Source: a virus. Taken from it: a stretch of DNA of 35,734 bases. Of this stretch, positions 1 through 35,734 are shown piece by piece. The DNA is taken from IMG/VR virus record IMGVR_UViG_3300043184_000065, one strand, 5' to 3'. A program made the translations under genes and the position numbers. The notes beneath the pieces were generated by a model. It was not told the origin of the DNA, did not search any database, and was given only the letters and a program-made list of their open reading frames with translations. Within the stretch, counting starts at the first letter, position 1, and every line of letters starts with the position of its first letter.

Positions 1-115
1 CCCGTGGCCAGCACCGTGGCCAGGCTCACCGCCACCACTGCGCCGACGCCCAGGTCGATCGCCCGGCCGGTGGCGGTCACCGTCGCCCGCGCGACATCGA
101 GCACGCGCGCCCGCA
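1..115. repeat. Terminal direct repeat, copy 1 (identical to 35620-35734); most likely a circular-assembly overlap
   Basis: Base-by-base comparison of cccgtggccagcaccgtggccaggctcacc...gagcacgcgcgcccgca at both ends. Confidence 0.9.
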
Positions 116-305
116 CCACGTCTACCGCCCGGCCCGAGGCCGTCAGCGTCGCCCGCGCGACATCGAGCACGCGCGCACGCACCACGTCCACCAGCCGCCC
201 CGTGGCCAGCACCGTCCCGCGCGGCACGTCGACCACGCGGGCGCGCAGCACCTCCACCAGCCGGCCGGTCGCCAGCGCGGTCGCGCGCGCCACGCTCAGC
301 GTCGT
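1..305 (-). repeat. Coding tandem repeats of 66-69 bp (22-23 aa units T-x-x-A-x-GR-x-VDVVRARVLDVARA); the array continues at about 35470-35619
   Basis: gtcgcccgcgcgacatcgagcacgcgcgc(c/a)cgcaccacgtc occurs at about 83 and about 148, and accagccgccccgtggccagcaccgt at about 191 and 35611. The translated protein shows about six repeat units. Confidence 0.8.
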
Positions 306-1151
306 GCCGCCCGGAGTCGCCGCGCCGATCCACACGCGATCGGGCTCGAACAGCTGCCACGGGTTGGCGCTGAGCGCCCGCAATTCGTGCAGCAGCAACT
401 CGCGGTCCCAAACGGCGGCGAAGGCGATGTCCATGCTCGCCGTGTCAGGCCCCCCCGCATCGGGCCACAACGGATGGTAGCCGATGGCACCAACGCTACC
501 CGACCACAACGAGTTGAAGGTGCCGGCTCGCGGATTGCTGCCATCCGTCACATCTGCCATGGCCGAATTCGGAGTGCCGACGTAAATGCGTGCAGCCGAA
601 AACACGGTCTCAGATGCAGGGTACGTGGCCGCGACCCAATACCATTGATTAGTCGCCACTGTTGTGGTCGAATTAACCCCGTTTGCGGTGAAGTCAACAT
701 CTGCACCGAACCAAAAGCGCGGTAGCCCGCCGGTCACAAAGTCCGTGGTCGAAACGCACAGGGTCGGGGATACCGCCGGACCAACGTCGCGCTGCGTGTA
801 AAGCGTTGCGCCGCGGTCGGTTGCAGCAGAGGAAAATATCGTACCGTTAAAGTCGTTCAGCCGAACCAAGAACAACAGGCTGATCGCGCGGTTCGACGCT
901 GATGCCACGACAGGCGCCCCGGTCGTGACAACGGGTGCGCGCGCCACCTCTCGCGCGCCAATGGCTCGACCGTAGGGCGTCGCCACAGGCACGTAATTGC
1001 CGCCGCCGGGTCTGAACTGCTGGCTGGCAGCGTTTAGCGCGCCGGCGCCATCCGCCAGCATGAGCGCACGCAGGCCACCCGCCGAGGGGTGCGTCGGGTC
1101 CAGCGGCGTGCCCGCAGGCGGCTGCGACGTGCGTGGCAGAGCCAGCCACAT
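1..1151 (-). CDS. LamG / concanavalin-A-like lectin-fold virion protein, 5' portion of a junction-spanning gene (continues 35619..35460; 1311 nt, 436 aa in total)
   Basis: Manual minus-strand translation from ATG 1151 (absent from the ORF track because it runs off the window edge): MWLALPRTSQPPAGTPLDPTHPSAGGLRALMLADGAG... LamG-type motifs NQWYWVAATY..ARIYVGT and AAVWDRELLLHELRALSANPWQLF are present. 1151-104 is divisible by 3, so the frame joins ORF 35460..35723. Confidence 0.75.
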   Translation of the reverse strand, partial: MWLALPRTSQPPAGTPLDPTHPSAGGLRALMLADGAGALNAASQQFRPGGGNYVPVATPYGRAIGAREVARAPVVTTGAPVVASASNRAISLLFLVRLNDFNGTIFSSAATDRGATLYTQRDVGPAVSPTLCVSTTDFVTGGLPRFWFGADVDFTANGVNSTTTVATNQWYWVAATYPASETVFSAARIYVGTPNSAMADVTDGSNPRAGTFNSLWSGSVGAIGYHPLWPDAGGPDTASMDIAFAAVWDRELLLHELRALSANPWQLFEPDRVWIGAATPGGTTLSVARATALATGRLVEVLRARVVDVPRGTVLATGRLVDVVRARVLDVARATLTASGRAVDVVRARVLDVARATVTATGRAIDLGVGAVVAVSLATVLAT

Positions 1152-1154
1152 GGC

Positions 1155-1520
1155 TCAGACTCCGCTGATCTGGTCTGCCCGCGCCTCGACTGTGACGGCC
1201 TGCCCCGTGTTGCCGGTGAACACCACCCGAATGAATCGCAGCGCAGGATTTATTGATAGCTGGAAATCGCCGACGGCGCTGGCCGTCGTGCTGTGGCTGA
1301 TGGTGGGCGTGGCAGCGCGCGCGTTCGTCCCGCTGCTGTCGTCCGCCCGCTCCAGCCGCACGGCGCAGGCTGCGGTTGGCCCGGTGCCGCCGTTGCTGAT
1401 GCGCGCAAACACCACGCCGCCGTAATTCGCGCTGACGTCCAGCCAAGCGCTATTCGTGGTGGCGCCGGCCGCATTGCTGACACTCGCCTGCAGGACTGTG
1501 TTGATTTTTGTCGCGGGCAT
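1155..1520 (-). CDS. Hypothetical small virion-module protein (121 aa)
   Basis: ATG 1520 shares its A with the upstream stop (TGATG), with GGAGG 7 nt upstream. MPATKINTVLQASVSNAAGATTNSAWLDV... is Ser/Thr/Gly/Ala-rich. No family recognised. Confidence 0.65.
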   Translation of the reverse strand: MPATKINTVLQASVSNAAGATTNSAWLDVSANYGGVVFARISNGGTGPTAACAVRLERADDSSGTNARAATPTISHSTTASAVGDFQLSINPALRFIRVVFTGNTGQAVTVEARADQISGV

Positions 1521-2032
1521 CAGAACCTCCTGGTGCCGTCTGGCGCGAACAGCGCGGCCGAGACATCCGCCTCGGTGGCGGCGCGGCCGAGCAGGCGCTG
1601 GGCATCCGTGCCGCGACCAAGAGGCAGGGTCCGAAGTGCGGCGGCGTGTGGCGCGCCGATCCAGCGGGCGTGCTCCAAAGCAGCAATCTGCGCTTCGTAC
1701 TGCGCCATGAAATCCGGCCGCCACAGGTCCAGCTCGGTGCGGTCGCGCAGCACCGAGATCACCGTGAGCGCCAGCACCTTGGCCTCGAAAGCGGCACCCG
1801 ACGGCTCGGCCAGTGTGAGATCAGCACAGGCGGTGATGACGCCCCAGCCGCCCGACGCCTCCAGCACGGCCCGCACCTCGCTGGTGCGCACGGTGCCGGG
1901 GCCCGACGGTGCGTTGACGCGCGCCAAAAATGGCGCAACCACGTCGACCTTATCCGGGTCTGACGAGCGGAACTGCGCCACCAGCTCGGCATAGGCCGGG
2001 GTGGCGAACAGGGTGTGAAGGGCCTCGCTCAT
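1520..2032 (-). CDS. Hypothetical protein (170 aa)
   Basis: ATG 2032 overlaps the upstream stop as ATGA. Sequence: MSEALHTLFATPAYAELVAQFRSSDPDK... The longer track ORF 1520..2524 is an Arg-rich extension overlapping its neighbour. Confidence 0.65.
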   Translation of the reverse strand: MSEALHTLFATPAYAELVAQFRSSDPDKVDVVAPFLARVNAPSGPGTVRTSEVRAVLEASGGWGVITACADLTLAEPSGAAFEAKVLALTVISVLRDRTELDLWRPDFMAQYEAQIAALEHARWIGAPHAAALRTLPLGRGTDAQRLLGRAATEADVSAALFAPDGTRRF

Positions 2033-2478
2033 GGCGTCCTCGTGAAGTCGATCAAGCGGCCGCTGGTGGCGCCCCGGATGGTCAGCGGGCCGGCCACATT
2101 GCCGAAGTCGCTGCCCAGTTGCTCGTAGCCGATCAGCCCGCTGGTCGAGGGCGTGCCGGTGTCGCGCGCCCACACGATGGTGCGGCCGGTGCTGAACCCG
2201 CTGCCGGACTGGGCGATGACGATGTCGTTGTGCGCCCAGCGCACTTCGCCGCTCACCAGCGTCAGGGTCAGCCCCGCACAGGTGATGCCGCCCGCCGTGT
2301 AGTTGGTGCCCGACACCTGGTTGGCGCCAAGGTTCAGGTCGGTGATGACCGCATGCGCCGCGCGGTCGGGCGTGTAGCTGGCGGTGAGGATGATCGCTTT
2401 GATCGTGTCGCTGTCCAGGTCGATCGGACTGCCGTTGACCTGCCGCAGCAGAAAATTGTCGTAGAGCGTCATGGTCAT
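2029..2478 (-). CDS. Hypothetical protein (149 aa)
   Basis: ATG 2478 overlaps the upstream stop (ATGA). Sequence: MTMTLYDNFLLRQVNGSPIDLDSDTIKAIILTASYTPD...GTNYTAGG... Function unknown. Confidence 0.7.
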   Translation of the reverse strand: MTMTLYDNFLLRQVNGSPIDLDSDTIKAIILTASYTPDRAAHAVITDLNLGANQVSGTNYTAGGITCAGLTLTLVSGEVRWAHNDIVIAQSGSGFSTGRTIVWARDTGTPSTSGLIGYEQLGSDFGNVAGPLTIRGATSGRLIDFTRTP

Positions 2479-2696
2479 GCTGGCTGCGCCTCCCGCGCCT
2501 GCTTGAGCGCACGGTAATAGTCACGCCACGCCGTCAGCTCGGCGATCCGCTCGGGCCCCTTGGTGCACTGCGCCAGCGCCGTCTCGAACCGCGCGATGTG
2601 CGCGTCGAGGTCGTCCGGCGCCGGGCCGGACACCACCACGGCGTCCGGATCAGCCGGCGCCGCCGCTTTGAACCATCGAAACACTTTCATGGCCAT
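2475..2696 (-). CDS. Hypothetical small helical protein (73 aa)
   Basis: MAMKVFRWFKAAAPADPD...WRDYYRALKQAREAQPA. Alternative ATG 2690 has better spacing to GAAGGG. Confidence 0.6.
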   Translation of the reverse strand: MAMKVFRWFKAAAPADPDAVVVSGPAPDDLDAHIARFETALAQCTKGPERIAELTAWRDYYRALKQAREAQPA

Positions 2697-2705
2697 CCCT
2701 TCCGG

Positions 2706-3014
2706 TCAGACGTTGGAAATCACCGCGAGGCGCATCGCGGTCAGGCCCGGATCGACCCCGAAGAAGCGGGTGTCGCCAGCGGCCATGCGCGCGTCGGCCG
2801 CTGTGGCCGTGGGCGCCGCGCCGACCCGGTAGGAGCAGATCACATCGCTGTGGATCATCACGAACCGGGTCTTGGCGTTGAACGGCGCACTGAGCGCGCT
2901 CGAGCCGCTGATGGCGATCTTCTGGCTCGCGATCGGCGGTTCTTCCGGCGCCGGCAGCAGCCCGCGCGTGTCGAGCGCCTGGCGGGCATATTCGGAAATG
3001 TAGAGATCAGGCAT
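2706..3014 (-). CDS. Hypothetical protein (102 aa)
   Basis: ATG 3014 is preceded by GAGGAGA with a 5-nt spacer. Sequence: MPDLYISEYARQALDTRGLLPAPEEPP... The track ORF 2706..3173 extension is rejected. Confidence 0.7.
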   Translation of the reverse strand: MPDLYISEYARQALDTRGLLPAPEEPPIASQKIAISGSSALSAPFNAKTRFVMIHSDVICSYRVGAAPTATAADARMAAGDTRFFGVDPGLTAMRLAVISNV

Positions 3015-3024
3015 GACAGTCTCC

Positions 3025-3471
3025 TCAGAACAGGATGGCGCCGCGCGGAAAGCCGTACACCTGCCCGGCCTGCAGCGGCATGCCGTGCAGCACCAGGCAC
3101 TCGGCAACGATGGCGCCGTCCACCACCAGACCGAAAGCGAGCAGCGTCTGACCGGCCGTCTCGGGCCCGACATCGCTGATCGTCACGTCTTGGCGATACA
3201 GCACGCCGTGAGGGCCAACGTCCCAGTCCTCCGGCGCGGCATCGATAGGGTTGAGCCCCGGCAAGACGTCGCCGATCCCGTCCAGCATCACGATCTGGGT
3301 CGGGCGCTGCACAGCCTCACAAACGACCGCGCGCAGCTTGGCCACCAGCCGCTCATAGGCAGCATTGGAGACCCACGGACCAGCAGGCGCCGGATCGTCA
3401 GGTGGTGAGCCCGGGTCCAGCGCCGGATCGTCAGTCGGCGGCGCGGGGGGTGTCTCTTTGGGTTTCGACAT
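3025..3471 (-). CDS. Hypothetical protein (148 aa), Pro/Asp-rich N-terminus
   Basis: ATG 3471 is preceded by AGGAGA with a 6-nt spacer. Alternative ATG 3486 overlaps the upstream stop. Sequence: MSKPKETPPAPPTDDPALDPG... Confidence 0.65.
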   Translation of the reverse strand: MSKPKETPPAPPTDDPALDPGSPPDDPAPAGPWVSNAAYERLVAKLRAVVCEAVQRPTQIVMLDGIGDVLPGLNPIDAAPEDWDVGPHGVLYRQDVTISDVGPETAGQTLLAFGLVVDGAIVAECLVLHGMPLQAGQVYGFPRGAILF

Positions 3472-3482
3472 GGCAGGTCTCC

Positions 3483-3698
3483 TCATTGACCGGTCAGGAT
3501 CTTGGCAGGGGTAGTGGGTGCCTCGGCCCCCATGGGGCCCAGCAGCATGTCGGCCGCCGAACCGCGCCGCTTGCGCAGGTCGCGCTCGACGTCGGCGGCA
3601 ATCGCCGCGTCGTCGCGGCTCACGATCGGCACCGGGGCGGGCCGCTTGGGTGAACTCAGTCCCAGGATGCGGCCGACGCCGCTCACGATACCGGTCAT
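3483..3698 (-). CDS. Hypothetical small protein (71 aa)
   Basis: ATG 3698 overlaps the terL stop (ATGA). Sequence: MTGIVSGVGRILGLSSPKRPAPVP...PAKILTGQ. Confidence 0.55.
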   Translation of the reverse strand: MTGIVSGVGRILGLSSPKRPAPVPIVSRDDAAIAADVERDLRKRRGSAADMLLGPMGAEAPTTPAKILTGQ

Positions 3699-5188
3699 GC
3701 GCTGTCTCCGAAGGGGTGGTAGTCGTCGATCACGCGCACACCACCGCCGACCGGACGGCCGCCCGCCAGCGCGGTGCGGCCTTCGCCGCAGGCCAGGTGG
3801 AGATACTGGTCGGCGTCGGCGATGTGGCTGTAGTGGTTCTTCTGCGGCTTGTTCTCGTAGCGGCCGCCGCCGCACGCCAGCTGCACCCGCTGGTAGACGT
3901 AGCCGCTGTTGTAGGCCCGGCGCAGCACCCGGCAGCGCGGGCTCACCAGCGATCCCGGCTGGCCGTCGATCAGCCGCTTGAGCGGGCCGCGGACCGCCTC
4001 CAGCCGCACGGTCAGGTCGTTGGTGCGCGCCGGGCGGAACGGCACGCGCGTCTGGCGGGCGACGATCTGCATCCAGGTCGGCTCATGGCCCGAGCCATCG
4101 CTGCCGGTGTCGGCCGACGGGTCGCACACGCCCTGCACCTCCAGCCCGTCGAACCGCTCGCGCAGCACCTGCAGGATCATGTCGGCAAACCGGGTCGGCC
4201 CGGCCGCCGTCACCTCGCCGTCCGCACCCGGCAGGATCGCGATTTCGTCCAGCCGGATGATCCGCCCCGTCGCCAGCCGCTGGCCGAACACCGCCGCCGG
4301 GGTGAGTCCCGCGTCCGCGCCGATCAGCAGCGGCAGGCCGCGCACCGGCTGCAGATCGTGCGCCGCCACATGGATCGCGTCGCTGAACTCCGGATAGACC
4401 GGCGTGCCGTTGCGCACCGCCCCGAACTGATTGTCGATCATGCGCCGGATGTAGTCTTGGCTGGCGCCGATCATCTGGACGTCGTAGTAACTCCGGCCCT
4501 CCGGCAGGTTGTGCAGGTTTTCCGCACCCGGCTCGCGCCCACCCGGCTGGCGCCAGAACTTGATCGCGTCGTAACTCAGCGACGGCGGCAGCTCGAAGGC
4601 TCGGTCCACCAGCAACTCATAGGTCCAGCTGTCGGTATCGGGGGCGTTGAAGTCCATGATGATCGCGGCATAGGCACAGCCGCCCAGGCGCGTGGACGGG
4701 TAGCGCCCGATGCGGCCCAGCGCGTACTTCAGCACGTCGCGGTGCAGGCGGTCGGCTTCGTTCAGCCAGAAAATCGTCACCTCCAGCCCGCGCAGCACGT
4801 CCTCGACGCGCTTGTCGCCGATGGCGATGAAGATCATTTCCAGATGCACCAGCGCATCGTCGGACAGCCTGAAGGTCAGCTCGTGGGTGCGCGGGCTGTC
4901 GCCGACCCATTTGCCGACCTCCTTGGGGAACCACGTATGCCAGCTGGCGATCGTGGTTGAGTCGAGTGCCGGATAGGTGTCGCGCACCACGGCAATCCGG
5001 CAGTAGCGGTGACCGTCTGGCGCCGGCGCCTGGCGCAGCGCCGCCATCACGCACTTCTGGATGCACGCAGTCGTTTTCCCGGAGCCCACGGGCCCCATGA
5101 TGGCGTCGATGATCGCGGTCGAGCGCACGAACGCGCCGGCCACCGGGCCGGCCGGATCGAGCGCCAGCAGGTTGGACGCGCCGCTCAC
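3695..5188 (-). CDS. terL: Terminase large subunit
   Basis: 497 aa. Walker A GPVGSGKT, Walker-B-like IFWLNEAD, and C-terminal nuclease-type motifs LLIGADAG, VCDPSA and HIADADQY. Confidence 0.9.
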   Translation of the reverse strand: MSGASNLLALDPAGPVAGAFVRSTAIIDAIMGPVGSGKTTACIQKCVMAALRQAPAPDGHRYCRIAVVRDTYPALDSTTIASWHTWFPKEVGKWVGDSPRTHELTFRLSDDALVHLEMIFIAIGDKRVEDVLRGLEVTIFWLNEADRLHRDVLKYALGRIGRYPSTRLGGCAYAAIIMDFNAPDTDSWTYELLVDRAFELPPSLSYDAIKFWRQPGGREPGAENLHNLPEGRSYYDVQMIGASQDYIRRMIDNQFGAVRNGTPVYPEFSDAIHVAAHDLQPVRGLPLLIGADAGLTPAAVFGQRLATGRIIRLDEIAILPGADGEVTAAGPTRFADMILQVLRERFDGLEVQGVCDPSADTGSDGSGHEPTWMQIVARQTRVPFRPARTNDLTVRLEAVRGPLKRLIDGQPGSLVSPRCRVLRRAYNSGYVYQRVQLACGGGRYENKPQKNHYSHIADADQYLHLACGEGRTALAGGRPVGGGVRVIDDYHPFGDSA

Positions 5189-7062
5189 CCGACATCCTCC
5201 GGATCAGCGCCCAGCACCGCCGAGACGGGCACCAGCACGCACCGCATCTGCATGCCGCCGACGCGGACGTTTTTGGTGGCCAGCGCCCCGTCAACCCGGC
5301 GCAGCGACTGGGACCACACGCCGGCGGCACCGGAGCGGGCCGCCCAGTGGCTGGCCTCGAACACCCGCGCGGTGCCCTGGTGGGCGTGCGCCACCGCCAG
5401 ATAGCGCACGCCGTCGTGCTCGACCACGCGCAGGCCGATCTTGCCCAGGGCTTCGGCGGCGGCCTCGCGGGCCGGCTGGTCCGGCATCGGCATCGCAATC
5501 TGGTCGCGCAGCATCGCCTGGTGCTGGTCGATCCACGACGCCACCGTGCGCGGCACGCCGCCGCCCGCCAGCATCACCAGGCTGGAGCCCAGATAGGCGC
5601 AGCAACGCTGGCTGTCCGACACATCCTCGGACTGCTCGGCCAAAGTTTCCGCGCGCAGCAGGGCGGCCCATTCGTTCACGGTTTCCGCCACCGGCAAACC
5701 CTCGAACAGCAGCAGGTCGGCAGCGGCCAGCAGCGTGCCGAACTGGTCGGCCGAGCGGCCGCCATGACCCACCGCGATCAGCGCCTCGCGCATGGTCTGC
5801 AGCGTCTGTTCCCAGCGGTGCCACTGGTCGAGCAGCCGGCGGTAGAGTCGACTGCCCAGCTCGCGCAGGGCGCGCGGCTGCAGCTTGGGCTGCACCGACC
5901 CGCGCGGCAGCTTCTGCAGGTCGAGGATCGCCAGGCGCGACTTGTCCTGCCCCAGGAGCGGCGGCATCAGGATCGACGAAAACAGGAAGCACGACCGGGC
6001 GGTGAACTCGTGGCCGGTGTGGTCCTGGCCGCCCCGGAAAATCTGGCCACCCGAGGCCGCCTGGCGCGCCAGCTTGATCAGCGACTGGGTGCGGCGGTTG
6101 TCCTCCTCCGCTTCCAGCTCGTCGATCGCCACCGGATAGGTCTGCTGGCCCAGCAGCTGGCGGATCGCCGCTTCGGTGGTGTCGGTGGTCGACAGCAGGC
6201 CGCCGCCGAACAGGCCCCGGATCAGCTCCTGCAGCGTCGACTTGCCGGTCGCCTTGTCGCCCGTGATCCACACCAGCGGCCGCCACTTCAGGGCGCCGCC
6301 CAGCCGCGCCGCGCCGATCCAGCCCAGCAGCAGCAGCGCATCAATGTCGGGGCGCGTCCAACTCCAGCTGTTCAGCAGCGCCAGCACCTCCTCGCCCGGC
6401 GCGGTGGTCTGGGTCACATCCGCCGGGCGCGGACCCGGCGGCGCGGTCGGATAGACCAGATCGTCGTAGACACCCGGACGACGCCAGTCGTTGTCCCACC
6501 AGAGCCAGTCGCCGCAGTGCAGCACCAGCTGGCCGTCCTCATCCAGCCAGGTGCCGCGCCCGCGCACCTTCTCGCGCGCGTTCCACACGCCCTTGCGCGC
6601 CGCCGCCGCCATCAGCTGCTCGCCCGCTTCTTCGGGCTTCCAGCCGGTGTGCACCAGCTCGCCGCCCTTGCCCTGCTTCATGCGCGGCCAGGTGGTGTGG
6701 CAATAGTGGGTGTGCGGCGCGAACAGCGCCAGCAGGTCCTTGTTGCCGTGGTCGCGCGCCTTCAGGGCGCGCAGCTCGTTGAGGCTCGACAGGTAGTAGA
6801 AAACCCCGTTTTCCGTGCCCAGCGGCTGCACCGGGCAGTCCGCCGACAACGCACCCGGTTCCGGATCACGGCCCTGCCTGCGTCGGCTGCGGCCCGGCCC
6901 GGCCACCGGCGGCGGCCCCGCATCCTCGCGGCCGCCGCCCGGCGCTGGTTGGGATGTCGCGCGGGCGCCATCGTCCGGCGCTGGCCCCGCCAGCGGCGCC
7001 TGGTCGAACGCCGCCTGCATGTGCGACAGGCGATCGTCAGCCACCAGCGCCTCCCCGCACAT
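5185..7062 (-). CDS. Replicative helicase, DUF927 / SF3 (phage-plasmid primase-associated) type
   Basis: 625 aa. P-loop ITGDKATGKST, Walker B AIDELE, and N-terminal VQPLGTENGVFYYL. The stop overlaps the terL ATG (ATGA). Start is uncertain (7062 or 7020). Confidence 0.75.
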   Translation of the reverse strand: MCGEALVADDRLSHMQAAFDQAPLAGPAPDDGARATSQPAPGGGREDAGPPPVAGPGRSRRRQGRDPEPGALSADCPVQPLGTENGVFYYLSSLNELRALKARDHGNKDLLALFAPHTHYCHTTWPRMKQGKGGELVHTGWKPEEAGEQLMAAAARKGVWNAREKVRGRGTWLDEDGQLVLHCGDWLWWDNDWRRPGVYDDLVYPTAPPGPRPADVTQTTAPGEEVLALLNSWSWTRPDIDALLLLGWIGAARLGGALKWRPLVWITGDKATGKSTLQELIRGLFGGGLLSTTDTTEAAIRQLLGQQTYPVAIDELEAEEDNRRTQSLIKLARQAASGGQIFRGGQDHTGHEFTARSCFLFSSILMPPLLGQDKSRLAILDLQKLPRGSVQPKLQPRALRELGSRLYRRLLDQWHRWEQTLQTMREALIAVGHGGRSADQFGTLLAAADLLLFEGLPVAETVNEWAALLRAETLAEQSEDVSDSQRCCAYLGSSLVMLAGGGVPRTVASWIDQHQAMLRDQIAMPMPDQPAREAAAEALGKIGLRVVEHDGVRYLAVAHAHQGTARVFEASHWAARSGAAGVWSQSLRRVDGALATKNVRVGGMQMRCVLVPVSAVLGADPEDVG

Positions 7063-8131
7063 AGTCGTTCCAGTCCTTGCAGCCCGCCGGCGGCAGGGCG
7101 CGGCCGACGGTGAACCCGCGCGCGCGCAGCCGGGCCATCACGCTGTCGGTCAGGGCCGCCGCCGGCGAGCCGGGCGCGTCGTGCTGCCCGGCAATCAGCA
7201 CCGGGCCGGTGCCCGGGCGCAGCGGTAGCAGCGCGATGTTGGCCAGGCTCACCGCCGCGATGATCCGCTCGGCCGGCAGAGCCAGCGCCACCGACAAGGC
7301 ATCCTCGATACCTTCCGCCACGATCACCCGCCGGCCCGACGGCAGCTGGTGCAGGGGGCTGCGATCCGCACCCTTCCAGATCGGGATATAGCCACCCGAG
7401 AACTCGCCCAGCACCTTCTTGGGCGCCGTGAGCGCCGCCTTGGTCGCGGTGGCAGGGTCGAGGAACGTGCGGTGCGTGGCGATCTGGGCGCCGGCACCGT
7501 CCAGCACGGCCGCCAGCATCGCCGGGCCCATGGCGGCGGTTTCCGAGATCAGCACACTGTCGGCACAGCGCAGCGCCCCCGGCACCCGCCCCAGCCGCGC
7601 CAGCGAAATGCCGCGCTGATCCAGATACCGCGCCACCAGGTCGCCCGCCTGCACAGGCCGGGCACTCAGCCACAGGCCCCGCGCAGCGCGCTGCTTGCGC
7701 GCCCGGTCGACCTGCTGCTGGCGCTCCGCTTCGACCGCGATCCGCTGCGCCGCCTTGCGCGCCTTGGCCAGCGTCGCCGGGTCCATGCTTTCCAGCCCCA
7801 GCCAGCCCTTGGCCCAGCGCACCGCCGGTGCCCGGTCACCGCGGAACATCACCTCGGCGATCAGGTCCAATGGATCACCGCCCTGCCCGGACGCAAAGTC
7901 CTTCCACCAGCCAGCCTTGGCGCCACGCAAATGCACGCCCAGGCTCTGGCCCGGCTCGCCGGCCAGGTCGCCGCACCGCCACTCCGCGCCGTGCTGCCGC
8001 CCGTGGGGCAGCAGCTCGGCCGCCAGCGCCGGCATCCGGGCGCGCAGCATCGCCACCAACTCGCGGATTTCGATCAGCCCGCTGCCCCGATCGGCGCTCT
8101 GGAACGCGGCTGAGGCCTGCCCGCCGGTCAT
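7037..8131 (-). CDS. DNA primase, Toprim-domain (phage/plasmid type)
   Basis: ATG 8131, 364 aa. Motifs: EWRCGDLAGEPGQSLGVHLRGAKAGWWKDFASGQGGDPLDLIA, then Toprim VIVAEGIEDALS and DWND. The upstream 128 codons of track ORF 7037..8515 are low-complexity and rejected. Confidence 0.75.
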   Translation of the reverse strand: MTGGQASAAFQSADRGSGLIEIRELVAMLRARMPALAAELLPHGRQHGAEWRCGDLAGEPGQSLGVHLRGAKAGWWKDFASGQGGDPLDLIAEVMFRGDRAPAVRWAKGWLGLESMDPATLAKARKAAQRIAVEAERQQQVDRARKQRAARGLWLSARPVQAGDLVARYLDQRGISLARLGRVPGALRCADSVLISETAAMGPAMLAAVLDGAGAQIATHRTFLDPATATKAALTAPKKVLGEFSGGYIPIWKGADRSPLHQLPSGRRVIVAEGIEDALSVALALPAERIIAAVSLANIALLPLRPGTGPVLIAGQHDAPGSPAAALTDSVMARLRARGFTVGRALPPAGCKDWNDYVRGGAGG

Positions 8132-8477
8132 GCCACACCCCCAGCCCAAGCCCGCACCCGGCGACCTTCCCTGCCCCTCAACGCCGCTCGAAGCGTTCGC
8201 GGCCGAGGCCCAGAATTTTTGCACGGAGCGTGTCGACCCCGGACAGAGGAGGGAGCGGACGTTTGGGGGGGGGGCCCCCGGTCGACCGACCGCGCGCGCG
8301 CAGCCCCCCCCAGGGGGGGCGCGACAGCCCGCACCAGCCCGAGCGCCACCGCCCTGGCCGACGCCCGCCGGCGCGACCGCGAGGGATTTATGATCACTCG
8401 CGCACATGGAGCAACCCGTTGCAATCGCTGCACTTTCGCCCCCACGTCCAACGCGTGACGTCCAACTGTCCCGCCGG
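8132..8477. promoter_or_regulatory. 346-bp non-coding gap with homopolymer and palindromic elements upstream of the primase gene
   Basis: G10 8265-8274, C5 8275-8279, palindrome CGGTCGACCG 8279-8288, (CG)5 8291-8300, C8-A-G7 8304-8319, and ACGTCCAAC x2 at 8444-8466. Only Arg-rich shadow ORFs are present. Confidence 0.5.
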
Positions 8478-9074
8478 TCATTGGCTAACCCCTTGATTTT
8501 GCTCGATCTGCCCATGGTCGATCGGCTCGCCCTCGATCACCGCGCCGGCCCCGTCCAGCCCGCCGTCCACCAGCTGGAGCCGCTTCGCCAGGTCCGCCAG
8601 CGTCTCGCCCTCGCCCTGCGCCGGCGCGTTCAGCCCGGGCACCAGCAGCGTGATCGCGCCCGCGCTCTGCACCTGCAGGCGGACCGGCTGCTTGCCATGC
8701 ACGTAGGGCGCTACCTCCGAGGCCGCGCGCACCTGTAGCGCCAGCGCATCGGCCTTCGAGCAGCCGACCTCCGCCGCCAGTTCCTCGGGCGTGCGCTGAT
8801 ACACCGACGCCAGGAACAGCAGCGGGTCGCGCTGGGTGCTCAGGAAATACGCCACGAAGTCCTGTGTGCGCCGGTTGCGGCTGCCCGGCGGGCGGCCCCG
8901 GCCGCGCAGCGCCACCGCCTCGGCGGCGCGCGCCTGGCGCACCCGGTCGTGCGCCGGCAGATCGGGCTGCTCCACCGCCAGCAGGTCCAACTGGGCCGCC
9001 GGCGCCAGCGTCTGGCGCTCCGGCACGCCGACGGCTTCGGCGATCGCCCGCTCGATGCCCACCGACCGGGTCAT
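8478..9074 (-). CDS. Putative DNA-binding protein, possible small terminase subunit or regulator
   Basis: 198 aa from ATG 9074 (GTG 9083 also possible). The basic motif RGRGRPPGSRNRRT is followed by AASEVAPYVHGKQ, a pattern I associate with TerS-like or HTH phage proteins. It is not adjacent to terL. Confidence 0.35.
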   Translation of the reverse strand: MTRSVGIERAIAEAVGVPERQTLAPAAQLDLLAVEQPDLPAHDRVRQARAAEAVALRGRGRPPGSRNRRTQDFVAYFLSTQRDPLLFLASVYQRTPEELAAEVGCSKADALALQVRAASEVAPYVHGKQPVRLQVQSAGAITLLVPGLNAPAQGEGETLADLAKRLQLVDGGLDGAGAVIEGEPIDHGQIEQNQGVSQ

Positions 9075-9227
9075 GCCGCCCACCGCCGCGCCGAGGCCCG
9101 CGCCGACCGCGAGGGCCGGGCCGACCGCGAAAATTCTCCCGCGCCGCCCCTCTTTCCATCCATTTGTTTAATGATCGCAAGGGCTTGACCAGGCAGCCAG
9201 CCGCCACGACAGGGCCGGCGCAGCCCT

Positions 9228-9496
9228 TCTGTTACACTGCTACACCTGCTGTTACACAAGTGTAGCAGCGATTTCCCCCTAGTTTCCCAATAGGTTAGTC
9301 CATCTGTTACAGTGTTACAGTGGAAAACGAACCCCCTACATGTGCGCGGGTGCGTGCGCGAGCGTGCGCGCACATGCGCGATTGTCACGCGCGCGCGAGG
9401 CCGGTGTAACACTGTAACAGACGCGCCAAACCCTTGATCTTGCTGGACTATCGGGCTGTTACACCAGTGTAGCAGCCGGTGTAGCAGTGTAACAGC
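9228..9496. repeat. Cluster of about 12 copies of CTG(T/C)TACA(C/G), including two 22-bp palindromes and a central 10-bp inverted repeat
   Basis: Copies at 9229, 9237, 9249, 9260(inv), 9304, 9313, 9404(inv), 9413(inv), 9456, 9467(inv), 9479(inv) and 9488(inv). Palindromes lie at 9248-9269 and 9455-9476. CATGTGCGCG at 9339-9348 pairs with CGCGCACATG at 9367-9376. Confidence 0.85.
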
Positions 9497-9651
9497 CACC
9501 CCCCCGCGTCCGCACGCCCGAAACCTGTTCGAAGTCAGCCACTTAGGGAACGGGGCTGCGACGACGCATGAAGCCGCACGGCCGCCGGGTCCGGGCGGCA
9601 CGGCCGTCCAGGCCGCACGACGGTGACCGCTCGAACAGGCCCGCGCACCGC

Positions 9652-10020
9652 TCATGGCTGCACCGCCAGCTGGGCCATGGGCACCCCGCCCAGCGTCAGG
9701 CCGAGCGTCAGGCCGAGCGCCACGCCGATCAGCACCCCGCCCAGCGCCAGCCCGAGCGTCAGGCCGAGCGCCACGCCGATCAGCACCCCGCCCAGGAACA
9801 CCCGCAGCAGGCCGCGCAGCAGTCGCTGGCGCGGTCCAGCCGGCAGCACCAGTGGATCACGTTCGCGCCACGGGTGGCCAGCCAGCAGCGCTGGCCGCTG
9901 GCTGGCGACAATCTGCTCACCCTGGTGCGACATCAGGGCCGCCGCGCCAGGGTGAGGGGCGAAGCGCCACGCGGCGCAGGCACGGGCCCGAGGGGGGCTC
10001 GAAGGTCCGTCCGCGCTCAT
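9652..10020 (-). CDS. Glycine-zipper membrane protein (122 aa) with an internal 17-aa tandem duplication
   Basis: ATG 10020 overlaps the Cro-like stop (ATGA). C-terminus: FLGGVLIGVALGLTLGLALGGVLIGVALGLTLGLTLGG. 51-bp units lie at 9694-9744 and 9745-9795. GC3 is high in this frame. Confidence 0.6.
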   Translation of the reverse strand: MSADGPSSPPRARACAAWRFAPHPGAAALMSHQGEQIVASQRPALLAGHPWRERDPLVLPAGPRQRLLRGLLRVFLGGVLIGVALGLTLGLALGGVLIGVALGLTLGLTLGGVPMAQLAVQP

Positions 10021-10265
10021 GCCGCCACGCCGTCCCGGCTCGGCCGCCCAGGGTCGGGCCCAGGCTCCGGCAGGGTGTAGAAATCGTTCGGGGTCACCGC
10101 GCCGCCGGTGTAGGCGACGATGCGGGCGATCGTGGCCGGGCGCGGAAACCGCCGCCCGACCTCAATATCGTAAATCGCGCAGACGCCGACCCCCACAGCC
10201 TCGGCCACGTCGCGCCGCGTGCGGCGATGTTTCGCGCGCCACAATTTAAGCGGATGCGGCACCAT
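10017..10265 (-). CDS. Cro-like XRE-family HTH regulator (82 aa), first gene of the leftward lytic train
   Basis: ATG 10265 with GGAG 5 nt upstream. Sequence: MVPHPLKLWRAKHRRTRRDVAEAVGVGVCAIYDIEVGRRFPRPATIARI. It is divergent from the XRE repressor gene. Confidence 0.7.
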   Translation of the reverse strand: MVPHPLKLWRAKHRRTRRDVAEAVGVGVCAIYDIEVGRRFPRPATIARIVAYTGGAVTPNDFYTLPEPGPDPGRPSRDGVAA

Positions 10266-10360
10266 GCAGGCTCCAACAACGGGTGAGCGCATAGCGCTAT
10301 GTCTTTATGCGAAATCTTGTCAACCCCCAAGGCGAATGCTCTATGGATTGATATGTCGCG
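10266..10360. promoter_or_regulatory. Divergent switch region between the Cro-like and repressor genes
   Basis: Lower GC. A perfect 12-bp palindrome CATAGCGCTATG lies at 10290-10301. TTGTCA and TTGACG -35-like hexamers are present, plus GTGCC-N5-GGCAC at 10371-10385. Confidence 0.55.
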
Positions 10361-10711
10361 TTGACGTATTGTGCCGAAATGGCACGAATGACGCGACTGC
10401 AAATGTTTCGGGAGGCGCGCGGGCTGTCGCAGACAGCGCTGGCGGCCCGGCTGGGCGTGTCGCAGGGCGAGGTTTCCAATTGGGAGCTCGGAAAACGGCA
10501 GATCACGCTGGATCGGCTGGCCACCTTCGCCCGCGTCCTGGACTGCTCGATTGCTGACCTGCTGACCGACGAGGACAATCCAGCGCGCCTGTCGTCGCAG
10601 GACGCAATCCTCGTCGAGTCGTTCCGCGCTGTGCCACTGGACGCACGCCCCTACGTGCTGTCGATGGTGCGCAGCCTCAGCGCGCCCGCCGATATCGCCA
10701 GCGCCGCATGA
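10361..10711 (+). CDS. XRE-family (CI-like) repressor
   Basis: HTH sequence GLSQTALAARLGVSQGEVSNWELGKRQITLDRL. Start is uncertain: TTG 10361, or ATG 10379, 10388 or 10403. No SD before any of them, so a leaderless mRNA is possible. Confidence 0.75.
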   Translation: MTYCAEMARMTRLQMFREARGLSQTALAARLGVSQGEVSNWELGKRQITLDRLATFARVLDCSIADLLTDEDNPARLSSQDAILVESFRAVPLDARPYVLSMVRSLSAPADIASAA

Positions 10712-10905
10712 ACTGGCGGCAGATCGTGCCGCTGCTGCTCTACGAGGCGGTCGGCCTTGGCACCTGGGTGTTCCTCACGTTCTTCGACGGTTTCAATTAT
10801 ACCTGGTGAAACTGGATCATTGCTTTGCCAGCCAATGCGTTCTTGTCTGCCGTCTGGCCGCTTTACTGGCTCATCTTGCGGCCGCTGTTTGGCGGACTTG
10901 ACTAG
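10708..10905 (+). pseudogene. Small 2-TM membrane protein ORF interrupted by an in-frame TGA (10807-10809)
   Basis: ATG 10708 overlaps the repressor stop (ATGA). Translation: MNWRQIVPLLLYEAVGLGTWVFLTFFDGFNYTW*NWIIALPANAFLSAVWPLYWLILRPLFGGLD*. Both halves look like genuine TM segments in the same frame. Confidence 0.45.
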
Positions 10906-10930
10906 CCCAGCAGCCGGTCCAGCCAGGGGC

Positions 10931-11164
10931 CTAGCCGGCGCCGCCCAGCACCGCGTGCCACCAGCGCCGCGCCGCGCCCGCCAGCGCCCACATCAGCCCG
11001 ACCAGCATGGCCACCACCGCACCGCCCACCAGCAGCGCCGGCGCGGCGGCAATCAGCACCAGCGCGTCGATCCCCGTCACGGCGCCCAGACCGCCCCAGG
11101 CCAACCCCCACGGGATCCAGCCGAAGCAAACCACCAGCGCCACGTCCTCACGCGACCAGGCCAT
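10931..11164 (-). CDS. Small membrane protein (77 aa), lone minus-strand gene inside the plus-strand lysogeny region
   Basis: Strong SD AAGGAGGG 7 nt before ATG 11164. Sequence: MAWSREDVALVVCFGWIPWGLAWGGLGAVTGIDALVLIAAAPALLVGGAVVAMLVGLMWALAG. Confidence 0.65.
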   Translation of the reverse strand: MAWSREDVALVVCFGWIPWGLAWGGLGAVTGIDALVLIAAAPALLVGGAVVAMLVGLMWALAGAARRWWHAVLGGAG

Positions 11165-11293
11165 CGTCCTGCCCTCCTTGGCGCACCAGCACGCCTCAAG
11201 CCAGCGGCCTGGTCAACACCGACCTTCGCAGCCGCGCCGCTCTGCGCGCAGCGTGGTGCCCATAGCGGCCGGGTGTTTGCCGACAATGCCATA

Positions 11294-11323
11294 TTGACAT
11301 GATATAGAACTGTGACGTAGCTA
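11294..11323 (+). promoter_or_regulatory. Candidate sigma70-type promoter for the 11350-16077 operon
   Basis: Perfect -35 TTGACA at 11294-11299, then an 18-nt spacer and a weak -10 TAGCTA at 11318-11323. GGGAGG SD at 11339-11344 precedes ATG 11350. Local AT-rich island. Confidence 0.3.
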
Positions 11324-11349
11324 GGCCCCCAGTCCACTGGGAGGCCCGC

Positions 11350-11610
11350 ATGCTCGACCTGTCGCCACCGCCCGCCGCTGCGCCGCTGCGCCGCGCCTGG
11401 CATCACCTGCGCAGCGCTGTCGCCGGCGCTGATCGCGCGCTCAATGGCGCGCTGGATCGGCTGCGCACCAGCCCGCGCCACGCCCGCCTGCGCCGCCGCA
11501 CCGGCCGCGCCCTGGCGGCGCTGCAGCGCTTGGCCCTCCTGGCCGCCCTGCTGCTGCTGGCCGTCAGCCTCGGCCGCGTCGCCGGCGCCCTGCTGGGCGT
11601 CCAGCCATGA
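11350..11610 (+). CDS. Small membrane-anchored protein (86 aa)
   Basis: GGGAGG SD. Arg-rich N-terminus, then LALLAALLLLAVSLGRVAGALLG. Confidence 0.55.
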   Translation: MLDLSPPPAAAPLRRAWHHLRSAVAGADRALNGALDRLRTSPRHARLRRRTGRALAALQRLALLAALLLLAVSLGRVAGALLGVQP

Positions 11611-11756
11611 CCGCGCCCGATCGTCCCGCGCCGCCGACCGGCGGCCGCCTCACCCGCTGGCAGCTGCTGGTACTGCTCGCCCTGCTGGCCGCCAGCACCA
11701 CCGTGCTGGGCCTGCTGGTGCGCGTCGTGCACGCCCTTTTGGAGACCCGGCCATGA
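11607..11756 (+). CDS. Small single-TM protein (49 aa; below the ORF-track cutoff)
   Basis: Manual translation gives MTAPDRPAPPTGGRLTRWQLLVLLALLAASTTVLGLLVRVVHALLETRP. ATGA overlaps at both ends (11607 and 11753). Confidence 0.5.
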   Translation: MTAPDRPAPPTGGRLTRWQLLVLLALLAASTTVLGLLVRVVHALLETRP

Positions 11757-12127
11757 CCACAACAGCCATGACCACCTCACCCCGCACCGCCGCCCCCGGC
11801 ACCGCGCGCAGCAGCGCCGATGATGCCGTCTGCGATCTGGTTGGCGCCATCGCCAGCGTGCGTGTGGCCGTCGATCGCGCCGGCACCGCCAGTGCCGATG
11901 CCGCCTGGGCCCGCGCGCGCGCCACGGCGGCCGCCGTGCTGGCGCACCCGCAGGCCGGGCGGCTCTATCGTGGCTGGACCCAGCTGGCCCAGCTGGTGGT
12001 CGACACGCGGCCCGGCGATGCGCTGGGCTTTGCCCATTTGTTCGCGCAATACCGGCTGGTCCTTGCCTCTAGGCTGCTGTGGCAGCCCGGCTGGATGGAC
12101 CGCGCCGACACCGGAGAGGCGGCATGA
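11753..12127 (+). CDS. Hypothetical protein (124 aa)
   Basis: ATG 11753 with GGAGA 7 nt upstream. Sequence: MTTTAMTTSPRTAAPG...FAHLFAQYRLVLASRLLWQPGW. Confidence 0.6.
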   Translation: MTTTAMTTSPRTAAPGTARSSADDAVCDLVGAIASVRVAVDRAGTASADAAWARARATAAAVLAHPQAGRLYRGWTQLAQLVVDTRPGDALGFAHLFAQYRLVLASRLLWQPGWMDRADTGEAA

Positions 12128-13044
12128 TGGTGGCTGAGCAGACGCAGGCGGCCGCGCGGCGCCGGCTGCGTCGGTGGTGGGAGCGCTGGCCGGAGCGGGC
12201 CGAGCAGGCCCGCGCTTTGATGGCGGCGGGGCAGCCGGACGTCGCGATTGCAGAGGCGGTCGGGCTTTCCAAGACGACGGTGTCCCGGTGGCGGCGGGGC
12301 ATCGGCCTGCGTAGGAAGGTCCCCCGGCCGCCGTGGTGGGAGAAAGACCCGTCGCGGGCTGCCGCCGTGCGCGCGGATTACGACGCTGGCGCCATCACTG
12401 GCGTGCTGGCGCAGCGGCACGGCGTGAGCCTGAAGATGGTGCGGCACTGGCTGAAAGCCCACGGTCTCACGTTCCATACACAGTGCGACTGGTCGGTGCG
12501 CTTACCGGAGCTGGCGGCGCTGGCGCGCGCGGCCTATGACAGGCTTGCCACCGACGCCGCCATCGCCGAGCTGTGCGGCCTGAACGTCGAGCAGGTGCGG
12601 CAGTGGCGCAAGCGCCACGAGCTGCCGGCGCACAAGCGCCCGCTGGGCTGGCGTGCGGCGGCGGCGCAGCCCCCCAAGCTGCGGCCGGGCACGCGCGGCG
12701 GCGAACTGACCGCCTCCACCGAGCGGCCGGGCACGCGCGGCGGCGAACTGACCGCCTCCACCGAGCGGCCGGGCACGCGCGGCGGCGGACTGACCGCCTC
12801 CACCGAGCGGCCGACGGAGCGCCAGACCGGTGTGCTGGCCGTGGCCATCCGGGCGCTGCGCACGGCGGGTTACAGCGTGGCGGACGCGCGCATCGCCCAT
12901 TGGCAGGGGGCCATTCCGTCGGGCGCCACGACCCAGTGGCAGGTGGGCCGGCGCGTGCTGAGTGCGCCCGAGCTGCTGCGCCACGCCCTGCGCCACGGCC
13001 GCCTGCTGCCCGACGAGCGCGCCAGCGTGGAGGCGGCGCTGTGA
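12124..13044 (+). CDS. Triple helix-turn-helix DNA-binding protein with a 14-aa x3 tandem repeat linker (306 aa)
   Basis: ATG 12124 overlaps the upstream stop (ATGA). Three HTH-like segments: DVAIAEAVGLSKTTVSRWRR, ITGVLAQRHGVSLKMVRHWLKAHG and DAAIAELCGLNVEQVRQWRKRH. The repeat unit is RPGTRGGELTASTE. Confidence 0.6.
   Translation: MMVAEQTQAAARRRLRRWWERWPERAEQARALMAAGQPDVAIAEAVGLSKTTVSRWRRGIGLRRKVPRPPWWEKDPSRAAAVRADYDAGAITGVLAQRHGVSLKMVRHWLKAHGLTFHTQCDWSVRLPELAALARAAYDRLATDAAIAELCGLNVEQVRQWRKRHELPAHKRPLGWRAAAAQPPKLRPGTRGGELTASTERPGTRGGELTASTERPGTRGGGLTASTERPTERQTGVLAVAIRALRTAGYSVADARIAHWQGAIPSGATTQWQVGRRVLSAPELLRHALRHGRLLPDERASVEAAL
12681..12814 (+). repeat. 42-bp tandem repeat, about 3.2 copies, in frame inside the triple-HTH gene
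   Basis: gcggccgggcacgcgcggcggcgaactgaccgcctccaccga at 12681, 12723 and 12765 (third copy has gaa->gga), plus a partial fourth copy. Confidence 0.9.
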
Positions 13045-13517
13045 GCGGGGACCGCCTGCTAAGCCGCCATGCGGCGCTGCTGCCGGTGCTGCCCGCGGAT
13101 CTGCAGGCGGTGTCGCTGGCCTATGTCGCGGCCCGGCTGGGCGTCTCGCTGTCCACCGCCCGGCGCCGGGTCGCGTGGCTCAGCGCGCGCCACGGGTTTC
13201 CGGCACCGCTGCCGGCGCCGGGGCTGCGCAGCCCGCGCTGGCTGCGCGTCGGCGTCGATGGCTGGTTTGCCCGCCAGGCGCCGCGTGATGCGCTGCTGGC
13301 CGCCCAGGGTGCGGCGCTGCACGGCTGGTCCGCCACGCTGGCCGCCCGCGCGGCGCAGCTGGCGCCTTCCCATCCCTGGCCGGTCGGGGCGCCTGCGGGC
13401 GGCGGACCGGATGCGGATCAGGCGGTGAGTGCCGCATGCCCAAAAACCCCGCCCGCCGCCGGTGCCCGCACCACTCCCCCGGGCGCCGGCGGCACCCTGC
13501 CCAGACGACAGCGCTGA
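13041..13517 (+). CDS. AlpA/Xis-type (HTH_17-like) DNA-binding protein (158 aa)
   Basis: GTG 13041 overlaps the upstream stop (GTGA). Sequence: VSLAYVAARLGVSLSTARRRVAWLSARHGFPAPLP...PRWLRVGVDGWF. Confidence 0.55.
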   Translation: MSGDRLLSRHAALLPVLPADLQAVSLAYVAARLGVSLSTARRRVAWLSARHGFPAPLPAPGLRSPRWLRVGVDGWFARQAPRDALLAAQGAALHGWSATLAARAAQLAPSHPWPVGAPAGGGPDADQAVSAACPKTPPAAGARTTPPGAGGTLPRRQR

Positions 13518-13528
13518 AAGGCCCGCGC

Positions 13529-14188
13529 ATGACCACCACCATCACCATCACCACCGTGTCCGGCCGGCGCATCGACCTGCGGGCGCCCGATCCGCGCAAG
13601 CTGACGATCGAGGACATCGCCCACAGCCTATCCATGCTCTGCCGCTACAGCGGCAACACCCGCGCGTTCTGGTCGGTCGCCCAGCACAGCGTCCTCGTCG
13701 CCGCCCTGGTGCCCGTGGTCGCCGATCACCTGGGTCACGAATGGCGGCCGGGCCATCTGGCGGCGGCGCTGCTGCACGACGCGGAGGAAATGCTGCTGGG
13801 CGACATCACCACCCCCGTCAAAGCGGCTTTGCGCGCGGGCGCCTGCACGGCGCTGGACGATCTGTCGGCCGGCATCAGCCGCGCCGTCGAACAGGCGTTC
13901 GGCATCCACGACAAGTGGCTGGCGCACCCGCTGGTCAAGGCCGCCGACGCGCTGGCGCGCGATCTGGAGATCGAGTGGGGCCTGGCCTGTCCGGGCGCTA
14001 AGCCCAGCAGCGCGCGGGCGCTGCGCGCCACGGCCAACGCCGCCCTGCAGCAGCTGGAACTGGCGCGGGACCTGGACCTGAGTAAGCCACTCTATCCGCT
14101 GCGGGCGCGGTGGCTGTTTCTGCATATGTGGCGCGCAGAAGTTTCTGCAGCAGTTCTGCGATCCGGTCTGAACCCGCAGCACGCTTGA
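13529..14188 (+). CDS. HD-domain phosphohydrolase, YfdR-like (prophage 5'-nucleotidase family)
   Basis: ATG 13529, 219 aa. IEDIAHSLSMLCRYSGNTRAFWSVAQHSVLVAALVP...ALLHDAEEMLLGDITTPVK...VKAADALARDLE is collinear with my recollection of E. coli CPS-53 YfdR. Confidence 0.75.
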   Translation: MTTTITITTVSGRRIDLRAPDPRKLTIEDIAHSLSMLCRYSGNTRAFWSVAQHSVLVAALVPVVADHLGHEWRPGHLAAALLHDAEEMLLGDITTPVKAALRAGACTALDDLSAGISRAVEQAFGIHDKWLAHPLVKAADALARDLEIEWGLACPGAKPSSARALRATANAALQQLELARDLDLSKPLYPLRARWLFLHMWRAEVSAAVLRSGLNPQHA

Positions 14189-14277
14189 CAGGCCGGCAAG
14201 GTTCCGATAATCGGAACACCTCGCGCAACACACCGGCGCCGGCATGCGGCCGCGCCAGGAGCCGGAAAGGGCTGATC

Positions 14278-14475
14278 ATGACACACCCAGACGCTTTGGC
14301 CCTCGCCTTGCCGCTGCCCGCCTGTACCGCTGCCGAGCCGCCATCGCGGGCGCCGGTCGACCGCCAGCGCGTGGCGCTTCAGGCGGCCGCCCCCCTGCGC
14401 GGCGGCCGGGCCGATGTCCTGCCGGTGGATGGCTGCCCGCTGTTCGATCTGGCGCGCGCGCCGCGCCTGCTGTAA
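14278..14475 (+). CDS. Hypothetical small protein (65 aa)
   Basis: ATG 14278 preceded by GGAAAGGG. Sequence: MTHPDALALALPLPACTAAEPPSRAPVDRQR... Confidence 0.4.
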   Translation: MTHPDALALALPLPACTAAEPPSRAPVDRQRVALQAAAPLRGGRADVLPVDGCPLFDLARAPRLL

Positions 14476-14486
14476 GGCGCGCCGCC

Positions 14487-14762
14487 ATGCCCACCTCGCC
14501 CGTGCTGCTGGCCCTGCTGGCCGACGCTGTCGCCCTGCTCGGCGGCCCGCCGCAGGCCGCCCAGGCGCTGGGCGTCAACGAACGCTCGGTGCGCTACTGG
14601 CTCAGCGGCGCCAAGACGCCCCAGCCAGGGGTTTGGGCCGATCTGGAACGCGCGCTCGAAGATCATGCGCTGCGCTGCCAGCAGATCAAGCGGCTGATCC
14701 GCACCGCCCGCACACACACCTCTCGAACACAGCCGGAAAGCCCCCGCCATGGCCCGCGTTGA
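14487..14762 (+). CDS. Small HTH protein immediately upstream of int (possible excisionase/RDF or regulator, 91 aa)
   Basis: MPTSPVLLALLADAVALLGGPPQAAQALGVNERSVRYWLSGAKTP. It overlaps the int start by 14 nt. Confidence 0.5.
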   Translation: MPTSPVLLALLADAVALLGGPPQAAQALGVNERSVRYWLSGAKTPQPGVWADLERALEDHALRCQQIKRLIRTARTHTSRTQPESPRHGPR

Positions 14763-16077
14763 CATCCCCTATCTGGTCACCAAGCGCAACGGCAACGGCG
14801 CGCTGCGCCACTACTGGCAGCCCTCGGCGGCGCTGCGCCGGGCCGGCTACAAGCCCCAGCGGCTGGCGGACGATCCGCTGCAGGCCGCCATCGCCGCGCA
14901 GGCCATCAACGATGCCCTCGCCAGGGCGCGCGTTGACGCAACGACAACGGCGGCGGCCGCAACGTTTGGGGCGCCGGCCGCAACGCCCCGGCGCATGGCG
15001 ACGCTCGATGCGCTGATTGCCGCCTACCAGGCATCCAGCAGCTGGAGCCACACCCGCAACGGCGCGCCCCGGCCGGCCAGCACCCAGCGCTGGTATGCCA
15101 CCAAGCTGCGGGTGCTGTCGCGCTGGGCCGGCGATACGCCGCTGGATGCCATTGGCCGGGCCGATGTCGCCACGCTGTTCGAGGCGCTGGCCCGGCCGCG
15201 AACCGCCGGTGGCCCGCGCGCGCTGGCCGAAGCCGGCAGCGTGCTGCGGGTCGGGCGCCTGCTGTTCGAATGGGCCTGTGCGCGCGACTGGATCAGCGCC
15301 AATCCGTTCGCCAAGCCGGGCACGCCCCAGGCGGCCGCGCGCCAGGCGCTGTGGAGCCCGGAGGCGATCGACGCCGTGCTGGCGGCCGCCTACCGGCTGG
15401 ATCGCCCGTCGGTGGCGCTGGCGGTGCAGCTGGCACTATGGCTGCTGCAGCGCGAGGGCGACCTGCTCAGCTTCACCTGGAGCCAGATGACCGAGACGGT
15501 GGTGCGCGCCCGCGACGGCCACGAACAGGTGCAGTGGCGCATCCGCTTGCGCCAGAGCAAGACCGGCGCCTGGGTCGACACCCGCCTGCCGGCCGAGCTG
15601 GAAGCCGAGCTGCTGGCACTGCGGCCGCGCACGGCGGCCGAGCGGCTGGCCCGCCCGCACATCCTGGTCAACGAGGCATCCGGCCAGCGCTACACCGGCG
15701 ATGCCTTCCGCCGCCTGTTCCTGGACTGCAGGCAGGCCGCCGTCGCCGGCCACGCCGGCGGCCCGGTGCGGCCCGGTGGCCCCAGCTGGCCGGCACACCC
15801 GCCGTGCCCAGCGGTGGCCGATCTGTGGTTTGCTGACCTGCGGCGCACCGGCATCGTCCGGCTCGCCGAAGCCGGTGTCGACCTGCCCGGCATCACCGCG
15901 CTCAGCGGTCACCAGATCGAACGCACACGGCAGATTCTGGAGGTCTACCTGCCCCGCACCAGCGCCATGGCCGACGCGGCGATCACCCAAATGGAGGCCC
16001 ACCGCCGCGCCCAGACCGCCGCCCAGACGGTCCTCGAAACCAGGGCCCGTTTGACGTCAAACGACACCAGCGTCTGA
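14749..16077 (+). CDS. int: Tyrosine recombinase / phage integrase
   Basis: 442 aa. Catalytic signature in order: LLQREGDL (Arg I), LRQSKTGAWV (Lys), FADLRRTG (Arg II), LSGHQ (His), EVYLPRT (Tyr). The tRNA-fragment attP lies 37 nt downstream. Confidence 0.9.
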   Translation: MARVDIPYLVTKRNGNGALRHYWQPSAALRRAGYKPQRLADDPLQAAIAAQAINDALARARVDATTTAAAATFGAPAATPRRMATLDALIAAYQASSSWSHTRNGAPRPASTQRWYATKLRVLSRWAGDTPLDAIGRADVATLFEALARPRTAGGPRALAEAGSVLRVGRLLFEWACARDWISANPFAKPGTPQAAARQALWSPEAIDAVLAAAYRLDRPSVALAVQLALWLLQREGDLLSFTWSQMTETVVRARDGHEQVQWRIRLRQSKTGAWVDTRLPAELEAELLALRPRTAAERLARPHILVNEASGQRYTGDAFRRLFLDCRQAAVAGHAGGPVRPGGPSWPAHPPCPAVADLWFADLRRTGIVRLAEAGVDLPGITALSGHQIERTRQILEVYLPRTSAMADAAITQMEAHRRAQTAAQTVLETRARLTSNDTSV

Positions 16078-16113
16078 CGCCACCACCCACAATCCGCTAA
16101 GTCATTGAAATTA

Positions 16114-16158
16114 TGGTGGACCCTGATGGACTCGAACCATCGACCTAGTGATTAAGAG
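16114..16158 (-). tRNA. Partial tRNA-Lys(CUU): anticodon loop to CCA end only; probable attP core
   Basis: Minus strand reads CTCTTAA-TCACT-AGGTC-GATGG-TTCGAGT-CCATC-AGGGTCC-A-CCA (loop, stem 3', variable loop, T arm, acceptor 3', CCA). The sequence 5' of the loop (AAGAA) cannot pair with TCACT, and there is no 5' acceptor GGACCCT. Confidence 0.65.
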
Positions 16159-16198
16159 TTCTTTTAGCTCTAGCAATATCAAGGACTTACACGCGCCA

Positions 16199-16240
16199 GA
16201 CGTCCAACTCTTGGGCCAATTCCGGCCCCTGTTGGACGTC
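16199..16240. repeat. Composite inverted repeat GACGTCCAAC-N22-GTTGGACGTC with inner GGGCC-N6-GGCCC hairpin, just downstream of the last late gene and inside the attP arm
   Basis: Outer arms 16199-16208 and 16231-16240. Inner arms 16213-16217 and 16224-16228. No U-tract follows on the minus strand. Confidence 0.8.
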
Positions 16241-16245
16241 GCGGA

Positions 16246-16536
16246 TCACGGCACCGGCGCCGCCGGCGGCCGTGAGCGCGCCTTCCACGCCCGCGTCGCG
16301 TCGACCACCGCCCGGCAGTCCGCACCGGCCGCGCGCACCGCTTCCGCCCAGCGCGCCGCGTCGGCGTCCAGCAGGGACTCGGCCGCTGGCGCGGGCGGCT
16401 CGGCGGCGCAGACGGTGAGCGCGTCAGGGAGTTCCGGCCACCCGGGGACTGGCCTGCTGGACGGCCCGCACGCGGTCAAGATAAGCGCGCCACACAGCGC
16501 TGGCAGGCTGAGCGCCGGCCTGACGTTCCGCATCAT
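16246..16536 (-). CDS. o-spanin (Rz1-like outer-membrane lipoprotein)
   Basis: Strong SD GAGGGAGGTG. Sequence MMRNVRPALSLPALCGALILTAC with lipobox LTAC. Pro-rich, 96 aa. Its 5' 113 nt overlap the i-spanin gene in another frame. Confidence 0.8.
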   Translation of the reverse strand: MMRNVRPALSLPALCGALILTACGPSSRPVPGWPELPDALTVCAAEPPAPAAESLLDADAARWAEAVRAAGADCRAVVDATRAWKARSRPPAAPVP

Positions 16537-16846
16537 GGATCACCTCCCTCAAGCTACTGCTGTCGGCCGCCAGCGCCCGGCGGGCCTCGGCGCTGGCCAC
16601 GATGGTGGCCACATCGATCGCGTGCTGGCGCTCGGCCGCCACCAGCTGGGCGCGCGCGGTGTCGCGCTCGCGCGTCGCCGCGATGGCTGCACGCTCGGAC
16701 GCAGAGGCCCGCTCAGCAGCGCGGTCCAGCCGCCACGTTTGAAACCCCGCAAACGCCAAAATCGCGCCTGCCGCCAGCCACGGGGCAGCACGGCCCCATC
16801 CGGATGCCAGCACGCCGGCGGCGCGCGCCACGACCCAGCCCGTCAT
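16424..16846 (-). CDS. i-spanin (Rz-like)
   Basis: ATG 16846 overlaps the upstream stop (ATGA). N-terminal TM AAPWLAAGAILAFAGFQTW, then a charged coiled-coil region ERASASERAAIAATRERDTARAQLVAAERQ. Confidence 0.75.
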   Translation of the reverse strand: MTGWVVARAAGVLASGWGRAAPWLAAGAILAFAGFQTWRLDRAAERASASERAAIAATRERDTARAQLVAAERQHAIDVATIVASAEARRALAADSSSLREVIHDAERQAGAQPASAVWRAYLDRVRAVQQASPRVAGTP

Positions 16847-17148
16847 GGCTGTGGCGCCCGGGCGGCCAGCAGCTGATCCTTGTCGCGCGCGCCCGCCGAC
16901 GAGCCGAACCACCACTGCACGGCCGCACCCGCCAGCGTCGACCAGCTGCCGACGATCGAGCCCACCAGCAGGGCGGCACTTTCGGGCAGGATGTTGCGCG
17001 CCAGCAGCCACAGCGAGGCGCCGGACAGGGCAGCCGCAATCAGCAGCAGCGCCACGGTCAGGCCGCCGTGCCAGCCCTTGGGCGCCGCGCGGGGCGGCGG
17101 TGGCAGGGCATCGAACGGCTTGAGGTCAAGCGGGCGATCGTCGGTCAC
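16843..17148 (-). CDS. Two-TM membrane protein, putative holin (101 aa)
   Basis: GTG 17148 overlaps the endolysin stop (GTGA). TM1 is GGLTVALLLIAAALSGASLWLLA and TM2 is AALLVGSIVGSWSTLAGAAVQWWF. Confidence 0.55.
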   Translation of the reverse strand: MTDDRPLDLKPFDALPPPPRAAPKGWHGGLTVALLLIAAALSGASLWLLARNILPESAALLVGSIVGSWSTLAGAAVQWWFGSSAGARDKDQLLAARAPQP

Positions 17149-17582
17149 TGCGGGTCCTTTCCGGTTTCGATCATGGCAATGATGCGCTGCGCGCGGGCGG
17201 GCGTCTGGCGCGCCCACAGCCAGCCGCGCAGGCGGCGCGCCGCCGTCGCCCAGTCCTTGGCGATCAGCGCCTGCACGGTCAGGCCGCCGCGCTGGAACTC
17301 GCGCGGGCCCAGCTGGAACACCATGTTGGCAATCGCGCGGGCGCGCACCGGATCATCCTTCACTGCCTGCCACACCGGCAGCGGCTCCAGCGCCGCCAGC
17401 TTGCGCGCAATGTCATTGTCCAGCAGCAGCGCGATTTCGTCGTCGCTCAGGCCGCCGCCCTTGCGCCGGTCGATCAGCCGGCCGACGCCGATCGTCCAGT
17501 AGCCCAGGCTGTCCTGGTAGGCATGGGGCACCACGCCCTCATCGCGGATCAGGTCGCGGCGCAGCTGGTCGCGGTCGAGCAT
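17145..17582 (-). CDS. Endolysin, T4 E-type lysozyme (GH24 muramidase)
   Basis: LIRDEGVVPHAYQDSLGYWTIGVGRL...ANMVFQLG...WARQTPARAQRIIAMIETG is collinear with T4 lysozyme (catalytic Glu, Asp, Thr). AAGGAGA SD. Confidence 0.9.
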   Translation of the reverse strand: MLDRDQLRRDLIRDEGVVPHAYQDSLGYWTIGVGRLIDRRKGGGLSDDEIALLLDNDIARKLAALEPLPVWQAVKDDPVRARAIANMVFQLGPREFQRGGLTVQALIAKDWATAARRLRGWLWARQTPARAQRIIAMIETGKDPQ

Positions 17583-17583
17583 G

Positions 17584-17832
17584 TCAGTCTCCTTTGAGCA
17601 GGCCGAACAGGTCGGTCACCAGGCCGATCAGGAACGCCATTACCGCCGACACCAGGATCAGCACCCGGAAGCCGCCGCGCGCCGCCGCCATCAGCTGCGT
17701 GAGCTCGGCGATCTGGGCGCGCATCTGCGCGGCATCCCGGCGCAGGTCGACAATCGCCTGGTCGACGGCTTCCAGCTTGTTCTCGATCACCTTGATGGCG
17801 GCCAGCAGCTCGGCGTGATTGGGCGGGGTCAT
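17584..17832 (-). CDS. Coiled-coil protein with a C-terminal TM, putative holin/antiholin (82 aa)
   Basis: GAGGAGGA SD 7 nt before ATG 17832. N-terminal heptad-like AELLAAIKVIENKLEAVDQAIVDLRRDAAQMRAQIAEL, then TM FRVLILVSAVMAFLIGLVTDLFGLL. Confidence 0.5.
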   Translation of the reverse strand: MTPPNHAELLAAIKVIENKLEAVDQAIVDLRRDAAQMRAQIAELTQLMAAARGGFRVLILVSAVMAFLIGLVTDLFGLLKGD

Positions 17833-17845
17833 GCGATCGTCCTCC

Positions 17846-19960
17846 TCAGGTCACCCGCACCTGGGCGCCGACGTAATAGGGCAGCCCGCTGCCGCCATCG
17901 TTGGCAACGATCCGCACCGTCTGCGCGCTGCCGGTGCCGTTGGTCCAGCTCAGCGCCGGCACATAGCCCGTCCCGAAGCCGGCAATGCGCTGCACTGCGC
18001 CTGCGTCGATGGCGAACAGGTTGGCAGCGGAGCGCGCGCCGGTGGTCGCGTTGACGCTGTGGCGTTCGATGTCTTCGAGCCACAGCGTGGCGCCGTTGGG
18101 CACGTCCACGCTGGTCAGCACCACGTCCCCTGCACCGGCGCCGCGATAGACCAGCGGGCGGCCGCGCGCGCGCGCCAGCGCCACACGCCACGGCATCAGT
18201 CGCCCGTCGACATCGAACGTGATGCCGACCAGCTGGGAGTCTGCCACCATGCCGTCCGAGCTGGTGCCCGTGTTCGACAGCGCGAAGCTAGTGGCTAGCA
18301 GCAGGCTGTCATGGCCGCCCGGCTTGATGTATTCCACCGCCTTGGTCGACAGGAACGCGTTGGCGCTGATCTCCATGGCAAAGCGCATGTTCTGGGCGAA
18401 GCCGGTCGACGTCTTGCGCAGCAGGATGTCGCGGTCGTTGAACAGGAACTTGTTGCCGATGATCAGCTTTGGCGCGCTGCTGTTCGGGTTGGCCTCGGCG
18501 ATTTCGATGTACAGGCCGGCCGCGTTGGCGGTGGCGCTGGGGTAATTCGCCTGCTTGAGGTTTTCGATTTCGCAGCCCATCACCACCAGAATGGTTTCCT
18601 CATGGACATGCAGGCCCATGGCGGACTCCGACAGGGTCGATCCGATCACCCGCAGCGACCCGCCCGGATAATCCCAGAACACGCAGCCCTGCCGCTGGAA
18701 CAGCATGGTCGAGTCCAGAATGTTGGTCTGCCCGCCGTTGTCGGCCGCGCCGGCCTTGGTGGCGTGAAGCCCCCAGTTGCAGTCCATGAACACGCAGCTG
18801 CGGATCGTGTTGATGTAGGCGATGCCCTGCGCGTCGACGGCGCGGTCGAAGAACCGCACACAGACACGGTCCAGGTCGATGTGGCGGAAGTGGACATTGC
18901 CCGGCGGGGTGGTGCCGGCCGCCAGACTCATGTCGAACCGGATCGCCGCGCCTGTCAACTCCGCCGCCGGCGCCAGCTGATGGCCGCTGCCCAGCAGCTT
19001 CAGGTCGGTGAAGGTCACGCCGAACGCGCCGATCTGGCCGGCGTAGTAGGCCATGGCTGCACCGCCCGGAATCACGCTGAACAGCACGGTCGACGGGGTC
19101 GTCATGCGCACGGTGAAGTCCGCGTCATCCACCTGTGGCGCCGGCGGCGCCGAGATCAGCGCAGGATTGGCCCGGCTGGTGCCCCGGATCGTCACCGGCT
19201 TGCGCACCTGCAGGGGGGCACTGACCAGATGGCCGCGCCCCGCCTGCACGCAGCCGCCGGCCGGGCAGGCATCGAGCGCGCGCTGCCACGCCGCCGTGTC
19301 GTCGGCATCGATCGCCAGCCGATAGTCGACCACATAGGTGGCGCCGCGCGTCAGGGCGTCGGCCAGCGTGCGCGCCGCCGCCGTGGGCGCACCGGGCGCC
19401 AGATAGGCAATCAGCGCAGCGCCCAGGGCGGCCGTCGCCAGGTCCGAGCGCAGTGCGCTGTCAGCGCCCGCTGTGCCGGTCAGCGCCACCGGCGCACCCG
19501 CGCCATCAAAGCCCAGAAACCGCCCGGCCCGCGCACTCGCCGGCGGCAGGGTCGCGCCCAGCGCCGGGTCCGTTTCCGGCAGCAGCAGCGCGCGGCTCAC
19601 ATCATCGTCGACTTCCTGGGCGATCTGGGTCAGCCGATCGAGCGCATCTTCGTGGGTCTGCGCCGGGAACGGATCGTTGGGCACATAGTCGACGGATTGA
19701 GTCCGTGCGGTCTGCCGCCGGATCGACACCGTCGACCCCGCCGCCGGCGCCGTCCCGAACACCACCGTGCCGCCGGGCGTGGCCACCGCGCGCGACACCG
19801 TGTAGTCGACGTTCAGCGTCTGCAGCGTCTCGGCGCCCGCCGCGCTGCGCACCACCACCCGCAGGGCCGCGTCGTCAGCGAACCCGAACGGCACGGCGAA
19901 ACTCCGCGCACTGCCGTCGCCGGCATAGGCGATGCGCCGGGCGAGCGTTGTCACTGTCAT
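17846..19960 (-). CDS. Tailspike / tail fibre: T7 gp17-like N-terminal adaptor domain plus pectate-lyase-like right-handed beta-helix
   Basis: 704 aa. N-terminus IAYAGDGSARSFAVPFGFADDAALRVVV...VDYTV...VSIRRQTARTQSVDY matches the gp17 N-domain pattern. IDADDTAAWQRALDACPAGGCVQAGRGHLVSAPLQVRKPVTIRG is a typical beta-helix depolymerase start. Confidence 0.8.
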   Translation of the reverse strand: MTVTTLARRIAYAGDGSARSFAVPFGFADDAALRVVVRSAAGAETLQTLNVDYTVSRAVATPGGTVVFGTAPAAGSTVSIRRQTARTQSVDYVPNDPFPAQTHEDALDRLTQIAQEVDDDVSRALLLPETDPALGATLPPASARAGRFLGFDGAGAPVALTGTAGADSALRSDLATAALGAALIAYLAPGAPTAAARTLADALTRGATYVVDYRLAIDADDTAAWQRALDACPAGGCVQAGRGHLVSAPLQVRKPVTIRGTSRANPALISAPPAPQVDDADFTVRMTTPSTVLFSVIPGGAAMAYYAGQIGAFGVTFTDLKLLGSGHQLAPAAELTGAAIRFDMSLAAGTTPPGNVHFRHIDLDRVCVRFFDRAVDAQGIAYINTIRSCVFMDCNWGLHATKAGAADNGGQTNILDSTMLFQRQGCVFWDYPGGSLRVIGSTLSESAMGLHVHEETILVVMGCEIENLKQANYPSATANAAGLYIEIAEANPNSSAPKLIIGNKFLFNDRDILLRKTSTGFAQNMRFAMEISANAFLSTKAVEYIKPGGHDSLLLATSFALSNTGTSSDGMVADSQLVGITFDVDGRLMPWRVALARARGRPLVYRGAGAGDVVLTSVDVPNGATLWLEDIERHSVNATTGARSAANLFAIDAGAVQRIAGFGTGYVPALSWTNGTGSAQTVRIVANDGGSGLPYYVGAQVRVT

Positions 19961-22440
19961 GGCCGGTCCTCCAGGGCATTGTCGTAGTCAGGCGCCCGCG
20001 CGGGCGTCATCTCGCCGGGCCGCCACCAGAAGCCTTGGCCCATGTCGGCGCGCGCGCGCCGTTCCATCCGCCGCCAGTGCTGGTCATGCTCCGGGTCGAC
20101 CCAGCGCTGCAGGGTGTTGAACAGCAGCCGGTCAAAGGCGAGCCGCGCGTACCACAGCGAGGCGCCGGGCCAGTTCGCCTGCACCAGCTTGACGATCTCG
20201 CGGCCGGCGTTGGTCTCTTCCTCGCTCGCCCACTGCTGGAGGTTGCCCACCGTCGCCTTGCCGAGTTCGAAGGTCGTTCCAGCGATCGGGCCGGCCAGCG
20301 TCGAGGCCATGCCGCCGCCGTAGCGGTTCTGTTCGGCGAACAGGAAGTCGCCGAACAGGCCCAGCCCGCCGGACTGCAGCAGCGCCGCGTTCCAGAACAG
20401 CGGGTCATCCATCGGCCGAGGATCCCTGCCCAAAGCGATCTGGCGCATCTGGATCGCCAGCGCGCCCAGCACCGTGGTCGACACGATCACGGCCGCTGCA
20501 TAGTGCGCCCGGCTCACCGCACCTTGGCCCAGCACCATGCGGCGCAGGTGCGTCATGATGATGGTCACCGGGAAGCCCTTGAACTGCATCACCGAACGCA
20601 CGATCTCGCCCATCCAGGTGCCCGCCTGGGTGTTGGCGGTGGTCACCGCGCGGGCGGCCAGCGTCGACTCCGGCACGGCGAAGCGGGTCTCCACCGTGAT
20701 CATCTCCAGCAGGTTGAGTGCCAGGTCCTCGGCCACGCCCGGCGCCAGGTCGGTGCGGTCGGCCAGCTCGTCGGGCCGCAGCAGCCGCGCGCCGCGATGC
20801 TCATACAGCGGCGTGGCGCGGATCAGGTCCCAGCGCTCCGCGCCGATCCCGTAGCGCTCCAGCATGCGGCGCAGCCCGGCATCGAGCCCGTCGAGCGGCT
20901 GGTCCGCCACCCGCGCCAGGCTGGCCAGCACCTCCAGCCCGAACGCATGCTTGCCGGCCTGCGTCCAGGCCGACAGCAGGCTGGCCCGCAGCACCCAGTC
21001 GGCCGTACGGCGCAGCAGCTCCGGCGTGTTGGCCTGGTCCTCGTAGCGCCACAGCGCACCCATGCGCGACGCCGCTTCATCGAAGCCAAGCCCCGCCTGC
21101 ACCGCCAACCGCCGGTCGGCATCGTCCAGCGGATTGAACTGGCGCAGCAGGTCGCGCGCCATGGTCATCACCGGCAGCCCGTTCCACAGCCGGGTCGAGC
21201 CGGCAAAGCCCAGATCGGTCACCGCCGACAGCGTTGCTGAGCCCAGCTTGCTCGCCACCTGCACGCTGCGCGCACCCGCGAAGAACCGCCCCAGCTTGGC
21301 ACTCACCGGCCGGTTGATCTCGCCGGTGAACACCCGCCAGCGGCTCTGCAGCGCGGCAGCCGCCCCTTGCGCCCGGTCGCGGGCCCGCTCGAAGGTTTTG
21401 GCGTCGGTGTCCGCCAGCGCCGCGCGCTGCTGCAGCTCGTCGCCCAGCCAGCGCAGCGTCGCTGCCGGATTGGGGCCCAGCACCTCGATCGCCGCCAAGT
21501 CGCGCGCCATCTGGTCGATGTGGCCGAGCATGGCGTCCAGCACGCTGCCCTCGCCGAACGCGCGCTGGTAGGCCAGCCAGCTGTCGGCATCCTTGAACAC
21601 CAGGAAGCGGTGGTCCATGTGCCGGCTGGCCAGCTTGGGCAGCCCGGCGCCGCCCGCTGTCCGGCTGTCCCAGCCCTGGGTGCGGATCGCCTCCCACACA
21701 CCGCGCAGCGCCAGCTCCAGTCGCGGCGGGCTGATCGCCCGGCCGGTCACCTCGTCGATCATGCGCTCGGGCGCCAGCAGCGGCAGGATCGCATCGCGCC
21801 AGGCGCGGAACCCGGCCTGGCGCACCTTCAGGCTGTCATGCACCTGCGGCAGGCCCCAGTCGGCCCGCTTGGCGATGCTGCCGCCGGCGGCGTTGTAGCG
21901 CTGGCGCAGGGTTTCAGCGGTCGCGGTCCAGGCTTCCGCCAGCTCGCGCGCCGACGCATCACCCGTCGCCTCGTGAAAGGCTTCGCGCACGATGGCATCG
22001 AACTGCGCTTCGGGCTTCAGCCGGCCCAGCAGGTCGCGCTGGCGCAGGCGCAGCAGCGCTTCCATGCGGCTGTGCGCGCGCAGGCTGTGCGCCCGGTAGC
22101 GCGCCCACACCGAGCGCACGCCCTTGACGCCTTCTTCCGCATCCAGATAGGCCAGCGCCACCCGGTCGGTGCGCGCGCCCGCCTGCTCGGCCTGCACCAG
22201 CCGCGCGCGGATGCCCTGCTGCGCCTTTATCTGCAGCAGCGCCTGGCGCTCCTTCAGCGCGATCTCCGCCGCCATCACCTTGAGCACTTCGTCGGACACC
22301 ATGGCATCGGCCGCCTGGTCGCCGAACTGGCGGCGGTACACCGGCTCCAGGTCGTCGAACAGCGTGCGATACTGGGCGGCGCGCGCCGGATCGAGCACGC
22401 CCTTGGCCCGAAGGTCGTCAAGGCAGCGCTTGAGGCTCAC
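19957..22440 (-). CDS. Large internal virion (ejection) protein in the gp16 position, with C-terminal hydrophobic segments
   Basis: GTG 22440 overlaps the upstream stop (GTGA) with GGGAG 8 nt upstream (track start GTG 22449). About 827 aa, largely helical. Hydrophobic segments: YAAAVIVSTTVLGALAIQM and NAALLQSGGLGLFGDFLFA. Confidence 0.65.
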   Translation of the reverse strand: MSLKRCLDDLRAKGVLDPARAAQYRTLFDDLEPVYRRQFGDQAADAMVSDEVLKVMAAEIALKERQALLQIKAQQGIRARLVQAEQAGARTDRVALAYLDAEEGVKGVRSVWARYRAHSLRAHSRMEALLRLRQRDLLGRLKPEAQFDAIVREAFHEATGDASARELAEAWTATAETLRQRYNAAGGSIAKRADWGLPQVHDSLKVRQAGFRAWRDAILPLLAPERMIDEVTGRAISPPRLELALRGVWEAIRTQGWDSRTAGGAGLPKLASRHMDHRFLVFKDADSWLAYQRAFGEGSVLDAMLGHIDQMARDLAAIEVLGPNPAATLRWLGDELQQRAALADTDAKTFERARDRAQGAAAALQSRWRVFTGEINRPVSAKLGRFFAGARSVQVASKLGSATLSAVTDLGFAGSTRLWNGLPVMTMARDLLRQFNPLDDADRRLAVQAGLGFDEAASRMGALWRYEDQANTPELLRRTADWVLRASLLSAWTQAGKHAFGLEVLASLARVADQPLDGLDAGLRRMLERYGIGAERWDLIRATPLYEHRGARLLRPDELADRTDLAPGVAEDLALNLLEMITVETRFAVPESTLAARAVTTANTQAGTWMGEIVRSVMQFKGFPVTIIMTHLRRMVLGQGAVSRAHYAAAVIVSTTVLGALAIQMRQIALGRDPRPMDDPLFWNAALLQSGGLGLFGDFLFAEQNRYGGGMASTLAGPIAGTTFELGKATVGNLQQWASEEETNAGREIVKLVQANWPGASLWYARLAFDRLLFNTLQRWVDPEHDQHWRRMERRARADMGQGFWWRPGEMTPARAPDYDNALEDRP

Positions 22441-24929
22441 AGCAGGCACTCCCGGATGGCCTGCAGCGCCGCCTTGTCGCCGTCGATGTCGCTCAGGATA
22501 TCGGCCGCACTGCGCGTGTTGGCCACCGCGCCGCCGTCGACCAACCGCTCATCGAGTGCAAATAGGGCCGGCTTGCGGGGATCGCCTCCTGCGCCTATAT
22601 CCGAAATCGCTGCAGCCAGCTCGTGGCGTAGGATCGCGGCCTGCGTGTCGGCCGCCACACCGTGCGGATCGTCGAACGTCTCCAGAACCGGCGCCGCGTG
22701 CGCCGCGTCGGTCAGTCCGAAGAGGTCTCCGCCGGAGTCACTGGCGGAGTCTGTGTCGGGGTCTGCGACGATGTCTCGGGCGCCGTCTGGCGCGTCAGCG
22801 AGGCCGCCCACGCCGCCGTCCGTTTCGCCAGCACCGCCGCCGCGTCCTGTTCCGCCAGCCACCAGCCCATCGCGATCGCGTACCGCGCCTTCTCGCGCGA
22901 GGCTTCGGAGGTCGAGCCCCCGGAGCTGGTCGAGGAAGGCGCGGGCGGCGGGGCCGAGCTGGCCGGTGTCGGCATAGCGTCGGGCGGCGCCATTGAGGGC
23001 GTCGGAGACGGGGCCCCGGCTGTGGGCGAGGCGGAGGAGGATGTCGAGGGCTGTGGCATTGTCAATCACCCGCTGCTGGTTGGCATCGCGCGCCAGCTGG
23101 TTGCCGGCGCCCTCGATGCGGGCCGCGTCGTCCACCAGCGTAGCAAACACGCGCCGGTCAGTCTTCAGTGTTCGCAGTGCGGAGTCCAGCACCTTCGCCT
23201 TCTGCTGGTACAGCGATTGCGCCAGTGCCGTCTCGCCGAACAGGTCGATCTGCACCGCCGTGGTCTCGCCCGCCGCCAGCGCCTGACGCACGATCGACTC
23301 CGCCTGCACCCGCGTCGCCGGGCTGGTGCGCGCCAGCACGCTCAGCAGGCTGGCGTGCAGCGCCGGCCGATCGGCGGCCAGCCGGCCCACCAGAGCGGCA
23401 AACTCCGCTGGCACCGCTTCATTCACCACCATGCCGAAGGCATCGTCGGACAGGGCGGCCAGCGCCCGACCGTCCCGCACCAGGGTCGAGCGCGGTGGCA
23501 GCGGGATCGCGGCGGCGTCGCCGATCTCGCGAAACACCTTGGCCGCATCGATGGCGGAGCCGGTACCTTCGGCGATGTTCTTCAGCGCCGCCCAGGTCCG
23601 CGCATCGGCGGCCGACACGCCGTCGGCCGCGTTGAGCAGCACGGCGTCGATCCAGATGTCCTGCGTTGGATCGGCGGCCTGGATGCGCTGGGCCAGCGCC
23701 AGCCGCTGGTGGCCATCGACAATAAAGCTGCGGCCCTCCTCATCGCGCCACACGATCGCCTTGCCGCTCAGGATCGGGTTCCACCGCGTCACCCCGGCGA
23801 GCCGTTCGGTCACGCCGAACGCGTCGCCACCGGCCTTGAACTGGAACCGCGCCGCATCGACCTCCAGATCGTCGGGCCGGAACCGCTGCAGGCCGCTCGC
23901 CTGCGCATCCAGGGCATCGGGCGCCACCGGAACTGTGGCTGGCGGCAGGCGCACCGGCTGCTCGGTCAGCAGCTGGGCCGTCGCCTGGTCCAGCCGGGCG
24001 CGATGCTCGGCGTCCGCCTCCGGGTCGTCGCGCACGAACGGGGTCTGCGCCTGCAGCCGGGCGTCCTCTTCCAGCACCGCTAGGGCCGCCTCCAGCTCGG
24101 GCGATGGCTCGGGCGTCACGGCCCGCGCCGCCGTCGCCAGCGTCTGGTCCGACAGGGCCGGCGCCCGGCCGGCCAGGCGACGGCGCAGCGCGCCAACGCC
24201 CTGTTCCAGCGCCTTCACGCCACCGCCCACGACCGCACCGAATGCGGCAGCCCCCGCTACCTGGCCCGCCATCTCGGCAGCGCTCAGCGGGGCGCCCAGC
24301 TCGGCGCGCCAGGCCGCCACTTCCGGCAGCGACAGCGCTTCGGCACCGGCATTCACCGCGCCCTCGCGCACCGCAGCACTGGCGATGCTGCGCGCCGCAC
24401 CGAGCGGCAGCACCGACAGCGCCAGATTGAGCGGATCGGTCATGTCGGCGGCCATCGCAGCCGTGAACGCCGTCGCCTGGGTCCAGAAGCCCATGGCGCT
24501 GCGCGCCGGATCGGCGGCGTCGTCCAGGCTGGCGCGCGCGGCGGCACGCACCTGCTCGGTGAACGCCTGCTGGTCGCGCGGCAGGGTCGCCAGCGCCGTG
24601 CCATCGCGCAGGCGCGCCCGCCGGATCGCCATCCACACCCGCGCTTCCGCCGCCGCCTGCTGCTGCTCGGGCGCCACGTCGGGCAGCCAGGGCCGGCCGC
24701 GATAGGGGTTCTGCACATCGCGGAAGCCGCGCGCCCGCAGGTCGGCCACGATCGGGTCATAGGCGTTGGCGAACAGCCGCTGGCGGCTGGTGGTCAGGTC
24801 GGTGTTGCGCGCCGCGCGCCACGCCACCGTCCAGGCTTCCGCCAGCGTGTCGCTAGCCCCGGCCGTCCAAGGCGCCGGGTCCAGCCGGCCCACCGCATCC
24901 TCCAGCGGCTCCAGCACCAGCCCGGTCAT
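22437..24929 (-). CDS. Large virion-module protein with a central ParB/sulfiredoxin-like domain (830 aa)
   Basis: ATG 24929 overlaps the upstream stop (ATGA). FQFKAGGDAFGVTERLAGVTRWNPILSGKAIVWRDEEGRSFIVDGHQRLALAQRI carries the DGHQR motif (encoded near 23704-23720). Gly/Asp-rich linker and DLFG lie near the C-terminus. Confidence 0.65.
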   Translation of the reverse strand: MTGLVLEPLEDAVGRLDPAPWTAGASDTLAEAWTVAWRAARNTDLTTSRQRLFANAYDPIVADLRARGFRDVQNPYRGRPWLPDVAPEQQQAAAEARVWMAIRRARLRDGTALATLPRDQQAFTEQVRAAARASLDDAADPARSAMGFWTQATAFTAAMAADMTDPLNLALSVLPLGAARSIASAAVREGAVNAGAEALSLPEVAAWRAELGAPLSAAEMAGQVAGAAAFGAVVGGGVKALEQGVGALRRRLAGRAPALSDQTLATAARAVTPEPSPELEAALAVLEEDARLQAQTPFVRDDPEADAEHRARLDQATAQLLTEQPVRLPPATVPVAPDALDAQASGLQRFRPDDLEVDAARFQFKAGGDAFGVTERLAGVTRWNPILSGKAIVWRDEEGRSFIVDGHQRLALAQRIQAADPTQDIWIDAVLLNAADGVSAADARTWAALKNIAEGTGSAIDAAKVFREIGDAAAIPLPPRSTLVRDGRALAALSDDAFGMVVNEAVPAEFAALVGRLAADRPALHASLLSVLARTSPATRVQAESIVRQALAAGETTAVQIDLFGETALAQSLYQQKAKVLDSALRTLKTDRRVFATLVDDAARIEGAGNQLARDANQQRVIDNATALDILLRLAHSRGPVSDALNGAARRYADTGQLGPAARAFLDQLRGLDLRSLAREGAVRDRDGLVAGGTGRGGGAGETDGGVGGLADAPDGARDIVADPDTDSASDSGGDLFGLTDAAHAAPVLETFDDPHGVAADTQAAILRHELAAAISDIGAGGDPRKPALFALDERLVDGGAVANTRSAADILSDIDGDKAALQAIRECLL

Positions 24930-26980
24930 GGCTGCACCCCGGTCAGGCGCGCCAGCGCCGCGACATCGAGCACGAACAGCCCGCCGGCACCAGCACCGGG
25001 CAGCATCCGGCCAGCGGCATCGGCCAGCGCATAGCGGCCAGCGCCCAGGTCCACCAGCCGCGCCCGGCGCAGGAACGCCGGGGTCACGTCGGCGCCGCTG
25101 CCCGTGCGCACCGGCTTGCCGCCGTTGAGCCGCGCGGCCACCGCCGGCGTCAGGCGCGCCAGCGCGTCCTCGAACGCATCGGCCGACAGGGCGGGCGGCA
25201 GCACCACCATCTGGTCCCGCCAGCGATGCACGCCGCCGCTCACCCGCTCGGTGCCCTCGTAGCGCGCGCCCACCGCCTCGTTCAGGCTGCGTTCCCACAG
25301 GTCGCGGCGGAACTCGGTGGGCGCCAGGCCGCGCTTGCTGGCCTCGTTGGCGTAGATGAACGTGGCGATCTGGATCGCGGTTGCCCGGCTGTCCGCCAGC
25401 GCCCCGAACGCCGTGCCCAACACGTCGCTGGTCGCGTCGCTCAGGTCGGTCTGGCTGGGCAGCAGCTTGTTGCCCGCGCGCAGCAGCGCCTGCCCGGTGA
25501 ACGCCTTGGCGGCGGCGGCTGCACCGTGCCCGGTCTGCGCCAGCAGCGCGCCCCAGGCGAAGTTGCGATCGCCCAGCGCCATCAGTGCCGGCGCCGCCTG
25601 TGCGCCCAGCGCAGCGCCCAGGCTGGTGGCCAGCGCCAGCTTCTCGGCCGGTTTGGCGGCGTTGATCTGCTGCAACAGCCCGCTGCGCTCGGCCTGCGTC
25701 CATGGGCCGGCCGCGACGCCGTAGCGCGCACGCACCTGCGCGCCCGCATCCAGCCGGGCCCGGACGCTGGCCGGATCGCGCAGGTCGACCGGCGCCAGCT
25801 GCACCGCTCCGGCCCGCGCCGCCCAGCTCAGCGGGTCGGCCCGCAGGCCCGCCGTCATGCGCGCCTGCACCGCCTCCAGCGTGGCGCGGTCGCGCCGGTC
25901 CTGCGCCGTGCCGCCGGTGGCAATCACGCCATTGAGGGTGTTGATCTCCGCCTGCAGCTGGGCCGGCGTCGCGCGCTCGGCCGCCGTGGTGATGGCATTG
26001 GCGCGGCCCATCTCCTGCAGGCTGCGCGCCAGCTCGGGCCGGCCCAGCCGCACGGCGGCCTCCGACGCCGCCGCCACCGCGCGCGGGTCCACCGGCTGGC
26101 CGCTGCGCAGCTGGCTCTGGAAGTCCTCCAGCCGGTCGCCCAGCAGCGCCCGCTGTTCCCGGGCACGGTCGGCGGCGTCTGCCGCCCGCGCGCGGGCTTC
26201 GGCGCGCTGCAGGGCCTCGCGCTGCGCCAGCTCGCTCTCCACCCGGGCCGACAGCTGGGCGAACTGGTCTGCCGTCACGTCGGCACTCAGGGCCCCCGAC
26301 GCCAACACCGCCCGGGCCTCGACCGGATCGCGATCCGCCAGCGCCCGCACATAGCTCTCGCCCAGCACCTGCCGGGTCTGCGTCCGCAGCGCCGCTTTGG
26401 CCGCATCGGGCAGCACCAGCGCATCGATCAGCTCCAGCTGGGTCTGGCGCGCGGTGGCCCACGCCTCCGGGGTCGGCTCCAGCGCCAGCGCATTGGCGGC
26501 CAGATCGGCGCCGGCCCGGACGTTCTGCACCAGCGCGTCGACGCGCTGACCGGCTTCCCAGCCGCGTTCGGCCACATCCTCGTCGCTGCGCAGCTCGATC
26601 AGGCGGGTCTGCGCCCAGCCGCGCACCACCGGATCGGCAATCCCGTCCAGCAGCTGCGCCGACTGGGTCTCGAAGCTGGCTTTCAGCGTGTCGGCATGGC
26701 CGGCGGCCGCTGCTGGTGCGCCGCTGCGCGCCTCCAAGCGGGTGCGCGCGCGGGTTGCCTGGAACGCGGCCAGCGCCCGGGCCGCGTCCGCCCGGGCCTG
26801 CTGCTCGGCCTGCGCCTGCGCCTGGCGATCCGCCTGCGCCGCGCGCTCGTCCATGCCGGCGCCGATCGCGACCAGCGCGCGCGCCACCTGCACGCCGCCG
26901 GTCGGATCGCTCATCGGCAGGCGCGGCGTCGCCGCCCGGGGGCCGAGCGGCTCGTAGCGCGGGATGGGGATGCGCGCCAT
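24926..26980 (-). CDS. Internal virion core protein in the gp15 position (684 aa)
   Basis: ATG 26980 lies 1 nt after the upstream stop. Long Ala/Arg/Gln-rich helical protein: MARIPIPRYEPLGPRAATPRLPMSDPTGG... Confidence 0.6.
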   Translation of the reverse strand: MARIPIPRYEPLGPRAATPRLPMSDPTGGVQVARALVAIGAGMDERAAQADRQAQAQAEQQARADAARALAAFQATRARTRLEARSGAPAAAAGHADTLKASFETQSAQLLDGIADPVVRGWAQTRLIELRSDEDVAERGWEAGQRVDALVQNVRAGADLAANALALEPTPEAWATARQTQLELIDALVLPDAAKAALRTQTRQVLGESYVRALADRDPVEARAVLASGALSADVTADQFAQLSARVESELAQREALQRAEARARAADAADRAREQRALLGDRLEDFQSQLRSGQPVDPRAVAAASEAAVRLGRPELARSLQEMGRANAITTAAERATPAQLQAEINTLNGVIATGGTAQDRRDRATLEAVQARMTAGLRADPLSWAARAGAVQLAPVDLRDPASVRARLDAGAQVRARYGVAAGPWTQAERSGLLQQINAAKPAEKLALATSLGAALGAQAAPALMALGDRNFAWGALLAQTGHGAAAAAKAFTGQALLRAGNKLLPSQTDLSDATSDVLGTAFGALADSRATAIQIATFIYANEASKRGLAPTEFRRDLWERSLNEAVGARYEGTERVSGGVHRWRDQMVVLPPALSADAFEDALARLTPAVAARLNGGKPVRTGSGADVTPAFLRRARLVDLGAGRYALADAAGRMLPGAGAGGLFVLDVAALARLTGVQP

Positions 26981-26981
26981 G

Positions 26982-27494
26982 TCAGCTGTCCGCAAACACG
27001 GGGCGCGGCGGGATGCGCGGCTGGCCGGTGCGCCGGGGACCGAACAGCACCTGGGCGGCGCGGCCCAGGCCGGACGCCGCCGAACCGCTGCCCGACCGGC
27101 TGCTGGCCATCGCATCGCCCGCCTGCAGCGCACTGGCCACCAGCGCCTGGCGACCGGCCAGCCGCTGCTGGCGCGCTTCGAACTCAAGGCCCGAGGCGGT
27201 CATCTCCGCCTGCCGGCGCGCCGTCAGGATGTCGGTCTCTGCATCGAGCGCGCTCTGGCGCAGCACATCGAGGGCCGAGCCTTCGGCCAGCGCAAAGCCG
27301 CCGGCACCGGTGGCGGCCACACCGGCGCCCAGCGTCGCCCGCATGGCGCGGCGGATCGCCGCGACCTCCGCGGCCCCGTCGCCGCGCGCGCGGCGGGCGT
27401 TTTCGTCCAGTGCCCGGGCACTGGCCCGCGCCGCCGCGTTCTGCGCCAGCCCGGCGTAGAGCGCACCGCCCGCCTTGAACACCGCCGCGCTCAT
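26982..27494 (-). CDS. Internal virion protein in the gp14 position (170 aa)
   Basis: ATG 27494 overlaps the upstream stop (ATGA). Sequence: MSAAVFKAGGALYAGLAQNAAARASARALDENARRARGDG...GFALAEGSALDVLRQSALDAETDIL. Confidence 0.55.
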   Translation of the reverse strand: MSAAVFKAGGALYAGLAQNAAARASARALDENARRARGDGAAEVAAIRRAMRATLGAGVAATGAGGFALAEGSALDVLRQSALDAETDILTARRQAEMTASGLEFEARQQRLAGRQALVASALQAGDAMASSRSGSGSAASGLGRAAQVLFGPRRTGQPRIPPRPVFADS

Positions 27495-27961
27495 GGCGCC
27501 ACCCGGTCATAGAGCAGATGGTCGGTGCCGGCCGGCCCCCATTTGCGCAGGCGCGCCGCCAGCGCAAACCCCAGCAGGTCGGCCCAGCGCGCGGCGGCGG
27601 GCACGCGCGCGTCGATCAGCGCCTCGATCCGCCGGTAGCTGGCGCCCGCCAGATGCGCGCGCACGGCCCGGGTCAGCGCCACATGCAGCGGGCCCACCGG
27701 GTCGGCCACGAACGACCAGGCTTCCACATGGCCCTGCGCGAACAGCACGCGGAAGCCGCCGACCAGCACGATGCGCCCGGTGTCCGCTGCGCGCACGGTC
27801 CAGGCCGGGCCGGCGCGCAGCAGCTCGATGCCATAGTCCAGCGTGAGCGCTTCGCCGACATCAGCCAGCCAGCGCTGCTGCGCCGCATTGGGCACGATCT
27901 CGCAGATGTCCTGCGCCGCGAACGGCGCGATGTGCAGCCGCTCAGGCATCCGCTCAGGCAT
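27491..27961 (-). CDS. GNAT-fold-like small protein in the T7 gp13 position (156 aa)
   Basis: ATG 27961 overlaps the nozzle stop. C-terminal YRRIEALIDARVPAAARWADLLGFALAARLRKWGPAGTDHLLY resembles the acetyltransferase motif RIEa.v...N..a.r....GF..eg..r. The start lies in a 12-bp tandem duplication. Confidence 0.45.
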   Translation of the reverse strand: MPERMPERLHIAPFAAQDICEIVPNAAQQRWLADVGEALTLDYGIELLRAGPAWTVRAADTGRIVLVGGFRVLFAQGHVEAWSFVADPVGPLHVALTRAVRAHLAGASYRRIEALIDARVPAAARWADLLGFALAARLRKWGPAGTDHLLYDRVAP

Positions 27962-30215
27962 CACCCGTCTCCGTTTCGGGCATGATCGCCAGCAGCAGCC
28001 AGGGCAGTGGCTGGCGGCTTTCGAGCACCAGCTGGGCATCGCGGTCGAAGCCGTGCGGCAGCGTCACACCATAGTCGCCCGACTCCAGCCTCGGCGGGCT
28101 GTCCATCGGATCGTCAGGCCGCCGGAACAGCGCCTGATCCAGCGCCCGCGCCGGCTGGCCCAGCGCCAGGCCCAGCGTGTCCAGCAGCCGCACGACGGCG
28201 CGGATCATGCGCTTGCGCTTGCCTTGGCCCGTGCCGCTGGCGGCATCCGTCAGCGCCTTCAGCGTCACGATCCGCGCCGCATAGGGCAGCCCGACCACCA
28301 CCGCGCGCGCCGGGCGCACCAGGCTGATGCTGCCCGCAGCGCTCACCACGCAGTCGGGATGCACCGCCCCGTCCGTCAGCACGCTCACGGTCTCGCCGCG
28401 CAGGTGCGTCAGGCCCGTCACTGCGCTGAACGGCGTCGCCTGGGACAGCGCGGCACTAGCATCGCTGAACCGTGCATCGGCCAGCGTGTCGCCCTCCTCC
28501 CAGAACGGTTCCAGCAGCTCGATCGTCCGGCTCGGCGCCCCGTTGATCCAGCGCCGCACCAGCAGCCACAGCTGATCGCGCTCGCCCGCCGGATCGCGGA
28601 TGGTCACGATGTCCTCGACCATGGCGGGCTCGGTCCGTGCGGCGTCCGCAAAGCCGCCCAGCCAGTGGCGCGACCAGCCGCGCACCTGCTGCTCGTCGGA
28701 ATAGGTGAAGCTCAGCAGCGCGCCGTCGCCGCGCACCGCCCACAGCAGCGACTCCGGCTCCTGCTGGTAGGCCAGCTGGGTCACGCGCCCGCGCGTGATG
28801 TGAGGCGCGCGCACCGTGATGTCCGGCGTGGTGTAGCGGTCGACGTTGAAGTCATAGCCCGCCTCGCGCACCTTGCGCCCACCCGCCTGGACAAACACCG
28901 TCGCCGAGCCGACCGACACTGCCTCCACCGGTTCCGAGCCGCGGGCCGACTGCCGCCGGGCCACCAGATTGCCCGCCGCCGGCGCCTGGCTGCCATTGAT
29001 GGCGCCGATCGTGTGCACGCCGGCGGCTGTGCCCACCAGCAGCTCGCGGTCATCCGACAGCCACAGGATTTCGGACGGGGTCGCCAACCGGTAGACGAAC
29101 GCCATGTCGGCGGTGGCCTCGCCGGCGGTGTTGAGCCGGGCAAAGTTGGCGAAGTCGCCGACCACCGATCCGGCCAGCACATTGTCGCGCGCGAGGATCA
29201 GCCGCTCGTTCCACAGGCACACGGTGGTGGGCCAGCCGTCGACGTCGGAGAACAGCGCCTGCGCCCACAGGGATGTCGCGCCCCCGCCGCCGACCACCGC
29301 ATCCGGCAGCCGCCGGCGCACCGTCGCCGTCGCCACGGTCGCCGACGTCACGCCGGTGATCTCGACCACCCCGGAGCGGTCGGAGACATACTCCCACAGC
29401 ACGCCGCCCGCGTCCTTGCTGTTGACGTCCTGCCCGGCACTCATGCCGTCGAACGCCTGGCCCGTGGTGTGGGTCGGCTGCACCGATCCGGTGCGCCCGC
29501 CCGACGCCGGCACGCTCACCGCGCGATAGATCTTGCCGTCGCTGCGCCGCACTGCGTTGACGGTCGTCGAAATCCCTGGCTCCCACGCCGGGATCGCGCG
29601 GAAGTCGCGGGCTTCCAGCAGGAACAGGCTCCCGACATGGCCGGGCTCGAAGGTGGGCGTGCTGGCGGTCAGGGTGATGCCGGCGCCGGTGGCGGCCGAC
29701 GCATAGACCGTGCGGGCTTCGTCGCTGTTGAGGTCGCGGAACGGGCCATTGGTCAGCGCCAGCAGGCTTAGCGCGAAGCTGGTGGCCGACGTGCGCACCA
29801 GCCGGCGCGGCGCGTGGGCCCGGTGCACCAGATAGAGCACGTCGTTGGACTGGGCCGCGCGCAGCAGCGGCAGCTGGGCCGCCAGATAGGGCGTCGCCAC
29901 CTCCATGGCGACACCCGGCGCCGTCTCGATGCGGCCATCGTTGGTGTAGAAGCGGAACGCCTGGTCGCCCGCCTCGATGACATAGTGCTGGGTCGGATTG
30001 AACCGGAACGCCAGCAGCGCGCCCGGCACGGTGGCGCTGCGCGCCGGCGCCACGTAGCGCGTGCCGGAGCGCTTGAGCGCCGGCCCCTGCACCAGCGGCA
30101 CCATGTTGGTCATCTCCGCGACGCTGTTGCGCCACGCCTCCAGGTCGACCCGGCCGCCCATGCGCGCCGCGATTTCCCCGCCGTTGAAACTGGTCTGGAT
30201 GGCGGACTGTTTCAC
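27954..30215 (-). CDS. Tail tubular protein B / nozzle (T7 gp12-like)
   Basis: GTG 30215 overlaps the adaptor stop (GTGA) with GGGAGG upstream. About 753 aa. N-terminus: KQSAIQTSFNGGEIAARMGGRVDLEAWRNSVAEMTNMVPLVQGPALKRSGTRYV. Confidence 0.75.
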   Translation of the reverse strand: MKQSAIQTSFNGGEIAARMGGRVDLEAWRNSVAEMTNMVPLVQGPALKRSGTRYVAPARSATVPGALLAFRFNPTQHYVIEAGDQAFRFYTNDGRIETAPGVAMEVATPYLAAQLPLLRAAQSNDVLYLVHRAHAPRRLVRTSATSFALSLLALTNGPFRDLNSDEARTVYASAATGAGITLTASTPTFEPGHVGSLFLLEARDFRAIPAWEPGISTTVNAVRRSDGKIYRAVSVPASGGRTGSVQPTHTTGQAFDGMSAGQDVNSKDAGGVLWEYVSDRSGVVEITGVTSATVATATVRRRLPDAVVGGGGATSLWAQALFSDVDGWPTTVCLWNERLILARDNVLAGSVVGDFANFARLNTAGEATADMAFVYRLATPSEILWLSDDRELLVGTAAGVHTIGAINGSQAPAAGNLVARRQSARGSEPVEAVSVGSATVFVQAGGRKVREAGYDFNVDRYTTPDITVRAPHITRGRVTQLAYQQEPESLLWAVRGDGALLSFTYSDEQQVRGWSRHWLGGFADAARTEPAMVEDIVTIRDPAGERDQLWLLVRRWINGAPSRTIELLEPFWEEGDTLADARFSDASAALSQATPFSAVTGLTHLRGETVSVLTDGAVHPDCVVSAAGSISLVRPARAVVVGLPYAARIVTLKALTDAASGTGQGKRKRMIRAVVRLLDTLGLALGQPARALDQALFRRPDDPMDSPPRLESGDYGVTLPHGFDRDAQLVLESRQPLPWLLLAIMPETETGDA

Positions 30216-30784
30216 AGCGCCTCCCGGGCCAGCCACCAGTCATCGTCGGAAACGTCGCTGGGCGGGGTTTCCTGCCCGTCGATGCGCCGGGCTTCCGCCA
30301 GCGCGTCGCGGTACTCCGCCAGCAGCTGGGTGCGCAGCTCGGTCGATCCGGTCAGCCGCCGCGCCACCTGGGCGGCGATCCGGCACGCCAGCGCCTCGGT
30401 GAACAGCGCATCGAACCGGCCGCTGTCGGCCACATCGGCGATGTAGATGATGGCCAGGGGCGCACTGGCGTCGGTCAGGATCGTGCGGCCTTCGACCGTA
30501 TAGTCATCGCTGTCCACCACCCGCCACAGCCGCAGCAGCGGCGGCGCCTCGGGCAGTGCGAACGCGCGGGCGTAGCCGAACGCCGGCGGCGTCGCCAGCG
30601 CCGGCAGGGCCGCGCGCGCCATCGCGAAGTTCCACGGGTGCGCGCGCAGCACCGCCTGGCGCATCAACGCGAACACCGCGCGGATCGCCCGCGCGGGTTC
30701 GGTTTCTTCCGACAGGGTGGTGATGGTTGCCGCGTCGCCCAGCTTGGACAGGGCGAGGTTGGCGATGTCGGTCTCGCTCGCCAT
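30212..30784 (-). CDS. Tail tubular protein A / head-tail adaptor (T7 gp11-like)
   Basis: ATG 30784, 190 aa. DIANLALSKLGDAATITTLSEETEPARAIRAVFALMRQAVLRAHPWNFA parallels T7 gp11 VNDILASIGEPPVSTLEGD...IQSRGWTFN. Confidence 0.75.
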   Translation of the reverse strand: MASETDIANLALSKLGDAATITTLSEETEPARAIRAVFALMRQAVLRAHPWNFAMARAALPALATPPAFGYARAFALPEAPPLLRLWRVVDSDDYTVEGRTILTDASAPLAIIYIADVADSGRFDALFTEALACRIAAQVARRLTGSTELRTQLLAEYRDALAEARRIDGQETPPSDVSDDDWWLAREAL

Positions 30785-30792
30785 GACACCCC

Positions 30793-30990
30793 TTAGGCTG
30801 GCGGCCACGACCCTTCTAGGATGCGCGCCCGCAGTTGGTCGAGCACCCGGATCAGCTCGCCCCGGTTGAACTTGGCGCCCGAATAGTCGATCTGCAGGCG
30901 CACCACGTCGGTGCCAAACGTGCTCGGGGTCGCCGTGGTGATCTGGCTTTTGGTCTGGCCCAGCGCGATCTGATACTGGATTGTCGGCAT
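30793..30990 (-). CDS. Hypothetical small head-module protein (65 aa)
   Basis: ATG 30990 preceded by GGAGGG. Sequence: MPTIQYQIALGQTKSQITTATPSTFGTDVVRLQIDYSG... Confidence 0.55.
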   Translation of the reverse strand: MPTIQYQIALGQTKSQITTATPSTFGTDVVRLQIDYSGAKFNRGELIRVLDQLRARILEGSWPPA

Positions 30991-31047
30991 GATGCCCTCC
31001 GGTGCTGGACGGGGGGCCAGCCGCGCCGGCCCCCCGTCACAGGTCAC

Positions 31048-31467
31048 TTACGCCGCCGTTGACCCGTACAGGTCGATGATCAGCGTGCCGCTCGATGGCA
31101 GCGCCGCCGCCGCCCAGGTCATCCACGGCTGTTCGTCGGCCGTCAGCGGCGCGCCGCCAACGGCGGCGGCGGCGCCGAACAGCGTCGGGGTGTCGACGAC
31201 TGTGAACACCCCGGCCGCCCGGTACTTGCCATTGCTGGCATGCGTTGCCGACGCGCCGATGGCGATTTGGGCGGAGCCCAGCGACACCGTGCTGGTCAAG
31301 ACGCCGTAGGCGAACACGAACCCGGCCGGCAGCACGGGCAGCCGCAGCTGGTCGGTGCCCGCCGCCTGGCTGGCCAGGGCGAAGACGGTGCGGAACCGGC
31401 GCAGCTTGGCGTTAACCCGGTCGCCCGGCTGCGGGCTGGCGCTGTCTGTTGAAGTGAATACAGCCAT
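31048..31467 (-). CDS. Small capsid decoration / cement-like protein (139 aa)
   Basis: GAAGGAG SD. The gene sits immediately downstream of the capsid gene. Gly/Ala/Thr-rich beta-type sequence: MAVFTSTDSASPQPGDRVNAKLRRFRTVFALASQ... The position matches the BPP-1-type MCP + cement arrangement (from recollection). Confidence 0.5.
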   Translation of the reverse strand: MAVFTSTDSASPQPGDRVNAKLRRFRTVFALASQAAGTDQLRLPVLPAGFVFAYGVLTSTVSLGSAQIAIGASATHASNGKYRAAGVFTVVDTPTLFGAAAAVGGAPLTADEQPWMTWAAAALPSSGTLIIDLYGSTAA

Positions 31468-31486
31468 GATGTGAGGCTCCTTCTCG

Positions 31487-32416
31487 TTACTCAGCGCACC
31501 GGATCAGGCCGACTTTGCCTTCCTGGACGCGGCTGGCTGCCACATGGATTTCGCTGAACACCTGCACCGAATTGCGCTTTTGCGGCAGGCGATCGATGCT
31601 GCCGGTCACGATGCCCCACTGGCCCAGCGCCAGGCCGGACCTGGCCCAGAACGGCACCAACCGGTAGCTGTCGATGTCGCGCGTCAGCGCCGCCGCATCG
31701 CCGAACGACGCGGTGTTGCCGATTTCGCACTCGACGATGGTGAAGCCGAACAGCTTGGTCAGCCGGCCCGACATGGTCACCGTGGCGCCGCCCATGGACG
31801 AGATGAAGTCGCTGCTGGCCGCCTGCACTTCCCCCAGCAGGTTGTCGACCTGCCGGGCGGTCAGCGCAATGCACAGCTCTTCCGCTTCCAGGTCCACCAG
31901 CCGGGCCATCAGCTGCACCCGCGCCGCGCGCAGCTTGGCCATGTTGAGGCCGGTTGCGCCGGCCGCACCGGTGTCGACGGGGATGATGTTGCCGGCCGGG
32001 AACGCCACCTGCGTGCCGCCGGTCTTGCCGGTCAGCGCTGTGCCATAAATCCCGCGCAACACCGCTTCGTCCTTGGCGCGGGTGACGACGGCCGCTGCGC
32101 GGCGCGTATAGGCGCCGTCCAGCGCGATCACCGAGCGCAGCTGGTCCTCGGTGTCGACCAGGTCGGCGAAGTAGTAGCTTTCTTCCTTGGCGAGCCAGCG
32201 CCGATCGTGCGGCGTGTTGACATACTGGGTGTCCGAATGGCGCGCACCGCCGCGCTGCGGGCGGACGTCGCCAATCAGGTTGGTGATTTCCTGCAGCTCG
32301 CCCCGGCACGCCACCGGCGTGGTGTAGGGTGCCAGCTTCGCTGTCGTCTGCGACAGCACCATTTCGACGTTGTTGGTGTACTCCGCGATATGCGCGGTGG
32401 TGACTTGAAAGGACAT
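31487..32416 (-). CDS. Major capsid protein (HK97-fold class)
   Basis: ATG 32416 preceded by GGAGGG. 309 aa: MSFQVTTAHIAEYTNNVEMVLSQTTAKLAPYT... It lies between the scaffold and decoration genes. The track ORF start 32479 is rejected. Confidence 0.75.
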   Translation of the reverse strand: MSFQVTTAHIAEYTNNVEMVLSQTTAKLAPYTTPVACRGELQEITNLIGDVRPQRGGARHSDTQYVNTPHDRRWLAKEESYYFADLVDTEDQLRSVIALDGAYTRRAAAVVTRAKDEAVLRGIYGTALTGKTGGTQVAFPAGNIIPVDTGAAGATGLNMAKLRAARVQLMARLVDLEAEELCIALTARQVDNLLGEVQAASSDFISSMGGATVTMSGRLTKLFGFTIVECEIGNTASFGDAAALTRDIDSYRLVPFWARSGLALGQWGIVTGSIDRLPQKRNSVQVFSEIHVAASRVQEGKVGLIRCAE

Positions 32417-32622
32417 GGGCCCTCCGATGCTCTGAACCTGTGGGTTTGGAGCGAAGGGCGTGTCCGTGTCCGGGGCCACCTCTGGCGGGTGTCGTCCGCT
32501 GGCCGGATCGCTTGCCGATCAGCACCGGGGGCGCGCACGAGGGGCCGTGTCCGGGACGGCGTCTGCTGTGCCACAGCCGCCCCGCAGTCGTCAAGACCCC
32601 GCCGTCAAGAGCTTACCACCGC

Positions 32623-33513
32623 TTACTGCGCTGCCAGCCGGTCGAGCCGGGCAGCATCGGCCTTGATGATCGCCTGCCACTCGGACATCGCCTTGGGGTC
32701 GCCCTTAATCAGCGCCTTCGTCTTGGCATCGTCGGCGAGGAACGCCGCCCGGCGCGCCGCGACGTTCTCCGGCGTGATGCGATCCGATCCGCCGCCCGTG
32801 CCGGCGACGAACGCATCTTCGGTCGCCGCTTCGCCGATGCGCAGCAGCACGGCCGCCGCCGCCTTGGCGCCCAGCGCGCCGATCAGGCTGTTGACCTGGT
32901 CGCTGTCCAGTCCGGCCGCCGTGGCGCCGCGCGTCAGCGCCGCCTGCTTGGCCGGCGCCTCGGCACCCCAGCTCTTGACCACCGCCTGACTGTCCGCCAG
33001 CGCGGTGGCGGACAGCTGCTGTTCGGCACTGCTGCGCAGCTGCTGGTAATAGCCGGCGACGCCGCGCGCCTGGTCCTTGCTCAGGCCCAGCTTGTGCGCC
33101 TGAGCGGCGAACGCCTCGACGGCCGCCGCATCCTCGCCCTCGATCGCCAGCTCATAGCCCTTCGGGTCGGCCGGGCGGCCCAGCTTGTCCCACACGCCCG
33201 CCCAGGCGGGATCGTCGGGCGCCTTGGGCAGCGCGATCTTGTCGCCGCCCATCAGCTTTTCCAGCGCCCGGTGCGCCGACACGGCATCCTCGATCGACTT
33301 GTAGCCCTTGTTCTCCGCCCATTTGCGGTGCGACAGCGCGTCGCCCTCGGCCGCATCCGGCAGGCCCGCCCACCACGGCGCGGCCTCGCTCGCAGCAGCG
33401 GCCGGATCGGGTGACGCAGCGGGCGCGCTCCCCTTGCCGCCGCCCATCAGGGCGTCGGCCGGAGCCGGCGAAGCGGTGGCGGCGGTCTGGTCAGTCACGG
33501 TGGTGTCAGTCAT
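32623..33513 (-). CDS. Scaffolding protein
   Basis: ATG 33513 preceded by AGGAGA with a 7-nt spacer. 296 aa, Ala/Glu/Lys-rich and helical. The gene lies between the portal and capsid genes. Confidence 0.65.
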   Translation of the reverse strand: MTDTTVTDQTAATASPAPADALMGGGKGSAPAASPDPAAAASEAAPWWAGLPDAAEGDALSHRKWAENKGYKSIEDAVSAHRALEKLMGGDKIALPKAPDDPAWAGVWDKLGRPADPKGYELAIEGEDAAAVEAFAAQAHKLGLSKDQARGVAGYYQQLRSSAEQQLSATALADSQAVVKSWGAEAPAKQAALTRGATAAGLDSDQVNSLIGALGAKAAAAVLLRIGEAATEDAFVAGTGGGSDRITPENVAARRAAFLADDAKTKALIKGDPKAMSEWQAIIKADAARLDRLAAQ

Positions 33514-33823
33514 CGGTGGTCTCCTGTGGCGTCTCGCCCTGCGCCAGCTCGGCCAGCGCATGGATTTGGGTGTCGGTCAGATTGAGGTGGTGCTGAATGC
33601 GCAGCCACACCTCGCGGCGGCCTTCGAGCAGCGCATGCTCGCGCGCGGTGCCCGCCCAGCAGCTGGTCTCGGCCCGGCAGAACCGCCGCAGGTCCGCCAG
33701 GATCAGCGCCGCAGCCGGAGTCGGTTCGCCGTCATCGCCGGTGAACACGCGGCGATAGGCGTCGCGCAGCTGGATGCGCGCCCCCAGCAGGCGCCAGGTG
33801 GCGCGGGTCCAGCGGGGCGGCAC
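33506..33823 (-). CDS. Small conserved protein between portal and scaffold (Bbp19-like position, 105 aa)
   Basis: Putative GTG 33823 lies 1 nt after the portal stop. Sequence: ...AALILADLRRFCRAETSCWAGTAREHALLEGRREVWLRIQHHLNL... The stop overlaps the scaffold ATG. The N-terminal 60 codons of the track ORF overlap the portal gene and are rejected. Confidence 0.5.
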   Translation of the reverse strand: MPPRWTRATWRLLGARIQLRDAYRRVFTGDDGEPTPAAALILADLRRFCRAETSCWAGTAREHALLEGRREVWLRIQHHLNLTDTQIHALAELAQGETPQETTDD

Positions 33824-33824
33824 C

Positions 33825-35456
33825 CTAAACAACAGCGATGCCTTCCGCTTCGGCCGCCTTGGCGATGTTGGCCGCCGCGGCGCTGGCGGCCGGCGCCGCC
33901 TGCAGCAGGGCGGCGGCTTCGGCGGCTTGCGCCTGGGCGGCTTGCTCCTCGGCCAGCTGCTCCGGCGGCTTGAGCCAGCTCGGCGGCACGCCGTTGATGT
34001 CAAACAGCGCCGGGATCACCGTGCCCCAGTCGACGCGGCGGCCGATTTCGGTGGCCACGGCCGGGTCGGCGGCGGCCAGCGGCGTCAGCTGCTCGAAGGT
34101 GCGCAGCAGGCCCACCGCCTGGCCCGCGCGCGCGGCGCGGTTGAGCGGATTGTCGAAGGTGATGCGGTATTCGCCATTGGCTTCGGCCAGCTCGGGCGGC
34201 ATCGGCGGCAGCAGGCCGGCGCGCGCGTCCAGGTCGATTTCCCGCTCGACCATCGGCGCCAGCAGCTCCTCTTCGAGCGCGCCGCCGGCGGGCGCCAGCA
34301 GCACGCCCTTCTCGCGCAGCCGCTCCAGCACTTCCGTGGCGGTCTGCCGGTCGGGCTGCTCCACCAGCACCTGGAACAGCGTGATCAGGAACGCGTCGTT
34401 GATCACGCGCCGGTTCTGTTCCTGCGCCTCGAAGCCGATCGGCAGGTTGCCGCCGGTCTGCAGCGGCTGCACCAGCATCTCGCCGCGCGCGCTGATGCCG
34501 CCCACATTGACCTTGCCAGGCGCGGTGTTGAGCTTGGTCAGCACGCCGTCGTCGGCCACCAGCAGCGCCGGATCGACCGCCTTGTGCGCGGCCTTCATGA
34601 TCGTCTTGGCCATTTCGTTGGCGAGCTTGATTTCGGGCAGCACCTGCATGGCGATTGAGGTGCCGTAGGTGTCGTCCGCATCGCCGCCGGCGCGGTGCAC
34701 CAGCAGCGGCAGCGTGTAATAGCCGCCGTCGGCGATCACCGCCTTGGACGCTGGCAACACAGTCAGCGAGCGCAACGCCATGCCGCGCGGACCCGGGGCG
34801 CCCTCATCATGGTCGGCACGCGGGAAGATGGCGTGCAGCACCTCGACCTCGGCCTCGGGCTGGGTCTCGGCCAGCGCGCGCACGTCGCCCGGCACCCGCT
34901 CGCCCCACTGCGCCAGCACCTTGCGCGCCGGCCAGCGCCATTTGCGGTGCACGATCGTCGCCCGGTCAAAGGGATCGGTTGCCAGGTAAATCTGCGGCGT
35001 CGGGATCGCGCGATAGATGCGGCCAACGCCCGGCAGCTGGTCGACGAACAGCCCGGCGGTGCCGTAGGCCGCAGCCCCCTTGACGAAGCGCTCGAAGCGC
35101 CGGGCGAAGCTGGCCCGCGCGCCGTAGCGCGCCGTGAACAGCTGCTCGCTCACCGCCTCGAAATAGGCCCGCACGCGCGGCCGGCGGTTGAGCGCGGCGT
35201 CGGTGGTCGCCAGCTGGTGCCAGCGCTCGGTCCGGGGCGCGATCATCGCGATCAGCGCGGCGGCATAGCGGTCGAGCGCCAGCATGGCGGTCGAGTCCAG
35301 TCGGTCCTGGGTGCGCGTGTCGCCGGGCACCGTGGTGCGCTGGAACTCCGCACCGTAGGGGAAGATGCGCCGCTGAATTGCATCCCAATGCGCTTCGTAG
35401 GGGTTGCGGATTTTTTCCATATCGGCCTGGCGCCGCAGCAGCTGCTCAATATCCAT
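33825..35456 (-). CDS. Portal (head-to-tail connector) protein, T7 gp8-like family
   Basis: 543 aa. N-terminus RNPYEAHWDAIQRRIFPYG parallels T7 gp8 RAPYETRAQNCAQYTIP. Ala/Gln-rich C-terminal tail. The gene starts 4 nt after the LamG gene stop. Confidence 0.8.
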   Translation of the reverse strand: MDIEQLLRRQADMEKIRNPYEAHWDAIQRRIFPYGAEFQRTTVPGDTRTQDRLDSTAMLALDRYAAALIAMIAPRTERWHQLATTDAALNRRPRVRAYFEAVSEQLFTARYGARASFARRFERFVKGAAAYGTAGLFVDQLPGVGRIYRAIPTPQIYLATDPFDRATIVHRKWRWPARKVLAQWGERVPGDVRALAETQPEAEVEVLHAIFPRADHDEGAPGPRGMALRSLTVLPASKAVIADGGYYTLPLLVHRAGGDADDTYGTSIAMQVLPEIKLANEMAKTIMKAAHKAVDPALLVADDGVLTKLNTAPGKVNVGGISARGEMLVQPLQTGGNLPIGFEAQEQNRRVINDAFLITLFQVLVEQPDRQTATEVLERLREKGVLLAPAGGALEEELLAPMVEREIDLDARAGLLPPMPPELAEANGEYRITFDNPLNRAARAGQAVGLLRTFEQLTPLAAADPAVATEIGRRVDWGTVIPALFDINGVPPSWLKPPEQLAEEQAAQAQAAEAAALLQAAPAASAAAANIAKAAEAEGIAVV

Positions 35457-35459
35457 GGT

Positions 35460-35734
35460 TCACCGTCCCATCAGTCGGCCAAGGTTTGCAATCAGCAGCG
35501 TGGCGAGCCGGCGCGCCCCGCCTGCCAGCACCGTGAACACCTGCACCGCGCGCCCGCCGGCGGTCGCTGTCGCCCGCACCACCGCCAGCACGGTGCTGCG
35601 CACCACGCTCACCAGCCGCCCCGTGGCCAGCACCGTGGCCAGGCTCACCGCCACCACTGCGCCGACGCCCAGGTCGATCGCCCGGCCGGTGGCGGTCACC
35701 GTCGCCCGCGCGACATCGAGCACGCGCGCCCGCA
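35460..35734 (-). CDS. 3' portion of the junction-spanning LamG-repeat gene (stop TGA 35460-35462)
   Basis: Track ORF 35460..35723 (…ATGRLVSVVRSTVLAVVRATATAGGRAVQVF…LGRLMGR) is in frame with the minus-strand reading of 1..1151 once 35620-35734 is collapsed onto 1-115. Confidence 0.75.
   Translation of the reverse strand, partial: RARVLDVARATVTATGRAIDLGVGAVVAVSLATVLATGRLVSVVRSTVLAVVRATATAGGRAVQVFTVLAGGARRLATLLIANLGRLMGR
35620..35734. repeat. Terminal direct repeat, copy 2 (identical to 1-115)
   Basis: Exact 115-nt match to the window start. Confidence 0.9.

What the first reader, a model, noticed from the sequence alone, without database searches (positions are those of the whole stretch)
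1..1151. LamG-fold protein with about six 22-aa amphipathic Arg/Val repeats at its C-terminus and a markedly low-GC lectin core
This 436-aa protein combines a LamG/ConA-like domain with a C-terminal array of units such as TLTASGRAVDVVRARVLDVARA, and it ends in a hydrophobic tail (RRLATLLIANLGRLMGR). I do not recognise this repeat from the fibre-repeat families I know. Its helix-turn periodicity of 22 residues resembles amphipathic helical repeats more than beta-fibre repeats. The DNA repeats are nearly identical, which implies recent expansion or contraction. The lectin core (about 540-860) is about 52-55% GC by my counts, against about 70% elsewhere, which suggests a recently imported binding domain. 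The gene sits between terL and the portal gene, not among the tail genes.
Basis: partly seen in the sequence, partly recalled or inferred. Interest (0 to 1): 0.65.

Follow-up and report, generated by a model that had tools for sequence, protein, structure and literature searches.

The report
Phage lectin protein with beta-strand repeats
A temperate freshwater phage encodes a sugar-binding-type (LamG) protein followed by a variable-length stalk of 22-residue beta-strand repeats; the repeat type is common in phages but has never been catalogued, and it broke the assembly here, so the repeat count in this window is too low.

Summary
The gene is real. It lies on the minus strand (1151->1, continuing 35619->35460) between terL and the portal gene of a BPP-1/BcepC6B-like temperate podophage.

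Confirmed:
- The LamG fold, by homologue profiles, a profile search of the PDB, and AlphaFold/Foldseek.
- The 66-nt/22-aa repeat.
- The low-GC lectin core: 57.6% against 71.6% for the genome, with GC3 0.55-0.70 against >0.9.

Corrected:
- The repeats are predicted to be about 20-residue beta strands, not amphipathic helices.
- They are not unique. An exhaustive search finds 365 protein clusters, and 107 of the top 150 have a 22-residue period. No Pfam, PHROGs or NCBIfam model covers the repeat.
- Units within the window are only 55-88% identical at DNA level.
- The window's 115-nt "terminal overlap" is the longest exact stretch shared by two copies of a 198-nt (three-unit) duplication. A 99.2-99.9% identical contig resolves this duplication and gives 502 aa, not 436. 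Contigs of the matching run carry the second block too.

The gene belongs to a conserved cassette (phrog_644-like + phrog_5707-like + LamG/repeat) that sits at different places in the structural modules of different phages. The most likely role is an accessory virion adhesin. Its location on the virion (head or tail) is unresolved.

The parts
1..1151 (-). 5' part of the gene (codons 1-383 and the first two bases of codon 384): N-terminal motif, LamG domain, linker and first repeats
   Evidence: identical to residues 1-384 of the 502-aa protein of L020
35460..35619 (-). 3' end of the gene (last repeats, C-terminal tail, stop codon 35460-35462); 3 nt upstream of the portal start at 35456
   Evidence: P0002 is the 87-aa fragment called from this contig end
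915..1151 (-). N-terminal region (aa 1-79) with the family motif W-x-x-Q-P-P...D-x-x-H-P
   Evidence: alignment A2
336..914 (-). LamG / ConA-like beta-sandwich domain (about aa 80-272)
490..910 (-). Low-GC, low-GC3 core of the lectin domain (about aa 81-220), probably acquired by recombination from a donor of about 60% GC
348..365 (-). Conserved linker NPWQLF between the lectin domain and the repeats
   Evidence: 88 of 150 relatives carry the motif
1..329 (-). 22-aa (66-nt) repeat array, upstream part (aa 275-383 and the start of codon 384)
35487..35619 (-). 22-aa repeat array, downstream part (aa 385-428, last unit degenerate)
35463..35522 (-). Short hydrophobic/basic C-terminal tail (GGARRLATLLIANLGRLMGR); low-confidence helix in the model
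1..115 (.). 115-nt stretch identical to 35620-35734. It is the longest exact run shared by the two copies of a 198-nt three-unit duplication, not a true genome-end overlap. This end of the window is copy A.
35620..35734 (.). Second copy of the 115-nt stretch (copy B, followed by the array's last units). About 83 nt between the two copies are missing from the window.
1155..1520 (-). Upstream partner gene, 121 aa, phrog_5707-like beta-rich protein. It sits directly upstream of the LamG/repeat gene in several independent loci.
2029..2478 (-). Cassette partner, 149 aa, phrog_644 family (homologues: phiCbK gp75, MiniFlayer gp6)
1520..3698 (-). Remainder of the terL-portal insertion: six ORFs of 71, 148, 102, 73, 149 and 170 aa (the 149-aa ORF is the phrog_644 partner listed above), co-oriented and tightly packed with the target
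   Evidence: relatives have only 1-2 small ORFs here

Best explanation
The gene encodes a late-operon accessory adhesin that is probably part of the virion.

Layout, from N to C:
- A family-specific N-terminal motif.
- A LamG/ConA-like lectin domain.
- The linker NPWQLF.
- An array of 22-residue units, each predicted to form one long beta strand ending in a Gly turn. Neighbouring units pair into an extended beta-meander stalk, which in the real protein is probably oligomeric.
- A short basic/hydrophobic tail.

Shown:
- The array is a diverged, Arg/Val/Ala-rich (high-GC-coded) member of a widespread but uncatalogued phage repeat family.
- Array length changes by gain or loss of whole units. In this phage population a three-unit (198-nt) block is duplicated, giving 502 aa. 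The assembler broke the contig inside that duplication, so the merged window shows 436 aa.
- The gene travels with a phrog_644-like gene and a phrog_5707-like gene as a cassette. The cassette sits at different positions in the structural modules of different phages.

Inferred:
- The central part of the lectin domain was replaced by recombination with a lower-GC donor, a swap of binding specificity.
- The protein binds glycan.
- The protein is incorporated into the virion.
- The repeats act as a spacer or attachment stalk.
For: - Gene and operon: tight coupling with the upstream gene and the portal gene.
- LamG fold.
- Beta repeats: AF2 on the full protein (pLDDT 60-70 in the array). AF2 on the C-terminal region with a 59-sequence alignment (pLDDT 81-87 in the array core).
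- Family: 365 clusters at E<=1e-3; 107 of 150 have period 22; arrays run from 3 to 32 units with a median of 9.
- The array is an autonomous module: a repeat-only 196-aa protein at L026 7061-7651, and split repeat and LamG genes in L030.
- Copy-number change: L020 is 99.2-99.9% identical and its protein is 66 aa longer. The 115-nt window overlap occurs twice in L020, 198 nt apart, and equals the longest exact run between the two blocks.
- Same run: Logan contigs show the shared stretch at depth 500 against 281-295 for the flanks. A 92-nt contig (depth 186) carries four substitutions at exactly the positions (window 167, 171, 174, 177) where the second block of L020 differs.
- Cassette. It sits at a different site in a related podovirus (L026, between the MCP and tail tubular A genes) and between portal and scaffold in L030.
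- Partners in other cassettes are depolymerase-like or lectin-like: pectate lyase in L026, and phiCbK gp76 next to gp75.
- Composition.
Against: - There is no direct evidence of virion incorporation or glycan binding.
- The phage already has a canonical tail-fibre gene with a podovirus N-terminal adaptor domain (17846-19960). The target has no such adaptor.
- The AF2 repeat model is a monomer of moderate confidence and has no PDB analogue (best Foldseek E=0.63). The true quaternary fold may differ.
- Pfam Laminin_G_3 is below its gathering score on the query itself (18.1 against 27.6 bits).
- Contig depths from Logan are rough, so the ratio of one-block to two-block alleles is uncertain.
Confidence: 0.55

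Rival explanations
1. Head fibre or capsid decoration: the protein is anchored on the capsid through its C-terminal array and tail or through the phrog_644 partner, and projects the lectin domain outward, as proposed for the phiCbK head filament or as in T4 Hoc.
For: - In the window the cassette lies among head genes, between terL and portal. In L030 it lies between portal and scaffold/MCP.
- phrog_644 homologues directly follow the MCP gene in MiniFlayer. In phiCbK the homologue directly precedes gp76, a 2,799-aa ConA-like lectin protein with tandem duplications that was proposed as the head filament (PMC3556154).
- The binding domain is N-terminal and the repeats C-terminal, the reverse of most tail fibres.
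Against: - phiCbK gp76 was never detected in virions and does not match the family profile.
- In L023 and L026 the cassette lies next to tail or depolymerase genes.
- One Gordonia phage homologue of phrog_644 is annotated as a minor tail protein.
- Gene position is weak evidence in mosaic phages.
Confidence: 0.2
2. Accessory tail or side fibre: the protein attaches to the tail or adaptor, perhaps via the small cassette proteins, and acts as a second receptor-binding protein beside the canonical fibre.
For: - In a related podovirus (L026) a repeat-only protein is encoded just before the tail tubular A gene, in a cassette with a pectate-lyase-like protein.
- In L023 the gene precedes a 1,219-aa beta-rich protein with a similar C-terminal DPDAGT motif.
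- Foldseek viral hits include proteins named tail fibre or minor tail protein.
Against: - No N-terminal tail-adaptor domain. The phage has its own fibre gene with that domain.
- In the window the gene is far from the tail genes.
Confidence: 0.2
3. One reading: the 22-aa units are amphipathic helix-turn repeats, and the C-terminal tail is a hydrophobic anchor.
For: The units are rich in Arg, Val, Ala and Leu. The hydrophobic moment peaks at 130-140 degrees, between the helix and strand values. AF2 places a low-confidence helix only in the last 11-15 residues.
Against: - Both AF2 runs give beta strands for every unit.
- Val+Thr+Gly make up 44% of the array.
- Canonical relatives read G-S-Y-x-L-T-G-Q-x-A-x-L, which is typical beta sequence.
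- The tail is basic and too short and too polar for a membrane span. Family tails are diverse, short and basic.
Confidence: 0.04
4. The repeat array, or the whole junction-spanning protein, is an assembly artefact.
For: The window's ends lie inside the array. The 'overlap' used to join them is an internal repeat. Two Logan contigs of the same run also break there.
Against: - The same gene is internal and uninterrupted in an independent JGI contig.
- The array has homologues in hundreds of proteins.
- GC3 of 0.9-1.0 shows a real reading frame.
- Only the unit count is affected.
Confidence: 0.03

Closest known systems
Laminin_G_3 (PF13385) / ConA-like lectin-domain proteins of tailed phages (e.g. 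'Concanavalin A-like lectin/glucanases superfamily' proteins of uncultured Caudovirales, A0A6J5LYG3)
   Same: The same beta-sandwich fold, shown by profile and by structure. These domains are common in phage structural modules.
   Different: The query is below Pfam's threshold on its own. It carries a family-specific N-terminal motif and the NPWQxF linker. It is fused to a 22-aa repeat array that no library describes.
Caulobacter phage phiCbK gp75-gp76 (gp76 = proposed head filament; PMC3556154)
   Same: A phrog_644 protein (gp75, 38% identical to window 2029-2478) sits directly upstream of a ConA-like lectin protein that has expanded by tandem duplications, close to the head genes.
   Different: gp76 is 2,799 aa and Gly-rich. 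It does not match the LamG/repeat family profile. Its role as head filament is itself unproven.
Fibre-shaft beta repeats (adenovirus/reovirus triple beta-spiral; T4 long-tail-fibre repeats)
   Same: Short tandem beta-strand units with conserved Gly turns that build an extended stalk carrying a binding domain. Unit number varies among relatives. This comparison rests on my own knowledge.
   Different: The period is 22 rather than about 15. The binding domain is N-terminal. There is no sequence or Foldseek match. Oligomeric state is untested.
T4 Hoc-type capsid decoration adhesins
   Same: Works-like comparison only: exposed N-terminal binding domains with a C-terminal attachment region, dispensable for assembly (my own knowledge; review PMC7602432 was found but not read).
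   Different: Ig-like domains rather than LamG. No homology. Capsid attachment is not shown here.
Bordetella phage BPP-1 Mtd and its diversity-generating retroelement (the variable receptor binder known in this phage lineage)
   Same: The same podophage lineage: portal, Bbp19-like gene, MCP and tail-tube genes. Both are variable host-binding lectin-type proteins.
   Different: Mtd has a C-type-lectin fold and varies through a template/variable repeat pair and a reverse transcriptase. No such repeat pair is present in the window. No reverse transcriptase turned up among the window proteins that were scanned, but not every ORF was scanned.

Membership tests
LamG / ConA-like lectin superfamily (Pfam Laminin_G_3) | Sequence match to the family HMM at or above the curated gathering score | tested here: not met
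   The query scores 18.1 bits against a cut-off of 27.6 (E=0.003), over aa 142-252. Homologues pass: P0012 81.1 bits, P0005 32.7, P0051 28.4.
LamG / ConA-like lectin superfamily (Pfam Laminin_G_3) | Two-sheet jelly-roll beta-sandwich fold | tested here: met
   In the AF2 model most 10-residue blocks of aa 80-270 have pLDDT 70-96. Foldseek gives probability 1.0 to BoNT/TeNT HC-N lectin-like domains, trypanosomal sialidase lectin domains and viral ConA-like proteins. The family profile against the PDB gives 4qvs at 1.7e-10, plus pentraxins and sialidases.
LamG / ConA-like lectin superfamily (Pfam Laminin_G_3) | Carbohydrate (or Ca2+) binding site | not testable with these tools
   No ligand-site analysis was possible. 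This needs glycan arrays or a structure.
Unnamed 22-residue phage repeat family (defined here hits) | Tandem units with a period of 22 residues | tested here: met
   TRF period 66 nt. Units align in register. 107 of 150 relatives have period 22.
Unnamed 22-residue phage repeat family (defined here hits) | Conserved Gly at the end of each unit (...L-T-G) | tested here: met
   In alignment A3 the Gly at position 73 of the first sequence (the window's residues 268-436) is invariant, and those at positions 29, 51, 95 and 117 are at least 90% conserved. These are the ATG/ASG/AGG unit ends of the window protein.
Unnamed 22-residue phage repeat family (defined here hits) | Second conserved Gly and an aromatic residue (G-x-Y/F-x-L-T-G) | tested here: not met
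   Window units read A-R-A-T-L-T-A-S-G. A single-unit HMM built from canonical units finds only one unit in the query. The window array belongs to a diverged Arg/Val-rich subgroup with P0005.
Unnamed 22-residue phage repeat family (defined here hits) | LamG-to-repeat linker N-P-W-Q-x-F | tested here: met
   ANPWQLF at aa 262-268. A linker-like motif is found in 88 of 150 relatives.
Right-handed parallel beta-helix (e.g. Pfam Cthe_2159, pectate-lyase-like) | HMM or fold match of the repeat array to a beta-helix | tested here: inconclusive
   Only sub-threshold Cthe_2159 hits, in two homologues (24.4 and 19.2 bits against 25.8). Foldseek of the repeat model lists beta-helix proteins at E>=0.6 and probability <=0.13. 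AF2 gives a meander, not a solenoid.
Podovirus tail fibre/spike (T7 gp17-type N-terminal adaptor) | N-terminal tail-attachment domain | tested here: not met
   No PHROG tail family hits the target. The domain is present instead in window 17846-19960 (phrog_1640 8e-34 and others).
DGR-diversified receptor binder (BPP-1 Mtd type) | Template/variable repeat pair plus reverse transcriptase | tested here: not met
   No long imperfect direct-repeat pair involves the gene other than its own tandem array. No reverse transcriptase was seen among the proteins scanned, but not every ORF was scanned.

The most novel reading that the evidence does not exclude
The 22-residue beta-strand array, with its phrog_644-like and phrog_5707-like partners, may define an undescribed mobile 'plug-in adhesin' cassette. 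The cassette would insert into the head-gene clusters of unrelated phages: BPP-1-like podophages, phiCbK-like siphophages and the satellite MiniFlayer. It would build a capsid-borne fibre whose reach is tuned by rapid gain and loss of repeat units and whose lectin head is swapped by recombination. That would make it a general genetic basis for phage head fibres, including the long-sought phiCbK head filament system.
Probability: 0.15. Interest if true: 0.75.

Novelty: new variant of a known kind. Interest (0 to 1): 0.45.

Why it matters
Lectin-domain appendages decide which surfaces a phage sticks to. Three things follow from this finding.
- This repeat family is abundant in metagenomic phages, yet no protein-family library covers it. 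Naming it and modelling it would annotate hundreds of 'hypothetical' structural genes.
- The conserved cassette gives a testable handle on accessory fibres, and possibly on head fibres.
- An internal tandem duplication here mimics the terminal overlap that is used to call viral contigs 'circular/complete'. It silently deletes 198 nt (66 aa) from a host-interaction gene. The same error probably occurs in other repeat-bearing phage genes.

Tried and rejected
Searches that led nowhere:
- Word-indexed homologue searches found nothing useful: the full protein, the A2 profile and the N-terminal 282 aa. Repeat words probably swamp the candidate list. The exhaustive search was needed.
- tblastn of the query against 50,697 phage records gave no match. 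Only the canonical relative P0012 found 7 records.
- Pfam, PHROGs and NCBIfam gave nothing for the repeats, even for canonical or repeat-only proteins.
- Foldseek of the repeat-only model against the PDB gave no significant analogue.
- PDB sequence searches with three of the neighbouring genes (149, 121 and 170 aa) gave nothing.
- The 255-aa ORF upstream of the portal gene in the closest GenBank phage is unrelated.
- The search for related loci with the A2 profile failed because no stretch was conserved enough.
- The genome-contig scan gave one distant MAG hit and no host.
The two-block form could therefore be checked only through its variant letters on the window.
- Three literature searches found no description of the repeat.

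Ideas rejected:
- Helical repeats.
- A DGR target.
- A membrane anchor.
- A glucanase-type ConA-fold enzyme. I saw no acidic catalytic motif by eye, but this was not formally tested.
- A separate promoter- or terminator-bounded moron. No such signals were found.
Full report
**What is in the sequence.** The two ends of the window share an exact 115-nt stretch (1-115 = 35620-35734). An ORF on the minus strand starts at ATG 1151-1149 and runs off the left end. The gene directly follows a 121-aa ORF (1155-1520) and ends 3 nt before the portal start (35456). No promoter-like or terminator-like signal separates them. GC3 of 0.90-1.00 in the repeat part shows that this is the coding frame. The antisense ORFs listed there are by-products of the high GC content.

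**The phage.** The genome is about 35.6-35.8 kb and 71.6% GC. It is a temperate podophage of the BPP-1/BcepC6B/RpY1 type.
- Portal, PF12236 (7e-87).
- A Bbp19-like gene and a scaffold gene.
- T7-type MCP, PF19821.
- Tail tubular A and B, and internal virion proteins.
- A canonical tail-fibre gene with a podovirus N-terminal adaptor domain (17846-19960).
- terL (3695-5188), two primase-like proteins and an integrase (14749-16077).

In BcepC6B, RpY1 and the closest GenBank relative, terL and the portal gene are separated by only one or two small ORFs. Here they are separated by eight co-oriented genes, and the target is the last and largest.

**Lectin domain.** On the query alone, Pfam Laminin_G_3 is sub-threshold (18.1 bits, E=0.003). 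The exhaustive HMMER search found 365 clusters at E<=1e-3. Members that align over the same region pass Pfam clearly (P0012, 1.2e-22). A profile of 30 family members hits LamG-type PDB chains: 4qvs at 1.7e-10, plus pentraxins, sialidase lectin domains and pappalysin. In the AlphaFold model most 10-residue blocks of residues 80-270 have pLDDT 70-96. Foldseek places the model with ConA-like lectin domains at probability 1.0 in both the PDB and the viral library. The LamG assignment therefore stands.

**Repeats.** TRF finds a period of 66 nt (score 260). In protein terms, residues 275-428 form 5 clear and 2 degenerate 22-aa units, for example RLVDVVRARVLDVARATLTASG.

The repeats are not unique. 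Of the top 150 relatives, 107 have a 22-residue period, and arrays run from 3 to 32 units with a median of 9. The canonical unit reads roughly G-x-Y-x-L-T-G-Q-x-A-x-L-x-x-x-R-x-L-x-A-x-x. The window's units are a diverged version rich in Arg, Val and Ala. They keep the terminal Gly and the R-x-(V/L) core but lose the G-x-Y motif. This composition fits a 72% GC genome.

The array can stand alone. A podovirus related to this one has a 196-aa protein made only of repeats (L026 7061-7651). Another contig encodes the repeats and the LamG domain as separate neighbouring genes (L030). No Pfam, PHROGs or NCBIfam model matches the array, even in canonical members.

**Helix or strand.** Two AlphaFold runs gave one beta strand of about 20 residues per unit, with turns at the conserved Gly, forming an antiparallel meander. 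One run used the full protein. The other used the C-terminal 169 residues with a 59-sequence alignment, and reached pLDDT 81-87 in the array core. Only the last 11 or so residues are helical, at low confidence. The monomer model has no PDB analogue (best E=0.63), so the real and probably oligomeric architecture is still open. The helical reading is not supported.

**Unit number and the contig ends.** A JGI contig (3300043244, 36,005 nt; L020/L033) is 99.2-99.9% identical to the window. It carries the gene internally, and the protein is 502 aa. The sequence is identical except for one extra 66-aa block of three units.
- In that contig the two 198-nt blocks differ at 7 positions.
- Their longest exact shared run is 115 nt.
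- This run is letter for letter the window's terminal 'overlap'. It occurs at L020 2525 and 2723.
- The sequence next to the window's left end is that of block A. The sequence next to its right end is what follows block B.

The window is therefore a contig that broke at both branch points of an internal duplication. Merging the ends deletes 198 nt.

One public run (a freshwater metagenome) holds the sequence, and its Logan contigs agree with this picture.
- Two long contigs also end in the array.
- The shared stretch has depth 500, against 281-295 for the flanks.
- A 92-nt contig at depth 186 carries four substitutions, at window 167, 171, 174 and 177. These are exactly the positions where block B of L020 differs from block A.

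The second block is thus present in the same sample. The depth ratio of about 0.64 suggests a mixture of one-block and two-block alleles. Contig depths are too rough to be sure.

It also supports the underlying idea of recent expansion, since the duplicated blocks are 96.5% identical.

**Composition.** Region 540-860 is 57.6% GC, not 52-55%. Over residues 81-220, GC3 is 0.55-0.70. The N-terminal 80 residues, the C-terminal part of the domain and the repeats have normal GC3 (0.72-1.0). The other cassette genes also look native. Homologues come from contigs of 60-62% GC, and their LamG regions have the same GC (55-59%) and GC3 (mostly 0.6-0.7). The simplest reading is replacement of the central, ligand-facing part of the domain by recombination with a lower-GC relative. 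No close donor was found.

**Cassette.** The 149-aa gene at 2029-2478 belongs to phrog_644 (3e-19). The 121-aa gene at 1155-1520 resembles phrog_5707.
- HMMs built here find a phrog_644-like gene on the same strand, within a few kb of a LamG/repeat gene, in ten independent loci besides the window lineage.
- They find the 121-aa type directly upstream of the LamG/repeat gene in L018, L023, L024 and L006, and three genes upstream of the repeat gene in L030.
- The cassette's position differs between phages. It is between terL and portal here, between portal and scaffold/MCP in L030, and between the MCP region and tail tubular A in L026. L026 has MCP and tube proteins homologous to the window's, and its cassette also carries a pectate-lyase-like gene. 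In L023 the cassette lies before a 1,219-aa beta-rich protein.
- Cultured-phage homologues of phrog_644 include MiniFlayer gp6, right after the MCP gene, and phiCbK gp75. gp75 sits directly upstream of gp76, a 2,799-aa ConA-like lectin protein with tandem duplications that Gill et al. proposed as the head filament (PMC3556154). gp76 does not match the present family profile.

**Function.** Several facts point to an accessory, virion-associated adhesin whose stalk length and lectin head both evolve quickly:
- late-operon placement;
- a lectin fold;
- a length-variable beta stalk;
- depolymerase-like or lectin-like companions in sister cassettes;
- a separate canonical fibre gene elsewhere in the genome.

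Whether the protein sits on the head or on the tail cannot be decided from sequence. Head placement is favoured by gene position here and in L030, by the reversed domain order, and by the phiCbK and MiniFlayer synteny. Tail placement is favoured by L026, L023 and some annotations. I rate the general adhesin reading at about 0.55. Within it, head and tail are about equally likely.

**Novelty and score.** Phage LamG proteins are ordinary. The repeat family and its cassette are widespread but undescribed. The case where a false 'terminal repeat' hides a copy-number change is instructive. This is a new variant of a known kind, of moderate interest (0.45).

Noticed in passing
window 1-115 and 35620-35734: The exact 115-nt end overlap would pass as a direct terminal repeat or circularisation signature. 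It is actually an internal tandem-duplication segment, so merging the ends removes 198 nt from a gene.
   Followed up: yes
window 12681-12813 (in ORF 12079-13044, +): Three nearly perfect 42-nt tandem copies (98-100% identical) encode (RPGTRGGELTASTE)x3 in a 321-aa protein of the early/regulatory region.
   Followed up: partly
window 9681-9795 (in ORF 9652-10020, -): A 51-nt tandem repeat (2.3 copies, 96% matches) encodes a glycine-zipper-like hydrophobic segment (GVLIGVALGLTLGLxLG twice) in a 122-aa protein. It may be a small membrane or lysis protein.
   Followed up: no
window 14749-16077 (+): An integrase (phrog_1, 1e-19) on the strand opposite to the structural genes, so the phage is temperate. 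No host could be assigned. The genome scan gave only one distant MAG hit.
   Followed up: partly
window 2029-2478 (-); L027 8001-8417; L028 5186-5620: The phrog_644 family links this cassette to phiCbK gp75, which lies next to the proposed head-filament gene gp76, and to gp6 of the satellite phage MiniFlayer, which lies right after its MCP gene. The family has no known function.
   Followed up: partly
L030 3910-8795: In an IMG/VR contig the cassette lies between the portal and scaffold/MCP genes. It encodes the 22-aa repeats (328-aa protein, repeats N-terminal) and a LamG-like domain (281 aa) as separate adjacent genes, after a 305-aa Gly-rich protein.
   Followed up: partly
L025 6017-7906 (Microcystis phage Mel-JY03): A protein annotated as glycerophosphodiester phosphodiesterase has a Gly-rich N-terminal half and a long C-terminal array of about 20-aa units (VRVAGxASGTLxLTGSATGA) related to the 22-aa family. 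The annotation may be worth re-examining.
   Followed up: no
P0003, P0024, P0031, P0063, P0075 and others: Many relatives are tandem arrays of two to six LamG units with no 22-aa repeats. Each unit begins with the W-x-x-Q-P motif and ends with NPWQxF, so these motifs mark module boundaries.
   Followed up: partly
L023 10103-13762 and P0051 C-terminus: The LamG/repeat protein P0051 and the following 1,219-aa protein both end in a (V/I)DPDAGT(V/L)xI motif. This may be a shared docking or maturation signal.
   Followed up: no

What the first reader, a model, noticed from the sequence alone, without database searches (positions are those of the whole stretch)
9084..9651. 570-bp non-coding hub with about 12 copies of CTG(T/C)TACA(C/G) arranged symmetrically around a GC-rich cruciform
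This is the largest non-coding stretch, between the early Cro/glycine-zipper genes and the rest of the lytic train. Twelve copies of the 9-mer or its complement are listed in the feature table. Two near-perfect 22-bp palindromes GCTGTTACAC-NN-GTGTAGCAGC lie at 9248-9269 and 9455-9476. The direct pair at 9304-9320 is mirrored by 9404-9420. The centre carries CATGTGCGCG/CGCGCACATG (9339-9348 and 9367-9376) within alternating purine-pyrimidine sequence. This resembles an iteron-type origin, a pac or partition-like site, or a multi-operator control region. As RNA, the palindromes would be 9-10-bp hairpins that could act in cis on elongation. No cognate protein is obvious. Candidates are the triple-HTH protein (12124-13044), the 8478-9074 protein and the ParB-like domain protein.
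Basis: seen in the sequence. Interest (0 to 1): 0.7.

Follow-up and report, generated by a model that had tools for sequence, protein, structure and literature searches.

The report
Iteron-type phage replication origin
The 570-bp gap is real non-coding DNA holding twelve 9-bp protein-binding repeats around a GC-rich core, and it is most likely the origin where this prophage's own helicase starts DNA replication, a design shared by over 100 related phages that each use a different repeat sequence.

Summary
Ten exact CTGYTACAS copies plus two variants all lie in 9229-9495 (0.26 expected by chance), arranged as 4+2 | 2+4 around an alternating purine/pyrimidine core. The ORF that spans the gap is spurious.

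The same array occurs in more than 100 related alphaproteobacterial phage and prophage loci. It has about 12 sites, an inner pair 8-9 bp apart on each side pointing at the core, and AT-rich spacers with IHF-like boxes. Each lineage has its own repeat in one shared register, (C)TG-NNN-C-R-S.

The usual gene order is primase > helicase > array > small AT-hook protein (probable small terminase) > TerL > portal. This matches the SaPI pri-rep-ori design.

Three results tie the array to the helicase:
- Repeat sequence co-varies with the helicase C-terminal domain, not with the neighbouring protein once other proteins are controlled for.
- Two phages with an unrelated packaging module keep the array directly after the helicase.
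- One phage with a different replicase has a different array.

Best reading: a bidirectional origin loaded by a self-loading SF3-like helicase (about 0.6). Main rival: a cos/pac packaging site (about 0.2), because the array always lies just upstream of the terminase-like gene. I rate it a new variant of a known kind.

The parts
9229..9268 (.). Outer iteron group proximal to the 198-aa gene. It holds four 9-mers: 9229-9237 (+) CTGTTACAC, 9237-9245 (+) CTGCTACAC, 9249-9257 (+) CTGTTACAC and 9260-9268 (-) CTGCTACAC. It includes the 22-bp near-palindrome at 9248-9269.
   Evidence: D1, I1
9271..9303 (.). AT-rich spacer carrying an IHF-like box, CAATAGGTTAG, at 9288-9298. Together with the inner pair (9271-9330) it is the second least stable 40-60-nt duplex stretch in the whole window, so it is the candidate unwinding element.
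9304..9320 (+). Inner iteron pair, CTGTTACAG and GTGTTACAG, spaced 8 bp start to start and pointing at the centre.
   Evidence: The 8-9-bp inner-pair spacing is conserved in 60 of 65 relatives.
9321..9403 (.). GC-rich core of alternating purine/pyrimidine, with 10-bp inverted arms CATGTGCGCG (9339-9348) and CGCGCACATG (9367-9376) separated by an 18-nt spacer.
   Evidence: I17. The core type is conserved across 75 loci whatever the iteron: median 65 nt, R/Y alternation 0.71, CGCGCA present in 56 of 75.
9404..9420 (-). Mirror inner iteron pair: GTGTTACAC at 9404-9412 and CTGTTACAG at 9412-9420, both on the minus strand and pointing at the centre.
   Evidence: The two sites flanking the centre are inverted in 67 of 75 relatives.
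9421..9455 (.). Second spacer, carrying an IHF-like box, CAAGGGTTTGG, on the minus strand at 9426-9436 (GATCAAGGGTTTG against the consensus WATCAANNNNTTR).
   Evidence: (I2). The equivalent box is seen in L010, L017, L102 and L105.
9456..9495 (.). Outer iteron group distal to the 198-aa gene: 9456-9464 (+) CTGTTACAC, 9467-9475 (-) CTGCTACAC, 9479-9487 (-) CTGCTACAC and 9487-9495 (-) CTGTTACAC. It includes the near-palindrome at 9455-9476.
9156..9175 (-). Conserved box ATCATTAAACAAATGGATGG, read on the minus strand. It lies 40-90 nt beyond the array on the downstream-gene side in relatives. Its function is unknown; it may be an RBS or promoter element.
5185..7062 (-). Putative replicative, self-loading SF3-like helicase of 625 aa. 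The Walker A region is weakly like the P4-family primase C-terminus and the NrS-1 helicase, and relatives are weakly DUF927- or DUF5906-like. Its C-terminal domain (residues ~530-625, nt 5188-5475) is the proposed iteron reader.
   Evidence: co-variation
7037..8131 (-). DnaG-type primase (DUF7146 + Toprim_3), 364 aa starting at the ATG at 8131. The longer 492-aa ORF running to 8515 is over-extended.
8478..9074 (-). 198-aa protein of the 'P family' (phrog_15261). Its motifs are QLDLL, an AT-hook-like RGRGRPPGSRN, and PYVHGKQP. By position it is the probable small terminase. It is always the first gene after the array, which makes it a possible accessory or architectural factor.

Best explanation
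The array at 9229-9495 is the phage's origin of replication. It belongs to the class used by self-loading, primase-associated SF3-like helicases; SaPI Rep/ori and P4 alpha/ori are the known examples.

Proposed mechanism. Steps 2-5 are inferred.
1. Twelve 9-bp iterons in the register (C)TG-NNN-C-R-S are arranged as outer 4 + inner 2 on each side of a 65-85-nt core. This is shown.
2. The C-terminal domain of the helicase encoded at 5185-7062 binds them.
3. The two inner pairs point at the core and position two helicase hexamers head to head.
4. The AT-rich spacers, the least stable duplex in this 72% G+C region, carry IHF-like boxes. They bend or melt, and the alternating purine/pyrimidine core takes up the torsional change.
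5. The adjacent DnaG-type primase (7037-8131) primes both strands, and replication proceeds in both directions.

The variable NNN triplet sets replicon specificity between related phages.
For: **Conserved architecture with lineage-specific repeats**
- Arrays of modal 12 sites spanning 220-290 bp occur in more than 100 loci. They have an inner pair spaced 8-9 bp, inverted sites flanking the core in 67 of 75 loci, and an alternating R/Y core.
- Examples of the repeats in the shared register: TTA-CAG in the window, TTG-CAG in L017, TTC-CGC in L036, GGA-CAG in L040, CAA-CGG in L030.

**Gene order**
- The commonest order is primase > helicase > array. The gap from helicase stop to array is 55-230 nt in about 45 loci.
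- This is the SaPI layout: pri, then rep, then ori immediately downstream, with 6-12 iterons, half on each side of a centre, and at least 2 on each side pointing in opposite directions (PMC9371898, read).

**Co-variation (61 non-redundant loci)**
- Iteron distance against helicase C-terminal-domain distance: rho = 0.25, p = 0.0005. Against the helicase core: 0.04, not significant.
- Partial correlation of the C-terminal domain given the P protein, TerL and helicase core: 0.21, p = 0.0005.
- Partial correlation of the P protein given the others: 0.04, p = 0.19.
- The signal persists in the 19 genomes where the helicase lies more than 1 kb from the array (rho = 0.31, p = 0.002).
- Example pair L114/L117: TerL 83% identical, P 72%, helicase core 70%, but C-terminal domain 46% and unrelated iterons.

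**Module swaps**
- L102 and L105 keep the same kind of array 62-106 nt after the helicase. They have no P-family gene and an unrelated TerS/TerL/portal set (phrog_57/15/21).
- L027 has the P family plus TerL but a Prim-Pol/AAA_25 replicase, and its array is different: 7 direct GCTCCGGTGT repeats.
- Wherever a symmetric array was seen with enough upstream sequence to check, a helicase homologue was present, in some cases 3-5 kb away.

**Other support**
- 9271-9330 is the second least stable 40-60-mer in the window.
- The helicase C-terminal domain folds confidently as a compact alpha/beta domain (pLDDT 87.8).
Against: - In the window itself the array is not downstream of the helicase. It lies upstream of the 198-aa gene and 2-4 kb upstream of the primase and helicase genes.
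- Across all loci that carry both, the array is always the immediate upstream neighbour of the P-family gene. Inserted cassettes always fall between helicase and array, never between array and P.
- Nine helicase-sampled loci that lack a P-family gene also lack a detectable array. For one of them, L079, the array and P gene may lie beyond the locus end.
- Nearest-neighbour tests do not single out the C-terminal domain, and a first test on 16 loci showed no C-terminal-domain signal. Mantel tests are sensitive to shared ancestry.
- The core is GC-rich, not AT-rich as in SaPI.
- Foldseek gave no significant match of the C-terminal domain to winged-helix origin binders. The best hit was TcpK at E = 0.28, and SaPIbov1 Rep scored E = 2.8.
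- GC skew does not switch at the site.
Confidence: 0.6

Rival explanations
1. The array is the packaging recognition site, of cos or pac type. The 198-aa P-family protein, acting as small terminase, would bind the repeats on both sides. IHF would bend the spacers. TerL would cut in the conserved GC-rich, two-fold-symmetric core, which would play the cosN role. This would resemble lambda cosN/cosB plus IHF, or the P1 pac site with hexamers on both sides of the cleavage region.
For: - The array is always directly upstream of the P-family gene, by 22-160 nt, or by about 600-800 nt of further non-coding DNA.
- In most relatives the P gene directly precedes TerL and portal.
- The core sequence type is conserved while the flanking repeats vary, as with cosN and cosB among lambdoid phages (own knowledge). 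IHF-like boxes are present.
- Iteron distance correlates weakly with P and TerL (rho = 0.16).
- Helicase-bearing loci without a P family mostly lack the array.
Against: - The P and TerL correlations vanish once the helicase C-terminal domain is controlled for (0.04 and 0.07).
- L102 and L105 carry the array next to the helicase with a different, canonical TerS/TerL set 1.4-2.4 kb away.
- L027 has the P family with a different array, and L023 has it with none detected.
- Closely related P proteins go with different iterons, for example L017, L029 and L044.
- Sites on both sides would give no packaging direction.
- None of the contigs I looked at ends inside the array. Ends were read off the locus tables rather than tallied systematically.
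- The P protein has no detectable similarity to known TerS folds.
Confidence: 0.2
2. The array is a transcriptional control hub for the late (packaging) operon. Multiple operator or activator sites would be read by a phage regulator, with the palindromes acting on the DNA or as hairpins in the RNA.
For: - The array sits at the boundary between the early (replication) genes and the packaging genes.
- In L017, L019 and L130 it lies in a divergent intergenic region.
- A conserved box follows it on the downstream-gene side.
Against: - No regulator gene is consistently linked to it. The Cro-like gene can be 9 kb away.
- No sigma-70-like promoter was found and no terminator lies in the array, and there is no Rfam match.
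- The hairpin-forming outer palindromes are not conserved.
- Twelve sites in a fixed 4+2 | 2+4 design around a 65-nt core is not a known operator layout.
Confidence: 0.08

Closest known systems
SaPI (staphylococcal pathogenicity island) pri-rep-ori replicon
   Same: - A primase gene, then a helicase-initiator gene, then a non-coding origin.
- 6-12 short iterons, half on each side of a central region, with at least two on each side pointing in opposite directions.
- The iteron sequence differs between related elements.
- The helicase carries an extra C-terminal domain.

The SaPI description is from PMC9371898.
   Different: - The iterons here are 9-mers in a fixed 4+2 | 2+4 design with AT-rich spacers and IHF-like boxes.
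- The centre is GC-rich alternating purine/pyrimidine, not AT-rich.
- The helicase is only marginally similar to DUF927 (5 of 36 relatives, best E = 0.002).
- Its C-terminal domain shows no significant fold match to SaPIbov1 Rep.
- In the window the array is separated from the helicase gene.
- The element is a complete temperate podovirus-like phage, not a satellite.
Phage P4 alpha protein with ori and crr
   Same: A primase plus SF3-helicase system whose C-terminal domain reads short iterons. From memory, the type I iteron is TGTTCACC, which resembles TGTTACAC here and TGTTCCG in L019. The window helicase has a weak hit to the P4-family primase C-terminal model TIGR01613.
   Different: - P4 alpha is a single fused protein and needs a second cis site, crr. 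No second iteron cluster exists in the window.
- The P4 origin is not a 4+2 | 2+4 dyad.
- The iteron resemblance is recalled from memory and was not tested.
Lambda cos (cosQ-cosN-cosB with IHF) and P1 pac
   Same: - The site lies immediately upstream of the small-terminase-like gene.
- Short repeats occur with IHF-like sites.
- The GC-rich symmetric core is conserved among relatives whose flanking repeats differ.
- P1 pac has repeats on both sides of its centre.

The lambda and P1 descriptions are from my own knowledge.
   Different: - Repeats lie on both sides here, where lambda has them on one side.
- The repeats contain no GATC, unlike P1.
- The repeats co-vary with the helicase domain, not with the TerS-like protein.
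- The array persists next to the helicase where the packaging genes are of another type.
Viral SF3-helicase origins (SV40 large T antigen, papillomavirus E1)
   Same: Short recognition elements in inverted orientation around a core palindrome position two hexamers for bidirectional unwinding. This is from my own knowledge.
   Different: These are eukaryotic viruses with unrelated DNA-binding domains. The analogy is in mechanism only.

Membership tests
SaPI/PICI-type Rep-ori replicon | 6-12 short iterons in two sets flanking a central region | tested here: met
   The window has 12 sites arranged 6 + 6. Twelve is the modal count across 70 relatives.
SaPI/PICI-type Rep-ori replicon | At least two iterons on each side pointing in opposite directions | tested here: met
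   Inner pairs at 9304-9320 (+) and 9404-9420 (-). The sites flanking the centre are inverted in 67 of 75 loci.
SaPI/PICI-type Rep-ori replicon | Origin immediately downstream of the rep (helicase) gene, with the primase gene upstream of rep | tested here: not met
   Not met in the window, where the order is array > 198-aa gene > primase > helicase. It is met in about 45 relatives, with a gap of 55-230 nt.
SaPI/PICI-type Rep-ori replicon | AT-rich central melting region | tested here: not met
   The centre is GC-rich and alternates purine/pyrimidine (median GC 0.60, alternation 0.71). The AT-rich parts are the spacers.
SaPI/PICI-type Rep-ori replicon | Helicase C-terminal winged-helix domain that reads the iterons, with matching rep-ori specificity | tested here: inconclusive
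   The C-terminal-domain model is confident (pLDDT 87.8) but has no significant fold match. Co-variation with the C-terminal domain is significant by Mantel and partial Mantel tests but not by the nearest-neighbour test.
SaPI/PICI-type Rep-ori replicon | The fragment supports autonomous replication when pri and rep are supplied | not testable with these tools
   This needs a plasmid-origin assay.
P4 alpha ori/crr system | A second cis-acting iteron cluster (crr) elsewhere in the genome | tested here: not met
   All exact iteron copies lie in 9229-9495. Elsewhere there are only scattered one-mismatch hits.
Lambda-type cos site | Terminase-binding repeats on one side of the nicking site only, with specificity matched to the small terminase | tested here: not met
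   Repeats lie on both sides. The partial correlation of iteron with the P protein is 0.04, p = 0.19.
Lambda-type cos site | Mature genome ends lie in the site | tested here: inconclusive
   No contig I looked at ends inside the array; ends were read off the locus tables, not tallied. Most assemblies are not of virion DNA, so this is weak evidence. Read-level data were not available.
P1-type pac site | Dam-methylatable GATC-containing hexamers on both flanks, located inside the small-terminase gene | tested here: not met
   The iterons contain no GATC and lie outside any gene.
Iteron plasmids (RepA/pi/TrfA type) | Tandem direct repeats of 17-22 bp next to an AT-rich DUE and DnaA boxes, with a Rep initiator gene adjacent | tested here: not met
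   The repeats are 9-mers in inverted groups. No Rep_3-type initiator was found among the neighbouring genes. No convincing DnaA box was seen on reading the sequence.
DUF927 / SF3 helicases | Match to PF06048 above the Pfam threshold | tested here: not met
   The window protein has no Pfam hit at E <= 0.01. Five of 36 relatives hit DUF927 weakly, best E = 0.002. UniRef names two relatives as DUF927.

The most novel reading that the evidence does not exclude
The array is a shared replication and packaging hub. The helicase would load at the iterons. The always-adjacent AT-hook protein (the probable small terminase) would bind the AT-rich spacers or IHF-like boxes of the same structure. The conserved alternating purine/pyrimidine core would then be both the initial unwinding point and the terminase cleavage site, coupling origin firing to packaging initiation.
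Probability: 0.12. Interest if true: 0.8.

Novelty: new variant of a known kind. Interest (0 to 1): 0.55.

Why it matters
Replication origins of temperate phages from high-G+C Alphaproteobacteria are essentially unmapped, and I found no description of this array in the literature searched.

If this reading is right:
- The array marks the origin in well over 100 uncultured phage and prophage genomes.
- It assigns an initiator role, and a specificity domain, to a large family of uncharacterised primase-associated helicases. More than 1,100 relatives score E <= 1e-20.
- The shared register (C)TG-NNN-C-R-S with a variable triplet is a natural specificity series for studying how a helicase-initiator domain re-targets DNA.
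- It provides compact, orthogonal ori/helicase pairs for vectors in Sphingomonads and related hosts.
- The GC-rich alternating core shows that this class of origin does not need an AT-rich centre.

Tried and rejected
- **Coding gene in the gap: rejected.** Codon-position GC is flat and there are no homologues.
- **Known RNA family: none**.
- **Promoters and terminators.** No sigma-70 promoter was found, and the only terminator-like site is at 10286, outside the array.
- **DNA similarity to cultured phages: none**. tblastn with P-family proteins gave only one unannotated record.
- **P-family protein.** No Pfam, NCBIfam or PDB family matched. The only feature is an AT-hook-like match to HMG-I at E = 0.058. 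The AlphaFold model is mediocre (pLDDT 67), and Foldseek against PDB and BFVD gave nothing significant.
- **Helicase C-terminal domain.** Foldseek gave nothing significant. A word-indexed search with the C-terminal domain alone returned one protein.
- **First co-variation attempt.** With 16-27 hand-registered loci there was no signal for the helicase C-terminal domain and a weak one for P and TerL. That changed with 61 loci and partial tests. The nearest-neighbour test stayed uninformative.
- **Residue-level comparison by eye** of the P proteins and the helicase C-terminal domains gave no clear specificity residue.
- **Protelomerase target (telRL-like): considered and dropped.** The core is not a perfect palindrome, and no protelomerase-like gene appeared among the genes scanned.
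- **Partition site: dropped.** No ParA/ParB pair is linked to the array.
- **GC skew** shows no switch at the site.
- **Small ORFs between the 198-aa gene and the primase** (the 117-aa ORF and the N-terminal part of the 492-aa ORF): rejected as non-coding.

Full report
**1. Observation**

The window has 71.6% G+C. Between the gene ending at 9652 and the gene starting at 9074, both on the minus strand, G+C falls to 48-64%.

The pattern CTGYTACAS matches 10 times, always within 9229-9495, against 0.26 expected. Two further copies with G in place of the first C (GTGTTACAS) lie at 9312-9320 (+) and 9404-9412 (-). The repeat finder recovers:
- the two 22-bp near-palindromes;
- a 41-nt inverted pair of outer groups, 88% complementary;
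- the mirrored inner pairs;
- the 10-bp arms CATGTGCGCG/CGCGCACATG separated by 18 nt.

As a single strand the whole 275 nt folds into one hairpin (z = -9.8). The centre alone is no better than shuffles.

The 194-aa ORF that spans the gap is not a gene. Its codon-position GC is flat, and it has no homologue among 1.84 billion representative proteins. The 'cruciform' label is not.

**2. Context**

Genes on this side of the window run on the minus strand, in this order:
- Cro-like HTH protein (10292-10017)
- repetitive, glycine- and leucine-rich 122-aa protein, probably a membrane protein (10020-9652)
- the array
- 198-aa protein of unknown family (9074-8478, phrog_15261)
- about 350 nt of further non-coding DNA
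- DnaG-type primase (8131-7037; DUF7146 + Toprim_3)
- 625-aa P-loop protein (7062-5185), matching phage 'primase/helicase' PHROGs and weakly the P4-family primase C-terminal model
- TerL (5188-3695)

An integrase (14749-16077) and a podovirus-type structural module (17145-35456) complete a temperate phage. There is no Rfam match, no sigma-70-like promoter and no DNA similarity to cultured phages.

**3. The array is a conserved module with lineage-specific repeats**

I sampled related loci in four ways:
- homologues of the 198-aa protein (the 'P family');
- a scan of one genome per species;
- a metagenome scan;
- 80 viral contigs sampled through the helicase.

Almost all carry the same structure:
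- a span of 220-290 bp;
- modal 12 sites in four groups: outer 3-4, inner 2, core, inner 2-3, outer 3-4;
- an inner pair spaced 8 or 9 bp in 60 of 65 loci;
- inverted sites flanking the core in 67 of 75 loci.

The repeats differ between lineages. When oriented by the inner pair they share one register, (C)(T/G)G-NNN-C-(A/G)-(C/G):

| Locus | Repeat |
|---|---|
| window | CTG TTA CAG |
| L010 | CGG TTA CAC |
| L017 | CTG TTG CAG |
| L036, L019 | CTG TTC CGC |
| L039 | CTG TCG CGC |
| L040 | TG GGA CAG |
| L028 | CTG AAA CGC |
| L030 | CTG CAA CGG |
| L035 | CTG CGA CGG |
| L008 | GAC TTC CCA |

The core is conserved in kind whatever the repeat: median 65 nt, purine/pyrimidine alternation 0.71, and CGCGCA present in 56 of 75 loci. 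The spacers are AT-rich and carry boxes that fit the IHF consensus WATCAANNNNTTR.

The mirror symmetry of the outer groups seen in the window is not general. That argues against any role needing a long hairpin or cruciform.

**4. Which protein reads the repeats?**

Two genes are linked to the array.

*(a) The P-family gene.* It is always the next gene downstream, and inserted cassettes always lie on the other side of the array. In most relatives this gene directly precedes TerL and portal, so it is probably the small terminase. No fold or family evidence confirms this. Its only recognisable feature is an AT-hook-like RGRGRPxGxxNK motif.

*(b) The helicase.* The commonest order is primase > helicase > array, with only 55-230 nt between helicase stop and array in about 45 loci. 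Wherever a symmetric array was seen with enough upstream sequence to check, a helicase homologue was present, sometimes 3-5 kb away.

Three results favour the helicase.

*Co-variation.* Over 61 non-redundant loci:

| Protein or region | Correlation with iteron distance | Partial correlation (other proteins controlled) |
|---|---|---|
| Helicase C-terminal domain | rho = 0.25, p = 0.0005 | 0.21, p = 0.0005 |
| Helicase core | 0.04, not significant | negative |
| P protein | 0.16 | 0.04, p = 0.19 |
| TerL | 0.16 | 0.07, p = 0.08 |

The C-terminal-domain signal also holds in the 19 genomes where the helicase gene is not adjacent to the array (rho = 0.31, p = 0.002).

*Array with the helicase but without the P family.* L102 and L105 have the same kind of array directly after the helicase. 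They have no P-family gene, and an unrelated TerS/TerL/portal set lies further downstream.

*P family without this helicase.* L027 has the P family and TerL behind a Prim-Pol/AAA_25 replicase, and there the array is of another kind: seven direct GCTCCGGTGT repeats interleaved with IHF-like boxes.

*Caveats.*
- An earlier, smaller test showed no C-terminal-domain signal.
- Nearest-neighbour tests do not discriminate between the proteins.
- Nine helicase-sampled loci without a P family show no detectable array; one of them, L079, may simply be cut off before the array.
- The confidently modelled C-terminal domain (pLDDT 87.8) has no significant structural match.

**5. Mechanism proposed**

The layout matches the SaPI replicon as described in PMC9371898. 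That replicon has:
- a primase gene, then a helicase-initiator gene, then an origin immediately downstream;
- 6-12 iterons, half on each side of a centre, with at least two on each side pointing in opposite directions;
- iterons read by the helicase C-terminal domain;
- two self-loaded hexamers.

I therefore read 9229-9495 as a bidirectional origin.

What is shown: the architecture, its conservation, its linkage to the helicase, and the co-variation.

What is inferred: binding by the C-terminal domain, double-hexamer loading at the inner pairs, melting in the AT-rich spacer 9271-9330 (the second least stable 40-60-mer in the window), bending by IHF, and priming by the neighbouring primase.

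The role of the alternating purine/pyrimidine core is unknown. It is the clearest departure from SaPI, whose centre is AT-rich.

**6. Rivals**

A cos/pac site is the serious alternative (about 0.2). In its favour:
- the position immediately upstream of the probable small terminase gene;
- the IHF-like boxes;
- a GC-rich symmetric core that stays constant while the flanking repeats vary, which recalls lambda cosN/cosB and P1 pac (own knowledge).

Against it:
- the partial correlations;
- the L102/L105 and L027 module swaps;
- closely related P proteins paired with different repeats;
- sites on both sides of the core;
- no contig I looked at ending in the array.

A transcriptional hub (about 0.08) lacks any linked regulator or promoter signal. 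A combined origin and packaging hub cannot be excluded (about 0.12).

**7. Comparison and novelty**

The element works like a SaPI or P4-type origin but fails several membership features in this window:
- it is not adjacent to the helicase gene;
- it has no AT-rich centre;
- it has no crr-like second site;
- the helicase is below the Pfam threshold for DUF927.

DUF927-like helicases fused or paired with primases are listed as uncharacterised SF3 groups in dsDNA viruses (PMC4889955). One from a S. aureus island is a proven helicase (PMC5862659). I found no description of this array in the literature searched.

Verdict: a real, strongly non-random, widely conserved cis element. It is most likely a new variant of the iteron origin used by self-loading helicases. 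Interest is moderate.

Noticed in passing
window 8132-8477: A second non-coding stretch of about 350 nt lies between the stop of the 198-aa gene and the primase ATG at 8131. No frame has a coding GC3 pattern. It contains C7/G8 hairpin-like runs, a GCGCACATG copy at 8400, and a further CAANGGGTTNG box at 8411-8421; one more such box at 8485-8495 lies just inside the 3' end of the 198-aa gene. The region is partly conserved at the DNA level in L010/L011, where it separates the P-family gene from TerL.
   Followed up: partly
window 7037-8515: The 492-aa ORF that mechanical ORF listing gives for the primase is over-extended. Its first ~128 residues are G/A/R-rich junk, and the real start is the ATG at 8131 (364 aa), as called on the identical contig L016.
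   Followed up: yes
window 8478-9074 (P-family protein) and alignment A1: The family has an AT-hook-like motif, RGRGRPxGxRNK, with a PDB HMG-I match at E = 0.058. Its conserved C-terminal peptide (E/Q)NQG(L/V)S is encoded by DNA that fits the same IHF-like box (AATCAAGGGGTTAG at 8485-8495). It is unclear whether the conservation acts on the protein or on the DNA.
   Followed up: partly
window 9071-9163: A 30-codon upstream ORF (ATG at 9163 on the minus strand, MDGKRGGAGEF...) starts inside the conserved box ATCATTAAACAAATGG. It ends in an ATGA overlap with the ATG of the 198-aa gene at 9074. The intervening ~85 nt is a GC-rich insert with two 18-bp direct repeats (9092-9127) that is absent from L010.
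   Followed up: no
window 9573-9625; L019 4565-4590; L020 150-180; L001 3425-3450: Short repeats of the type GCCGCACGGCC (two to three copies) flank the array on the far side in the window. In relatives they lie between the array and the P-family gene, in the opposite orientation. This suggests an inversion or a separate small cis element.
   Followed up: no
L017 4483-4800 (also L018, L024): Nine copies of GCCGATCGG fill the extra ~600 nt of non-coding DNA between the array and the P-family gene in this lineage. Their function is unknown.
   Followed up: no
L027 4320-4740: A phage with the P family and TerL but a Prim-Pol/AAA_25 replicase has a different array: seven direct GCTCCGGTGT repeats alternating with four IHF-like boxes (GCAAGCCNTTGAT). 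This is probably the origin of that replicase.
   Followed up: partly
L075, L077, L082, L083, L090, L107, L121: These helicase homologues (40-46% identical) sit in other gene contexts, with no P family and no TerL of this type. They show no detectable iteron array within 6 kb. In L082 the helicase is followed by terminator-like hairpins instead.
   Followed up: partly
window 16097-16189: The least stable duplex stretch of the window lies just after the integrase gene. It contains GGACTCGAACC, which looks like the reverse complement of a tRNA T-arm. ARAGORN finds no complete tRNA gene, so this is probably the attP core with a tRNA 3' fragment.
   Followed up: partly
window 551-900: This low-G+C stretch (under 58% for about 350 nt) is as long as the one at the array. 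It appears to lie in or next to minus-strand ORFs downstream of TerL.
   Followed up: no
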